DNA of 64,000 nucleotides. It comes from Leptospiraceae bacterium. GTDB lineage: Bacteria; Spirochaetota; Leptospiria; Leptospirales; Leptonemataceae. Made by a program: the position numbers and the translations under genes. Where the stretch lies: NCBI GenBank assembly GCA_040217195.1, contig JAVJNR010000002.1:1-64000 (forward strand). The letters are read 5' to 3'. The notes under the pieces are model-generated. The model was not told the DNA's origin. It was given only the letters and a program-made list of their open reading frames with translations, and made no database searches. Below, in pieces: positions 1 through 64,000 of the stretch (its first letter is position 1; every line of letters begins with the position of its first letter).

Positions 1-1540
<1,540 letters not shown>

Positions 1541-1544
<4 letters not shown>

Positions 1545-2995
1545 AATCCTATGCCGGTTTTCTAGCCTATCGTTTGAAGATGGAATCAGCCGATTTCTGC
1601 GTTTCCGAGATTTCAGATCTGCCGCTGCTTTCGTCGAACAAGGATTCAACCGGTGACGGGCAGAAACCATCCACCGGAGCTTCCGCCAGCCCCGGAAAGC
1701 GAGGAGCCAAACGAAACCAGAGAGCAACGGATCATTACTCGGTCTATTCGTTGCAGAAGGATGGATGGAACACTGTTGACGTATTATTGAAGACTGCGGC
1801 TCGCTTCAAGATCCCAATCCGGGATATACTTTACGGTGGCAAAAAAGACAGGCACGCTCGGACTCAACAATGGATTACTGCTCCTCCATCCCCGGATTTA
1901 ACCCACAGTACGGATGCCTATAGCCTGGAGTATGTTGGAACCTCCAGCAAACCCATGGGACCAGAAAACATAGCCGGGAATCGATTCACACTTACAGTGC
2001 GAAATATTCTGGAGCGGGAAACGACTCAGGTGGAAGCCGGGGCCCGGCGACTAAAGCAACTGGGCTTCCCCAACTATTTTGATGACCAGAGGTTTGGTTC
2101 TTTTCATCCATTGGTAGGATTTCCATTTTTATGTCTGTTTCGAGGAGATCCAGAATCCGCACTGAGATATACATTGCTATCAGCCTTTGGTGGGGATAAG
2201 CCTCATGCGAAAAAGCGAAAGAAGGCCATAAACGATGTCTGGGGCCAATGGGATCGATGTCTAAAACTGGCCCATACAAAAACCGAAGAAGCAATATTAC
2301 AGCAGCTCAAGAAACAGAATTGCAATTCGGGCGACCTCTCCAGCGAATCCAGAAAGGCATTTACCAGGCTTCTGGATCGTCTTCCCAGGGAGGAGCTGAG
2401 CATGGGCTTCTCTGCACTTCAAAGCTGGATATTCAATGAAAGTGTATCCAGACTGTTTCGCTTTATTCAAAATCCCGGCCGCGAAGTACAACGTCCCTTT
2501 TCAGGAAAGAATTTCAAAGCAGTGGAAATAAAAACCAAAACCGGGGACCAATGCTTCCCATTCAGCATTCCGGAAAGCCTGGGTAAGGTCTTGAATACCA
2601 TGGAACTGCAATTGCTGGGCCCTGGTCGAAAAGAGCAATCAAGAGTCGATAGTAAGAGACCTTCCGGAGAAATCCTTGCCAGCACATTGACAGAGAATTC
2701 CAGCGAAGCAGATTTAAGCCTGGCCATCCAGGAAATCTATTATTCCAGTGAAAACCAGGTTCTAAACATACTGGAAATACCCGAAGAATCCTTTCAGAGA
2801 TCTTACCTGGAACGGGCCTTTCTAAAGAGCTATTCCAGACCAATCTGGTGTGTTCCAGAAGAAATGACCTGGTCCGATTTTGAAAAAGATGAACTAAACG
2901 ATGGCAAGCTTAAATATACAGTGGAATTCACGTTACCCCGAGGGACGTATGCTACCATGGCTATGAAGGCGTTGCATCTTAGACTGAAGCAGTAA
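1541..2995 (+). CDS. truD: tRNA pseudouridine(13) synthase TruD
   Basis: GKKDRHARTQQW (catalytic Asp), GNRFTL, GFPNYFDDQRFG, C-terminal FTLPRGTYAT; ATGA overlap with the P450 stop. Confidence 0.92.
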
Positions 2996-3037
2996 GGGCT
3001 TCCTTTTATGCTTCACTCCGGCTTTTCTGCAATGATT

Positions 3038-3190
3038 GCCGGAACCGGCATCACAGCTTTCAGGGATAGAATTGCCAGCCATCTGTTGGCCGGCACTGGC
3101 ATTACAGGTTCCCGGGACCGAGGGGATGGCAGCCAGTTGACGGTCACCAGGAGCACAGCTTTCAGGAATAGAATGGCCAGCCGCCGATTT
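3038..3190. repeat. Degenerate 51-bp tandem repeat, 3 units
   Basis: Units start at 3038, 3089 and 3140; units 1 and 3 share cacagctttcagg(g/a)atagaat(t/g)gccagcc. Confidence 0.7.
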
Positions 3191-3297
3191 GCGGTGACAT
3201 TGTTACTCACTATCGAGCAGAGGGATGAATCCTTACGCAGGGATAAACGACTCGGGGATGAATCTAAGAGAAAGGAATTTCTTTATAGGCCCTGCCT

Positions 3298-4074
3298 TCA
3301 ACGGTTCTTCATTCGAGCTCTAACGTAACTTTCCATGGAATCAAGAAATTCAGGTCCATGAATTGGCTCACCATGCCCGGCTATGACTATGGATGGTTTT
3401 TTATGCCGTAGAATGGATAGTGCCTTGAGCATGGATTCTTCATTCACATCTCCATCAAAATAAAGCGGAATAGAAAGCAAACTACCTGCATAAAGTACCC
3501 GACCCTCCGGAAAGAAATATGCGGTGTTTCCGGGCGAATATCCTGGAGGCAATGCAATCACTTCCACCTTTCCATCAAATAGAGTGCCATCCCTTTTGAT
3601 TGTTTCGCTGATCAGAGGCATGGGCGGATGGGACCAGGAGGAAAATAAACTCATCTGCTGATCCATTACATGCCAGCGCCTGCGAATCTGTCTTTCCGTT
3701 TCAATTGATGCGATCACAGGAATATTTTTGGAATGGAAAGCGCTGAGCCCGCCGGTACGGTGAATATGATAGCTGGTAATCACCACTCCTTTGAAATCAC
3801 CATATCCTTCGGTCATGGATTTCCATATTATTCGGCCGGCCGTTCCGGGAAGATAGGTTCCATCTAAGAAAAAGATCGAATCTTCCGATACATAGTATAG
3901 ACTGTTAGCCCCCCAGTAGTTGCCATCCTGGACTAACCGAATGTGCTTTGTTAGCTTCTGGATTTTCAGTGGAACATCCCCTCGGTCCACCGGTCCGGGA
4001 ATGGATGGGGCGGCCGTGCAGCCGGGGGAAAAAATCAGCATGAGGATTAGAATTCTGGTCGATTTTCGCTTCAT
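3298..4074 (-). CDS. Metallo-beta-lactamase-fold putative lipoprotein, CphA/subclass B2-like, with altered metal ligands
   Basis: VVITSYHIHRTGG, PGYSPGN, FPEGRVLYAGS, VIAGHGEPIHGPEFLD; lipobox-like FSPGC; start placed at MKRKS. Confidence 0.8.
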   Translation of the reverse strand: MKRKSTRILILMLIFSPGCTAAPSIPGPVDRGDVPLKIQKLTKHIRLVQDGNYWGANSLYYVSEDSIFFLDGTYLPGTAGRIIWKSMTEGYGDFKGVVITSYHIHRTGGLSAFHSKNIPVIASIETERQIRRRWHVMDQQMSLFSSWSHPPMPLISETIKRDGTLFDGKVEVIALPPGYSPGNTAYFFPEGRVLYAGSLLSIPLYFDGDVNEESMLKALSILRHKKPSIVIAGHGEPIHGPEFLDSMESYVRARMKNR

Positions 4075-4197
4075 ATATTCGAATCGAATCCTGTGCACCC
4101 GGTAGGGAGCCAGGAAAGGTCAGCTTATAATTTCTCCGCGAAATCTGCAATCATTGAGAGCCATATGTCTTCCAGGAAATCTTCAAGCCCAATAAAT

Positions 4198-4995
4198 ATG
4201 ATTCATTTCAAATCAAAGTATCTCTTCTGCATTCTGGCTCTTCCGGTATTCTCAGGCAGCCTGTTTGCTCAGAATAATTCTCCGGAAGCAGTGGCCCGGC
4301 TCTGGTTCCAGTCCTATTCTCGGGGTGAAATCACAAATCCAGTGAACCTGATGGATTTGACCACCAATGTAAATGGCCCGGATCTCTCTTCCAATGATAC
4401 AACAGGCCGTGGCTCAGTGCAACAGAATCGCCTGATTGGGAAGGATTATCAGTCTACCTTGAAATGCATCACCGGATACTCAATAGCTTACTGCAAAACA
4501 GATGGAATGAGATCCTATCTTGTGGTTCACAGGATCCATGGAGAGTGGAAGCTGCAGCATCCACCTGAGATCCAGGCCAAAACCAAAAACACTTCGGATG
4601 AGGCCAGAACAGAGCCGAAAGTCACACTGTCTCCGGAAAAGGTGGCTGGACTCTGGCTCATTGCAATTGCAAACAGAGATGAAGGTACCCTGCAAAAGAT
4701 AAGCACCTCGGACAGCCTGGGCAGAGTATTAAAGCTTTCCCGGGAAGGTTATAAGGTTCAATCCGAACAGCAAAGAGAAGAATTGGTTCGCAGCGCTCAT
4801 GAACTGTCCAGAATCATGGAGTGCAAGATGATTGAAAATCGGGCTCTGTGCAAACCGGAAGGAAGGAATCGCTGGATTCACCTCACTTTCGATGGAGAGT
4901 GGAAAGTGGACTTTCGAGGATTCGTAGAGTACGACCGAAGCTACATGACTCAGGCCAACGGAAAGGATGCGGTTCCGGCTCCGAGACTTCAATAG
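4198..4995 (+). CDS. Exported hypothetical protein with two internally repeated modules (DUF4878/NTF2-like)
   Basis: Signal peptide ending SLFA; repeated SPExVAxLW...C...C...GEWK modules; start uncertain (4165 or 4198). Confidence 0.65.
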   Translation: MIHFKSKYLFCILALPVFSGSLFAQNNSPEAVARLWFQSYSRGEITNPVNLMDLTTNVNGPDLSSNDTTGRGSVQQNRLIGKDYQSTLKCITGYSIAYCKTDGMRSYLVVHRIHGEWKLQHPPEIQAKTKNTSDEARTEPKVTLSPEKVAGLWLIAIANRDEGTLQKISTSDSLGRVLKLSREGYKVQSEQQREELVRSAHELSRIMECKMIENRALCKPEGRNRWIHLTFDGEWKVDFRGFVEYDRSYMTQANGKDAVPAPRLQ

Positions 4996-5041
4996 AAACT
5001 TCCCATTTGCTGTACGCTATAATGCGGATCCTCAGGATCTT

Positions 5042-5122
5042 TCGGTTCTCTCGGTTCTCTCGGTTCTCTCGATTTTCTCGATTTTCTCGATTTTCTCGGT
5101 TTTCTCGATTTTCTCGGTTTTC
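5042..5122. repeat. 9-bp tandem repeat TCG(G/A)TT(C/T)TC, 9 copies
   Basis: Visible units at 9-bp period; degenerate similar periodicity continues to about 5290. Confidence 0.9.
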
Positions 5123-5384
5123 TGTCTTCTATCAGTTATCCCGGGCTTCTTAATCTTCTCGGACCCATGAAGCATCTCGAGTTGCGAAATCTTCAGGATC
5201 CTCCGGGTTTCTCGCGCGTCTAGATTTTCCGGAGTTTTTCCAGCTACCCCGGTCTTTTCGAGTTTCGTAGTTTTCTGCAGCAATCGGGGATCCTGTGGCT
5301 TTTCAGTCTACACGAGTTTTTTGAATCTTTATTGTTTTCCTTTCTTGCCAGCTAAGCCTTTCCGTGACGAGCTAGACCCATTCC

Positions 5385-5801
5385 ATGGAACTTGTTGCCG
5401 CAATCTTCGTTGTAATTTCTATCCTGGCAGCGGGGTTCATCCTGGGCTACAACCGGGACCGGAGCTACTACACCACCATCCTAATTGTAATCGCATTAAT
5501 CTATGTTCTTTTTGGATTCATGGAAGGATCGGTCCATCGCATTGTTACGGAATCCCTGATCGCTTCAGTATTTATCATTGCAGCCATATTTGGCGGAAAG
5601 ATCAGTCACATCATCACCGGATTGTTTCTGATTCTTCATGGACTGTTCGACTTCCTGCATCCTCGGATATTACCTGGAAATGCAGTGCCGGTTTGGTACC
5701 CGGAATTTTGCCTTTATGTAGACTTGATGCTTGGCCTTTCTGTTATTCTCTTAAGCATCAAGGGCTACCTTTCCATTTCCGAACACGGCAGCCAGAAATA
5801 G
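5385..5801 (+). CDS. Small integral membrane hypothetical protein (DUF6010-like)
   Basis: Four to five hydrophobic segments; HGLFDFLH and VPVWYPEFCLYVD motifs. Confidence 0.7.
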   Translation: MELVAAIFVVISILAAGFILGYNRDRSYYTTILIVIALIYVLFGFMEGSVHRIVTESLIASVFIIAAIFGGKISHIITGLFLILHGLFDFLHPRILPGNAVPVWYPEFCLYVDLMLGLSVILLSIKGYLSISEHGSQK

Positions 5802-5825
5802 AACTAGCACTATATATTACGGACC

Positions 5826-6731
5826 TCATGGCTTGTTCTCAGCAAGAGAGTTCCAGTCGATGAATCCCCGTCCACCGTCCGGCTGACAGACAGGACAAAA
5901 GAATGAATCGTAGCCCAGGACATTGGCTCTCCTGATTCGATTGCCGCAACGGGGACAGGGTTGATCCTTCTTATTTCTCACTTTCATATGATCTCTGTAC
6001 TTCAGCTCCAGGTCTGGTTTCGCCTCCTGAATCGTATGCATACCGGCTCTAAGCACGGTCTGAATGGACTCATATAGTTTTTCCCGATTCTGCTGCGACA
6101 GCTGATTCATTCTAGTTTTAGGATGCAGTCCTGCCTCAAAAAGGATTTCATCTGCATAGGCATTACCTATGGAGCTAATTAAGGATTGATCCATGATAAA
6201 CACACGCACCTGTTTGCGACTTTTTGCAGCCAGCTTCTGAAATAGGTCCAGGCTAAAATCGGCTGAGAGAACATCCATGCCCTGCTTTCTAAAACCCGGT
6301 ATTTGATCCAATCCATCCGACCGGCAGACAAATACTTTGCCCATTTTTCGATCATCCAGATAGTCCAGATGATAATCGAAAAATCTGAATCGAATGGCGG
6401 TGCTGCTTTGCCTTTTTCCATTCAGCCGAAAACGCCCGGCAAGCATTGGGTGGATTACTATGGCCGCCTGACTTTCCCTGGAATCTAACTCAATCTTTGA
6501 ATGATTTGAATCCGCTGAAGCGTTTCTGGTTTCCAATTCATCCAGTAGAATCCAGATAAATGGTCCATGCCGGCGCACATCCAGCACTTGAGATTGAAGA
6601 TTGTCCAGGGGGGCTCCCAGCATATTTCGAAGGATTACAGGCTCGAAGACTTCCAGACCTATCAAAGTCTGACCGATCAGTTTTTTGGCCAGGATGGGAC
6701 GGATATACTCTAAATCAGGCAATTCGGGCAT
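5826..6731 (-). CDS. Fpg/Nei family DNA glycosylase/AP lyase
   Basis: N-terminal MPELPD, H2TH IGNAYADEIL, C-terminal zinc finger CPRCG...CPVCQ; start at MPELP. Confidence 0.93.
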   Translation of the reverse strand: MPELPDLEYIRPILAKKLIGQTLIGLEVFEPVILRNMLGAPLDNLQSQVLDVRRHGPFIWILLDELETRNASADSNHSKIELDSRESQAAIVIHPMLAGRFRLNGKRQSSTAIRFRFFDYHLDYLDDRKMGKVFVCRSDGLDQIPGFRKQGMDVLSADFSLDLFQKLAAKSRKQVRVFIMDQSLISSIGNAYADEILFEAGLHPKTRMNQLSQQNREKLYESIQTVLRAGMHTIQEAKPDLELKYRDHMKVRNKKDQPCPRCGNRIRRANVLGYDSFFCPVCQPDGGRGFIDWNSLAENKP

Positions 6732-6801
6732 AGTAGGACTTTCTTTGCATTCGACTGATTTTCCAGACAAAATTCAAATTTCGATTTTGTGCGAAAGCCA
6801 G

Positions 6802-6829
6802 TAACTTTTGATCCAGTTTCGACCGATAA
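6802..6829 (+). promoter_or_regulatory. Possible sigma-28 (FliA)-type promoter
   Basis: TAAC-N16-ACCGATAA versus consensus TAAA-N15-GCCGATAA, just upstream of the ATG at 6840. Confidence 0.35.
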
Positions 6830-6839
6830 TAAAGACGAA

Positions 6840-7067
6840 ATGATGGTCTCAGGGCTTCAGAATATTTCGCAGATTCCCGGGGAATTTGCCTACCTCAAGC
6901 AATCGGGCAGTAGAGATCCTGTGCAGCCAGTGGAAGCCATTTCTGCCAGAGAACCGAGATACCGGTCCATCTATCCAGAGGAAGCTCTGGATCTGTACAG
7001 CCCCTCTGGAATCCGAAATGAGCTCAAGACCCTGGCTTCGGGTCAGAAAATTGATCGTCTGGCCTGA
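6840..7067 (+). CDS. Small hypothetical protein, C-terminus resembles YjfB-like putative motility proteins
   Basis: 75-aa ORF ending GQKIDRLA. Confidence 0.45.
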   Translation: MMVSGLQNISQIPGEFAYLKQSGSRDPVQPVEAISAREPRYRSIYPEEALDLYSPSGIRNELKTLASGQKIDRLA

Positions 7068-7473
7068 TTACAGGGACGATTCTATTACTGTGCAGCCATC
7101 CAGCTCCTTCCACGAGAATTCAGATTACTATTCACTCATTCTGAGACGCCTGGCAGGCCTCATCGTGGTTGCAGGATCCGTTCTCTCCATGACCTCCTGT
7201 CATTGGATTTTTGGAGAACCTACCATGGATCCCTGCGATCCGGCCCACAATTACTATGAAGGGGATCGGCATTATATCAGCCGCGATTATGTCCAGGAAG
7301 ATGGTACGCTGGACCGACACAAAATGCTGGATGCTATGAAACCAGGGCACGGTCGCTGCGCCGATCCAGAAGAAATCCTGAGAAAGTCCAGGGATCCGTC
7401 TCATACACATTCCGAAACGACGCCAGCCCGCGGTGACGATGAAATCAAATTTCCAGACGCAGATTTGAAATAG
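6886..7473 (+). CDS. Hypothetical lipoprotein (true start probably downstream, about 7100-7190)
   Basis: Hydrophobic stretch LAGLIVVAGSVLSMTSC followed by a soluble domain; fills the gap before valS. Confidence 0.45.
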   Translation: MPTSSNRAVEILCSQWKPFLPENRDTGPSIQRKLWICTAPLESEMSSRPWLRVRKLIVWPDYRDDSITVQPSSSFHENSDYYSLILRRLAGLIVVAGSVLSMTSCHWIFGEPTMDPCDPAHNYYEGDRHYISRDYVQEDGTLDRHKMLDAMKPGHGRCADPEEILRKSRDPSHTHSETTPARGDDEIKFPDADLK

Positions 7474-7508
7474 GGTTTTCCGCACAGACAAAACCGAGAC
7501 GCTGGATC

Positions 7509-10358
7509 ATGGCCCTGGAGCTTGATCCCAAATATAATCCTCGAGGAATCGAGACCCGCTGGTACGAATCCTACGAATCCCATGGAGCTTTTCGACCTGA
7601 ATACGGTGAAGCTCTGGGTGTGACAGATCCTAAAGCGGAACCATTTTCCATCGTCATTCCTCCTCCCAATGTCACCGGCTCTTTGCATGTGGGTCATGCT
7701 CTGGATCAGACCATTCAGGATGTGCTCACCCGTACCGCCAGAAAGCTGGGCCGACCCACTCTCTGGCTTCCAGGAATGGACCATGCTGGCATCGCTACAC
7801 AGAGCCGGGTGGAGAAAAACATTCAGGAAGAAGAAGGTTTGAGCAGGCATGACCTGGGCCGGGAAGAGTTTATTAAGCGGGTCTGGGACTGGAAGGAGCA
7901 TTACGGTGGGGTCATACTAAAACAGCAACGGACCATGCTGTTCTCCCTGGATTGGAGCCGGGAACGATTCACCATGGACGATGGGCTTTCCCGAGCTGTT
8001 CGAAAGGTCTTTGTGGATCTTTATAGAGAAGGGCTTATCTATCGCGATACCAGGATGATTAACTGGGATCCTGTGGCTCATACAGTACTTTCGGACCTGG
8101 AAGTTGAGCATGAAGAAGGGATCAAGGGAGAGCTATACCATTTCGCCTACAAACTCAGTGATGGTTCCGGTGAGGTGGTTGTGGCCACTACTAGACCGGA
8201 AACCATGCTGGGAGATACAGCGATTGCCGTTCATCCGGAGGATCCTCGCCATAAATCACTAATTGGGAAGACGGTAGACCATCCATTTTTGGATAGAAAG
8301 ATACCTGTTGTGGGCGATGCCGAGCTCGTGGATATGGAGTTTGGAACCGGTGCCGTTAAGATCACTCCTGCCCATGATTTCAATGACTTTGAAGTGGGCA
8401 AACGACATGAGCTGGAATCCATTACTATCTTCGATGAATCTGCCTGTGTAAATCTGGAAGGCGGCGATTTCCAGGGCCTGGACCGATTTGAAGCTAGAAA
8501 AAAGATCAAGGAAAAGTTATCAGAGCTCGGTCTGGAAAGAGAAACCAGAGAACATACCATGTCTCTGGGACGATCCCAGCGATCCGGAGCCATTGTAGAA
8601 CCGATGATTTCTACTCAATGGTTTGTTAAAACGAAACCTCTGGCAGAGGTAGCCATCAAAGCAGTAGAAGATGATCAGATCAAATTTTATCCGGCTCAAT
8701 GGGCCAACCTGTATTTCTCCTGGATGCGAGAAATTAGAGATTGGTGTATTTCCAGACAACTCTGGTGGGGCCACCAAATACCTGCCTGGCATTGCTCCAA
8801 TTGCGGTCATACAACGGTTTCTACGGAAGATCCGGACAGGTGTGAAAGCTGCGAAAGCGACGATATCAGCCGAGATGAAGATGTGCTGGATACCTGGTTT
8901 TCCTCCGGTCTGTGGCCATTTTCCACAATGGGATGGCCGGAAGATGCAGAGGATCTTAGAAGATTCTATCCAACCTCCGTTCTGGTAACCGCTTACGACA
9001 TCATTTTTTTCTGGGTGGCCCGTATGATCATGCTGGGCCTTCACTTCAATAAAAAGGAGCCTTTTCAGAAAGTCTACATCCATGGATTGATGCGCGATGA
9101 TCAGGGTCGCAAGATCTCCAAGAGCCTGGGCAATAATATTGATCCGGCTGAAGTGATCGAAGAGTACGGCGCCGATGCCTATCGTTTCTTTTTAATGGCC
9201 ACCCTGACGGAAGGCAAGGATTCCAAGTATTCCGAAAGCAGACTGAAAGGTTATCAGAACTTCACCAATAAAATCTGGAATTCCTCCCGATTTGTGCTCA
9301 TGAATCTGCCGGAAAATTTTGAACCAGTGGCTTCTACATTTCCAGGGGATCTGAAACTGGAGGCAGAAGATTTATGGATTCTGGAGCGATTGAATGAAGC
9401 TTCAGAATCTATGAAACGGACCCTGGAAGAATTCAAATTTCATATTGCTACAGAGGAAGTCTATTCTCTGGTTTGGAATCATTTCTGTGATTGGTACATT
9501 GAACTGATTAAGCCAAGAATTTTTGGCAAGCTGGGAGAAGAGTCGGCGGAGTCGGCTCGCCAATGCGTATACTTTGTGCTGAAAGGAATCCTGGGACTGG
9601 TGCATCCATTCATGCCAGCTATTTCCGAAGAGATTTTTTCCTACCTTCGCACATTTGAGCCCTCTGCAGAAGGCCAGAATTCTCAACCAGCCAGAGCCAG
9701 TAAGAAATCTGCCAGGAAGGAATCCGGCAAATCCACCAAAAAGGCCAGTAGTAAGAAAGCTTCAAGCGGCGCCAAAATGGAGAATGCCCGGGCTGCGGAC
9801 TCCCCGGATATGCCGCGTTTCTTGATGTGGGAGCCCTGGCCGGAAGCCATCAAACTCAAAAAGAAGGATCAGCAACAGGCAGCCCTTCTATCCCAGGTGC
9901 AGGAAATCATCGGTGCAGCAAGAGCCATTCGAGCCGATACGGGTATTGCACCGGATAAGAAAATCCAGATCATTGTATCTACTGAATCAGCCGGTTTGAA
10001 GAAGCTAATAGAAGCCAAACAGGCATCCATCTGCAGGCTGGCCTCCGCTGAGTCGGTGGATGCAAAGAAGTCCTATTCTGCCGGTAAAGCGGATGCCTTT
10101 GAAGCTTTCAGCGAAGGATCTGTCTATGTTCCTCTGGAAGGACTCCTGGACATTGAAAAGGAGCTTGGCCGGATCGGTAAAGACCTGGACAAACAATTAA
10201 AGGCAGCTCAGGGACTGGAAAAGAAGCTCGGTTCCAGCGGTTTTCTCGACAATGCACCTCCAGAGGTCGTAGAAAAGGAAAAAGCCAAACTGGAAGAGGC
10301 CGGTGATAGAATCAAGGTACTGGAAGCGGCCAGGAAACGACTGGAGAGCCTGAAATAA
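7509..10358 (+). CDS. valS: Valine--tRNA ligase
   Basis: PPPNVTGSLHVGH, ATTRPET, GTGAVKITPAHD, DWCISRQLWWGH, KISKS, C-terminal coiled coil. Confidence 0.98.
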   Translation: MALELDPKYNPRGIETRWYESYESHGAFRPEYGEALGVTDPKAEPFSIVIPPPNVTGSLHVGHALDQTIQDVLTRTARKLGRPTLWLPGMDHAGIATQSRVEKNIQEEEGLSRHDLGREEFIKRVWDWKEHYGGVILKQQRTMLFSLDWSRERFTMDDGLSRAVRKVFVDLYREGLIYRDTRMINWDPVAHTVLSDLEVEHEEGIKGELYHFAYKLSDGSGEVVVATTRPETMLGDTAIAVHPEDPRHKSLIGKTVDHPFLDRKIPVVGDAELVDMEFGTGAVKITPAHDFNDFEVGKRHELESITIFDESACVNLEGGDFQGLDRFEARKKIKEKLSELGLERETREHTMSLGRSQRSGAIVEPMISTQWFVKTKPLAEVAIKAVEDDQIKFYPAQWANLYFSWMREIRDWCISRQLWWGHQIPAWHCSNCGHTTVSTEDPDRCESCESDDISRDEDVLDTWFSSGLWPFSTMGWPEDAEDLRRFYPTSVLVTAYDIIFFWVARMIMLGLHFNKKEPFQKVYIHGLMRDDQGRKISKSLGNNIDPAEVIEEYGADAYRFFLMATLTEGKDSKYSESRLKGYQNFTNKIWNSSRFVLMNLPENFEPVASTFPGDLKLEAEDLWILERLNEASESMKRTLEEFKFHIATEEVYSLVWNHFCDWYIELIKPRIFGKLGEESAESARQCVYFVLKGILGLVHPFMPAISEEIFSYLRTFEPSAEGQNSQPARASKKSARKESGKSTKKASSKKASSGAKMENARAADSPDMPRFLMWEPWPEAIKLKKKDQQQAALLSQVQEIIGAARAIRADTGIAPDKKIQIIVSTESAGLKKLIEAKQASICRLASAESVDAKKSYSAGKADAFEAFSEGSVYVPLEGLLDIEKELGRIGKDLDKQLKAAQGLEKKLGSSGFLDNAPPEVVEKEKAKLEEAGDRIKVLEAARKRLESLK

Positions 10359-10360
10359 AT

Positions 10361-11152
10361 ATGCATTTCATAAAGAGAGCCAGCCTTCAAATCGCAGTCC
10401 GGAACCCTCGTTTCAGGCGTCTTCGATACATGGGGTCGCTTTTGTCCATTGGCCTGGTACTGGCTCTTACTCGGTGCAGCATGCCTTATGTTCTCCCCAC
10501 TACCACTGAAGCACAGCCAGCGGAAGGGCCAGGTAGACTCATCACTTCGGAATCTAAGGATTGCAAAGATCCAGCTCTGGCCTCGCAGATTCAGGGTAAG
10601 CTGCAGCTAACACTTGTGCATGGAAACAGAGTCATTCCTGTACGGCCCGGAAGTCATATCACCATATCCCATCCAAGATTTGCATTATTGTTTAACATGG
10701 CTGAATATGATTTATTTTGCGATAGATTCACAGCGGCTCGGGTGATGGCTTCCCAGAATGCAGATTTCATCGAAGGTATTGTAACTCCTCCTTTTCAGAT
10801 CAAAGACACATCCTACCTGGGGGCCGGCTGGAGCATGGCTACCGATCTTTCCATGAGATACGACACATTGTTCCTTACGGAAGGTGGCATGCATTATTTG
10901 ATTCTAAATGTACAGGGCGAACCCATAGAACAGCGACTTTCCATTCAGAGGGTCCTTGGGCCCGGCTTTTATCAGATGCGATGGGATATCTTTGCAGTGG
11001 CCCGTACAACAGATGACTCGTTGAAATACCTGGGTGAAGATAAGACCACCTTTGCCATGCTATTTTTTCGAGACTCTGATCTAGATGAAATCGTGGAAAC
11101 CGGCGAGTTTATGGTATTCTATATTACCATTGCTCCGGATCGATCCAACTGA
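10361..11152 (+). CDS. Hypothetical lipoprotein
   Basis: Lipobox-like LALTRC after a hydrophobic stretch; immediately follows valS; start may be 10430. Confidence 0.6.
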   Translation: MHFIKRASLQIAVRNPRFRRLRYMGSLLSIGLVLALTRCSMPYVLPTTTEAQPAEGPGRLITSESKDCKDPALASQIQGKLQLTLVHGNRVIPVRPGSHITISHPRFALLFNMAEYDLFCDRFTAARVMASQNADFIEGIVTPPFQIKDTSYLGAGWSMATDLSMRYDTLFLTEGGMHYLILNVQGEPIEQRLSIQRVLGPGFYQMRWDIFAVARTTDDSLKYLGEDKTTFAMLFFRDSDLDEIVETGEFMVFYITIAPDRSN

Positions 11153-11799
11153 GCGGCCTCTACGGCCGCATCGGAACCGGTATTCGCTTCCAGAACAGAA
11201 TCTACAATTCCATATTCCACAGCTTCATCTGCATAGATCCAACGATCGCGATCGGTATCTTTCTGCACAGCTTCCAGGCTCTGACCGGTACACCGGGCAA
11301 TCATTCGGTCTATTTCATCCCTTTCACGGGTCACAGAATCTGCAAAAATTCGCAGATCGGTAGCCACTGATTGGTACTGACCGGTAACATGAGGCTGATG
11401 GATCATTATCTTACTGTTTTTCAGGCAGTGCCTCTTGCCGGGCGTTCCTGACATCAGAAGCAGCGCTCCAAAACTGGCTGCCAGACCCAGACAAATGGTT
11501 CTCACATCACAGTTCAAAGTTTGCATTGTATCCAAAATGGCCATCCCTGAATGAGTAGCACCTCCCGGGCTGTGGATATAAAACTGAATGTCCTGATCTG
11601 ACTGGGCAGAAAGAAAATGCATCCCTTCTACGATTCTTTGAGCACTGGTATCGTCCACCGCTCCCCAGAGATAGAGACGACGGGCTTCCAGGGCCCAGGC
11701 GCTAATTTGCCTGGCCGGTCTTACCGTGTTCGGATTGTCCCCTTTTCCGTGCTCCGAAGCCAGAGCAGAGCGTCCGCCGGATCTATTTGAATCCATCAT
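11119..11799 (-). CDS. clpP: ATP-dependent Clp protease proteolytic subunit (additional ClpP paralogue)
   Basis: YIHSPGG, GLAASFG (Ser), MIHQP (His), DTDRD (Asp), EAVEYGIVD; ATGA overlap with the upstream sigma gene. Confidence 0.93.
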   Translation of the reverse strand: MMDSNRSGGRSALASEHGKGDNPNTVRPARQISAWALEARRLYLWGAVDDTSAQRIVEGMHFLSAQSDQDIQFYIHSPGGATHSGMAILDTMQTLNCDVRTICLGLAASFGALLLMSGTPGKRHCLKNSKIMIHQPHVTGQYQSVATDLRIFADSVTRERDEIDRMIARCTGQSLEAVQKDTDRDRWIYADEAVEYGIVDSVLEANTGSDAAVEAAQLDRSGAMVI

Positions 11800-12368
11800 G
11801 CGCACATCTCCAGATCGCCTGGTTTGAAGCCTTGCTGTCGTATTTGGTGCTGAAGTTTTTTCTGGAGCTGCCGCACTTGATATCGGGTCTGCATAATGCT
11901 TGCATCTAACTCCCGGGATATGGCATCCATGGTAAGACTCTCCTCAAACCGGAGTTGAAACAGTCGACGTTCCGATGGATTCAGATTTTCCCGAATCTCT
12001 CTAAGACTTCTCTCCAATTCCAGAAAATCCGATTCAACTCTGCCAATTTCCTGAACTCCTACCGTATCCTTTTCTTTTCGCAAAATACGATCCACTGACT
12101 TGATAACCATCCGCCGGGCTATAGATGGTGCTGCTGCCTGGTCTCGAATTCTAGGAAAATAGGCACTTAGTTCCAGAAGAGCTTCCTGGGTTGCATCCTC
12201 GGCCAGATGGTCATCTCGAAGTATTCTTCGAGCCAGATGAAACATCTGCGGCCTCAGAGAACGGAGCTTCTTTTCCACGGAATCCGGACTATCTTGCATA
12301 TCTATAGGTCCCATCAGAAGTTCTAAAAGGGCAATTTTTTTTCCAGGATTTTCCCGCAAGGAAGGCAA
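11796..12368 (-). CDS. ECF-type RNA polymerase sigma factor
   Basis: Region 2 ARRILRDDHLAEDATQEAL and region 4 LNPSERRLFQLRFEESLTMDAISREL; start uncertain. Confidence 0.85.
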   Translation of the reverse strand: MPSLRENPGKKIALLELLMGPIDMQDSPDSVEKKLRSLRPQMFHLARRILRDDHLAEDATQEALLELSAYFPRIRDQAAAPSIARRMVIKSVDRILRKEKDTVGVQEIGRVESDFLELERSLREIRENLNPSERRLFQLRFEESLTMDAISRELDASIMQTRYQVRQLQKKLQHQIRQQGFKPGDLEMCA

Positions 12369-12458
12369 AGGCTTCCGTCTCCGAGAGCCTTGTACTGGAT
12401 TCAGTCAGATAAACGAAATGGGATCCGGTTTGAGTTTAGTATCCTGGAATACCTGGCA

Positions 12459-13286
12459 TCAGATCCAGAATACTACAGAAAGCCCCAGGGCCGTCAGCCC
12501 CGTGGTCATTCCAAAGACCGTTGTATAGAGCCAGTTAGTAGCAGAAATGAGCGACCTTGACCAGTTGTTTGATTCTCCAAGCCAGCCAATTAGTGGAAGA
12601 ATCTGAATCGCATGCAATCCAAGAAAATGAACAGCCCGAATATCGCCAGCAGTTGTGCTCCATCCCAGAAAGGGAATCTGGTTAGCACCGGGCTGACCCA
12701 CACTGTGACTGAGTATGGAAGACATGAGTCCGCCTGCAACACTACCGAGCATGAACAAAACTGAGCCAAAGCGAATGCCCTGGATTACATTTCGCGAAAG
12801 GTTTAGCTCCTGCTGCTTTCTTGTGAAGTAAGGTAATATCAGAAGCAATGTAGCGATAGAAGAGGTAAGTATCATCAGGCCCATGAGCCCGTAAATGGCT
12901 CCACCCAGGGGAGACTCAATATTGAAGTGTGAGCGCTCTCCCCTTGCCGCCTGAAAGGAAATCAACATGATTTCTCCCCAGAGCATTAAACATACGATTC
13001 GCGACAGTAGCACAGGGGAGCGCCAGCCGGGAATGTAATTCAATTTCTGTAACGGATTCGTCAGAAAAGGTAGAGTGAGCGCAAAAATGGAAATAGAAAT
13101 CGCAAACTTCATTGGTTTGAACCAGTTGTCCAGCCCATCCACTGTGCGATGATCGATATTGGCAAGGATGAGAAACACCAGAAATAGAACCGCATGAAAA
13201 ATACCAGTCCAGGTTGCCCAGCCATTGGACTTTAGAATTGTCCACACGTTCCCGCTTTTCACCTGTGTCAACTCGGCGGCAATCAT
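12459..13286 (-). CDS. Conserved multi-pass membrane protein associated with the ABA4-like gene
   Basis: WFKPMKFAIS, QAARGERSHFN, GWSTTAGDIRAVHFLGLHAIQ; overlaps the upstream stop. Confidence 0.8.
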   Translation of the reverse strand: MIAAELTQVKSGNVWTILKSNGWATWTGIFHAVLFLVFLILANIDHRTVDGLDNWFKPMKFAISISIFALTLPFLTNPLQKLNYIPGWRSPVLLSRIVCLMLWGEIMLISFQAARGERSHFNIESPLGGAIYGLMGLMILTSSIATLLLILPYFTRKQQELNLSRNVIQGIRFGSVLFMLGSVAGGLMSSILSHSVGQPGANQIPFLGWSTTAGDIRAVHFLGLHAIQILPLIGWLGESNNWSRSLISATNWLYTTVFGMTTGLTALGLSVVFWI

Positions 13287-13741
13287 GCGGACACCTCGGA
13301 ATGGTCTTTAATTATCCAGGGTCGCAGCAACCGCCATAGTAAATAGCCCACCGGTCCGAACATAAATGTAAAAAACCATATGGGCAGAAGAATTAAGATA
13401 GAAACATTGTGCGGTCTCGCTGCACGAGCGATTTGAATTCCAACAAATAGATCGAAAGCCAGGTAATGAACCCAGCCAGCCAGCAATGTGTAATCGGCTT
13501 CAAAAAGGGATCGTACCCCGGCAATTGAAGAGAAATTTCCTGAACCTCCCGGCAGCCAACCCAGCAAACTGGAAATCATTACCGCCGTATAGGTTACCGA
13601 TAGCAGCACTGGTACCCATGCCTGCTCTACAGGCTTTCTGAGAAAGGAAAGTCTCTGCCGCATGGGATAGTAAAGCACCAGCAATAGCCAGCCCAGCATG
13701 GCCAGAGAATTTGAGATGGAAAATAGGGTTTGCGCATTCAT
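13283..13741 (-). CDS. ABA4-like family (DUF4281) membrane protein
   Basis: AGWVHYLAFDLFVG and FTFMFGPVGYL; GGAGG RBS before the ATG at 13741. Confidence 0.88.
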   Translation of the reverse strand: MNAQTLFSISNSLAMLGWLLLVLYYPMRQRLSFLRKPVEQAWVPVLLSVTYTAVMISSLLGWLPGGSGNFSSIAGVRSLFEADYTLLAGWVHYLAFDLFVGIQIARAARPHNVSILILLPIWFFTFMFGPVGYLLWRLLRPWIIKDHSEVSA

Positions 13742-13751
13742 AGCCGCCTCC

Positions 13752-13800
13752 ATGTAGACACTGACAACATAAAGGCTCCACTTGTTTACAATGTCAACAT
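13752..13800. promoter_or_regulatory. Two imperfect palindromic putative TetR operators
   Basis: ATGTAGACACTGACAACAT (13752-13770) and TTGTTTACAATGTCAACAT (13782-13800), 30 bp apart, between divergent genes. Confidence 0.7.
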
Positions 13801-13869
13801 AAAAATGTTGATTCTGTGCCAGAATTTCGCACACTGGAAAGGGCAGCCAAATCGGCTCGCCGGAACCTC

Positions 13870-14547
13870 ATGAAACGAACCATTGAAAATGAAGCCAAAC
13901 CCTATCACCATGGAGACCTGCGCAATGCATTGATTGAGTCTGCACTTGCCATACTTCAGGAAGAAGGTCTGCATGGGCTTACATTGCGAAAGACTGCGGC
14001 CCGAGCCGGGGTAAGCCACAGCGCACCGTATCGTCACTTTCCGAGCAAGGAAGCGTTGATCGCAGAAATCTCTCGGATGGGCTTTGCGGAACTGGCAGCC
14101 AGAGGCCGACGGTACATTGCCGCTCTCAGCGATGCAGGAGAGCGCCTGACTGCCTATGGATTTGCTTACGTAGAATATGCGGCGGAAAATCCGACAAATT
14201 TCCGCATCATGTTTGGTCAGACGGAACTCAACCCGGAGGATTATCCTGAGTTAAAGGAAACCGGTGAAAATAGTTTTCAGCTTCTGGTGGAGCTGGTTAT
14301 TGAATGCCAGAAAGCCGGACAATTCGAAGCCGGGGATCCATACAGATTGGCGGCCGCGAACTGGTCCTACGTCCATGGCCTGGCTCACCTTCTTGTGGAT
14401 CAAAAACTGGATTGGCTAATAGCTCTAAAAAAGCCGCCGCAAACAGAACTGAGCGCCAGTGAAACAGCCCGATTACTCTGGAATAATTTAAGTGATCTGC
14501 TTATTCAGGGCATGGGGCCGCAACCCTCGCAGGCCCCGAACAACTAG
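13870..14547 (+). CDS. TetR/AcrR family regulator (YHHGDLR, WHG-type)
   Basis: YHHGDLRNAL, HTH AGVSHSAPYRHFPSKEAL, WSYVHGLA. Confidence 0.93.
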   Translation: MKRTIENEAKPYHHGDLRNALIESALAILQEEGLHGLTLRKTAARAGVSHSAPYRHFPSKEALIAEISRMGFAELAARGRRYIAALSDAGERLTAYGFAYVEYAAENPTNFRIMFGQTELNPEDYPELKETGENSFQLLVELVIECQKAGQFEAGDPYRLAAANWSYVHGLAHLLVDQKLDWLIALKKPPQTELSASETARLLWNNLSDLLIQGMGPQPSQAPNN

Positions 14548-14579
14548 ATACCTGCAGACCAAACGACTGGGCGCGAAAT

Positions 14580-15344
14580 CTAGTGAGAAGACATGATTTC
14601 CCTGGCATTCAACGGCTGCAAAGGTCTTGCATTTCCAGAGTACAGTTCTTTGAAGGATGAGAGCTGCTCCAGGCTCAATTTGCTGGGAGTCTTCAGGACA
14701 ATCCATCGCACACCTTCGCTGCATGGAGGAGTCGTCAGAGAACCATTGTATGCATAGTAGCCTTTGGATCCCAGAATTTCTGACGGATTAATAGTGCCAT
14801 TTCCGGGTTTCGTTTCCTCCGGTGAACCGGGCATGTTGCTAAACACTGGCTCAAGAAGTCCATTTTTTTGGCCGGTAACAAAGAAAAGAGCGATTACTGC
14901 CAGCTCACCTGCATCGGATTTATGCACGAAATGAGCGACCAGGGGAAATCTCTGACCTTCCACTGCCTCTTCACTGGGATTGTGAAAATGAAACTGAAGT
15001 AACTTATAGGTATCCTCTTCGATTACCAGTTCTCCAGCATTTTCCAGATTTATTTGAATGGTATGTCCATTATTAACAATTTCAAAAGAGGTATCTTTAT
15101 AGTTCAAGTTCAACGGAGGAAGGTCGGCATCCCGCACATCGGTAATGTCGATGGGACTCTGATTCTTGCCCAGTTTGCAGGCTTGAAATTCAGCTGAAAG
15201 ATCGCCCCAGTTTTCTGGCCCGGTTGCTTCTTTGTAAGACCAGTGGCCATGGGAATCATGACTCTCGCATCCAGCGGCTGCTAAAAAGAAGAATGCAGCC
15301 AATCCAAACGCTCCTGGTTTTCCGATCCTAAATTGGTACATCAT
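14580..15344 (-). CDS. Alpha-class carbonic anhydrase, exported/lipoprotein
   Basis: HWSY, NQSPID, QFHFH, VAHFVH, GSLTTPPCSEGVRW, NARPLQPLN. Confidence 0.95.
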   Translation of the reverse strand: MMYQFRIGKPGAFGLAAFFFLAAAGCESHDSHGHWSYKEATGPENWGDLSAEFQACKLGKNQSPIDITDVRDADLPPLNLNYKDTSFEIVNNGHTIQINLENAGELVIEEDTYKLLQFHFHNPSEEAVEGQRFPLVAHFVHKSDAGELAVIALFFVTGQKNGLLEPVFSNMPGSPEETKPGNGTINPSEILGSKGYYAYNGSLTTPPCSEGVRWIVLKTPSKLSLEQLSSFKELYSGNARPLQPLNAREIMSSH

Positions 15345-15475
15345 CCCCTCCGTTTAATGGATATTGATACCATCGGGAATGTTATATTCTATCACTTTTT
15401 TAAAGAATCTAGATGAAAACGGAATCCTGGCTTACAATGCGAATCGATCGCAAATAACCGGGCCCGTTTTACAAT

Positions 15476-15507
15476 GACCAGCAGACCAGCAGACCAGCAG
15501 ACCAGGA
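15476..15507. repeat. 8-bp tandem repeat GACCAGCA, 4 copies
   Basis: Directly visible in intergenic DNA; last copy imperfect. Confidence 0.8.
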
Positions 15508-15552
15508 GATTAGCCGATAGCAGACAGCGGTTATTAATCTCTACTCTCTGAA

Positions 15553-16383
15553 TTAGTCCACAATACGCAGCCGAATACTGGAATTCATTTCGACCAGGCC
15601 CTGGTCGTCACGTTTCAGTAGAAATAATCCTTCCTTTCCGGACCATCGGACCAAAATCAATTCTCCCTGAATTTCCCATGTGCCCTTGATGGGATTGCCC
15701 GAATCTGCCGGAGTCCATAAAGCTCCGCTGGAATCCAGAGCAAGCAAGCCCATTCCCAGACCCGGTAATTCCGATGTGCTCAGGTACTTTCCTGGAATAC
15801 CGGAAGGCAAGCCCTCTTCCGAATCCGAAGTGCCGGTTTCTGGATCATTCTGTTTCTGCTCTGGAAAGGAGCTGAGCGTCACCCTCTGCCCTTCTAGAAC
15901 CGAAATGGAATCTCCGGAGACTCGATAACATTGCCGGGCAAGCAATGCATCGGTGGTAGCCTCCAATAAATTAAAGCAGGCTTCAAAATCTCGATTCAGA
16001 TTCATTCTCTCTTCCGGGCTACCGCGACGACCCCAGGTCACCTCTCTAACAGGAAATAAAAAAATGGCCCGGTCCTTGAGCAGAAAAGGCTGCTCCAGAG
16101 GGTCCAGTTCTAGCTCCCTGGATGCACTTGCAGTACCCTGAAGGATTTCCAGCTGAAGCCTGAAATGATTGGACTGAAACCCCTGCCAGCCCACGCCACC
16201 GGCGAGGAATTCCACTGTGGGACTATTGGGTACCCTTTTGATTTCGAAAGAACCTATGTACAGTTGACTGCTCTGCGTTAAATAGCGATCCGGAGGTACG
16301 GTCTTACATCCATTAATAGTCCAGAACAGCAGGATGCAAAATATCGCCGAGGCATAAGTATTCGAGAAGAGAGCTGATTTCAA
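15553..16383 (-). CDS. Hypothetical lipoprotein
   Basis: Lipobox-like WTINGC; 4-bp overlap with the upstream permease. Confidence 0.65.
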   Translation of the reverse strand: MKSALFSNTYASAIFCILLFWTINGCKTVPPDRYLTQSSQLYIGSFEIKRVPNSPTVEFLAGGVGWQGFQSNHFRLQLEILQGTASASRELELDPLEQPFLLKDRAIFLFPVREVTWGRRGSPEERMNLNRDFEACFNLLEATTDALLARQCYRVSGDSISVLEGQRVTLSSFPEQKQNDPETGTSDSEEGLPSGIPGKYLSTSELPGLGMGLLALDSSGALWTPADSGNPIKGTWEIQGELILVRWSGKEGLFLLKRDDQGLVEMNSSIRLRIVD

Positions 16384-17732
16384 TGGAAACCTCCTACGGA
16401 ATAGCGAAGCACAATGAATGCGAAAACAATCCAGAGAAGCCAGTGCAGCCTTTTCACTTCACCGGTTGGAATGGATAACAAAACGTAAGCCACTACACCA
16501 GCAGAAATCCCGTTGGCTATATTGTAGGTAAATGGCATTACAAGAATCGTAAGCATTGCAGGAATCCAGTGCCCGGGACTGGAAAAATCCAGCCTGGCCA
16601 CAGCTGAAAACATAAGCATTCCAACAAAAATTAGCACTGGAGCCGTAGCGCTGGCGGGTACCAGTAAAATCAATCCAGACGCAAGTAACGATAGAAGAAA
16701 TAAGATACCGGTGACAACTGCACTCAGACCCGTTCGACCACCGGACGCTATTCCAGATGCACTTTCAATATAAGCAGTAACCGTGCTGGTTCCTAGAACG
16801 GCGCCCAGACTGATTCCTGTGGCATCTACAATCATGGCCCGGCCCACCAATTTTTTTTCCTCCGGGCCGGAAATTCCTGCTTTTCGCAAAGTCGCAACCA
16901 GAGTTCCAAAAGAATCAAACAGCTCTACGAAGGTAAAAGTGAAAATTACAGAAAGGATACCCAGCTCCAGGGCACCCAGCAAATCCAGGTCGCCTGCATG
17001 TGTTGCGCTTATTTTTGGCTGCCAGATCCGGCCATCCCCTGGCAGAGAAGACTCCCCCATTATGAAAGAAAGCAAGGTCAAGATTCCAATGGTTAGAAGG
17101 ATGGAAATATTCCAACGAAGCACAGCTCCCAGGCCCAGCATCAATAGACCGATCAGTCCCAGAATTACAGATACATTTGTAAATGCACCGGCCTGCACTA
17201 CCCATTGCTCCAGAATAACATTGGATTCAGTCCCGTTCTGAGCCACCACGGCCATTAGGCCGGATGATTTAAAACCGATTAGAATCAGAAATAGTCCTAT
17301 TCCAGCCCCGATGCCGATCTTTAAAGATTCCGGAAAAGCATCCACAAGCAGGGGGCGAATATGTGTTAACGTAAGAATAAGGAAGATAATTCCCGAGAGA
17401 AATACTGCGCCCAGAGCCATGCGATAGTCTATGTTGCCTTCGCTGCCCAGAACCACAGATACGAAATAAGCATTCAGTCCCATTCCAGGAGCCAGAGCCA
17501 CAGGAATGTTTACGGATAATCCCATCAGTATGGAGGTAATCCCTGCAGAAACAGCAGTGGCAAAAAACACCGCTTCTTTCTCCATACCCGCAGCCGAAAG
17601 AATCAGAGGATTCACAGCAAGAATGTACCCCATGGTCAAAAAGGTAGTGATGCCAGAGAGAATTTCCGTTCGAACATCGCTTCCTTTCGCCTTCAGCGAA
17701 AACAGGCGTTCCAGGACAGAACTTGAATCCAT
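16380..17732 (-). CDS. NCS2/AzgA family purine permease
   Basis: TTFLTMGYILAVNP, APGMGLNAYF, FDSFGT, GTSTVTAYIESASG, GGRTGL, MPFTYNIANGI. Confidence 0.93.
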   Translation of the reverse strand: MDSSSVLERLFSLKAKGSDVRTEILSGITTFLTMGYILAVNPLILSAAGMEKEAVFFATAVSAGITSILMGLSVNIPVALAPGMGLNAYFVSVVLGSEGNIDYRMALGAVFLSGIIFLILTLTHIRPLLVDAFPESLKIGIGAGIGLFLILIGFKSSGLMAVVAQNGTESNVILEQWVVQAGAFTNVSVILGLIGLLMLGLGAVLRWNISILLTIGILTLLSFIMGESSLPGDGRIWQPKISATHAGDLDLLGALELGILSVIFTFTFVELFDSFGTLVATLRKAGISGPEEKKLVGRAMIVDATGISLGAVLGTSTVTAYIESASGIASGGRTGLSAVVTGILFLLSLLASGLILLVPASATAPVLIFVGMLMFSAVARLDFSSPGHWIPAMLTILVMPFTYNIANGISAGVVAYVLLSIPTGEVKRLHWLLWIVFAFIVLRYSVGGFH

Positions 17733-17843
17733 AAGACAGCATTGCCCTGCCATACTGGGAGGCCAGAGTTTTTCAGATTACTTGAATCCATGGTCCAGAT
17801 CTAATATACTTTTCACTGAATCACCGGTCCACATTCTGGGATT

Positions 17844-18800
17844 ATGACTTCTGACACCTCCTCTATGCTATTTCCTGATATCGAGCCATACAATAGCTTC
17901 CGATTTTCCGTTTCTTCGCTACATGAGATTTATATTGAAGAAGTAGGCAATCCTGAGGGCAAACCGGTACTATTTGTCCATGGCGGTCCCGGAGGAGGAA
18001 TTACGGAAAAACATCGTCGCTACTTTGATCCAGAAGCATATCGAATCATTCTGTTTGATCAAAGAGGATCCGGTCAGAGCACTCCCTATGCTTCGCTGGA
18101 AGAAAACACAACCTGGGACCTGGTTTCTGACATGGAAACAATCAGAAAGACTCTTTCCGTTGATCGCTGGATGCTTTTTGGAGGCTCCTGGGGCTCTACC
18201 CTTTCCCTGGCTTATGCAACGAAACATCCAGAACGAATTACTGATATGGTTTTGAGGGGAATCTTTCTATGTCGCCAGGAAGAGATTCGCTGGTTCTATC
18301 AAGAAGGTGCAGATCGCATTTTTCCGGAAGCATTTGAGAGCTATCGCAGTGCCATTCCTGAAGAAGAAAGATCGGATATGATTGCTGCATTTCATAGAAG
18401 GCTAAACGATCCAGATCCAGATGTTCAGATGAAGGCAGCACAGGCCTGGAGTCTCTGGGAAGGTAGTGCATTACGTCTTTTGCCCGATCCGGAAACTATG
18501 GAGGAATTTGGAGAAATCGCACTTTCTTTGGCCAGAATTGAAAACCATTACTTTTACAATAAATGCTTCTTTGATTCAGACGATTACATCCTGGAAAATG
18601 TCCATCGCTTCAGAAGCATACCTTCCGTTTTAATTCATGGTCGCTACGATATGGTATGTCCGGTAAAAAATGCCTACGATTTGCATAAAGCCTGGCCTGA
18701 ATCCAGTCTGATAATTGTACCGGATGCCGGTCATGCAGGAAGTGAAGAAGGATTGATCCGCGCCCTGGTTCAGGCAACCGAAGCACGCAAAAAGCAATAA
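17844..18800 (+). CDS. pip: Prolyl aminopeptidase (proline iminopeptidase)
   Basis: HGGPG, FDQRGSG, GGSWG nucleophile, HGRYDMVCP, DAGH. Confidence 0.95.
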   Translation: MTSDTSSMLFPDIEPYNSFRFSVSSLHEIYIEEVGNPEGKPVLFVHGGPGGGITEKHRRYFDPEAYRIILFDQRGSGQSTPYASLEENTTWDLVSDMETIRKTLSVDRWMLFGGSWGSTLSLAYATKHPERITDMVLRGIFLCRQEEIRWFYQEGADRIFPEAFESYRSAIPEEERSDMIAAFHRRLNDPDPDVQMKAAQAWSLWEGSALRLLPDPETMEEFGEIALSLARIENHYFYNKCFFDSDDYILENVHRFRSIPSVLIHGRYDMVCPVKNAYDLHKAWPESSLIIVPDAGHAGSEEGLIRALVQATEARKKQ

Positions 18801-21137
18801 TTATTTCTCATCTGATCTCAAAGACAGGATGGCAGCCATTAATTCATCCGGGAATACGGGTTTTGTTAGAATGGAATCGATACCCAGTTGCAACGCTTCT
18901 TCCGCTGACACTTCAGGATTTCCGCTTACCATGATCAGGTTTCCGTGGAAGTTTTTGCGAAATAGAGGCGCAAAATCAGTTCCGCGCTTTTCGCCAAGGA
19001 TTTGGTCCAGTACCACAATGTCGGGTTTCAACCCGGTTCGAATTGCGATCAAAGCCTCATCCGGATCTGAGAAATGGTGCACCTGCTGGCCCATACTTTC
19101 CAGGCCGGATTGAAGGGCCCGAGCAACCATGGGATCATCGTCCACGATACAAAAATGCAAAACCCCCGCTGGAAGTTTCTCGATAGAATCTCTTTCCATG
19201 GTATCAGTAGGATTGAACACCTCGGGCAACAGGATACGCATGGAGGTGCCGGACTCTACTACCGTATCTACTTCGATACTGCCGCCTGCCTCATTTACTA
19301 GATTTTCGACGATTGACAGTCCCAATCCAGTGTTGCCAGATCTGGGATTCCCTGAGTAGAAGGGTTCGAATATCCGCGCCACCTGATTGGCCGGTATGCC
19401 CGGTCCATCATCCTGAACAATCAGAAAGAACGCTCGCGGCTCTGTTTCTGTATCGCATAGCTTAACCTCTATCTTGCCGCCTCCGGGTGAAAGAGCGCGA
19501 ACAGAGTTTCGGATTAAATTCACGGCAACTTGCTCCAGAGCACTTGGCTCCAGCGCCACGTAACCGTCTTCTCCGGTTCGGGTCCATTCCAGTCGAGTAT
19601 TTGCAGGCAGTGCTGCTCGATAGGATTCGATGACCGCAGCCAGGGTTTTATGAATCAATGTTGAGCCTTTGGCCGGCCTGGCCTGACGAGTGAATGTAAG
19701 TAGCCTTCGAACAAGCTCTCTGGATCGACTGAGACCGCTCATCGCTATTTCCAGCTTTTCCAGAATTGCCTCTGGATCGCCAGTAGTGCGGATCAAATCC
19801 CTGGACTCGGCCACGTATGTAAGCGGAGGTTGCAACAGATTGTTTAGATCATGAGCGATGGAACCTGTGAATCGGCCCATGGCTTCCAGTTTTTGTTTTT
19901 GTGCTTTCTGCCGTCGTTCCAGTCTGTCGCTTGTGATATCCCTTACTGCAACACTAAAGAAGTGCGAACGGCTATGAGAGTCCAGGTAACTAAACGTGGC
20001 TTCTTCCCAGATAGTTGTTTCTTCTGATTCCCTGGGATATTCGATTCGCACGGGTCGAGCCTCTTTCATACTCAATCTGGCTGCAGATCTTCGCATTTCT
20101 GAATTCTCAACCGAGTAGCCCAATTCCGAGTCGGTCCGACCCACCATTTGATCTTCCAACCGATCGACTCCACTGGAATTGCTTACTTCTACAATACTCA
20201 AAGTGGTTCCTTTGAGTTCCATCACCGCTATGAGTAATGGAGTAACCCGAAACAGCCGCCGGAATCGAGTCATCTGTCTTTCCCGGGCTTTTTCTGCCAG
20301 TTGCCGGCTCAGTTCATTGGCTATGGAAGACAGAATAAGTCGAAAGACATCCAGCTCAAAGGGGTTAAAAGCTCCTCGGTCGCCCCGTCGAATAAGTGCA
20401 ATCATTCCCTGGGAGTCCGATGCTGAACCCGATGCTAGCAAAAAGCCCAAAACGATTCGATCCTCGGGATTCATATCCAGCTGCTTTCGCAGAAACTCCG
20501 GAACTTCTTCTCCTCCAATCTCCAGAACCTCGGCGGCACGAAGGATAGCCAGCCAGTCTCGAACAGGCGTCTCCAGAAGATTCATTCGCACGGCACCGGA
20601 CGGTTTATCGAATCCTTTCCGATTCGACCAGCGCTGACGCAGAGTTATCACGGCAGACCGATAGCCGCCCCGAAATCCCAGATACAGCACTGAGGAAGCT
20701 TCGGAAGCATGAGCCATCAACTCCATGCAGCTTCGCAGGCTGCGCTCAAAGTCATTTTCGAATTCGAAAACCTGTCTGATTCGAGTGGCCCATCGAAGCC
20801 ATTCTCTGTACTTGCTGAGCGGATCCTCGCCTGGCGACATACGATTTACAGGCCTCAGAATTACAATGGCACCTGAAGGGTGACTCTGGCTCTGTCTAAT
20901 CAGGGGCTCTGCAGAAGCTGAAAACCAGTTGACGGTACCATCGGCCTGGTGAAATCCAAGTATCTCATCGCCTACTGCAAGGCCCGATTCCATAGCTCGA
21001 ATTCCTGGCAACATCTTCCATTCCAGGAAATTTCCTCGGGTATCGGTGATCCGAAGATCAGCACCTCTGGGTATGGGACCGAATAGCTCCGTAACGGATT
21101 GACCGAGAATTTGAGCCGCCCGGGCATTGACATGCAC
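18801..21137 (-). CDS. Cytoplasmic hybrid sensor histidine kinase (PAS-GAF-PAS-HisKA-HATPase-REC)
   Basis: H-box IAHDLNNLL, N-box NLIRNS, DDGPGI, FEPF, GLGLS, REC VVLD...KP; 5' end probably extends upstream of the GTG. Confidence 0.92.
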   Translation of the reverse strand: MHVNARAAQILGQSVTELFGPIPRGADLRITDTRGNFLEWKMLPGIRAMESGLAVGDEILGFHQADGTVNWFSASAEPLIRQSQSHPSGAIVILRPVNRMSPGEDPLSKYREWLRWATRIRQVFEFENDFERSLRSCMELMAHASEASSVLYLGFRGGYRSAVITLRQRWSNRKGFDKPSGAVRMNLLETPVRDWLAILRAAEVLEIGGEEVPEFLRKQLDMNPEDRIVLGFLLASGSASDSQGMIALIRRGDRGAFNPFELDVFRLILSSIANELSRQLAEKARERQMTRFRRLFRVTPLLIAVMELKGTTLSIVEVSNSSGVDRLEDQMVGRTDSELGYSVENSEMRRSAARLSMKEARPVRIEYPRESEETTIWEEATFSYLDSHSRSHFFSVAVRDITSDRLERRQKAQKQKLEAMGRFTGSIAHDLNNLLQPPLTYVAESRDLIRTTGDPEAILEKLEIAMSGLSRSRELVRRLLTFTRQARPAKGSTLIHKTLAAVIESYRAALPANTRLEWTRTGEDGYVALEPSALEQVAVNLIRNSVRALSPGGGKIEVKLCDTETEPRAFFLIVQDDGPGIPANQVARIFEPFYSGNPRSGNTGLGLSIVENLVNEAGGSIEVDTVVESGTSMRILLPEVFNPTDTMERDSIEKLPAGVLHFCIVDDDPMVARALQSGLESMGQQVHHFSDPDEALIAIRTGLKPDIVVLDQILGEKRGTDFAPLFRKNFHGNLIMVSGNPEVSAEEALQLGIDSILTKPVFPDELMAAILSLRSDEK

Positions 21138-21442
21138 TATAGAACCCGGTGCTTCGATTACAATCAGGCCCGGGTCAGCGGATGCAGGGATTTTGACAAA
21201 ATCGGAAATACTAGCCTCCGGCCATTTCAGCTGCGGTTCCGGGTACCAGCGCAGCCTGGAGCAAGAAATATAGAAACAAAGAAGCCTACCATTGAGAGCA
21301 ATCCATTTTTGTCCAGGGAGCTAAGTATGCTGGATTAAGCCCTCAGTCGTTAAAAAATGAAGAGCTGAATCCGGGCCGGTTCGCTGCAGCGAAGCATCGC
21401 TTCCGGTTGACCGGTGGCCTGGTCCATCTATTGCTGCACAGT

Positions 21443-22705
21443 ATGAAGATTGCACTAATCGGATCTGGCGGACGCGAACATGCCATCTATTGGAAACTGA
21501 TTCAAAGCCCGGATACGGAAGTCCATGTTCTGCCTGGAAATGCGGGCATTCCGCAAGAACACCGAATAAAAGATGCTTATAAAGGAAGCGATTTTTCTGC
21601 ACTGCGAAAGTATCTGCTGGATCACTCTTATGACCTGGTTGTGGTGGGTCCCGAACAACCGCTTGTGGATGGAATTAGCGATGCATTGTCAGATTCTATC
21701 CCTGTGTTTGGTCCAGATAAACAGGCAGCTCGCATAGAAGGTTCCAAGGAATGGGCCAAATCCTTCATGGAGAAATATAGAATTCCTACTGCCAGATCAT
21801 TCAGCTGCAATTCTGTGGAAGAAGCCTATGAAGCCCTGGATCAAATGCCGGCTCCTTATGTAGTGAAAGCAGATGGCCTGGCCGCCGGGAAAGGAGTAAC
21901 CGTTACCGAGAGCATCAAGGAAGCCAGGCATGCAGTACAGGATTGCCTGGAGAAAAAGGTATTCGGTGATTCGGGATCTACTGTGATCATCGAACAGTTT
22001 CTGAAAGGAAAGGAAGCTTCAGTCTTTGCACTTTGCGATGGCAAAAAAGCTGTGCCATTTCAGCCGGCCAGGGATCATAAACGGGCCCGGGACGGAGATG
22101 AGGGTTCGAATACCGGAGGTATGGGAGCGGTAACTCCTGTGGAATACATCGATGCGAATCTGTTGAACAAGATCCAGAGCGAAGTACTGGATCGGGCCAT
22201 TCAAGGATTTGCAGCGGAAGGAAGCCCCTATCGCGGACTGCTCTATGCAGGACTAATGATAGATGGCGACAAAGTTAATGTTGTAGAATTTAACTGCCGA
22301 TTCGGGGACCCGGAAACTCAGGCACTGCTACCAATGCTGGACGAAGACCTGACTCAGTTAATGATGCAATGCGCCCAGGGCGATCTAAGAACGGATTTTT
22401 TGCGGTTTAGAGAGCTGGCCAGCATCATAGTGGTAGTCGCCGCCGAAGGTTATCCGGGAAGCTATGCGAAAGGCATCGATATGACAGATCTTCTTGGACT
22501 GGCTCCTCAGAATCCAGAAACTCTATTATTTCATGCTGGCACTGAAATGGATGGCGACAGAATCAGTAGCACCGGCGGTCGAATTGCTGGAATCGTCAGC
22601 TCCGGGATTACTATTGAGGATGCCAGGAAAGAGGCCTACAGTTATCTGAAAGACCATCCCATCAATAACACATTCTATCGCACAGACATTGGATCTCTGC
22701 CCTGA
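21443..22705 (+). CDS. purD: Phosphoribosylamine--glycine ligase
   Basis: GSGGREHA, VKADGLAAGKGV, NTGGMGA, EFNCRFGDPETQ, FHAGT. Confidence 0.97.
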   Translation: MKIALIGSGGREHAIYWKLIQSPDTEVHVLPGNAGIPQEHRIKDAYKGSDFSALRKYLLDHSYDLVVVGPEQPLVDGISDALSDSIPVFGPDKQAARIEGSKEWAKSFMEKYRIPTARSFSCNSVEEAYEALDQMPAPYVVKADGLAAGKGVTVTESIKEARHAVQDCLEKKVFGDSGSTVIIEQFLKGKEASVFALCDGKKAVPFQPARDHKRARDGDEGSNTGGMGAVTPVEYIDANLLNKIQSEVLDRAIQGFAAEGSPYRGLLYAGLMIDGDKVNVVEFNCRFGDPETQALLPMLDEDLTQLMMQCAQGDLRTDFLRFRELASIIVVVAAEGYPGSYAKGIDMTDLLGLAPQNPETLLFHAGTEMDGDRISSTGGRIAGIVSSGITIEDARKEAYSYLKDHPINNTFYRTDIGSLP

Positions 22706-22713
22706 GAACTTGC

Positions 22714-24477
22714 TTATTGAAGAAATAAGAATAGGCCCAGAACTACAAATACAAACAAGATGAAGCCCATAGCGGTACCCATTGCCGGGCTATAAGTGGA
22801 GGAATTATGATCATCCGATGCGAATGGATTCAGCCATTTCATCGGATTTACGAATCCTCGACTCAATGCAGCAGCCAGATCCGCTACTGCATCGGCAAAC
22901 CAACCATAAATGCCGCCTATAACGAACAATACCGAGTTGGCCAACCAGAGCAGTGGTTTGCGATAAAACCAGTCCGCATCAAGGGTAATGGATGATCGCT
23001 CCGAAAGCCAGCTCTTCAGCACCCAGAAAATAGCCAGAGACAATACCAGAAGCTGAGCCGTTTCTACAAAATGATAGAGAGTAAAGGGATTATAACTGGA
23101 AGCGAAAGGCAATTGATCGTATAGGGCAAAAGGATAGACTCCGAAGAAAATACAAAGTCCAGCACCAATAAACATGGCCACCATCATATTGGCCGGTATT
23201 CGTTTCACTTCCACGTTCGCACTGTTTCTTCTGTCGCGATCGGAAACGGTTACATCCTGCACCTCCATGGGCGGTGCAATCCAGGTAAAATATGGAAGCT
23301 TTAGACCGGTATGCAAAAAAGAACCAATGGAAGCCACCATTAGAAGCAGCATAGACCATTCGTAATGAGCCTCTCCAGCAGCACTGATAATCATGGATTT
23401 ACTGATGAAGCCGTTGAATAGAGGAATACCGGAAATGGAGGCCCCTCCCACCATATATAGAATAAAAACCAATTTCATCCGAGAAGCCAGGCCACCCAGT
23501 TCCGAAAGCCTGCTTCTTCCGGTGGCATAGATCACCGCACCTGCAGCCATGAATAACAAGGACTTGTACAGAATATGACTGAATGCATGGGTGGCAGCAC
23601 CGTTGATGGACATTTCTGTACCGATGCCCACTGCAGTAACCATGTAGCCGAGCTGACTGATGATACTGAAAGCCAGGATCTCACGGATGTCATCGGCCAT
23701 CAAGGCGAAGATGGCACCGTACAGGGCCATAATCACTCCTACCCAGATCAGAATTTCCCATCCAGGGTACAACCGAATAAGAACATACATGGCCGACTTG
23801 GTGGTCAGTGCGCTCATGAATACGGCTCCGGTTACTGTAGCCCGGGGGTAGGCATCGGAAAGCCAGGCATGCAATGGAGGGACAGCCGCATTCAAAGATA
23901 CGCCCAGCAGAATCAGAATCGAAGAAATGCCTGCTTTGTAAGGAAATGACTCCAGGGCAATACTACCTGTATTTTCCAGATGAAAGAGGATTCCTGTGAA
24001 CAGCAAGCCTCCACCCAGAAAATGCATCATCAGATATCGCATGCCCGCACGATCCGAATCCTCGGTACGATTGGCCCAGATCAAATAAGTGGAGCTAACC
24101 GCCATCAGTTCCCAGAAAATGAACAAGGAAAAATAGTCCCCGGCCAGGGTAACTCCCACTGCGCCGGCTGTATAAAGCAATGCATTGATCTGCTGGATGC
24201 GATCCTGGATATGCAGCGCATAGACCCCGCCCACAACTCCAACGAGTGTAAAAATCGTTACGAATACTCGACTCAGGGCATCCACTTTAAGTGGAATCAA
24301 TTCGTAGGTGGCAAAAGCCATTCGAATGGTATGGCCTTCCGGATAACTCCAGAGAGAGATTAGAGCAGCCGCGGGAAAAAACAAAAATGCGATGCCTCTG
24401 GCTTTTGAGGGCAGAATGGCCACAACCAGGGCCCCAAGCAAGAGCGGTACAGCGGGTATCTGGAAAAACTCAATCAT
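22714..24477 (-). CDS. Mrp antiporter large subunit (MrpA/D-like, third copy)
   Basis: FWELMAVSS, PLHAWLSDAYP, AHAFSHILYKSLLF-type motif, GFISKS. Confidence 0.88.
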   Translation of the reverse strand: MIEFFQIPAVPLLLGALVVAILPSKARGIAFLFFPAAALISLWSYPEGHTIRMAFATYELIPLKVDALSRVFVTIFTLVGVVGGVYALHIQDRIQQINALLYTAGAVGVTLAGDYFSLFIFWELMAVSSTYLIWANRTEDSDRAGMRYLMMHFLGGGLLFTGILFHLENTGSIALESFPYKAGISSILILLGVSLNAAVPPLHAWLSDAYPRATVTGAVFMSALTTKSAMYVLIRLYPGWEILIWVGVIMALYGAIFALMADDIREILAFSIISQLGYMVTAVGIGTEMSINGAATHAFSHILYKSLLFMAAGAVIYATGRSRLSELGGLASRMKLVFILYMVGGASISGIPLFNGFISKSMIISAAGEAHYEWSMLLLMVASIGSFLHTGLKLPYFTWIAPPMEVQDVTVSDRDRRNSANVEVKRIPANMMVAMFIGAGLCIFFGVYPFALYDQLPFASSYNPFTLYHFVETAQLLVLSLAIFWVLKSWLSERSSITLDADWFYRKPLLWLANSVLFVIGGIYGWFADAVADLAAALSRGFVNPMKWLNPFASDDHNSSTYSPAMGTAMGFILFVFVVLGLFLFLQ

Positions 24478-24682
24478 CGTAGTAGTCCACATCCTTTTTG
24501 AGTATGCGACCCAGGGCAGCTGCCACAACGATTAACAGAAAGGCCGATGCAGCTCCCCACAAACCATAGAAAACCGGGATATGATTCCACCAGTGGGATC
24601 CATGTTCGCCCAGCATGGTGAACTCCGCCAGGATACTGGCTAACAGAATGAGCCCGGCAACTATCCAGAACATCCATTTCAT
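24470..24682 (-). CDS. Small 2-TM accessory protein of the Mrp cluster
   Basis: WWNHIPVFYGLWG and C-terminal LKKDVDYYD; overlaps both neighbours. Confidence 0.75.
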   Translation of the reverse strand: MKWMFWIVAGLILLASILAEFTMLGEHGSHWWNHIPVFYGLWGAASAFLLIVVAAALGRILKKDVDYYDD

Positions 24683-26166
24683 TGAGTTCCTCCTGCCATT
24701 AGATCAGCTGCCACAGACTGGGCCATGCTGAAAAAACCAAAGAATAGATCCGGGAATAGTCCGAAAAGCAGGGACAATGTAGCTGCACTTACAATAGGAA
24801 CCACCATTAAAGGCGAGGCTTCGCCATATCCATCCAGTCCGTCCGGATCTCCAAAGTAAGCGCGACGAACGATAGGATAAAAGTATCCAAGATTCAATAG
24901 GCCACTTATGACCAGAACAACCAGCGGAATGTAATGCTCTCCCTGCAATGAACCCAGAGCCAGGTACCATTTACTCAGAAAACCGTTAATGGGAGGAACT
25001 CCGGCCAATCCCAGAGCACCGATGGTAAAAGCAGCCATGGTCCAGGGCATAACCTTTGCAATTCCATCCAGCTGACTGATATTGTCTCGATGCAGATTTA
25101 CGTAGATGGCTCCGGCGCTAAAAAACAGAGTAATCTTCATTGTAGCATGGGCGGCTATGTGCATAATCGCACCCTGCATTCCCAATTGAGTGAGCAATGA
25201 AGCGCCCAGCACAATATACGATAGATGACCTACAGTGGAATAGGCCAGCCTTCGTTTTAGATTGTCTTGCTGGAAAGCAAGCAAGGAAGCGATAATGACG
25301 GTGGTTCCGGCCATCACCATCAGGATTTGATTTAGAGCGAATTGCTCCATCATTTCGGGACCCATGACAAAGCCCACTACTCGAATGACTCCAAAGACGC
25401 CGGACTTAACCACAGCTACCGCATGCAAAAGAGAGCTCACCGGAGTGGGTGCAGCCATGGCAGCGGGCAGCCAGGAGTGCAGAGGCATAATGCCCGCTTT
25501 AACTCCTACGGCTCCAAGAAAGAGCAGAAAAATAAATACAACTACGCCAGCTGGCAGATTCGCTTCATTTAGAATTCCACCAGCGCGAAAGTCCAGGGAC
25601 CCAGTATAGGCGTAGACCAGTCCGGTGGCCACTACCAGCATAAGTCCGGCCACAAGGGTGTAGGACAGATATTTTCGTCCGGCTGCAATGGCTTTGGGAG
25701 TTTCTTTATGAACTACAAGCGGGTAGGTGGCCAGAGTGAGTAATTCATAGAATAATAGAAAAGTAAACAGGTTACCTGAAAATGCGATTCCCAGAGTAGC
25801 CGTAAGGCAAAGAGCAAAACTGGCAAAGTACCTGGTTTGATGCTTTTCTCCCGCTCCGCGAACATAGCCAATGGAATAGAACGATGTAAAAATCCACAGC
25901 CCAGATGCAATAATGGCAAAATAAAGGCCAAAGGTATCTGCGCGAAGAACTATGGAGATACCAGCCGCAATTTCGAACAATGTAGTCTGTAAGACGTCTC
26001 CGCTCTGACTGCGGTGCAAAATCAGAAGCACCAGCCCGAATTTCAAAAAGGCTGCCAGAATGGTCCAGAACTCCCGCAAGTTGGGCTTCCTTCCACTGAG
26101 CAGAATAAAGGGCATGGCCAGAGCACCAATACACACGGCCAGCAGGGGTAGATAGGATTCGATCAT
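24679..26166 (-). CDS. Mrp antiporter subunit D-like (second copy)
   Basis: FYELLTLATYPLV, PLHSWLPAAMAAPTPVSSLLHAVAVVK, LKRRLAYST. Confidence 0.9.
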   Translation of the reverse strand: MIESYLPLLAVCIGALAMPFILLSGRKPNLREFWTILAAFLKFGLVLLILHRSQSGDVLQTTLFEIAAGISIVLRADTFGLYFAIIASGLWIFTSFYSIGYVRGAGEKHQTRYFASFALCLTATLGIAFSGNLFTFLLFYELLTLATYPLVVHKETPKAIAAGRKYLSYTLVAGLMLVVATGLVYAYTGSLDFRAGGILNEANLPAGVVVFIFLLFLGAVGVKAGIMPLHSWLPAAMAAPTPVSSLLHAVAVVKSGVFGVIRVVGFVMGPEMMEQFALNQILMVMAGTTVIIASLLAFQQDNLKRRLAYSTVGHLSYIVLGASLLTQLGMQGAIMHIAAHATMKITLFFSAGAIYVNLHRDNISQLDGIAKVMPWTMAAFTIGALGLAGVPPINGFLSKWYLALGSLQGEHYIPLVVLVISGLLNLGYFYPIVRRAYFGDPDGLDGYGEASPLMVVPIVSAATLSLLFGLFPDLFFGFFSMAQSVAADLMAGGTQ

Positions 26167-27677
26167 CGCACTACCCCCTGAATTTCAGCAGGAATAAAAT
26201 CAGAAATATAATCCACCAGAAATACATTACCAAGACCAAGGGCCAGAAGCGAAAGTCCAAGCACCATTGTTGGAATGATCAGGTAGGGACTGTGCTCTCG
26301 TAGAGAAACGGTTTGATTGGCCTGAACCTGTTGATCCTCGGTTTGCCTGGGGTTTTTCAAGTAGACCCTTTCCAGAATGCGAAAAAAGTACACAGCATTT
26401 AGAAGCGAACTAATCAGCAGAATAATCAAGAAGAACCAATTTTCCGTCTCAATGGTTCCGAGCACCAGGTACCATTTGCTGAAGAAGCCGGCCAGAGGCG
26501 GAAGGCCAATCATGGAGATGGCTCCCAGTGTAAAAGCGGCCATACTCCAGGGATACTTCTTCGCATAAGTATGATCCAGTTTGCGCAAATCAGTATGACC
26601 TTCTCTTACTCGCAGATTTCCAGCTACCAGGAAGAGAGTTCCCTTCATTACTGCATGGTTTACTATATGCAGGATGGCTCCCACAAATGCCATGGGGCTG
26701 GCCATTGCAAGACCCAGGACTATGTAACCAATCTGCGAAACCGAACTGTAAGCGAGCATTCGCTTGATTTCGAACTGACCGATGGCCATGATGGAACCGT
26801 AAATGATTCCAGCGGCCGCCAGAAGAGATAATATGATGCTCACAGGCACCACAGCATTCATGCTTTCCAGCCCAAAAACGTAGAGGAGAATTCGAATCAA
26901 TACATAGACGGCCACCTTGGTGCCTATCGGTGCAATCAGTGCTGTGGAGGTGGACGATGCAAAGGTATAGGAATCTGGAAGCCATCCATGCATGGGGAAG
27001 ATCGCTGCTTTAAGACCCATTCCAACGATAATCAGAAGCAACCCGGTAACTATGGCTGGTTGTGTAGCCACCGCGGGCAGGAGACCGGCCATATCCATCA
27101 TGTTCAATGTGCCGGTTACGTTATATAGAAAGCCCAGTCCGAGCAAATAAAAGGAACCGCCCACCGTACCTATGATTAGATAACGAAATGCTGCGAAAGG
27201 CGCTGCTCTTCCACCGATGGCAATCAATGCGTAACCGGATAGAGAAGCGATTTCCAGAAATACAAATAAAGTAAAAAGATCTCCAGTCAGTACCATCCCA
27301 TTAAAGCCCAACAAAAGCAACATGCAGACGGTATAAAAAGGCATTTGCTTATGCGGAAATTCCGATGGATAGATCTTCCGGGAATGTATTAGCACTACAG
27401 TGGCCATGGTGTTGACCACAGCCAGCATCAAGGCGCTCAGTTTATCATAGACGAATTCAATGCCGATGGGAGGAGGCCAGCCAGCCATAGCATATCGAAT
27501 GGAATCGCCGCCGGCTATATGAATCAGTCCAATTACGGAAAGAGATGTAGCCAGTACCCCGGCAATCACGGCGGCAAGGTAACTCATCTCCTCTTTGATC
27601 AGTGCACTTAGCGGGATGATGAGAGCAAAGGAAAGAAATACCAGCGCTATCAGAATGGGAAGATGAGCTTCGATCAT
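26163..27677 (-). CDS. mrpD: Mrp antiporter subunit D (first copy)
   Basis: GWPPPIGIE, TGDLFTLFVFLEI, KAAIFPMHGWLP, KRMLAYSSVSQIGY. Confidence 0.9.
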   Translation of the reverse strand: MIEAHLPILIALVFLSFALIIPLSALIKEEMSYLAAVIAGVLATSLSVIGLIHIAGGDSIRYAMAGWPPPIGIEFVYDKLSALMLAVVNTMATVVLIHSRKIYPSEFPHKQMPFYTVCMLLLLGFNGMVLTGDLFTLFVFLEIASLSGYALIAIGGRAAPFAAFRYLIIGTVGGSFYLLGLGFLYNVTGTLNMMDMAGLLPAVATQPAIVTGLLLIIVGMGLKAAIFPMHGWLPDSYTFASSTSTALIAPIGTKVAVYVLIRILLYVFGLESMNAVVPVSIILSLLAAAGIIYGSIMAIGQFEIKRMLAYSSVSQIGYIVLGLAMASPMAFVGAILHIVNHAVMKGTLFLVAGNLRVREGHTDLRKLDHTYAKKYPWSMAAFTLGAISMIGLPPLAGFFSKWYLVLGTIETENWFFLIILLISSLLNAVYFFRILERVYLKNPRQTEDQQVQANQTVSLREHSPYLIIPTMVLGLSLLALGLGNVFLVDYISDFIPAEIQGVVR

Positions 27678-28042
27678 TGCAGTTTCTTAAGGAGCTCCTG
27701 TTCATCCAATGTGCGATATCGATTCCAGATTGCGATCAATAGAGAAAAAGCTACACCCAGAGTTGCCACGCCCACGACAATGGCCGTAAGCATCAATGTA
27801 TGGGGCAATGGATTGAGGTAGTTTGCAGTCTCAGCCACAGAAATCACCGGATCTTTCACAGGCACAGTGGCGCCGGGTTTATTGGCCAGGGACACCCAGA
27901 AGATGACGATTGCAGATTGCAATATTGTAAGCCCGATGAGCTTTTTTACCAGGCTTCGCTTGATCAGGATTCCATAAAGTCCAATGCAAAGCAACAGAAT
28001 CGTCAGCCAGTAAGAGAAATGACCTACGAAAAACTCAAACAT
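27674..28042 (-). CDS. mrpC: Mrp antiporter subunit C
   Basis: LVKKLIGL and NPLPHTLMLTAIVVG. Confidence 0.9.
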   Translation of the reverse strand: MFEFFVGHFSYWLTILLLCIGLYGILIKRSLVKKLIGLTILQSAIVIFWVSLANKPGATVPVKDPVISVAETANYLNPLPHTLMLTAIVVGVATLGVAFSLLIAIWNRYRTLDEQELLKKLQ

Positions 28043-28475
28043 GATCCTCTCCATAGGTGAGGTTATCATAGATCATAATCAAGATGGCCATCACGGCAAT
28101 CCCAATGCCCACTTCAATGATCAGCATACCCCAGTAACGAAGCATCACCGGTTCAATTCCCGGGTTGGGCAGGTAAGAATAGTCCAGAAAATGGCCGCCC
28201 AAAAACAGAGCCGTAAGACCGGTGGCGAAATAGATGATAACGCCGGTAGCTGCCATGGGAGTGGTGAATACTTTTTGAATCTGCAATCGACCCACTACAT
28301 TTCCGCCTGCTATGCGAACCAGAAGTATTGAGGAGGCCAGCAAGGCTCCACCCTGGAAACCACCACCCGGGCTGTAATGACCATGAAAAATCACATAGAG
28401 ACCAAAAAGCATTATGTAGGGACTGAGCAACCTTGCGCCCAGCAGGATTATTGGGCTGTCCATCTGATTTTTCAT
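28035..28475 (-). CDS. mrpB: Mrp antiporter subunit B
   Basis: HGHYSPGGGFQGG and IEVGIG. Confidence 0.9.
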   Translation of the reverse strand: MKNQMDSPIILLGARLLSPYIMLFGLYVIFHGHYSPGGGFQGGALLASSILLVRIAGGNVVGRLQIQKVFTTPMAATGVIIYFATGLTALFLGGHFLDYSYLPNPGIEPVMLRYWGMLIIEVGIGIAVMAILIMIYDNLTYGEDHV

Positions 28476-28777
28476 TTTCGCCTTCTTCGCAGCAGTAAGA
28501 TAGTGATCAATCCGGCTGTATAGATTACGATCTGCTCTCCCAGAGTATCCAGACTTCGATAGTCGCCCAGAACGACAGTAACCATGTTTGTGGTTTTCGC
28601 ATCTTTGTACGCATTGGCTACGTAGTATTCACCTGGATCTATGTGCTCTGCATCAGTATCCAGATTTCTGGTTTGTTCTCTGCGTTCTTCTGTTTGCCCT
28701 CGTAATGGAAGATCAGAAGCACCGTACATCATCAGTGCGAAAAAAGCAGCGATCACTGTAATCTGTAATGCCTTCAA
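28472..28777 (-). CDS. MrpB-related/MbhE-like small subunit (split MrpA C-terminal part)
   Basis: NMVTVVLGDYRSLDTLGE. Confidence 0.85.
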   Translation of the reverse strand: MKALQITVIAAFFALMMYGASDLPLRGQTEERREQTRNLDTDAEHIDPGEYYVANAYKDAKTTNMVTVVLGDYRSLDTLGEQIVIYTAGLITILLLRRRRK

Positions 28778-29019
28778 TCTATACTCCTGCTAGTTGTTTG
28801 ATAGATTGCCACGATAAAGAGTATACCTGTAACTCCGGCACCTACAACGGCTTCCGTGAATCCCACATCCACAGCTCCCATGGTAATGAATAGCAGGGCT
28901 ATGGAAAAAGAAAATACCGTGAGCATCACAACGGCCACAAGCAGGTTTCTGGACTCCAGGGCCACAATTCCCATGAGAATGATAAATACGTAGAGTATGA
29001 GTTCCAGTTCCCAGATCAT
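28774..29019 (-). CDS. DUF4040/MbhD-like small subunit
   Basis: AVDVGFTEAVVGAG. Confidence 0.85.
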   Translation of the reverse strand: MIWELELILYVFIILMGIVALESRNLLVAVVMLTVFSFSIALLFITMGAVDVGFTEAVVGAGVTGILFIVAIYQTTSRSID

Positions 29020-29095
29020 TGAATTGTCCTGATACTCTTCGGCCCGATCCATGACGTTGCAGAAGCGATTACATTCACTCTTTGCAGTTCTAGAT

Positions 29096-29413
29096 TCATT
29101 TCACTTTCTTCCCGGTGAGAATTGGTTTTACTCCTTTGCGAAATGCGGCCCGGCCCAGGGCATGGGTGCCAATCGGATTGGCAAGAGCTATGAAAATTAC
29201 TACCAGGGCAAGCTTCAGGCTGCTCAAAGTAAAGCCTTCGAATACGATTAAACCAATAATCGCAAGCAACATTCCCAGGGTATCGGATTTACTTACTGCA
29301 TGAGTACGGGAAAAAAAATCCGGCAATCGAACGATTCCCACACTACCCACCAGCATAAAGAATATGCCGGCCACAACAAAGGCTATACTGATTCCGGACT
29401 GAATATCAATCAT
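29096..29413 (-). CDS. mrpG: Mrp antiporter subunit G
   Basis: RLPDFFSRTHA...DTLG and NPIGTHAL. Confidence 0.92.
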   Translation of the reverse strand: MIDIQSGISIAFVVAGIFFMLVGSVGIVRLPDFFSRTHAVSKSDTLGMLLAIIGLIVFEGFTLSSLKLALVVIFIALANPIGTHALGRAAFRKGVKPILTGKKVK

Positions 29414-29681
29414 CTAAGTCTGCCTTTCCGGATGTAAAATATTTGGCTATGATGAGAGATCCCACGAATCCCAGAATAGCATATGCCAGGGTGATATCGA
29501 TAAACATGTCGATTCTGCCATAAAGAAATCCAATCAGACAGATAAGAACAATGGTTTTGGTAGCAATGGCATTGGCACCCACCAGACGATCGTACACAGT
29601 GGGTCCACGGACCACTCGAATCAAAGGTACTGCAATAATCACCGTTAACAGAACAGCGGCGTAGAGAAAAAACTCATTCAT
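29406..29681 (-). CDS. mrpF: Mrp antiporter subunit F
   Basis: RVVRGPTVYDRL and DITLAYAILGF. Confidence 0.92.
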   Translation of the reverse strand: MNEFFLYAAVLLTVIIAVPLIRVVRGPTVYDRLVGANAIATKTIVLICLIGFLYGRIDMFIDITLAYAILGFVGSLIIAKYFTSGKADLDD

Positions 29682-30238
29682 GCCAGCTCCTCCGGCGAGG
29701 AATAGAATCTAACATCATATACAATCGCTTTCTTTTCTTTCGAGAACAGCCGAGCCACTCTGGAGGCCATGCTATCATCCACTACTGAACTCACTGATTT
29801 AGTAGTGAGCGCATGGACTGTGAATTCATTTCCCTGGATATCTATGGTCAGAGTTCCCGGTGTAAGGGTTATGGAGTTTCCCAGGATCATCCTTGCATGA
29901 GCACTGGGCAGATCCGCCTTGAAGCGCACTATATAAGTAGAGATCGGAAGAGATTTCCTAAGGATGACTCCGGCCACATGAAACCCGGAGGCGATAATCT
30001 GCCATACAAGCCACAGGATGTAATAAATCAGATATCCGTATCGGATATTAATAAGGTCATCCATCTCATCCGGATAAAAGCTATGACGACGCAGTGAATG
30101 GTTCACATACATGACGATGATTACGCTCAGGACTCCCATTCCGATATGGATGGGATCATAATGACCGCTCATCACCAGCCAGAAAGCCAGCAATCCGCAG
30201 AAAGAAAGGATGACACTAACGAAAGAGAGCTTCTTCAT
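29678..30238 (-). CDS. mrpE: Mrp antiporter subunit E
   Basis: NSITLTPGTLT and VHAL; start placed at MKKLSF. Confidence 0.92.
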   Translation of the reverse strand: MKKLSFVSVILSFCGLLAFWLVMSGHYDPIHIGMGVLSVIIVMYVNHSLRRHSFYPDEMDDLINIRYGYLIYYILWLVWQIIASGFHVAGVILRKSLPISTYIVRFKADLPSAHARMILGNSITLTPGTLTIDIQGNEFTVHALTTKSVSSVVDDSMASRVARLFSKEKKAIVYDVRFYSSPEELA

Positions 30239-30585
30239 TTTGCAACAAGCTACAACACAGGAGGCTTCCCGGAAACCTGACATGTGCTACAAACGACCGC
30301 CATTAGAAGGCCAATCCGACAACAGTGTCAATACTTTCCTCCACAACCGGGCCGGTACCCGGAATTGATTCCGGCTCGTAGCTCAAAGAATCATTTTCGC
30401 CATCCAGAAGGAGCCCCTTTCCCGGATAAAGGCCCGGCCAGGATCCGGGACTCAAAGAAAAAGAAATCCGCCATCCCAAAATCTCCATTAAACCTCTTGA
30501 CACAACCCGGGGGACATAACATCGTCCGGATTATTCTCCCTCTTCAGGGAGCTTCTGCCGACAGTGTAAGTGGGCAGGTATTCCT

Positions 30586-31440
30586 ATGCATTTTTACCTA
30601 TCGCAGTCACTAGGACAGCTATCCAACAATGAGGTCTTAAGGCTTCAAAAATCACTCAAGGTGATTCTACGCCATGAGAATAAACCCGATCGACTGAAAG
30701 GCACCCTGCTTTCCCTGTATAATAATCTACAGAATGCCCCCGGCCTGAGCCAGGGGTCGTTCCAGAAGCTTCTTATAGCGGGTGGACTGTTATGCACAGA
30801 GGAGATGTCCGAGACAGAAAAGTCTGAGCTGGCCTCCAATCCATTTACGGTATGGCCTAACTCCCATTGCTGCAGTATTGCCGGAGAAGCACTGGAGGCA
30901 TTGAAAAGGGATGACCGGTTCCTGAAGGATGGATATCTGTTTGCCTTTATTTCCAGGCTCACCTCCCGGGAAATCAAAGCCTGGTCCACCTGGCTTTCCA
31001 GAGTACATGATCTGCCTCGAAAACCCTCCAATGCACAGGAGCTGTACAGATATCTTCTTCTAGTCCGAGCCTCTCGCTCCGAGGCTGGCTCCGAAACCGC
31101 TCGGGAATTGTCCGGCAAAGATCTGAAAGCAGTCCTGAGGGATGAATCCGATTCTCCCATGCACTGGTTCTATCGGGACATTCTTCCTTTCTATAGATCC
31201 CTGGATGATCTGGATGCCCGAATGGATAAAGAGGGCCAGTCCTCTGTTAAGCCGGTACTACAGGCTTTTCTTTATGGCGATGTAATCAGCTACGGAGAGA
31301 TTACGGGCTTTGGAGAACCCCTAAAGTATACGATCGTAAAGACCCGGGAAAAAGGTCCTTCCCTGGCTGCTCTGAAAGCGGTGGGTGAAAGAGATTCGAT
31401 AGAAAACAGAACCGGCGAATCCAGTCCATCTCTCTTCTAG
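30586..31440 (+). CDS. Hypothetical protein
   Basis: 284-aa ORF filling the gap; no recognised motif. Confidence 0.6.
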   Translation: MHFYLSQSLGQLSNNEVLRLQKSLKVILRHENKPDRLKGTLLSLYNNLQNAPGLSQGSFQKLLIAGGLLCTEEMSETEKSELASNPFTVWPNSHCCSIAGEALEALKRDDRFLKDGYLFAFISRLTSREIKAWSTWLSRVHDLPRKPSNAQELYRYLLLVRASRSEAGSETARELSGKDLKAVLRDESDSPMHWFYRDILPFYRSLDDLDARMDKEGQSSVKPVLQAFLYGDVISYGEITGFGEPLKYTIVKTREKGPSLAALKAVGERDSIENRTGESSPSLF

Positions 31441-31743
31441 ACTCTCGGCAACCTGAGCAACCACAGAAAGCGAGCCTGGCAGCGAACGTTCAGCTAATGG
31501 GGCTTGAGCAAGACTATATCCATTCCGGAACGTAGAACTCTCTGGAGTTTGACCATCCCTTTACCCGGATCCGGTTTTCAAGGCAGCCTCCCAAATAGGA
31601 CAAATAGGAATAGGTACCATGGCAATGCTCTGACCTGGAATTTCCGGCTTTCGCCGCGGCATTCAAAAATCTGGAAATTCGCACCCCCACAAACAGCGAA
31701 ATCCAGAAACCGCGAATTACACTGCCAAAGATCCGGTTTGGTT

Positions 31744-32142
31744 TTAGCCGGATTTACCGGGCCTTCCGGTGACGAAGATGGAATAGGCTGCCCAGCTCCA
31801 TCCCAGTAAGAAAAGCACTCCGCCGATGGGCGTAATGGCCCCGAGCACTGAAATTCCAGTTAGTACAAGAATGAATAGGCTTCCACTGAAAAAAGCAATG
31901 CCTGCCACAAAGAGCCAGCCGGGCTTGCGCAGATCTGGCCCGCCCATACCTGTAGAAAGACCGCACATCAGAATTCCCAGAGCATGGTACATCATGTACC
32001 TGCATGCAGTTTCATATATGGCTTTGTAACGATCCGAAAGAATGTCGTCCAGGGCATGGGCCCCAAATGCTCCGGCTGCCACGGACAGTCCTGCCAGGAT
32101 GGCTCCCAGCATAGTAAGAATACGAACTTCGGAACTCCTCAT
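31744..32142 (-). CDS. DUF423 (YgdD/TMEM256) family membrane protein
   Basis: GAFGAH, YMMYHALG, FSGSL, GAITPIGG. Confidence 0.92.
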   Translation of the reverse strand: MRSSEVRILTMLGAILAGLSVAAGAFGAHALDDILSDRYKAIYETACRYMMYHALGILMCGLSTGMGGPDLRKPGWLFVAGIAFFSGSLFILVLTGISVLGAITPIGGVLFLLGWSWAAYSIFVTGRPGKSG

Positions 32143-32198
32143 TGAGTCTAAATTCGGTTGCTTTCTGGATACTGTCCAGCAAACAATAGGCAGACCCC

Positions 32199-32891
32199 AT
32201 GATCCGACTATTACTTCCCATTCTGGTATTGAGTTTCGCAGGTTGGTATTGCTCTGCAATTGATGTAGCTATTCAGCACGATTCAGAAGTAGTGAACCGA
32301 ACTTTTCCTGAACAGAAGCCATCCGGATTTCTGATCGAAGGAGAAGAAGAGCCGGCTACACCAACCAATCGAATTCGTGTGGTTGTAATGCCCATCGAAG
32401 TCCGTGGCGAACAATGGGGCGGCCAATTCTCGGATGCCATTGCACTTCATTTGATGAAAACCAGGCGATTCGACGTACTTGAGCGAAGCTATCTCGAGCG
32501 AGTTCTAAGAGAGCAAAGCCTGCATCAGACCGGTCTCATTGACCCATCCACTGGCGCGAAGATTGGAAAAATCCTGGGGGCTCGATTTATTGTTACTGGA
32601 GAGGCCATACCTTTAAAATACCAGGACACTATCGGAAACTACCATGACAATATGATCGATACCTGCACCATTAAGATCATCGATGTGGAAACCGCGTCCC
32701 ACTATGCTATTATTCGAAAAGAGCCGGGCATTGCCTGGGACTGGACCTACCGGTTGATGTGGGCTGTTCCCTTAACTATGATCTGGGACCGAGAAGATCT
32801 ATTGATTGATAGCACCAAATACGATGAAATCGCGCAGCAGGTTGTAACTAGATTCGTAAACACTTTGCAGTATGGTGCTCCGGGCTTTTAG
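32199..32891 (+). CDS. CsgG/HfaB-like lipoprotein
   Basis: RFDVLERSYLERVLREQSL...GLIDPSTGAKIGKILGA; N-terminal signal with Cys. Confidence 0.8.
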   Translation: MIRLLLPILVLSFAGWYCSAIDVAIQHDSEVVNRTFPEQKPSGFLIEGEEEPATPTNRIRVVVMPIEVRGEQWGGQFSDAIALHLMKTRRFDVLERSYLERVLREQSLHQTGLIDPSTGAKIGKILGARFIVTGEAIPLKYQDTIGNYHDNMIDTCTIKIIDVETASHYAIIRKEPGIAWDWTYRLMWAVPLTMIWDREDLLIDSTKYDEIAQQVVTRFVNTLQYGAPGF

Positions 32892-33060
32892 GCCGATACG
32901 CCTGCACACAAGCAGGATTAACCGGAATTCATTCCGCAGGACTCTGAGTTACCGAAACATTTCCTCCAGATAGCCGGGCAATCGACACAGAAGGTGCAAA
33001 TACCTTTGATTGGATCAGAAAAAGTCCGCCCAATTCCGAAAAATTCATTTGGTACCTGGA

Positions 33061-33984
33061 TCAGGAATGGAGCCCTTCATACAGGCGCAAGGCCACTTCC
33101 TTTTCAAATAGTTCGCTTCCGGGAGTCAACGCAGCAGCGCTTCCGCATGCAACCCCAAGCCGCACTGAATCTTCCAGCTCTTTTTCATGAAATAGTCCAT
33201 AGACGATTCCGGCTACCATGCTGTCTCCGGCCCCGACTGTACTACGAGGCTTAACAATGGGCGCAGGAACATGTTTAAGTTGCGAATCAAAATACAAATA
33301 GGCCCCTGCAGGACCCAGAGAAACTACCACTGCTTCGCAGGCATATCGCTCCACTACCTCACGAATCGCCCGTTCTACCTGATCTCCTTCCAGCTCATCT
33401 CGGCCTACTAGTCCGCCCAGTTCAGTAAGATTCGGCTTAATCAGAAAAATGGGCTGCTGCAGTGCCTCAACCATGGGTTGCCCATGGGTATCCAGAATGA
33501 ATCGCGCTCCCAGTTCCCTGGCGATCAATGCTATTTCTCCATAAGTATTTGAAGGCATGGTGGCCGGCAGACTGCCACTGGCCACAATGTAATCCGGTCC
33601 AGGATCCAGATCTAACAGCATCTTCTTAATCTGAGCTGCAGATAGTGGGGAGCCATCCGCATAGGGTAAGACGAATCGGTATTGTTTGTTCGAACCTCGA
33701 TCGAATACAGTCAGGTTTTCTCTGGTTTCCGAATCGACAGATAGGGCTCTAAATGCAATGTCCTGCTTTCGCATCAGTTCCTGAAGTAATTGACCATTGA
33801 ACCCGCCGGCTGTGCAGATCGCCAGGGCATCAACTCCCAGTTTTCTAAGCCCGCGGGCCACATTGATTCCTCCACCACCCGCTTCTTCGACTACGGAGCT
33901 GCAGCGAAGCTTTGCATCTGGCACTACTGCATCCACAACAACGCTTTTGTCGATGGATGGGTTCAAGGTAATGGTGACAATCAT
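33061..33984 (-). CDS. 1-phosphofructokinase/PfkB family hexose kinase
   Basis: TITLNPSID, GGGGINVA, IKPNLTEL, STVGAGDS. Confidence 0.93.
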   Translation of the reverse strand: MIVTITLNPSIDKSVVVDAVVPDAKLRCSSVVEEAGGGGINVARGLRKLGVDALAICTAGGFNGQLLQELMRKQDIAFRALSVDSETRENLTVFDRGSNKQYRFVLPYADGSPLSAAQIKKMLLDLDPGPDYIVASGSLPATMPSNTYGEIALIARELGARFILDTHGQPMVEALQQPIFLIKPNLTELGGLVGRDELEGDQVERAIREVVERYACEAVVVSLGPAGAYLYFDSQLKHVPAPIVKPRSTVGAGDSMVAGIVYGLFHEKELEDSVRLGVACGSAAALTPGSELFEKEVALRLYEGLHS

Positions 33985-34252
33985 GGCCTCTTTAGGCTAT
34001 GTCAATGGTCCCTGGTGCAAGCAAAAACGATGTCAGCGAGAAACTCAAAAGGACCCGGGTAATACTACCAGAAATAGGAATTCCGCACTCCATCCGGGAA
34101 AGGCCCGGACTACCAGGTCAGGAGATGTCACATAGTCTCAATCCACAAGAATTCTGGCGCCTGCTAGCCAGACTCCTTCTGGTTTTACTATTCGCACAGG
34201 AGTAAGAAAACGGGCATCAGCATCGCACGAACACGGGGCGGATTGATGCACC

Positions 34253-34723
34253 TTATTCCGGAAGATCCACAAGAAAGTAGGTATACTTTGCCTGAGCCAC
34301 ACGCTTACCCTGTTCGTTTAGATAGTCGCATATAAAGTAAAGCCGGTCGGATTCCTTTCGCTTTAGACGTGCCCGGGTCTTTACGACTCCAGAATCCACT
34401 GCTCGCAAATAGCGAATGGAAGCGCTGGCAGTAACCATCCTCTGATTCTTGCTGGTTAAGTGAAAGCCGCACATCAATGCGGTTATAGTATCTCCCACAG
34501 TGAAATAGACTCCTCCATGCATCAGCCCGTGTAGTGCCATAGTATCCTTTACCAGAGGCATTTCCGCTTCTGCTTCTTCACCGGTTACCATCTGCAATTT
34601 CATATGCGTATGACCCGGATGACACTGATCTACCAAAGCCTGGGCCTTTTCAAGAGGGGTTCCGTCTTGCTTGAAGGTAAAATGTTCTCTGGGTATGATT
34701 GATTCGATAAATTCCAAATCCAT
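34253..34723 (-). CDS. PaaI family (hotdog) thioesterase
   Basis: GLMHGG...GDT and IRYLRAV; GAGGAG RBS before the ATG at 34723. Confidence 0.88.
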   Translation of the reverse strand: MDLEFIESIIPREHFTFKQDGTPLEKAQALVDQCHPGHTHMKLQMVTGEEAEAEMPLVKDTMALHGLMHGGVYFTVGDTITALMCGFHLTSKNQRMVTASASIRYLRAVDSGVVKTRARLKRKESDRLYFICDYLNEQGKRVAQAKYTYFLVDLPE

Positions 34724-34737
34724 AGATCGCTCCTCTA

Positions 34738-34836
34738 GCCCGCAAGCCCGCAAGCCCGCAAGCCCGCAAGCCCGCAAGCCCGCAAGCCCGCAAGCCCGCA
34801 AGCCCGCAAGCCCGCAAGCCCGCAAGCCCGCAAGCC
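34738..34836. repeat. Perfect 8-bp tandem repeat GCCCGCAA, about 12 copies
   Basis: Directly visible; abuts the RBS of the thioesterase gene. Confidence 0.97.
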
Positions 34837-34912
34837 TCTGATTGCCGACTCACTTATTTAACAGCTCCAATAATAGATGCTTCAATTTCCTGCAACTCTC
34901 CAAGCCAAGCAT

Positions 34913-34960
34913 GAGACAAGTTGGTCTCCCCATTGCACCCAATGGAGACAGGGTTGTCTA
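34913..34960. promoter_or_regulatory. Two AGAC-N6-GTCT palindromes, putative TetR operators
   Basis: GAGACAAGTTGGTCTC (34913-34928) and GAGACAGGGTTGTCTA (34945-34960) between the divergent thioesterase and TetR genes. Confidence 0.7.
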
Positions 34961-34987
34961 CTTTTTTTTCTGGCCAGCAAAAGGGCT

Positions 34988-35650
34988 ATGAGCTACCGTC
35001 TACCTGCTATGCCTCTGGAAAAAAATAGGCAACACCTGGAAGCGCTGGCTGGTTCTCGCACCGCCGGAAACCCGGCGGCCCGTTTATTGGCTGCCGCCCG
35101 AAGTCTCTTTTACGAGCAAGGGTACGCACTTGCGGGTATCAATGACATTATCTCTCGGTCCAATACGTCGAAGAAGAGCTTTTATCGCTATTTTCCGAGC
35201 AAGCAAAAGCTGGGCGAAGCGTATCTGAAAGGACAAACCAGAGATTTGATTCGATTCATAGATTGGCTGGATAGCAAATCTAGAGACTATGACCATTTCT
35301 GCAGCTTATGGGCTCGCAGTATGATGCGAATTGCTTCCAGGTCTGATTACAATGGCTGCCCATTCGCCAATGCCAGGGCCCAGGCTCCGGAATTCCATGA
35401 TCTGATTCAGGACATTCATGAATTGCAGATACTTCGTCTGGAGAAGTTAATCAGCAGGCTACGACCGGATCTGGAGCGGAAAAAACAATGTCACTGGATT
35501 GCCCAGATTGCCAGCATGCAATACCAGGGAGCGATCCATTACTGGAGATTATCGGGAGATGTGGAGTCCTTTCGAAATATGGCTCTGATGCTGAAAACAC
35601 TGCCTGATTTGGCCGGTTCTCGGAAAGGAAGAAGAGTGCCTCGAGTATAG
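34988..35650 (+). CDS. TetR/AcrR family regulator (GCPF type)
   Basis: LFYEQGY...SKKSFYRYFPSK HTH and NGCPF; start 34988 or 35009. Confidence 0.9.
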   Translation: MSYRLPAMPLEKNRQHLEALAGSRTAGNPAARLLAAARSLFYEQGYALAGINDIISRSNTSKKSFYRYFPSKQKLGEAYLKGQTRDLIRFIDWLDSKSRDYDHFCSLWARSMMRIASRSDYNGCPFANARAQAPEFHDLIQDIHELQILRLEKLISRLRPDLERKKQCHWIAQIASMQYQGAIHYWRLSGDVESFRNMALMLKTLPDLAGSRKGRRVPRV

Positions 35651-35708
35651 CCATTGGTGTAGATTCGAAAACTACTGCGGCCCGAAGCAGCGAGCCGCAG
35701 AATATACC

Positions 35709-36230
35709 TCATTCAAGTTCGAAACTCACTTCCTCGGAGCCTTTCCGGTCACCGTTTTTTACAGTGATCTCAGCTCGATATTGTCCCTTACCCGAAGTTG
35801 CGAACGAAAACCCATCATGATGCATTTTCTCATTGCTCATCTGAGCATGACTTACCTGTAATTCATGCCCTTCGGGTCCGAATACCTTTATGGATACCTC
35901 TGCCTCACGAAGTAATTCATTGCTCTCTTTATCCAGAACAGTGAGCATCAGATGTCGATCAGAGTCTTTCATATGCTCATCATGGCCTTTCATTTTCATC
36001 ATATCCATCATCTTATGGTGCTGCCCCATGCTCATCCAGTCGACGGTTACTTTCGCGCCCGCCAATTCCAGATTTCGAGTTTCTCGATTCATTGTCTCAT
36101 GATGCATGGAGCTATCCATTTCCTTCTGATGCATGGAATGATCTTGAGAACCATTTCCGCAGGTGGAGATCCAAATCGCAGCTCCGATAAGCAACGAAAT
36201 TGTTCCCGGTATTGTCTTGTTCATATTCAT
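35709..36230 (-). CDS. Exported Met/His-rich putative copper-binding lipoprotein
   Basis: Signal ending ISTC; HSMHQKEMDSSMHH and HHKMMDMMKMKGHDEHM; last gene of the copper cluster. Confidence 0.7.
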   Translation of the reverse strand: MNMNKTIPGTISLLIGAAIWISTCGNGSQDHSMHQKEMDSSMHHETMNRETRNLELAGAKVTVDWMSMGQHHKMMDMMKMKGHDEHMKDSDRHLMLTVLDKESNELLREAEVSIKVFGPEGHELQVSHAQMSNEKMHHDGFSFATSGKGQYRAEITVKNGDRKGSEEVSFELE

Positions 36231-36316
36231 ACTCCTAATTATCTATAATCTTGTTCTCAGTATTTTTTCGCTTCTACTCGAGAGCTGCGTGCGAGGGACT
36301 CAGAGCAAAAGTCTCC

Positions 36317-38446
36317 TCAACCTGCCCTGTGGGCCTTACGCTTAAGAAGTTGAGCGTTGATTGCCACAATAATCGTGCTCAGACTCATGAACACAGCTCC
36401 CACTGCCGGACTAATGACAATTCCAGGAATAAATCCTGTGGCCAGGGGAAGTGCGATGGCATTGTATCCAGTGGCCCAGATCAGGTTCTGGATCATCTTG
36501 GAGTAAGTGGCTCGGCCGAAGAGAATTAGCTGAGCGATGTCTGCTGGATTGCTTCGCACGAGAATGATATCTGCTGTACTGGCGGCAACATCCGTTCCGG
36601 ACCCCACAGCAATGCCAATGTTGGCTGTGGCCAGTGCGGGAGCGTCGTTCACTCCGTCGCCTGTCATGGCTACAAAGTGTCCCTGGTTCTGCAGCTCCTT
36701 GATGATTTCCACTTTCTTTTCAGGCATCACTCGACTGTAATAACCATCCAGTCCCAGTTCATCGCTCACGGCCCGGGCGGTGGATTCTCCATCACCGGTG
36801 GCCATATAGAGTTTAATCCCTCGTTTTCGCAGAGTTTTCACTGCTTCCTTGCTTTCTGGTCGGATTTCATCCGCAAGACTGAGTCTGGCCAGAAGTACAT
36901 CTCCTCGAAGCAAGTACACCTCGGTGGCGCCAGGCATTCCTCCGTCCGGTAATTGCAGTCCTTTTTCTTCCACAGATTTGGAGCTCACCACGGAATAGAA
37001 CTGGCCATCCACCTTACCCTGTATTCCTCTTCCGGTAATCGTTTCAAATTCAGAAACCTCCGGCAGAGTTAAAGAGCGGAAGCGAGCTCCTTCCAATAAA
37101 CCAGTGGCTATTGGATGCTCGGAATGCTGTTCCAGACCGGCTGCAATCCTTAGAACGTCATCCTCTGTAGAGTCGGCAAAGAGTTCTGTCCGAGCCAGGC
37201 GGAAAACTCCCCTGGTTAGAGTACCGGTCTTGTCGAATACCAGGGCTGTAATTTTACGAGCATTCTCAAAGGCCGTTCGATTCCGAATAAGCAGACCATT
37301 CCGGGCAGACATGGCTGTGGATATGGCCACCACGAGAGGAATGGCCAGTCCCAGAGCATGGGGACAGGAAATCACCATTACTGTTACCGTCCTTTCCAGA
37401 ATATAGCTCACATCCTCACCAAGAAGAGCCCAGCCCACGGAAGTGATTATACCTGCACCAATTGCAACAAAGGCCAACCAGGCCGCTGCTTTGTTGGCAA
37501 GGTTTTGAGTTCTGGATTTCGCAGATTGAGCCTCCTCCACAAGGGTAATCACCTGCTGGAGATAGCTGTCTTTTCCGGTCTTTTCGACTCGGATCTGAAT
37601 GGATGAATTACCGTTCAAGGATCCGCCAATTACCTGATCTTCCGCTTTTCTTTTGATCGGAACGCTTTCGCCGGTAACCAGAGATTCATCCACATAACTT
37701 TCGCCTTCGATTACGGTACCATCCGCCGGAATCTTTTCGTTGGCTCGAATAAGAATAATGTCTCCCGTTTGAAGCGAATCAATGGATACATCGACCCAAT
37801 CATCTCCTTCCTTCTTATGGGCTTCTGCTGGTAGAAGTTCCACCAGCAATTGGAGAGCATTGGAAGCACCCATAACGGATTTCATCTCAATCCAGTGCCC
37901 CAGAAGCATTACAACAATCAGAGTTGCAAGCTCCCAGAAGAAGTCCATACCCGGCAGACCAAATACAATGGCTGAACTGTACACATAGGCAACAGTGATG
38001 GCCAGACCAATCAATGTCATCATTCCTGGTTGCTTTTTCTTTAGCTCAGAGAACAGACCGGTAAGGAAGGGCCAGCCGCCGTAGAAGAACAGAATGGTTG
38101 CCAGACCGAAGACAATGTATCCCTGAAAGGGAATCGTCAGTTCAAATCCCAGAAAACCCTGGATCATCTTCGAAAGTGCCAGGATTGGTACAGTTAGAAT
38201 CAAAGAAACATAGAATCGTTTCTTAAAATCTTCGATCATATGTGCATGATGATCTCCGTGACCGGAATGATCTCCGTGACCGGAATGATCTCCGTGACCG
38301 GAATGATCTCCGTGACCGGAATGATCTCCGTGACCGGAATGATCTCCGTGGCCGGAATGATCTTCGTGGCCGGAATGATCTCCGTGACCGGAATGATCTC
38401 CGCGAGCAGTATGATCTTCGTGGCCGGGTTTGTATTGTTGTGACAT
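36317..38446 (-). CDS. copB: Copper-translocating P1B-type ATPase (CopB-like, CPH) with His-rich N-terminus
   Basis: SCPHALGL, DKTGT, SEHP, TGE, GDGVNDAPAL, YN and MSLS motifs. Confidence 0.93.
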   Translation of the reverse strand: MSQQYKPGHEDHTARGDHSGHGDHSGHEDHSGHGDHSGHGDHSGHGDHSGHGDHSGHGDHSGHGDHHAHMIEDFKKRFYVSLILTVPILALSKMIQGFLGFELTIPFQGYIVFGLATILFFYGGWPFLTGLFSELKKKQPGMMTLIGLAITVAYVYSSAIVFGLPGMDFFWELATLIVVMLLGHWIEMKSVMGASNALQLLVELLPAEAHKKEGDDWVDVSIDSLQTGDIILIRANEKIPADGTVIEGESYVDESLVTGESVPIKRKAEDQVIGGSLNGNSSIQIRVEKTGKDSYLQQVITLVEEAQSAKSRTQNLANKAAAWLAFVAIGAGIITSVGWALLGEDVSYILERTVTVMVISCPHALGLAIPLVVAISTAMSARNGLLIRNRTAFENARKITALVFDKTGTLTRGVFRLARTELFADSTEDDVLRIAAGLEQHSEHPIATGLLEGARFRSLTLPEVSEFETITGRGIQGKVDGQFYSVVSSKSVEEKGLQLPDGGMPGATEVYLLRGDVLLARLSLADEIRPESKEAVKTLRKRGIKLYMATGDGESTARAVSDELGLDGYYSRVMPEKKVEIIKELQNQGHFVAMTGDGVNDAPALATANIGIAVGSGTDVAASTADIILVRSNPADIAQLILFGRATYSKMIQNLIWATGYNAIALPLATGFIPGIVISPAVGAVFMSLSTIIVAINAQLLKRKAHRAG
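38247..38426 (-). repeat. Coding 18-bp tandem repeat encoding (G/E)DHSGH, about 10 units
   Basis: atgatctccgtgaccgga units on the + strand; in frame within the ATPase N-terminus. Confidence 0.93.
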
Positions 38447-38548
38447 AGAACCTCCTGAAATTCAGCCTCCAATGGGCTGCCTTTACCGGGAAAACGCAAT
38501 GTGCGCTTCCTGGTTACAGTAATGGGCGGAAAAAACCGCCCGAAATGG

Positions 38549-41500
38549 TCAGGCCTGGATTTCGCCGGATTTAATTAGAGTCTTCTCTTTCCACATTGTG
38601 TAGAGAACCGGATAGACCAGAAGTTCCAGAGCAAAGCTGGTAACCAACCCTCCAATCATGGGAGCTGCAATTCTTCGCATTAGATCTGAACCTGTGCCAT
38701 CGCTCCAGAGTATGGGAAGCAAGGCTACGAAGCCTGTGCCCACTGTCATTATCTTGGGGCGAACCCGGCGAACGGCACCGTGAAGAACAGCCTGCATTAA
38801 GTCATTTCGATCATTCAACAGCCCATTCTTCTTTCGATCATCCACAGAAATGTCCAGAAAGAGAAGCATGAAAGCTCCGGTTTCTGCATCCAGGCCCATC
38901 AAAGCTATCATCCCTACCCAGACTGCAATGGACATATTATAATCCAGAGCAAATAGAAGCCAGACCGCGCCCATAATACTGAATGGTAATCCCATCATTA
39001 TGATGGCTGTTTTGAACCAGTGTCTGGTGTTCATATACATGAGAGTCAGGATGATCAACAATGTGATTGGAATCACAACCATCATTCGCTGCGAAGCACG
39101 CTGCATATTCTCGTACTGACCGCTAAATCGATAGGAATATCCAGGGGGCAAATCCAGATTCGCCTGCAGGGCTTGCTTCGCTTTCATTACGTAAGTGCCA
39201 ATATCCACATTTTCGATGTCCACAAACACATAGCCTGAAAGTAGGCCATCTTCGTTACGGATCATACCTGGCCCTGAAACAATTTCAATGTGGGCCACCT
39301 GTGAAATTGGAATCTGGGCCCCACCGGGAGTAGTGACCAGAGTTCTACCCAGGTCTCGAATAGATTCCCGGGATTTTCGCTGATAGCGAACCTGAATGCT
39401 ATATCGTTCCCTTCCTTCCACAGTAGTACTTACATCCTGGCCTCCCACACCAATGCGAATAGACTTATGCAAATCACCGACAGTCAGTCCGTACCTGGCC
39501 ATCAATTCGCGATGAGGCACAATGTCGATGTAGGTTCCTCCGCGAACTCTCTCTGCATAGACGCTGCGGCTTCCTTCCAGCTTCTGAAGTATTTCTTCTG
39601 TTCTAACGGCGAGTCTTTCGATTTCTTTCAGATCACGGCCAAAGAATTTCACACCAATGGGTGTACGAATTCCAGTGGTTAGCATGTCAATTCGACCTCT
39701 TATGGGCATGGTCCAGGCATTGGTCCATCCGGGAAACTGCATGGCTTTGTTCATTTCCTCAGTAAGCTCTTTATACGATATTCGATCGGACCAGATCCAG
39801 CTAAATAGACCATGCATGAAATTCGGAAGAAAACTGTACCATCGCTCCTTCTTTCTCCATTCAGATTCTGGCTTGAGCATGACCGTAGTTTCGACCATTG
39901 ATAACGGGGCCGGATCTGTAGAGGTGTTGGCCCGACCAGCCTTGCCAAAGACTCGCTCTACTTCTGGAAATTGTTTTAAAACTCGATCCTGGACCTGGAG
40001 CATTCGCTGAGCTTCCGATGCGGAAAGACCGGGTACCGTGGTAGGCATATACAGAATCGTTCCTTCATTCAGCGGAGGCATAAATTCAGAACCCAGCCCC
40101 ATAAACAATGGAACCGTACCTAGCAGCAAGGCACCGGCGGTTACCAGGACCTGCTTTCTGAATTTCAAAACAAACAGACAGGCAGGCTCATAGATTCGGA
40201 AAAGAAACCGGCTAATGGGATGATCATCTTCCTTATGATATTTTCCTACAAATAGGGTCGTTGCCAATTTCGCAAGCCAGGCAGGCTGAAAATCGTACGG
40301 ACGATAACGGTTAAAGAGCATCTGAACGGCAGGGTTCAGTGTTATGGCAAGAAGAGCCGCAATAGCCATGGCCAGATTCTTGGAATACGCCAGGGGCTTG
40401 AATAATCGACCTTCCTGGCCCACCAGGGCAAAGATTGGCATGAAGGATACCGCGATTACCAGAAGCGAAAAGAATATCGATGGCCCCACTTCTTTCAAGG
40501 CTTCAATTCTTACGCGCATGAAATCTTTCTTGATTACTTCCGGATCCCGCTCATCCGAGCTTCCTCCATTGCCCGCTTCCTGCCACTGCTGGATTCGAGT
40601 ATAAATGTTCTCCACCTGAATAATTGCCCCATCCACCAGAACGCCTATGGATATGGCAATTCCGCCCAGACTCATAAGATTGGTGGTTACCCCGGTGAAA
40701 TACAGAGGCAGAAAAGAGAGAAAAACAGAGATGGGAATTGTAACTGCGGCGCTACTGGCAGAAGGAATATGCAACAGGAAAATAATGATCACAAGGCTGA
40801 CGATGATCATCTCTTCGATCAAGGTGCCTGTTATCGTGGATATGGCCTCATTAATCAATTCGGAACGATCGTAAGTAGGAACAATCTTCATTCCTTCTGG
40901 CAGGGAATCCTTTAAAGAATCGATTCGTTCTTTGACTCGATCAATCACATCCAGGGCATTTTCGCCGTCGCGCATCACGACAATGGCTCCGACCGTATCT
41001 CCCTTTCCGTCCAGATCGGCCACACCGCGCCGAATGTCCGGACCAAACTGAATATGAGCAACGTTTCGCAGCAGAACTGGATCGCCGGTCTTCGGATCTA
41101 CCTTTAGCACCACAGATTCCAGATCTTTCAAATCCCGGATATAGCCCCGACCCCGCACCATGTACTCCCGGCCGGCAAATTCCATAATTCGTCCGCCAGA
41201 TTCCATATTGGATTGCCGGATCGCTTCTACCACTCGATCCAGGGAGATGTTCAACGACTGAAGCTTTGTAGGATCAATCATTACCTGGTATTGCTTTTCA
41301 ACTCCACCTACAGCTGCGACCTCGGAAACGCCATCCACAGCCTGGATTTGATATTTAAGATTCCAGTCCTGGTAGCTGCGAAGATCGGCAAGACTGTTCT
41401 TTCCAGATTCATCCGTAAGTGCATATTGATAGACCCAGCCAAGAGCGCTGGCATCCGGTCCCAGCTCCACTGAAACCCCGTCCGGCAAATTCGGCTGCAC

Positions 41501-41845
41501 TTGCGATAGATATTCCAGAACTCTGCTGCGAGCCCAGTACAGGTCGGTTCCGTCTTCGAAGATTACATAGATGAACGAATTTCCATAGTCTGAAACGCCA
41601 CGAATGGTCTTTACCTTTGGCGCACCCAGCATCGCTGAAACGATGGGATAGGTGACCTGGTCTTCAATGATTCCCGGACTTTGATTCCATTTCGCGTATA
41701 CAATTACCTGAGTATCGCTCAAGTCCGGCAATGCATCCACCGGGATTTGCTTAATAGCCCAGTAGGATGCTCCCATGAGAAGAAGCACTCCGGCCAGCAT
41801 GGCATATTTTTGCCGGGCAGAGAATTCAATGATTCTGGCTATCAT
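38549..41845 (-). CDS. cusA: CusA/CzcA family heavy-metal RND permease
   Basis: DALPDLSDTQVIV, GPDASALGWVYQY, GSEFMPPLNEG, DPAPLSMVET, RVRPKIMT. Confidence 0.95.
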   Translation of the reverse strand: MIARIIEFSARQKYAMLAGVLLLMGASYWAIKQIPVDALPDLSDTQVIVYAKWNQSPGIIEDQVTYPIVSAMLGAPKVKTIRGVSDYGNSFIYVIFEDGTDLYWARSRVLEYLSQVQPNLPDGVSVELGPDASALGWVYQYALTDESGKNSLADLRSYQDWNLKYQIQAVDGVSEVAAVGGVEKQYQVMIDPTKLQSLNISLDRVVEAIRQSNMESGGRIMEFAGREYMVRGRGYIRDLKDLESVVLKVDPKTGDPVLLRNVAHIQFGPDIRRGVADLDGKGDTVGAIVVMRDGENALDVIDRVKERIDSLKDSLPEGMKIVPTYDRSELINEAISTITGTLIEEMIIVSLVIIIFLLHIPSASSAAVTIPISVFLSFLPLYFTGVTTNLMSLGGIAISIGVLVDGAIIQVENIYTRIQQWQEAGNGGSSDERDPEVIKKDFMRVRIEALKEVGPSIFFSLLVIAVSFMPIFALVGQEGRLFKPLAYSKNLAMAIAALLAITLNPAVQMLFNRYRPYDFQPAWLAKLATTLFVGKYHKEDDHPISRFLFRIYEPACLFVLKFRKQVLVTAGALLLGTVPLFMGLGSEFMPPLNEGTILYMPTTVPGLSASEAQRMLQVQDRVLKQFPEVERVFGKAGRANTSTDPAPLSMVETTVMLKPESEWRKKERWYSFLPNFMHGLFSWIWSDRISYKELTEEMNKAMQFPGWTNAWTMPIRGRIDMLTTGIRTPIGVKFFGRDLKEIERLAVRTEEILQKLEGSRSVYAERVRGGTYIDIVPHRELMARYGLTVGDLHKSIRIGVGGQDVSTTVEGRERYSIQVRYQRKSRESIRDLGRTLVTTPGGAQIPISQVAHIEIVSGPGMIRNEDGLLSGYVFVDIENVDIGTYVMKAKQALQANLDLPPGYSYRFSGQYENMQRASQRMMVVIPITLLIILTLMYMNTRHWFKTAIIMMGLPFSIMGAVWLLFALDYNMSIAVWVGMIALMGLDAETGAFMLLFLDISVDDRKKNGLLNDRNDLMQAVLHGAVRRVRPKIMTVGTGFVALLPILWSDGTGSDLMRRIAAPMIGGLVTSFALELLVYPVLYTMWKEKTLIKSGEIQA

Positions 41846-43128
41846 TGCGAATCCTCCATTTCCTCTCTTCCATCATCGTTACTCTGGTTGCCCCGAGGAT
41901 CCGCATTCGAATTACCATGCCCATTGCCGGAACCTGTGTTTTTTTCATTTTGTTTGCCAAACTGACGCAGAGACGTTTTTAATTGCGCTTCGGAGTCGAT
42001 TAGAAACGTTCCATGGTCTACGACCATTTCTCCTTCTTCCAGGCCTTCCAGAATAACTACCCCTTCATCCAGCTCTGGTCCGATTTCCACTTTTCTGACC
42101 TGGAGACGTCCTTCGCCTCTTTGAACAAAGACGTATCGCATTTCCCCATTATCCACAATAGCTGATCTCGGTACGATCAGTGAATCTCCCAGAGGAATTG
42201 AAATATCCACATGAACGAAAGAATCGGGACGTATTTCACCGCCAGCATTCTTGACCAGAATTCGGGCATCGATGGTGCGAGTAGTGGAACCTACCACCGG
42301 CGAAAGGGAAATCACTTCTCCGCGAAATCCTTCGCTTCGGGTACCGGGAATATGAACTCGTGCAATGTAACCTGGCTTTACGGACCCTACGTCGGACTCA
42401 TATAGAGTGGCATAAACCCAGACGGGCCCTCCATCTATGGGATTGTACAGACTTTCGTACGCAGCCCTGTAACGAGTAATATTAGCTATTTCGCGACCTC
42501 CCATACCCAGCAATTTGAGTCTGGAAACGGCCGCCTCTCGCAGAGAAGGATCCCGGTACACCATCAGGTATTCTTTTACGGCCACACCCAGTTCGGGGTC
42601 AAAAGCGCCACGACCGGTGGTCTCCAGATGGAAGCTTGCATCGATTCTTCGAACCGGACTGTAGGAAACCCCTATGAGCTGTTGCCGGTCGGCACTTACC
42701 GACACTGTGGGACCTGCGCTCATTGAGTCTTCTTCGTCAGAGTTTTCCCCTCCTGACTCAGGGCCGGATTCATGTTCTGAATGATCATGCCCTTCCAGCA
42801 TTACCGGCACAAGATCCATATTGCAAATAGGACACTGTCCGGGACGACTTTCTTTGATCTGAGGATGCATGGGACATGTATAATGTGAAATGCCCTGCTC
42901 TGCTAATTTCTCTTGATCTGTCTTTCCACAACCTGAAAACAGGATTGGCCCGCCCAGAAGAAGCAAACCTGAGAATATGGTCAGAAATCGAATGCGCATC
43001 GCTCTTTTTGAGAAGCCCTGATAAATTTGGCGCAACATAGGGAAGGCTGGATCGCATAGCTTTTGGGCCTGATATTTTTCAATGGCAGCCCCATGGCCAG
43101 CCGACGGGAATAGTTGCTTACTGCTCAT
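41842..43128 (-). CDS. cusB: CusB-like RND periplasmic adaptor with heavy-metal-binding domain
   Basis: YTCPMHPQI...CPICNMDL and FLIDSEAQLK; start may be further downstream (MRIRF). Confidence 0.9.
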   Translation of the reverse strand: MSSKQLFPSAGHGAAIEKYQAQKLCDPAFPMLRQIYQGFSKRAMRIRFLTIFSGLLLLGGPILFSGCGKTDQEKLAEQGISHYTCPMHPQIKESRPGQCPICNMDLVPVMLEGHDHSEHESGPESGGENSDEEDSMSAGPTVSVSADRQQLIGVSYSPVRRIDASFHLETTGRGAFDPELGVAVKEYLMVYRDPSLREAAVSRLKLLGMGGREIANITRYRAAYESLYNPIDGGPVWVYATLYESDVGSVKPGYIARVHIPGTRSEGFRGEVISLSPVVGSTTRTIDARILVKNAGGEIRPDSFVHVDISIPLGDSLIVPRSAIVDNGEMRYVFVQRGEGRLQVRKVEIGPELDEGVVILEGLEEGEMVVDHGTFLIDSEAQLKTSLRQFGKQNEKNTGSGNGHGNSNADPRGNQSNDDGREEMEDSQ

Positions 43129-44587
43129 CGATTCTCTCCTGTGAAGAAGCCAGCAAAGTGTTGGTCAGTTCGCTGCGGGCAATAATCCACATGGCCATTT
43201 GCTCTTCCAGAGCCAGCTTCTGTAGATTAACATTGTAATAGGCATTCCAGGACTGGATAACGCTGGTAAAGTCTGCCGATCCACCCTGATAGGACAGAAC
43301 AGATGAACGACGAGCCGTCCAGGCGTTAGGTACCAGGCGTGCAGAAAAAATCTGCTGTCTTGACCGACCTTTTCGAATGCGCTCATCCAGACTTTCGATC
43401 CGGGACAGTAACTGTTTTTTTACGTCCAGCTGCTCCAGCTGAGCCGCCTTTCGATCCTGGTTGGCCGCTTCCAGATTGTTGTGATTGGAAAGCCCGGACC
43501 AGATAGGAACTCGAATCTGAATTCCCAGCTTATAGGTTGTTTGCTTGCCGGTACCGGAAGGATATATGAGATTTCGATCCTCCTTGCCATAAGCTGCGAA
43601 GACTCCCAGGTCTGGCGCATAATCCAGCCTGGCCAGAGTATTCATGGACTCGGCCTGCTTTTGCATGGATCTTACTCTAGCCAGAGCAGGAAGATTTTCG
43701 ATTTGAAACCTACGGCCCTGCAACTCTCTGAGGTATTGTTGAAAGGGCTCCTTTTTTAGTAGAAGTGGATGCAAAGATGATTGGTCATCATTTTCTTTTG
43801 TGGGGTCTGAATTGGAGCCTTCCATGCGAAAATACTGCAGCTCATCCTTGATGGATTCCAATTCACCAAGTAGCATTTCCGCTCGTTCCCGAAATGTATC
43901 TGCCTGTACCCGTGCAAGGGACACATCCGAAAGACTACCCCGACCTGCTCCGTAACGGGCACGAGCAATCCCTTCCAGAGCTCCCGCAGCACCGGCCAGT
44001 TCTCTGGTAAGTCGCAAGCTTTCTTCTACTCGATGGTAGCGAGCGAGAAGCCCCAAAAGCTCACCCAGAGTTCTGTTTCGATTCATTAGAAATTCGAATC
44101 CCTTTTGATTGGCCCGATATTCCTCTACGTTGGATTTTGCCGTTAGTTTTCCGGGAAAAGGTATGGGCTGAGTGATTTGAACTTCATAGCTGCTAGCATC
44201 TTTCCGATTATAGCCGGTGGGGTAAGCAGCACGCTCTTCCTGGCTTCCGGAACCGCGGCTGATTCGCACTTCTGGATCCGGATAAACGAAATCAGAATAG
44301 GTTGCCCTGGACTCTTGCGCCGAATGACGGAGCTTTTCTTTTACAATGCCAGGATGACCCTGGACCTGCCTCCAGAGAGTTTTTTCGAACTCCGAAATGC
44401 TCTGTCCTGACTGCTCTTCCGAGCTACCGGATGAGTTCGAATTCTCGGCCAGGACTCCGGGCCCGGCCATGAATGTGATAAGGACAAGACAAAGACCTGA
44501 CCATCCGTGATTGAATCTTTTTACCGATGCAAATCTGCTTCGGTGGGGAATCCGAAATTTTTCGGATTCAGATTTATTTAAATACAT
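43118..44587 (-). CDS. TolC family outer membrane efflux protein (CusC-like)
   Basis: YPDP, QPIPFPGKL, ARYGAG, SYQGG; position in the RND operon. Confidence 0.88.
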   Translation of the reverse strand: MYLNKSESEKFRIPHRSRFASVKRFNHGWSGLCLVLITFMAGPGVLAENSNSSGSSEEQSGQSISEFEKTLWRQVQGHPGIVKEKLRHSAQESRATYSDFVYPDPEVRISRGSGSQEERAAYPTGYNRKDASSYEVQITQPIPFPGKLTAKSNVEEYRANQKGFEFLMNRNRTLGELLGLLARYHRVEESLRLTRELAGAAGALEGIARARYGAGRGSLSDVSLARVQADTFRERAEMLLGELESIKDELQYFRMEGSNSDPTKENDDQSSLHPLLLKKEPFQQYLRELQGRRFQIENLPALARVRSMQKQAESMNTLARLDYAPDLGVFAAYGKEDRNLIYPSGTGKQTTYKLGIQIRVPIWSGLSNHNNLEAANQDRKAAQLEQLDVKKQLLSRIESLDERIRKGRSRQQIFSARLVPNAWTARRSSVLSYQGGSADFTSVIQSWNAYYNVNLQKLALEEQMAMWIIARSELTNTLLASSQERIDEQ

Positions 44588-44626
44588 AGTAAGACTCCTG
44601 CTAAGAATGAATTTCTTGCAGGGATC

Positions 44627-45088
44627 TTAATTCAGGAACTGTTGATTCTGGATGTGTAATGGAATGCCCGGACTCGAGTCCGAGAGGATTGGTTCTTCAA
44701 GAAGGCCAGAGAGCCCTGATGTGAGATGAATCTCCGGTACGGCCAATCTCTGGAATATCAGTACAGGGCTGGCCAGTGCCGGCGTAAAAGGAGCCTCGGA
44801 AACGGTTTCGTCGTTGCAGCAACTGGCCCTGGAATCCGAATCCTTTGATTTGGATGGGTCAAACAGGGGTGCATCCAACAAATTGGGCGAGCCAATCAGT
44901 GCATCGGCTTTAGTATCGGATGAATTGTCCTGCGTGTCATGACAGGGAGCGCTCGTATGTGTGCTGGAATCCTCGGTCCAGGATTGAGCCACGGTGTTTG
45001 CGCACAATCCAGCCGGGCAGAACACCAACCGGAAAACTACAGCAGCCGCAATCAACGGCCCCGTGCTATTGTATACCAATTTACGCAC
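44627..45088 (-). CDS. Hypothetical Cys/His-containing protein heading the metal-efflux operon
   Basis: N-terminal hydrophobic segment, PCH and SCC motifs, Pro-rich C-terminus. Confidence 0.55.
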   Translation of the reverse strand: MRKLVYNSTGPLIAAAVVFRLVFCPAGLCANTVAQSWTEDSSTHTSAPCHDTQDNSSDTKADALIGSPNLLDAPLFDPSKSKDSDSRASCCNDETVSEAPFTPALASPVLIFQRLAVPEIHLTSGLSGLLEEPILSDSSPGIPLHIQNQQFLN

Positions 45089-45169
45089 TTATCTATAGAT
45101 ATAGCCAGAGGAAGGCAGGTCGGCAATCCTTTTTCTGATAGCTGCCTCCCGTGAGCTGAGTCTGTGAGG

Positions 45170-46201
45170 TTACTGGCAGGTTCCCGTCATGGTGAGATTG
45201 GTTCCTGCGCTGGCCACTGCAACGATCCTGTCATTGTGGAATCCCATCCCATTCCAGCTATTGGCCTCGGGAGCACCCTGGCCAATCCAGGTATTGGCGT
45301 CTGACGAAGTCATTATCGGATTCGTACCAGTTCGTGCCACTGCAACGAATTTTCCATTTGCAAATACGATGTCCTGCCACTCGTTTTGCTCCGGACTGGT
45401 TCTTGCAAACCAATCCTTTCCGTTTCTTGAGACCATTATTCTGGATACTCCGTCTCTGGCCACCGCGACGAATATCCCATCCCCGAATGCTATTGCTTTC
45501 CAATAATTGACTTCGGGAGCGGAATACTGTTCCCAATTTACACCGTCGAATGACCTAATCACTACGCCCGCGGTACTGTCGACGGCCACAAACATTCCGT
45601 TCCCAAATGTAATGGAACGATATTCAAAAGCGGGAGGGGCAGACGCAGACCAGCTAATTCCATCACTGGAGCTCATGGCCCGATTCGTTCCATCTCTGGA
45701 TACAGCAACAAAACGACCATTTCCGAAGGCTATGGATTGCCATTGATTCGCAGCAGTAGGTGACCTGGCAGTCCAGGTGAGTGCATCAATGGAAGTGTAG
45801 AGCTGGTTGGCTCCACCATTTCCCAGAATAACAATTCTTCCATTTCCTTCAGCCAGATCGATAAATGCTCCGCCAACTCCGAGGCCGCCATCTACCCACG
45901 TTTTCCCATCGATTGCCGTCATACTACGATCAGGAGTACCGGTTGAGGAAACGGCGACAAACCGATCGATACCAAACTGAACCGCATTCCAGCCCTGGGT
46001 AGCCGTGGCCGGGTTTACCTCAAAGGAAAAGTTAAGATATTTGCAGCGACCCGGAACCTTTGTAAGAAGGAATGCCTGAGGTAATGCGGAACATCCCGGA
46101 TCTTCAGGCTGGCAGGAACCGGAAGGCTCACAGCCTGACAAGAAGACCAGAGAGGCAGCAACTGTTGCAAGAATACTCTTTTTCCAGACACCGTATTTCA
46201 T
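45170..46201 (-). CDS. Lipoprotein with seven repeats of about 40 aa (probable beta-propeller, Asp-box-like)
   Basis: Lipobox FLSGC; repeated WxxIAFGNGxFVAV...SxDGxxW. Confidence 0.8.
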   Translation of the reverse strand: MKYGVWKKSILATVAASLVFLSGCEPSGSCQPEDPGCSALPQAFLLTKVPGRCKYLNFSFEVNPATATQGWNAVQFGIDRFVAVSSTGTPDRSMTAIDGKTWVDGGLGVGGAFIDLAEGNGRIVILGNGGANQLYTSIDALTWTARSPTAANQWQSIAFGNGRFVAVSRDGTNRAMSSSDGISWSASAPPAFEYRSITFGNGMFVAVDSTAGVVIRSFDGVNWEQYSAPEVNYWKAIAFGDGIFVAVARDGVSRIMVSRNGKDWFARTSPEQNEWQDIVFANGKFVAVARTGTNPIMTSSDANTWIGQGAPEANSWNGMGFHNDRIVAVASAGTNLTMTGTCQ

Positions 46202-46489
46202 CGTTTTCAAAGGGAACCCTGGTCTCGGTCGGATTCCAAAATCGGAACAGGGACAACCTGAAGCTTCCCTTATTGAAATACAGTCCCTCCGTAATCCGAC
46301 TCGCTCAGGCTAACGTCCTGGTTTCTTTAATGCAACCATTTTGTTGCCCGGATAGAAGGATAAAGCGGCCAAAACCCGGGTGTTCTTGGGGCTCAGGAAG
46401 GATTTAGAGTTCTGATCCAGGCGGAGCTTCGGGGGCATCCATGGCACGAGACCGTTTCCCCCGATGGTTCCGATTTCTGGAGTCATTAA

Positions 46490-47158
46490 CTACGCAGAAA
46501 GCAAAGGAGCACGTCGCAAACTGGGTTCATCGGTAAATATACCATGAAAATTGGTTAGCTCCTTCAGTGTATTCAAATGGGCTCGCTTATTCACTGTATA
46601 GAAATACAATTCGAAATCCCGGAAGGATTCCATGGATTCGCTCAACTCTGTATAAGTTTCACCATTATAGGGCAAGTGCAATCGGCGGGATTGAAATGAA
46701 AATAGAGAAGCCTCCGGCTGGTTCATTTCCAAAAACAGGTAACCGGCCTTTAATCCAAGAAAAAGTGCATCATCCACTATACTCCAGTTGAACGAGGATA
46801 TTACCGGATCCGTAAACTCCTTCAGGGCCGGCAGAACTCGATGAAGTGTCTCTGCATCATCTTTTATTTCAAAGTTTACGGTAATCTGGGCTGACTTATA
46901 TTTTTCGCAAAAACGGTCAAAGGTCATCAGGTTCGGAAGAATTCTCTGAAACTCCGGCAACGTAAGATCCACCACTCTCTCATCTATGTGAAACATTCTA
47001 AACAGAGTGTCATCATGGAATAGAACAATGTGCCCATCTTTCAGACGGACCAGATCCAATTCCAGGGCCTGAAAACCCAGGCGAAGGGCCTCATCGAAGG
47101 CAGCCTCCGTATTCTCGGTATGATGGCGGTGCATTCCGCGGTGGGCAAATAGCTTCAT
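46490..47158 (-). CDS. Glycerophosphodiester phosphodiesterase
   Basis: AHRG, ENT, ELDL, FHD, EIK, SSF, YTVN, GIFTD. Confidence 0.92.
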   Translation of the reverse strand: MKLFAHRGMHRHHTENTEAAFDEALRLGFQALELDLVRLKDGHIVLFHDDTLFRMFHIDERVVDLTLPEFQRILPNLMTFDRFCEKYKSAQITVNFEIKDDAETLHRVLPALKEFTDPVISSFNWSIVDDALFLGLKAGYLFLEMNQPEASLFSFQSRRLHLPYNGETYTELSESMESFRDFELYFYTVNKRAHLNTLKELTNFHGIFTDEPSLRRAPLLSA

Positions 47159-47524
47159 GGTGAACTGCCTATTTGGTCGTCCTTGCATGTGACGATTGTG
47201 TGGCAATTCCGATAACAATACATGTCCTTCCCCGAGGCTTTTTTTGTAGGATTTCCGGAAGCCGAAATACAATGGTGGATCGGACCTCTCAATGCTTCAT
47301 TCGGCCAGGAAGAGTCTTTAAGCAATCGAGCCATTCCGAAAAGTCTGCAAAGAACCTCCCAGGCCCCGAATAATCGTTACAATTCTTAAACTTTTCGAGT
47401 AACGTTTTTGTCATTGATTCGAAACATAGTGAGTTGCATATACGGAGTCAGAAACAAAGCTGATTTGCAAGTCAGTGAATCAGTATTGCGGCGCCCAGGC
47501 GTCAGATTAATAAGGAAGAGGTGC

Positions 47525-48295
47525 ATGATGCCGAATCCAGGAATTATTTCGACGGACCGAAAACTGGAGGTCCGTCTGGCAGAGAATCAACTGGAGATTG
47601 AGAAGGCTCTGGCCCTGCGCTATGAAGTATTCAATCTTGAAATGAATGAAGGTCTGGCCGAGTCTGTAGCTACGGGCAAGGATCGGGACGAATATGATTT
47701 GTATTGCGATCATCTGATTGTTCTGGATAGAACCAGAGATGAGAAAATCGTTGGTACCTATCGATTGCTGCGCTCTTCTATTGCGCGAAAAAATATCGGA
47801 TTCTACTCAGAAAACGAATTCAACCTGGCTGCTCTGAACAACCTTCCGGGAGAAGTAGCTGAAATCGGTAGAAGTTGTGTCCATAAAGAGTATCGTGATG
47901 GTTCGGTTATTTCCATGCTCTGGATTGGGCTGGGAAACTACATGAACCAGTTCAATGTCAGATACCTTTCTGGCTGCGCCTCCTTGCACACCACCGATCC
48001 AGTGGAAGCTTCCGAAATGTATGCCTGCATGAAATCTAAAGAAATGCTGGCAGATCCCAGATACCAGGTGGAGCCTCTAAAAACTCATACTCTGGAAGGG
48101 TTTAATCCTCACTTTGAGATTACGGATATTAAGGCCACCTACAAGAGAATGCCTGCATTACTCAAAGGGTATGTTAGAGCCGGAGCTCGATTCTGTAGCG
48201 AACCTGCTCTGGATAGAGAATTTGGAACCATAGACTTCTACATTATCTTTGATAAAACGGAAGTAGATAAGCGGTACGGCAGACACTATCTGTAG
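47525..48295 (+). CDS. GNAT family N-acyltransferase, OlsB-like (ornithine lipid synthesis)
   Basis: [52 protein letters not shown]. Confidence 0.85.
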
Positions 48296-48319
48296 TCCGT
48301 AGAAGACTCCAATTCTGGG

Positions 48320-48347
48320 AAGGCGCCGCATTTGTGGCGCCTTTTTT
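48320..48347 (+). terminator. Rho-independent terminator
   Basis: AAGGCGCCGCA-TT-TGTGGCGCCTT stem followed by a T-run. Confidence 0.85.
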
Positions 48348-48550
48348 GTTTCTCTCTGAAGTGATAAACGTAGGTTTTGATTCGTCCAAAGAAGTGGACG
48401 GACGCCGATTTTTCATTATTTAGACAGTGCCCCATTAAACCTGGTCAATCGCCGATCCTGCAAGAAGTGGACTTGACGTTAACTCAGAGGATGGGAATTC
48501 TTCGGGGATGCATTTCTCGCCTCTCCGGTGGCACAATTTGAGACCTGGAA

Positions 48551-51229
48551 TTGACCCATCGGAAATCCTGGCAAATTCCAATGATCCGGTTTACAGCTAA
48601 ATATATCGCGGGTGCCCGCACCTGTCTACTGTCGCTGATTTCTCTATTTATTTTCCCTCTTTCTATTCAGGCAGAGAAAAACCCAATTCCGTTTCCGGTT
48701 GCCATTGAAAACCATCGATCAGCATCCGGTGAGCAGTACCCTGCTGCTTTTCATTATTATCTGGATAAAAAATCCCTTTCTCTAAGTGATATACAGGATC
48801 TACCGATTGAAAGCTGGAACAGCGTTAGCAGCAAAGACATTAATAAGGGATACACAAGCTCAATTCTCTGGATCAGGATCCAGGCAATCAATGAATCCGA
48901 TGAGATCCTGGCCGTATTTCTGGAAGAAGATTTCACTCTAATTCGAAACATTCAAGCCACAGTCATCGCCGCGAATGGCTCCCGTAATCAGTCCTTTCTG
49001 GATCGCACTAAAGAGTTTAATGAGAGGGCAGTGCACTTTGCCAATCCTGTGCTTCCCATTGAGCTTCCTCCCGGTAAGTCCACCATCTATGTAAGGCTTC
49101 AGTCTGACATGGATATGATCGCTGCACTTCAATTCTGGAGCCCGGAAGGACTTAAAGAAGATGCGAAAAGCAGGCTTCTATTATTCGGAATTTTGTATGG
49201 ATCTGTGTTACTGATGGCACTATACAACGGTTTGATCTGGCTTTCCCTTAAGGACCGGACGTATCTGCTGTATGCACTCTACAGCCTTGCTTTTCTATTC
49301 TACTTTCTATCCTACTACGGGCATGGGGCTCAATTTGTCTGGGGACACTGGCCCTGGTTTGAGCAACGGGCGGTGCCCATTGTAATGGCAATTCAAATAG
49401 GGGTTTTTGGAGCCGAGTTCTTTCGCCTATTTCTCTCTATCGATGAAAGACATCCGTGGCAGTATCGATCCCTGCGCTTCATTCAAATCTTCAGTATTGG
49501 CTTACTGATAGCAAGCTTCACTATTCCACCGGCCCGAGTTATTGTTGTATATCCAATTTATGCCATCTGTGCTATTTTGCTCATCGCAGCCATATCTATT
49601 ATCCGCTATCGCCAGGGTTTCCAGCCGGCCATCTTTTCTATCTTTGCATTCCTGATATTGTGGGTATCCGGAATCGGGTCCTCCTTACGAAGCCTGGGCA
49701 TTGTTCCTTACAACGACATCACAATGTACGGTGTGGCTTTCGGAAATGTTGCCGAGCTATTACTACTCTCCTTTGGCCTGGGTTACAGACTCCGAAAACT
49801 GGAAGATGAAACTGCAAACACCGGAAGGAAAAATCAGTCTCTCACTGGTTTGCTGCAGGGACTTCCTTATGCCATCTTGCTTCGCCAGGATAAATCGCTG
49901 ATCTTTGCCAACCGAGCAGCCCACGATCTGTACAGAGACCGGAATCTTCCAGACTGGCAGGATTCCGGTATTCATGCCTTTCGACATATGCAAAAGGATC
50001 GCTGGATTGCCGTGCATGTAGCACAAATCGAGATAGAAGGCAAACCGGCCAGACTACAATTCCATTCAGAGATTACAGAGGAAATGGAAAGCAAATTAGC
50101 CCTGGAAGAAAAGCACACTTCTACAATGGAGGCCAGGGATCAGTCCGAGGAAAACCGCCAATCCCAGGATGAATTTCTGCAATCCATGACTACAGAAATT
50201 CGTAAACCTATGTCTGCCGTGTATCAGGCTGCGGACGTCTTAAATCAACTGAATCTGAATCCGGACCAGAAGGAGCTGGCAGGCATCCTGTTAAGAAGTG
50301 CAAGTACGCTCATTTCCCTGTTAAACGACCTGGCCGATCTATCCAGGCTGGAGAGCGGTCGAATCGCTATCAATCCCATGCCCTGTAATCCTCGGCAGGC
50401 AGTGAATGACACCGCGGAGCTCTTTCGGACGGCAGCCCAGAGCAAAGGACTGAGTCTGGAAGTGATCGCAGAGGGGCTTCCCGGTGAATTGATGCTGGAT
50501 GCCGCCCGGGTACAACAGGTATTGAGCAACCTGGTTAGCAACGGAGTCAAGTTCACCGATCAAGGAGCCATTCAGATTCGTGCCAAATATTTGAACCAGG
50601 GCGGTTCCGGCCAGGGCGTGGATGGATCCGGGCCATCCGGGCAACTTCAGATTTCAGTGGCCGACCAGGGACCGGGCATTCCGGAAGAGAAAATGCATCG
50701 ATTGTTTCGCCGGTTTGAACAACTGGATCCAGGAACCTATCGCCGCTTTGGAGGTACGGGCCTGGGACTTGCCATTAGCAGAGGGATGGTGGAATCCATG
50801 GGCGGCCAGATTGGCTGCGAAAATCTACCGGAAAGAGGAAGCCTGTTCTGGTTCAAAGTGCCCGCTTCCATTGTCTCTCGTTCCGGTGGAGCCAGCAAGA
50901 AAGAGACTCAGACGTCCCTGAAAGGAATAGTATGTGGTTTAACCATCGCTACGGATGATTCAACCGAAATGCTCGAAAGCCAACTAAAACTGCTGGGAAT
51001 ACAGGTTGTAAGACTGGATGGAACCGATACCAGTCACAGTCGGCAGGAAATGGATTTTATGATCGTTGAAGAATCCAGTAGCAATATCGCAATACCTGCA
51101 ATACTCTGGAATGCAACGGCAGAGCACTCAGGAAATTTTTCAGGACCAATTGTCACTCCTCCCTGTTCCACGAAGGACCTGGAAGACTCGATTCGAGAAT
51201 TGCTTCAGGCCCGAGGAAGGTTATCGTAA
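48551..51229 (+). CDS. 7TM-DISM sensor kinase-like protein lacking the phospho-acceptor His (DISMED2-7TM-PAS-HisKA*-HATPase-pseudoREC)
   Basis: H-box reads MTTEIRKPM; intact N (NLVSNGVKFT), G1 (DQGPGI), F and G2 (GGTGLGL) boxes; start may be the ATG at 48581. Confidence 0.9.
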   Translation: MTHRKSWQIPMIRFTAKYIAGARTCLLSLISLFIFPLSIQAEKNPIPFPVAIENHRSASGEQYPAAFHYYLDKKSLSLSDIQDLPIESWNSVSSKDINKGYTSSILWIRIQAINESDEILAVFLEEDFTLIRNIQATVIAANGSRNQSFLDRTKEFNERAVHFANPVLPIELPPGKSTIYVRLQSDMDMIAALQFWSPEGLKEDAKSRLLLFGILYGSVLLMALYNGLIWLSLKDRTYLLYALYSLAFLFYFLSYYGHGAQFVWGHWPWFEQRAVPIVMAIQIGVFGAEFFRLFLSIDERHPWQYRSLRFIQIFSIGLLIASFTIPPARVIVVYPIYAICAILLIAAISIIRYRQGFQPAIFSIFAFLILWVSGIGSSLRSLGIVPYNDITMYGVAFGNVAELLLLSFGLGYRLRKLEDETANTGRKNQSLTGLLQGLPYAILLRQDKSLIFANRAAHDLYRDRNLPDWQDSGIHAFRHMQKDRWIAVHVAQIEIEGKPARLQFHSEITEEMESKLALEEKHTSTMEARDQSEENRQSQDEFLQSMTTEIRKPMSAVYQAADVLNQLNLNPDQKELAGILLRSASTLISLLNDLADLSRLESGRIAINPMPCNPRQAVNDTAELFRTAAQSKGLSLEVIAEGLPGELMLDAARVQQVLSNLVSNGVKFTDQGAIQIRAKYLNQGGSGQGVDGSGPSGQLQISVADQGPGIPEEKMHRLFRRFEQLDPGTYRRFGGTGLGLAISRGMVESMGGQIGCENLPERGSLFWFKVPASIVSRSGGASKKETQTSLKGIVCGLTIATDDSTEMLESQLKLLGIQVVRLDGTDTSHSRQEMDFMIVEESSSNIAIPAILWNATAEHSGNFSGPIVTPPCSTKDLEDSIRELLQARGRLS

Positions 51230-51231
51230 CC

Positions 51232-53400
51232 GTGGCATTCGCTGAAATCCAGAACCAGGCGATGATTCAGGGCCTGATCTATGGCGCCACACTGATACTG
51301 TTTCTCTATAATGTTTTTCTTGCCATCTCTACAAGAGATTCGATCTATCTAAACTACTCTGCACTTTCTATTTCAGTACTGTTCTACCAGCTTTTGCTCT
51401 TTCATGGAACGTCTCTCGGATTTCAGTCCCGGGCATGGCATCAGCTCCTGGTGGTACTGACGATCCTTCTGGCCACCGGTGTCCTGGGTACTCACTTCCT
51501 TCGTCAATTGCTGGCCCTGGATCCAGCGTCCGGTGCCGATCGATTGGCCCGGGCTTCCATGTTGGCCTTTGCCATATTGATGGTATTTGTCTCAATGTTC
51601 CGGCAGACCGTGGGACCTTACGTTTATGCCCTGGGTCTGATTCCAGTAGTACTGTTTGGATATATTTCAGCCGACCGGGCAAGACTGGGTTCAAAAACAG
51701 CTGCAGCAGTATTCCTTGGTCTGCTCATCGCCCTTGTGTCCGGTACCGCGCATCAATGGATTGAATGGCAGGCAATTCGCAACTCTACAACACAGCTGAT
51801 CCTTCCGCTGGGAGCCCTGGGGACCTTGCTGCTTTTTTCCGTTGGCCTTGGACTCAGGATTCGATCCATTCGCCTGGAAGCTCTGACCGGACGCAACCGA
51901 GCCGAATTCTTGAAGAATCTTCTGGAAGCCTCTCCATTTCCGGTGATGGTACTTCGTAAGCCCTTTTCAGAGCCCATCTTCTGGAATCAAGCGGCGCAAA
52001 ATCAGTATGAACTGAACTCTTCCTGGTCACTGGCCAGCCATCTTTCCGCCGATGTAGCAGAACCATTAAACCGGGAAATCGAAGGAGGAGACCTGGATCG
52101 AAGACTGGTTACTGTAAATAATCAGGCCGGACGGACTCTGGAGACAGCTATCTCTGTGCGAAGGATCAAGTTTGAGGGCCAGGCTGCTTTTCTACATTTA
52201 CATGTGGATCGCACCGCCGAACTTCAAACCCGAAGGGGACTGGAACGAGAGCAATTAGCATTGCAGGAAGCGGTGGATGAGCTGCAAAAAACTACACAGC
52301 AAAGGGATGATTTCATAGCGGCCATGAGTCATGAAATTCGCACGCCAATGTCCGGTATACTCTCTGCCGCCGATCTTCTTCAAGAGTCCAACCTGATCGC
52401 GGAAGCTCCTGCAGGTTCTTCTGGAAAAATTTCCGGTCCATCCGTTTTACAGGTACTGCAGCGAAACGCACTGAGACTTTTGCATTTGTTAAATGACATA
52501 CTGGACTTTGCTCGCATTCAGGCCGGCCGAATGGATCCGGATCCCCACAGATTTTCTCTTCATGATTTTGCTCAATCCAGTATCGACAAACTGGAGCCAT
52601 TGTTAAGCCGAGCCAACCTCAAGCTGGAGTACGTTCACTCCGGAAATGGTGATGAAGTTTTGCGGGGCGACGCGGCACGTATGAGACAGATTCTGGAACG
52701 ATTTGCATTTTCCCTGCTCAGCAGTCGCAGGGATGGTACAATCCGCGTAAATAGTTACCTGACCCCGGACAGGCGACTGCACTTTGAAGTCAGCCTGGAT
52801 GGACGGGCCCTGGTGGGAGCGGATCCAAAGCTAATTCAAAGGATAGCAGGCAGCCCCTACGGTTACAGGCCTCGCACCGGTCGTGAACTTAGCCTGGCAG
52901 TGGCCCGCGGTTTGATCAAAACCCTGGGAGGTCATCTGGAGATATCTGAAACCACTGATTCTGCATTGAGCATGTCGGTTTCTTTTCCGGTGGAAATCGA
53001 AGCCCACCAATCCGCCCGTAAAATGGGGGCTGAGCTGCCTCTCAACCTCCTGGTTTTTGAGGACAATGCAGACAATGCAGTATTGATGAAACGAATTCTG
53101 GAAAAGCGAGGTTACAGGGTTCACATTGCCTCATCGGCTGCAGAAGGATTGGAAATTCTCAAAAATGATAGGCCTGACCTGGTTCTTATGGATCTGCATT
53201 TGCCCGACATGGATGGCTTTCAGACCACGCAAGAGATTCAAAAGTCTTTGGGCAAGGAGGCCCCGCCGGTGGCAGCCCTGAGCGCCTCTACTATGGAACG
53301 GGATCGACTAGCCGCTCAGGAAGTGGGCATGGTCGGCTTTTTGACAAAACCCATCCAGAAAGAACAGTTTGAATCCCTGATTCAGGAACTATTCAGCTAA
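51232..53400 (+). CDS. 7TM-DISM hybrid kinase-like protein with intact H-box and receiver but degenerate ATP-binding domain
   Basis: MSHEIRTPM; N/G1/F/G2 boxes eroded; REC ED...LVLMDLHLPDMDG...SA...KP. Confidence 0.9.
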   Translation: MAFAEIQNQAMIQGLIYGATLILFLYNVFLAISTRDSIYLNYSALSISVLFYQLLLFHGTSLGFQSRAWHQLLVVLTILLATGVLGTHFLRQLLALDPASGADRLARASMLAFAILMVFVSMFRQTVGPYVYALGLIPVVLFGYISADRARLGSKTAAAVFLGLLIALVSGTAHQWIEWQAIRNSTTQLILPLGALGTLLLFSVGLGLRIRSIRLEALTGRNRAEFLKNLLEASPFPVMVLRKPFSEPIFWNQAAQNQYELNSSWSLASHLSADVAEPLNREIEGGDLDRRLVTVNNQAGRTLETAISVRRIKFEGQAAFLHLHVDRTAELQTRRGLEREQLALQEAVDELQKTTQQRDDFIAAMSHEIRTPMSGILSAADLLQESNLIAEAPAGSSGKISGPSVLQVLQRNALRLLHLLNDILDFARIQAGRMDPDPHRFSLHDFAQSSIDKLEPLLSRANLKLEYVHSGNGDEVLRGDAARMRQILERFAFSLLSSRRDGTIRVNSYLTPDRRLHFEVSLDGRALVGADPKLIQRIAGSPYGYRPRTGRELSLAVARGLIKTLGGHLEISETTDSALSMSVSFPVEIEAHQSARKMGAELPLNLLVFEDNADNAVLMKRILEKRGYRVHIASSAAEGLEILKNDRPDLVLMDLHLPDMDGFQTTQEIQKSLGKEAPPVAALSASTMERDRLAAQEVGMVGFLTKPIQKEQFESLIQELFS

Positions 53401-53404
53401 AATT

Positions 53405-53592
53405 GAAATGACAGCCCCGTACTTGCTGGGGTCCACACAGAATGCAAGCCTGAAGGACTCGGCCCGACGAGAGCGCCTTACACCGCTAATCGGTGCCCAA
53501 ATAAGCCAGGGTCTGATTCTTGTTAAGGGGCCCGTTTGTGTTCTAAACCCGATTGGACTGTAACAGCTAAAGCCGAAAGTTAGTCTCATTTC
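53405..53592 (-). ncRNA. Candidate rod-shaped structured RNA, 6S RNA-like (strand uncertain)
   Basis: 188 nt bounded by GAAATGA/TCATTTC with nested pairings GCTG/CAGC and GTCCA/TGGAC and further stems; no credible ORF. Confidence 0.4.
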
Positions 53593-53871
53593 TGTGAATT
53601 CATGCGAACCAACCCAACAATACAGCGGCGGCATCAACTCGACCTATTTCCAGTCTTAGATCCTTTTCGCTCATTGGCAATCCGCCACCGGGCTTTTTGA
53701 GTTACTATCCTCTACAGTAGAATTTTTTACATCCATGTATTGGGCATGCGAAAGCTCGGTTTCAGTGTTCCGAATTACCGTTCTAACGCTCATCTTTTCT
53801 GCGTTCCGGACTCTCAGGAAATAATCTGCCCACCGGGTTGACTTTTCCTTCGAAACCTGCCTTTCTAACTT

Positions 53872-54361
53872 ATGTCTTCTATTCGGTCCGCTCCGCCTGG
53901 TATCCTCACTGTCGGTCTCTGTGTTACCCTATTCTTTTCTGGATGAGGACCATTTCCAGGGCGGGTCAAACCTGGATCGATTGTATGTTGAGCCCATGCG
54001 AGATTATATAACCTGGCCTCTGCGTATGCCTTTCGAAAAGCACCTCATTTACCACGGAAAGCAGACTCTCCAGGGTGAGGAATACTTCACATTTTTCCTG
54101 TCTTCCAGTAGTCCGGCCGATCGGAAGGGCGATCAGTATCGCCTGTATCTAAGCACAGATAACCTGAGAATTCGGTTCATCCAGTTTACACTTCGGGAAC
54201 TGGCAGATTCCTATTCCGGCTGGATTCACTATTCCAATTATGTGTCCATCGAGGGCATACGGATTCCCTTTCAGATTTCCATTCAAGACAGCCCTTCTCT
54301 GGATTCAGATGAGTACGTTCATCGAATCGAACTACAAGATGCGGTTTTCTCCCGGGAATGA
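53872..54361 (+). pseudogene. Probable internally deleted lipoprotein gene (C-terminal part DUF6503-like)
   Basis: Signal peptide MSSIR...LFFSG ends in TGA (53944-53946) at the lipobox Cys position; protein-like sequence continues in another frame to 54361. Confidence 0.5.
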
Positions 54362-54452
54362 TTGGGGGAGGTCAGGAACGCCAGATGACTTTGGTCTTCA
54401 CTCTTCCGCCAATCCAACGACACTGGCCGCCATAGCAGGCCAGCGGCAATCC

Positions 54453-54512
54453 GTGCATATACACCCTTTTTGCTTGACGTCAGAAGCCGGATTTTTTTTG
54501 GTGCATATACAC
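54453..54512. promoter_or_regulatory. Two GTGCATATACAC near-palindromes flanking TTGACG, putative MarR operators
   Basis: Exact 12-mers at 54453-54464 and 54501-54512; -35-like TTGACG at 54474; MarR gene lies downstream of the thiolase. Confidence 0.7.
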
Positions 54513-54530
54513 GTATCAAAGGAGCGACTT

Positions 54531-55739
54531 ATGACTGATGTCTATATTTATGATCATGTCCGGACCCCTCGTGGGAAAGGAAAGAAGCGTGGATCGCTGG
54601 CTCATGTGCATCCGCAAAACCTGGCCGGGGCAACTCTGAAAGCCCTGGAAAGCAGAAACAAAATGGATCCTTCTCTGGTGGAGGATGTAATCCTGGGTTG
54701 TGTATCCCAGGTAAATGAACAATCCAGCTGTATTGCCCGTTACTCAGTAATGGCAGCTCAGTGGCCTGACAGTGTTCCAGGATACACAGTAAACCGATTC
54801 TGCGGCTCTGGCCTGCAGGCTATAAATAATGGCGTGGGTGCCATTGCCTCCGGAATGTCTGACCTGATTGTGGCCGGCGGTGTGGAATCCATGAGCGCTG
54901 TTAAAATGGGCGCCGACATGGGCGACCTGGATATGAGCATTGGAAACCCGGTTATTGCAGAGCATTACAATCTAGTGCCTCAGGGAATTTCAGCGGACCT
55001 TATTGCGACTAAAGAAAAGTTCAGCCGAAAGGATGTGGACAATTTCGCAGTAGAATCCCAGCAAAGAGCCGATGCCGCCATCAAAGATGGAAGATTCAAG
55101 AACTCCATCGTTCCTGTAGAAGGAAAAGATGGAACTCCGGTAGAACTGGACGAGCACCCCAGAATTGAAAGCGACTTTGACTTCCTTTCCAATCTTCCGG
55201 CTGTATTCAAGACCATTGGTGAAAAGCAATTCGATCCAATTGCCCTGAAAACTTACAAGGAATTCGATTCCATCAATCACGTGCACACTCTGGGTAACTC
55301 TTCTGGCGTTGTGGACGGAGCTGGAGTTGTAATGCTGGGTAGCGAAAAAGCCAAAGAATTCGGTCTGAAGCCTCGTGCACGAATCGTTTCCATGGCATCT
55401 TACGGATCCGAGCCTACTATTATGCTCACCGGACCCGTCCCTGCAGCCAAAAAAGCTCTGGATAAAGCAGGCCTGAAACCTGAAGACATTGATCTGTGGG
55501 AGATCAACGAAGCCTTCGCAGCCGTAGTTCTGTTCGTAATGAAAGAGCTGAACATTCCCAGAGATAAGGTGAATGTAAACGGTGGAGCTATTGCTCTGGG
55601 GCATCCTCTGGGCGGAACCGGCGCTATTATTCTGGGAACTCTGGTAGATGAACTGGAGCGTCAGGAGAAGAAGTACGGTCTGGCTACTTTATGTATTGGT
55701 GGCGGTATGGGTATCGCTACCGTAATCGAACGAGTTTAA
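54531..55739 (+). CDS. Acetyl-CoA C-acyltransferase (thiolase)
   Basis: VRTP, NRFCGSG, NEAF, GHPLG, CIGGGMG; AAGGAG RBS before the ATG at 54531. Confidence 0.96.
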
Positions 55740-55867
55740 TTCCTTAGAGCCGGGCATCTATCGGTTAATCCGAAGGATGTCCGGCCCATACCCTTCATTG
55801 CTGCCGCGCCTCCACATCCGGCATCTTTGTTCAGGGGCGTTCGGCGAAAACCGACGGTGCGAAAATC

Positions 55868-56401
55868 ATGTCCCCTACGGAAAAGAAAACCAGTCGATCC
55901 CGAACCCGGGTTTTACCTCATGCGGAGCTAGAACCCCTAACCTATCGGATAGCGGCAGAATGTCTGTGCCTCAACCTGCGCAAGGCATCCAGGCTAATTA
56001 CTCAGTATTATGATCAAATCCTGGAACCGGCCGGAATACGATGCACCCAGCTTACAATCCTGGCTGCCATTTCCAGAATCGGAAATCGCTCATTAACTGA
56101 CCTGGCCCAATCACTGGCCATGGACCGTACAACGCTTACAAGAAATCTGAAACCACTGGAAAAACATGGCTGGGTACTGCGTGTGGATAGCCCCAATCAC
56201 AGAATGCGCAACTATGCATTATCTGACAGTGGCGAACAGGTGCTTAAAGAAGCGGTCCCTCTCTGGCAGGAAGCCCAGGATTCTATTGTAGGAATACTTG
56301 GAGATAGCCGCAGAAAGAGGTTATTTCAGCATCTATTGCGAGTTACGGCAGCGGGACGGCGAGCCATCAAGAAAGAAGAGGATTCTGAGCAGGACAACTG
56401 A
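55868..56401 (+). CDS. MarR family regulator with CxC motif
   Basis: CLCLNLRKASR and MDRTTLTRNLKPLEKHGWV. Confidence 0.92.
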   Translation: MSPTEKKTSRSRTRVLPHAELEPLTYRIAAECLCLNLRKASRLITQYYDQILEPAGIRCTQLTILAAISRIGNRSLTDLAQSLAMDRTTLTRNLKPLEKHGWVLRVDSPNHRMRNYALSDSGEQVLKEAVPLWQEAQDSIVGILGDSRRKRLFQHLLRVTAAGRRAIKKEEDSEQDN

Positions 56402-56663
56402 TTCGGAGACAGTAAGCAGATCCGGACCTTTTACATCTCAGAAATCTGATCCAGACATTTTCCGGAAAATATCAGATATCCGCACAGTTCAGGAAAAACA
56501 CCGGAAATCCATACTCAATCGCTGTATTCATTTTTCCGGAGCGTAGCCAGCTATAGTGCTCAAATTCCTTGATGAATTGGAAAGGGAAATGCAAAAAGGG
56601 GAACAGAACTGGTTGAATAGACGTCCAACTATTAAAAGAGAAGCTATAGCTCCGGAGAAAACC

Positions 56664-57161
56664 ATGAAAAAGATCAATCTAATACTATCACTGGCAATAT
56701 CTGCCTCACTGCTGCTTACAGGCGCTGTATTCGCAGAAACCCTGTACGTAGTCAGTCCAGCAGCCAAATTGCTGAAAGAGCCCAAAATGAATTCCACAGG
56801 ACCTGCACTGAAACCAGGCACCCAGGTAAACAGTAGCGGCCAACAGGGTATGTTTGTTCAAGTACAGAGCCCGCTTGGTTCTGGATATGTCTCCAAACTG
56901 TTCGTATCCAAGTACGCTCCCACCGGAAAAGTGGACACTACCAAGATTAAACTGAACCAGCAAGTGGCCACCCGGGATAAAGCATCTGCCTACAGTGAAA
57001 CCGCTGCGGCCCGTGGCTTTTCTCAGGGAACCGAAGAAAGATTCGATAATCCAGAAGCCTTCGATTTTTCTGAGGTAGATTGGATCGAGAAACAGAAACC
57101 GAACCAAAAACAAGTGGACATTTTCCTCCGCCAGGGAAAGCTCCATAAGTTTGGATCATGA
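56664..57161 (+). CDS. Exported SH3-like domain protein
   Basis: Signal peptide ending AVFA; YV...AKLLKEP...GYVSK; ETAAARG motif; GGAG RBS. Confidence 0.75.
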   Translation: MKKINLILSLAISASLLLTGAVFAETLYVVSPAAKLLKEPKMNSTGPALKPGTQVNSSGQQGMFVQVQSPLGSGYVSKLFVSKYAPTGKVDTTKIKLNQQVATRDKASAYSETAAARGFSQGTEERFDNPEAFDFSEVDWIEKQKPNQKQVDIFLRQGKLHKFGS

Positions 57162-57901
57162 GGTTTCATAGTAAGTTCTATAATCAACACAAAGCCGTAG
57201 TCCAGAGAGCTACTGCTTCCCTTTTTGCGCTGGGTTTTGTCCTGATGACAGCCCAGTGTACCTCTCTCAGCCCCAAAGAACGCAGCCTCCGAGAGGTTGC
57301 GGTGGGTCGAGCCCTCACAGCCCGCTTTGCCAAAAGCGAAGGCATCGTAAAAAACACAGCTGCAACATCCTACATTTCTCTGGTAGGTCAGGCAGTAGTA
57401 GAAGCATCCGGGCAGGGTGATAAAGACTTTCATTTTGCCATTCTGGATTCAGATAAACCAATTGCTGTAGCTGGCCCTGGTGGCTATGTGCTGATCAGCA
57501 AGGGGTATATAAAGAGTCTCTCCTCTGAGGCGGAACTGGCAGCCGTGCTGGCACGAGAAGTGGCACATATTGCCATGGCCCACCACGATGACTCGGTGCT
57601 CACCGATGGATCGCTAATAGAAACGTCGGAATCTGGCTCAGAAGAGCTGTTCCAGACTATTCAAGACGGCACTCGCCCGGCCGAACAGGTATACGAAGCG
57701 GACGCTGCGGCTGCCTTCTATCTGGCTACCCTGGGATACGATCCTGCAGTTCTGGTCCGTGTAGTGGACCTGGGCACTCCGCAGAAGAATGCTCCGGGCG
57801 CACAGCGTCAGGGAAAAATAAAGACTGTAATTGAACAAAACGGCCTTTCCGGACAGCAGACCAATACGGCCAGATTCCAGGCCAGTACACGGGGTCTGTA
57901 A
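57158..57901 (+). CDS. M48 metallopeptidase-like lipoprotein lacking zinc ligands
   Basis: FHFAILD...PGGYVLISKG, EAELAAVLAREVAH, VYEAD, GYDP. Confidence 0.82.
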   Translation: MRFHSKFYNQHKAVVQRATASLFALGFVLMTAQCTSLSPKERSLREVAVGRALTARFAKSEGIVKNTAATSYISLVGQAVVEASGQGDKDFHFAILDSDKPIAVAGPGGYVLISKGYIKSLSSEAELAAVLAREVAHIAMAHHDDSVLTDGSLIETSESGSEELFQTIQDGTRPAEQVYEADAAAAFYLATLGYDPAVLVRVVDLGTPQKNAPGAQRQGKIKTVIEQNGLSGQQTNTARFQASTRGL

Positions 57902-57902
57902 T

Positions 57903-60101
57903 ATGTTCAAAAACAAGAAGGTCTGGTTTGGACTCCTGACCATCGTTCCAATCGTATTTGTACTGGTGCTCCATGCATTTGGAGCACTGGCCCGTGTTGA
58001 AAACAACATCACCGATTTAAGGTACGTATTCTTCAATCCAGGCCATAAATTCAGCGAAGATATTCTGGTCCTGGAAATTGATGAACAGTCCCTGCAGAAG
58101 CTCGGTCAGGATCCCATCTATGGGCGCTGGCCATGGAAGAGAAATGCCTACGTTCCTCTGCTGGAATTTGTAGCTCAGTTTGGAGCTCAAAAAATCCTAT
58201 TCGACGTTACCTTTTTCGAAGAAAGTCCGGAAGATGAAGCACTGGCCGCTGTAGGCGAAGCCATCCCTGTTATATCTCATGCCCTGAACTTTAGAAATGA
58301 GGACATAGATCAAGAAGCTCGCCCATTACCGGGAATTGTTCAGGCCCAGGCCATCCCCTATGAAGGCCCGGAAACCGTTTCCCAATCTTACAACAAAGTA
58401 ATCTATCCTGCCCGAGAAATCCTGGAAACACTTCCTGGTGCGCACTCAGTAACTTTTCATCCAGATTCAGATGGCGTTGCTCGAAGAGCAAGACACCTGT
58501 TCAAGTACGGCGATCGATACTATCCCTCCCTGTCTCTGGCAGCTGTAGCACCGCTTATTGGTCTGCAGTCCGTATCCATGGAGGGACAGAAGCTAGTTCT
58601 TCAGACGGCTGAAGGGCCCAGAAACATCCCTGTAGAGGATGGAGCGGTAAGATTTCATTATTATCCGGAATCCGAGCTCTACAGCAATATGAAGCGATAC
58701 TCCATCACATCGCTTATCGAAACCAAGATTGCAATCGACAAAGGAGAGTTCACATCGCTGGAGGATCTAAAATTCAATCCTCTAGAGCTTCAGGGCAAGA
58801 CTGTCATTATTGGTGCCACAGCAGCAGCCACCCATGATGTGAAAACCACTCCATATGGAAGCATGCCCGGGGTATTTCTCCATGCTATACTGGCCTCGAA
58901 TATTCTGCAGAACCACTTTCTAACAGTCATGAGTCCCTGGTTTGCTCTGATTGCACTGATTCTTCTAGTGCCCGTTGCGAACTATCTGGTCATCTATACT
59001 CACGGTCTTGCTGGCCGAGTCATTTTTCCAGCTTTGATGCTAATCCTCATCGCTGCCATTTCTATGGTGGCCTTTCAATTCTTTGATACTCTGATTCCGC
59101 TGGCAGGGTTTTTGATTGGATTCCCTTTAGCTTTTGGCGGTTCCGTGGCCTATCTGAGTTTCACAGAAGGACTGGAGAAACGAAAGTTTAAATCAGCCAT
59201 GTCCAAGTATCTATCTCCTGCAGTGCTGGAAGATGTGATGAAGCGCGGCCAATTGCAGGCCGAAATCGGTGAACGAAAGAACATGACTGTGATGTTTACC
59301 GATATTCGTTCCTTCACCACCATGGCTGAAGGTATGGATCCTGCCACAGTTGTGCATATTCTGAATGAATACCTGGACCGAATGGTGCATGTGGTGTTCG
59401 AAGAAGAAGGCACCCTGGATAAGTATATCGGCGATGCAATAATGGCTTTCTGGAATGCTCCCTTGAATCAAACAGACCATGCAACCCGAGCCGTGCGCAC
59501 TGGACTGGGAATGCTTTATGAGCTGCATCTACTTCATGAGCGCTGGAAGCAGGAAGGAGCCCCGCTACTTCGAATGGGCATTGGAATTCATACAGGAGAA
59601 ATGATCGTCGGAAATATCGGATCCAATCAGCGGCTGGACTATACTGTAATCGGGGATAATGTAAATCTGGGTTCACGTCTGGAAGGAATCACTAAAACCT
59701 ATGGAGTGGATATGCTGATCAGCGAAGCCACCCAGAAAGCTATGGTTTCGGAAGAAAGCGATACTCTTCCCTGTCGACTCATTGATCTTGTAGCAGTTAA
59801 AGGTAAATCCATTCCCATTGCAGTCTACGAACCTCTTCCTGCAGAGGGTGGCCAGAGAATGAAATCCGTGAATAACTCAGTCTATGCTGCCAGGTTCAAT
59901 GAAGCTTTTGATCATTACAGAAATCGTCGATGGGACGATGCAATTTCAATGTATGAAAGCTTCCTTTCGGATGCCGCCGAAAACCCTACCCGGCCCGGTC
60001 CCGATCATCCAACCACATTGATGATTGAGCGATGTAAACAGTACAAGGCAAGTCCACCTCCTGAAAACTGGGATGGCTCCTTTGTAATGACTACGAAATA
60101 G
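57903..60101 (+). CDS. CHASE2-domain class III adenylate cyclase
   Basis: IDEQS...GRWPW, DSDG, PGVFLHA (CHASE2); FTDIRSFT, DKYIGDA, DYTVIGDNVNLGSRLE, VKGK. Confidence 0.93.
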   Translation: MFKNKKVWFGLLTIVPIVFVLVLHAFGALARVENNITDLRYVFFNPGHKFSEDILVLEIDEQSLQKLGQDPIYGRWPWKRNAYVPLLEFVAQFGAQKILFDVTFFEESPEDEALAAVGEAIPVISHALNFRNEDIDQEARPLPGIVQAQAIPYEGPETVSQSYNKVIYPAREILETLPGAHSVTFHPDSDGVARRARHLFKYGDRYYPSLSLAAVAPLIGLQSVSMEGQKLVLQTAEGPRNIPVEDGAVRFHYYPESELYSNMKRYSITSLIETKIAIDKGEFTSLEDLKFNPLELQGKTVIIGATAAATHDVKTTPYGSMPGVFLHAILASNILQNHFLTVMSPWFALIALILLVPVANYLVIYTHGLAGRVIFPALMLILIAAISMVAFQFFDTLIPLAGFLIGFPLAFGGSVAYLSFTEGLEKRKFKSAMSKYLSPAVLEDVMKRGQLQAEIGERKNMTVMFTDIRSFTTMAEGMDPATVVHILNEYLDRMVHVVFEEEGTLDKYIGDAIMAFWNAPLNQTDHATRAVRTGLGMLYELHLLHERWKQEGAPLLRMGIGIHTGEMIVGNIGSNQRLDYTVIGDNVNLGSRLEGITKTYGVDMLISEATQKAMVSEESDTLPCRLIDLVAVKGKSIPIAVYEPLPAEGGQRMKSVNNSVYAARFNEAFDHYRNRRWDDAISMYESFLSDAAENPTRPGPDHPTTLMIERCKQYKASPPPENWDGSFVMTTK

Positions 60102-60110
60102 AGGGTGCCA

Positions 60111-60158
60111 GCGCTCGTTTCCCCCCTGACTCGTTTTCACCAGGGGGGAAGGGAGCGC
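60111..60158. terminator. Stem-loop between convergent genes
   Basis: TTCCCCCCTG...CAGGGGGGAA, extended by GCGCTC/GAGCGC. Confidence 0.6.
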
Positions 60159-60184
60159 ATTGGGCGATGCTATGGCAATGCTAT

Positions 60185-60649
60185 CTATCGCCCTCTCACA
60201 GGTTCAGGAAGTTCAAGCTGCGCATATTTCTGAATTTCTTTTTCGCGAAACCAACCTCGATTGGTTTCAATCGCATAGATGGCCGGTTCAGGCGAAGTGT
60301 AGATCTCTTTTCCGTCGTCCGGATGCATACTGAAGTACTCGATCAAGAAACCCTGCTCATCAAAAAAGGCAACATCCAGCGGAAGTGGAGTGTCTTTCAT
60401 ATAGAAGCCTACTTTCTGAGGCGCCGGAAAGGCAAAGAGCATTCCATGATCTGCAGCCATGCTCTCTCGTCCTTTTAAGCCAGCTGTTCTGCTGTCCGGA
60501 TCATCCGCCACTTCCACAGTAAGAGGCTGATTCCCGATGCGAATCTCCATTGTAGGCAAAGTACCCGGTAGATTTCGATCGCATTGTGCAAAAAGACCGC
60601 TTAAGAATAGAATTAAGAAAGTGATTTGGAGTTTATTTGTATCAGGCAT
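60185..60649 (-). CDS. DUF192 family protein
   Basis: VEVAD...GL...GMLF...FYMKDTPLPLDVAF...AIETNRGWF. Confidence 0.92.
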   Translation of the reverse strand: MPDTNKLQITFLILFLSGLFAQCDRNLPGTLPTMEIRIGNQPLTVEVADDPDSRTAGLKGRESMAADHGMLFAFPAPQKVGFYMKDTPLPLDVAFFDEQGFLIEYFSMHPDDGKEIYTSPEPAIYAIETNRGWFREKEIQKYAQLELPEPVRGR

Positions 60650-60717
60650 CGTCAGAGAATACTGGCAATCAGGCCGGCTAGGAGGCCGACCTTTTACCCT
60701 GGAAGGTTTAATCTAAA

Positions 60718-62025
60718 TCACTGAAAGCGAATGGAAATCTCACCTCGTTTCGCTTCAGTAACAATTAGCTTCTTTTTGGCTACAATTTGAAAGATCTTCG
60801 GATTGGTTGCATAAAAAGCCATTGTATCTCGCAAAGCAAAAACTCTTCCCGGATAAGTAACTTCCCATACAGTTTCGCCTTGCGAAGATCGAACTTCATT
60901 AATTCCCTTTACAGCGGTCTTCAATTGGAGATCGTCGCGAAAGATTCCGGCTTCATCAAAACTCAATCCCTGAATTTTCATGAGAATAACGTTGTTTCGG
61001 GTGATGGCTCCCCATCGACTTTGCAATCTGCTATGAGTAAATTGAGCCAGCCCAGAAAGCCTTCGATCAGGCTCTGCTCCCACAGCAAAACGTTCCATGG
61101 CGGCACGGGCTGCTGCAAGATCAGTGGTCTGGGCCCCATTTTCCACTTTGCTAAATTCTCCCAGAACTTCGCCTCGGCCCCAGAGTGTAACAATAGCAAT
61201 GTTTCCGGTGGCTTTATAGGATTTAAAGTGCTGCCCCAGGGTTGCTATGTTCTGCGGATTCGCCTCAACATTTCCTACGATCAAAACATCTGCATCCGCG
61301 GCCACAGCTCGGTCCAGAAGAACGGGAGGCACGTCGCCGGGATTGGAGGAAACCAGGGCCTCATTGATTCCTCGAGTATCCACCCTCGATGGATCCACTA
61401 TATTATATCCCTTTTGTACCAGGGCATCCCTGAGTGCGCTTGCTGCCTGAGAATTGCGCGAGTTAAAACCTTCCACACGTCTTGGCTGACCGGCCAAATT
61501 GTACTCTTCACGAATCAGCACAAGAATCCTGGGATTGCCCACCAGCTTCTGCATTAGATTGATCTGATTGTTTACATCAGCCGGACTTACTTCAAATCGA
61601 ACAAAGGCCCGGAGCATTTTGATGGTATCCAGATTGTATGTTTGCTGCTCAATAATACTGTCGTTGCGGCAAATGCCCCTGGCTTGCGTATACACTTCAA
61701 AGCCAATAGATTGACCATCGCCCACGCCGCTGCTCGTAGCCACTTCCTCTCCGATACACTTTTCTATGGCCTTCCTGCAGGCATCCTCTTTGGCCTTATC
61801 CGTGGCCGCAGCCACACTTGTATAGATTGGGGCCTCTCCATAGACTGTGATTTCACCGCGCATACAGGCATCCCTGAAATCCCCGGAAAGCCCGGAATCG
61901 TCGTTTCGACTGGATGGTCCGGAGCATGCTACCAGCACTCCAGAGATCAGAAAGGTCGCTGCCAGAGTTCTTGAAACTGAAACGAAATGAGCCCTGGGGC
62001 TCCGTAGAAAAAAGCTCTTTGCCAT
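60718..62025 (-). CDS. Lipoprotein, LipL46-like
   Basis: Lipobox LVAC; ITVYGEAPIY, IGEEV..SGVGDGQS and VGNPRI recalled from leptospiral LipL46. Confidence 0.75.
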   Translation of the reverse strand: MAKSFFLRSPRAHFVSVSRTLAATFLISGVLVACSGPSSRNDDSGLSGDFRDACMRGEITVYGEAPIYTSVAAATDKAKEDACRKAIEKCIGEEVATSSGVGDGQSIGFEVYTQARGICRNDSIIEQQTYNLDTIKMLRAFVRFEVSPADVNNQINLMQKLVGNPRILVLIREEYNLAGQPRRVEGFNSRNSQAASALRDALVQKGYNIVDPSRVDTRGINEALVSSNPGDVPPVLLDRAVAADADVLIVGNVEANPQNIATLGQHFKSYKATGNIAIVTLWGRGEVLGEFSKVENGAQTTDLAAARAAMERFAVGAEPDRRLSGLAQFTHSRLQSRWGAITRNNVILMKIQGLSFDEAGIFRDDLQLKTAVKGINEVRSSQGETVWEVTYPGRVFALRDTMAFYATNPKIFQIVAKKKLIVTEAKRGEISIRFQ

Positions 62026-62078
62026 ACCTATTAGAGGCGAAAACCGCATTCCGGGTCAAGTAGATACAATTTTTTCTT

Positions 62079-62624
62079 ATGCTTTGGGCTCTAAATCCGA
62101 TGGATGAATCGATGATCTTCCCGGCTTTAGAAAAGACTCTGCGAGAGCAGTCCCGACTTGTAAAAGAAGCCCTTTGTCTGGAAAAGGATAAGGGACGGGC
62201 AATTGCAGAAGCTAATGGAAAGAAGCTCACCGAGCTGAGCGGCCGCCTGGAACCCATAGTTGCGGCAATGGAAAAGGCGGAGAATGAGCGGATAGAGAGC
62301 TGTCGCAGATTGCAGCTACAGCGCCCAGACCTATTCGATACAAAAAGTGAGCTACGAGCACATGATCTAATGCATGCCCTGGATCTCCTGGAAGAACAGG
62401 GAGTGCCAGTGGAGCAGGAAAGGGATCTACTTTCATTGCTATTGCTGGATCTTCGTAAGCTACAGACTCTAAACCAGGAAAACCAGAACTCCCTGGAACG
62501 TGCCAGTACCAACCTAAATACTGTTCTGGAACAGGCTTCAGGCAAGGACAAGATGTACCGTCCTGCAGGCTCCGAAAAACGAAAAACGGATAGCCCCTCT
62601 CTAATCCTGAACGCCACCGTTTAA
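62079..62624 (+). CDS. flgN: Flagellar export chaperone FlgN
   Basis: Helical protein with ENERI, LNQENQ, MYRPAG and C-terminal LILNATV; lies upstream of flgK. Confidence 0.75.
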   Translation: MLWALNPMDESMIFPALEKTLREQSRLVKEALCLEKDKGRAIAEANGKKLTELSGRLEPIVAAMEKAENERIESCRRLQLQRPDLFDTKSELRAHDLMHALDLLEEQGVPVEQERDLLSLLLLDLRKLQTLNQENQNSLERASTNLNTVLEQASGKDKMYRPAGSEKRKTDSPSLILNATV

Positions 62625-63130
62625 CAAAAAAGGCCCCTTACCTTACCCCGCCGGAATCTTCCGGTCGGTCCTTTTTTTCCTGGAATTCCAATTGCTCTGG
62701 CGATTCATTCCGGACAGTACCTTTATGCGAATCAAATCCAGTTAGAACGAATCAAAGCATTCGCATCCAGAAGAGCGCCAGAGTCTGGCTCAAAAATTTT
62801 GCAGTGTCCGCTGAATCTACAAACTGTTCCGTTAACTCATGCGCCCGGATTTCCATCGCACAGGACCGGGCTTAATTTCATTCACGCCGTAGCTTTTCGG
62901 GCAAATCCCGGCATTCCCCTGGCACCTGAAAGTTAGAACTTTCCGAAATTAACTTTGCTGAAATTGATCAGCTTCCGAACCATTCGCCTTATGTCTCTTT
63001 ATTGTTCCCCGAACTTCCCTATTCCCCTGGAACTCTCGCATTTCGATCGAACCTTCCCTTTCCTTGAGAGCATTTCCGGTTTTTACTCATCCTTTTGTTG
63101 CAGCTTCCGAGAAGATAAAGGGAGGCTTCT

Positions 63131-64000
63131 ATGAGCTCAACATTTGGCGGATTCGAAATAGCAAAAAGAGGACTGAATGTGCATCAAACTGCAATTCAGA
63201 CTACAGGCCACAACATTGCCAATGCAGATAATGAAAACTATTCCAGACAGAGAGTGAACCTGGAGAGTATGGATCCGCTATATGCGCCTGCCTTAAACCG
63301 TGCTAACGTCAAAGGTCAGCAAGGCCAGGGAGTACAGGTAGCATCCATTGAACGGATTAGAAATACATTCTACGATGATCAAATAGCAGATGCAAACAAT
63401 GTTAAAAATTACTGGGGTGCCTCTTCCGATTATCTGCAACAAATAGAGCGGATTTTTAATGAACCATCTGACAATTCGCTTCGTACCCTGGGCGATAAGT
63501 TCTGGCAGAGCTGGCAAGAACTCTCCACCTATCCTTCAGATAGAGCTCACCGAGAGGTTGTACTTGAACGAGGAAATGCACTGACTACTCGGATGTCAGA
63601 TATCTATAATAAGCTTACAGATCTGAGGCATCGTGCAAATCGCGAAGTGATCGCCGATGTTCGAACAATCAATTCCCTGGCATCTGACATTCGTGATCTG
63701 AACGAAAGGATACTCAAACTTCAGGCTCTGGGTGATCAACCAAACGATTTAATGGACCGCAGAGATGCTGCCATTGAAAAGCTTTCTGGAATTGCCAACA
63801 TCCGAATTGGCCGCGGAGATAAAGATGAGCTGATCGTTTTTATTGGTGAGCAAGCCCTGGTCCAGGGCGAAATCCACAGGAAACTAAAGACCGAACCAGA
63901 TGCGAAGAACGATGGAATGGCCAAGATCCTCTGGGAGCATAATGATAAAGAACTGATTCTCAGCGGCGGACACTTATTCGGTCTCAAGCAAATGCGCGAT
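63131..64000 (+). CDS. flgK: Flagellar hook-associated protein FlgK (3'-truncated by the window)
   Basis: GGAGG RBS; MSSTFGGFEIAKRGL...TGHNIANADNENYSRQRV...GQGV...FNEP...PNDLMDRRD; absent from the ORF track because it has no stop in the window. Confidence 0.95.
   Translation, partial: MSSTFGGFEIAKRGLNVHQTAIQTTGHNIANADNENYSRQRVNLESMDPLYAPALNRANVKGQQGQGVQVASIERIRNTFYDDQIADANNVKNYWGASSDYLQQIERIFNEPSDNSLRTLGDKFWQSWQELSTYPSDRAHREVVLERGNALTTRMSDIYNKLTDLRHRANREVIADVRTINSLASDIRDLNERILKLQALGDQPNDLMDRRDAAIEKLSGIANIRIGRGDKDELIVFIGEQALVQGEIHRKLKTEPDAKNDGMAKILWEHNDKELILSGGHLFGLKQMRD

Follow-up and report, generated by a model that had tools for sequence, protein, structure and literature searches.

Can two neighbouring histidine kinases, each of which has lost what the other has kept, make up one working enzyme? 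The question is raised by two genes of a Leptospiraceae bacterium (assembly GCA_040217195.1), here called A and B, which are located in the window analysed, a stretch of 64,000 nucleotides at the start of contig JAVJNR010000002.1 (Table 1). Sensor kinases are taught as homodimers; a first interpretation, made from the letters of the window alone and referred to below as the sequence-only reading, had taken A and B for a candidate obligate heterodimer. Both frames are open and are separated by 2 bp, as described in that reading. A has 892 aa if translated from a TTG; its database representative has 882 aa and starts at an ATG ten codons downstream. B has 722 aa. Annotation would call the proteins 'hypothetical protein' and 'response regulator', as do the databases. 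The terminator-like hairpin upstream suggests that A and B may have a transcript start of their own; a promoter scan at the locus gave no signal exceeding that of shuffled sequences. In agreement with the earlier statement that no output regulator is visible nearby, a cognate receiver or regulator gene was not seen beside A and B. Hpt proteins are encoded by two stand-alone genes, both away from the locus, at C5:343501-343914 and C7:78533-78898 of the source genome (G000), and two further proteins of the genome contain a fused Hpt domain. Since Hpt matches were found in 7/7 genomes of the genus, no specific Hpt partner can be named for B.

Table 1 Coordinates of genes A and B and of their domains and key residues in the window
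Feature	Position	Strand	Evidence or description
Terminator-like hairpin 3' of the upstream acyltransferase gene	48317..48346	+	pattern match only
Gene A	48551..51229	+	DISMED2-7TM-shortened PAS-DHp (no His)-intact CA-pseudo-receiver; proposed sensor and ATP-using subunit
A, extracellular 7TMR-DISMED2, aa 71-197	48761..49141	+	PF07696 E 8.6e-19; 39/127 columns invariant, 6 lineages
A, 7TM-DISM membrane domain, aa 209-413	49175..49789	+	PF07695 E 3.5e-42; 101/205 columns invariant
A, DHp (HisKA) helices	50165..50359	+	PF00512 E 8e-10
A, Thr548 (ACA) at the phospho-His position, in MTTEIRKPM	50192..50194	+	residue check and alignment
A, intact CA domain	50498..50866	+	PF02518 (HATPase_c) E 2.9e-25; N-box, G1, F-box and G2 in 6/6
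A, reduced pseudo-receiver, collinear with the B receiver	50918..51214	+	no Lys; 7/99 columns invariant
Gene B	51232..53400	+	7TM-PAS-DHp (His)-degenerate CA-receiver; proposed phospho-accepting and relay subunit
B, 7TM-DISM, fast-evolving, without extracellular domain	51259..51852	+	PF07695 E 1.1e-19; 26/200 columns invariant
B, DHp	52300..52527	+	PF00512 (HisKA) E 7.7e-17; helix 1 invariant at 20/28 columns; SHEIRTPM 6/6
B, His367 (CAT) in MSHEIRTPM, predicted phosphorylation site	52330..52332	+	residue check and alignment
B, CA-fold domain without N, G1 and G2 boxes	52669..52992	+	Pfam, alignment; fold retained in predicted models
B, canonical receiver (E610/D611, D654 at 53191-53193, S684, K706)	53050..53382	+	PF00072 E 3.9e-25

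Pfam, hhalign and predicted folds revealed DHp, CA and receiver domains in both proteins, with a degenerate receiver in A and a degenerate CA domain in B. The sensor part is of the 7TM-DISM (LadS/RetS) type, with DISMED2 and 7TM in A and 7TM only in B (Pfam); RetS is a 7TM-DISM hybrid too. The sequence-only reading had assigned 7TM-DISM, PAS-like, HisKA, HATPase and REC domains to both proteins, and Pfam bore this out for most of them; the PAS matches were weak (E 0.085 in A, E 0.018 in B), HATPase_c stayed below threshold in B (E 3e-4, 21.6 bits vs a cut-off of 26.4) and A gave no Pfam match to Response_reg. All motifs that had been quoted for A and B, including the codons at the two phospho-His positions, were present. 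In the six lineages of A, the phospho-His position is occupied by T, A, V, L, V and V (His 0/6) and the H+4 position by K, K, R, L, K and R (Thr/Asn of the phosphatase motif 0/6); the earlier list of losses, which named the His, was therefore right but incomplete. The Glu that follows the lost His was retained in 6/6 lineages, a feature for which the heterodimer model has no need. Both Asn of the N-box, DxGxG, the F-box and GGTGLGL were found in 6/6 lineages, and the ATP lid and G2 box were canonical in all of them (TYR[RK][FY]GGTGLG). The closest solved relative of the kinase core of A is GacS (7z8n, E 1e-43). The pseudo-receiver region of A has a strand/helix pattern in a predicted model of low confidence (mean pLDDT of A 59.5). 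Its receiver Lys is missing in 6/6 lineages, as had been stated; the loss of the acidic pocket, stated as well, hinges on the alignment, in which a DD pair sits two residues off.

B has the opposite set of boxes. SHEIRTPM and the acidic pair, Asp, Ser and Lys of the receiver were kept in 6/6 lineages, and so was HExxT in B, which is cited as a phosphatase motif (PMC3591291). The N-box Asn, DxGxG and GxGLGL were found in 0/6 lineages, and a new motif, YRPxxxRELxL, occupies the place of the G2 box in 6/6. Thus, the description of B as a protein with canonical His and receiver and eroded ATP boxes holds for every lineage. A Foldseek search with the predicted model of B returned generic kinases. 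That B has no extracellular domain, as claimed before, applies to 5/6 lineages; the remaining one has an N-terminal extension of ~130 aa with a weak in-register likeness to DISMED2 (hhalign E 0.016, probability 2.9%). A canonical class I (HisKA) hybrid, with His and N, G1 and G2 boxes in one polypeptide, is therefore encoded by neither gene (His 0/6 in A, boxes 0/6 in B); by motifs and Pfam, His and ATP site are located on separate proteins, as in a split kinase.

Chance does not account for this reciprocal loss, since the pattern was repeated in 6/6 lineages of each protein and B is unique in its genome: among 44 kinase cores in a genome census, no other combines an intact H-box with the lack of N, G1 and G2 boxes. 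Three more kinase-like proteins of the source genome lack the His but have N, G1 and G2-like boxes, and none of them has a B-type neighbour there. They are conserved in 3, 4 and 4 of 5 searched genomes of the genus, including genome G003, which does not have the pair, and in two of the three the ATP lid and G2 box are less canonical than in A. The persistence of these partnerless proteins shows that retention of ATP boxes does not require a B-type partner.

Orthologues of A and B were found side by side in four of the six other genomes of the genus (G001, G002, G004 and G005), with identities of 45-63% (A) and 42-55% (B). With the source genome included, the pair is adjacent in 5/7 genomes and in 5/5 of those that have either gene, and in all five the frames overlap (start/stop) or leave a gap of 2 bp. 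G003 (78% complete) has the flanking genes on one contig, with an unrelated gene in place of the two kinases; in G006 (58% complete) the locus is missing as a whole, so that this genome is uninformative on the absence of the pair. Among 156 genomes of the order, the sensor region of A was found at orthologue level in five (E at most 5e-131; the next match had 6.5e-45), and the degenerate CA domain of B was matched in the same five (E at most 1.2e-20; the next match had 3.8e-7); scoring of the top candidates per genome gave no orthologues of A or B in the 149 genomes outside the genus. The protein collection contained six protein clusters each for A and B, and a 50% representative protein library added no further members at the family level. 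In one further lineage (P0128, P0277 and P0280), the locus tags are consecutive and lie on a single contig; there, one assembly splits A in two (P0128 and P0277), and a full-length protein, P0278, is in the same cluster. The last lineage, P0127 and P0008, stands outside the adjacency counts. Those homologues that have names come from MAGs assigned to Leptospiraceae or Spirochaetaceae and are called 'hypothetical protein' or 'response regulator', so that the pair probably belongs to an uncultured genus of the Leptospirales. A metagenome scan with generic H-box patterns gave at least 80 loci with 23-38% best-segment identity, apparently generic kinases. Linkage and co-loss are not independent evidence for a joint function, since tandem duplicates start out as neighbours and all cases go back to a single event within one genus.

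Synonymous sites are close to saturation between species in all pairs but G002/G005. For this one unsaturated pair, dN/dS was 0.17 for A and 0.11 for B, and the degenerate CA domain of B gave a dN of 0.017 and a dS of 0.20. The proposal that orthologous pairs should carry both defects together under purifying selection was borne out, with both defects in 6/6 lineages, dN/dS values of 0.11-0.17 and adjacency in 5/5 genomes. In sum, the reciprocal defects of A and B are a real, conserved and selected feature. Invariant columns (A vs B) amounted to 49% vs 13% in the 7TM domain, 39% vs 71% in DHp helix 1, 45% vs 45% in DHp helix 2, 36% vs 19% in the CA domain and 7% vs 44% in the receiver, percentages which are coarse because they derive from only six lineages. 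Conservation tracks the proposed phosphate route through A and B, and the 7TM-DISM domain is the best conserved portion of A.

The origin of the pair was addressed by profiles and trees. The A and B profiles could be aligned over their full length, from TM1 to the C-terminus (hhalign, 651 columns, E 5e-53). A first, quick 7TM tree had 92 rows; a careful one was calculated from 34 rows (12 family members, P0131/P0132, 4 sequences from the source genome and 16 random ones, with four long rows excluded). In the careful tree, A and B group with the two intact kinases P0131/P0132 at 98/98; within this group A joins P0131/P0132 weakly (83/63), and not B. A quick kinase-core tree of 75 rows left A vs B unresolved. 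With the PAS-linker profile of A, B members were three of the first four outside matches; with that of B, A members came after one unrelated protein. Intact P0131-like genes were not found at E 1e-90 among 156 genomes, with 6 candidates scored per genome. Linker lengths are equal in 12/12 proteins (26 aa from TM7 to PAS, 39 aa from PAS to His), which is required by a heterodimer yet explained by shared ancestry too. Taken together, the sequences point to duplication of one complete hybrid kinase as the simplest origin of A and B.

In a trans-phosphorylating dimer, each active site joins the His of one chain to the ATP domain of the other. A duplicated heterodimer can thus lose one of its two sites and still work, and the losses in A and B are exactly those of one site. 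On this sequence basis, A and B are probably the subunits of a heterodimeric split kinase with one active site, in which A senses and phosphorylates the His of B in trans and B passes the phosphate to its own receiver. The two proteins would be duplicates of one 7TM-DISM hybrid histidine kinase with the chemistry divided between them. A would detect an extracellular or membrane cue, the signal would travel down paired helical linkers and the ATP-binding domain of A would phosphorylate His367 of B in trans; from there, the phosphate would be passed to Asp654 in the receiver of B, with an unlinked Hpt protein as the presumed next acceptor. The opposite site, where the lost His of A faces the degenerate ATP domain of B, would be silent. 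We infer all of these steps, i.e. dimerisation of A with B, trans phosphorylation, His-to-Asp transfer in B, output to Hpt, a phosphatase role and the ligand. The trans mode is deduced from the likeness to GacS: in this nearest solved relative, autophosphorylation takes place in trans, with mutual complementation of a His mutant and a G2 mutant in vitro (PMC8498467), which favours transfer from A to His367 of B. The heterodimer of the sequence-only reading is thus supported by the conserved defects, translational coupling, joint absence, dN/dS values of 0.11-0.17, matching linkers, the trans mode of GacS and the FasB/FasC precedent discussed below.

Two other parts of that reading did not stand. 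It had proposed an AND gate, and a gate with two signals was rejected, because the membrane domain of B is its least conserved part (13% vs 49% invariant columns in A) and an extracellular domain is usually missing; A looks like the sole sensor of the pair. Further, it had called homodimers inert, which is too strong: since B keeps HExxT, B:B could be a phosphatase, and B may act as such when A is missing. A complex prediction with A 503-778, B 322-722, ATP and Mg scored 0.26 against a mark of 0.32, with controls not folded, and was given no weight; heptad charge scores for AA, BB and AB coiled coils varied with the register chosen. An extended version of the model, which we regard as speculative, is a permanently asymmetric dimer with sensor and ATP site in A and with His, phosphatase motif and receiver in B. 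In it, the degenerate CA domain of B, with its invariant Arg-rich motifs, would be re-purposed as a docking or regulatory surface, A:B would be a kinase and free B a phosphatase, the A/B ratio would give a switch-like response and the phosphate would follow a trans-then-cis route. Such a route is needed by the A:B model in any case, because the receiver is only on B. This tells against the model, since none of the kinases ArcB, EvgS and BarA is described as trans-then-cis; in BarA, a trans kinase of this group, all three steps are reported to occur in trans, His-to-Asp transfer included (PMC4734776).

The sequence-only reading had named CheA3/CheA4, DivL and RetS-GacS as partial precedents; they are relevant, but the nearest one, FasB/FasC of group A Streptococcus, had been left out. 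FasB and FasC are co-transcribed sensor kinases for which a two-hybrid signal is reported for the heterodimer only, and the His of FasC is required while its kinase domain is dispensable, in a study described as having no in vitro kinase assays (PMC12675982). Like A/B, they are a pair of membrane sensor kinases, one contributing the kinase domain and the other the His; unlike in Fas, where a second His in FasB is not excluded, the defects of A/B are written in the sequence (PMC12675982). In A/B the sensor is apparently on the ATP-using subunit, whereas for Fas it has been proposed to be on FasC, which carries the His; A/B belong to the HisKA-type 7TM-DISM hybrids, have their receiver fused and lack a neighbouring regulator, whereas Fas comprises six-TM kinases and the ComE-like FasA (PMC12675982). 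By description, A and B are therefore set apart from the FasBC family, whose six-TM kinases share an operon with a ComE-like regulator. In CheA3/CheA4 of Rhodobacter sphaeroides, neither protein autophosphorylates alone, His and ATP domain are on separate proteins and the His carrier can be a phosphatase (PMC3591291). The same division is seen in A/B, and a phosphatase role is possible for B; unlike A/B, CheA3/CheA4 are class II kinases with an Hpt (P1) acceptor, in which whole domains are missing and the contact is transient (PMC3591291). A and B are class I proteins that keep all domains yet are reciprocally dead, and a stable DHp bundle would be expected; Pfam found neither an Hpt nor a CheW domain in A or B, so that the Hpt (P1) and CheW-like domains of the CheA3/CheA4 class are lacking. 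Mycobacterium tuberculosis HK1/HK2 (Rv0600c/Rv0601c)-TcrA also consists of two kinase genes, with one regulator; there, the ATP part belongs to HK1 and the His part to HK2, which makes them complementary pieces and not, as in A/B, two full-length paralogues. RetS-GacS of Pseudomonas aeruginosa is a pair of two hybrid kinases that form a DHp-DHp heterodimer, an arrangement that for A:B is only proposed; unlike A:B, that pair is inhibitory, both partners also homodimerise and their genes do not form a tandem pair with reciprocal defects (PMC8498467).

Three other explanations were weighed against the split kinase. Unlikely, in our view, are separate jobs, in which A would be a DivL-like pseudokinase or the partner of an unlinked complete kinase, B a RedE-like His phosphotransferase/phosphatase fed by the receiver of another protein, and their adjacency the result of tandem duplication and a common pathway. 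DivL functions without kinase activity and binds ATP weakly although all boxes are kept (PMC4211667), so the intact boxes of A need not mean catalysis. Like DivL, A has a replaced His and retained ATP boxes (PMC4211667); unlike in DivL, where the site residue is a conserved Tyr, it drifts in A, which does not fit the DivL type. RedE has its His, as has B, does not autophosphorylate and takes its phosphate from the receiver protein RedD, but its HATPase domain is described as conserved (PMC2755868). Neither DivL nor RedE has a complementary paralogue alongside. Lone His-less kinases with ATP boxes are indeed common in the genus, and any of the 44 kinase cores in the genome could pair with A or B. 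Separate jobs would leave unexplained, however, that each module was kept in exactly one copy, that linkers are equal in 12/12 proteins and that start and stop are tightly coupled in 5/5 genomes; besides, the only His-intact, ATP-dead core lies beside a His-less one, and no cognate receiver gene is near.

Still less probable is an A:B heterodimer that is not a net kinase, in which A would gate a phosphatase or phosphate-sink activity of B (from Hpt via Asp654 to His367) or the phosphate of His367 would leave for an outside regulator, as in RetS-type multikinase control. This would escape the difficulty of the trans-then-cis route and agrees with the HExxT motif and the highly conserved receiver of B; RetS is reported to heterodimerise via its DHp and to drain phosphate (PMC12189002, PMC8498467). 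Yet ATP lid and G2 box of A, which are canonical in 6/6 lineages but less so in two of the three lone His-less proteins, fit catalysis. That A and B are decaying duplicates with a reciprocal pattern by chance is barely credible. Both have diverged more rapidly than the adjacent genes (63% for A and 55% for B vs 81-94% identity, G000-G002), the pair is dispensable in G003 and one assembly has A in two pieces, though with the full-length P0278 in the same cluster. Against decay stand frames that are open at identities of 41-64% and with nearly saturated synonymous sites, the dN/dS values of 0.11-0.17 and motifs that are invariant even in the degenerate CA domain of B; on these grounds, neutral decay was rejected. 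A frameshift or assembly artefact was rejected as well, since the frames are open in five genomes.

The A/B arrangement has a published precedent in FasB/FasC, and its novelty would be the HisKA hybrid variant with a fused receiver, to which A/B would extend the Fas arrangement; its reach is limited, the pair being confined to one genus among the genomes searched. No reciprocally degenerate HisKA hybrid pair was found in the literature searched, which was not aimed at this lineage and covered few subscription journals. For comparison, 711 HisKA proteins without a HATPase domain have been counted as possible split kinases (PMC3591291). If the split-kinase model is true, A and B are a natural version of the complementation of a His mutant by an ATP mutant, with one active site per dimer, and the asymmetry of kinase dimers and the switch-like behaviour described for split kinases (PMC3591291) would become testable without engineered heterodimers. 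The pair would then also be a natural one-site kinase for the study of half-of-sites activity.

Besides A, the genome that contains the window (G000) encodes three further His-less kinase-like proteins with N/G1/G2-like boxes (L165, L166 and L167), and their orthologues were His-less too wherever checked, including in G003, the relative without the pair at the syntenic site. Another kinase-like gene of G000 is degenerate in both parts. In G001, the N-terminal extension of B matched the end of DISMED2 weakly but in register.

Features in the window and in genomes of the genus (C1, C5 and C6, contigs of G000; the efflux cluster, the three-gene row and L166 were read from sequence)
Feature	Location	Strand
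N-terminal extension of B, ~130 aa	L024:6524-6955 (G001)	
Truncated gene after B, C-terminal 138 aa left	window 53939-54343	
Metal-efflux cluster	window 36317-45088	minus
481-aa lipoprotein-like hydrolase gene	L164:7353-8798 (G003)	minus
SH3-like protein, M48-like peptidase, CHASE2-adenylate cyclase-like gene, consecutive	window 56556-60101	
Beta-propeller-like lipoprotein gene (DUF6242 match)	window 45170-46210	
L165, soluble DHp-CA-receiver, His-less	C1:723221-724405	
L166, 7TM-DISM + receiver + C-terminal phosphatase-like domain, His-less	C6:106053-109352	
L167, membrane protein, His-less	C6:118029-119996	
Kinase-like, both parts degenerate	C5:206056-208881	

The efflux cluster, whose efflux genes are in synteny in the relatives, appears to encode a P-type ATPase with a His-rich N-terminus (GHGDHS repeat), CusA/B/C-like proteins and a small Cys/His protein. 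The three-gene row is kept in G002, G004 and G005; the beta-propeller-like gene is absent from the equivalent place in these genomes and in G003, where the unrelated hydrolase gene stands where the pair would be. A gene of 252-257 aa is complete and precedes A in G002, G004 and G005, whereas only its C-terminal remnant follows B in the window. Since, in addition, dS is near saturation for A and B but about 1-1.5 in neighbouring genes, the A-B pair may have moved as one unit.
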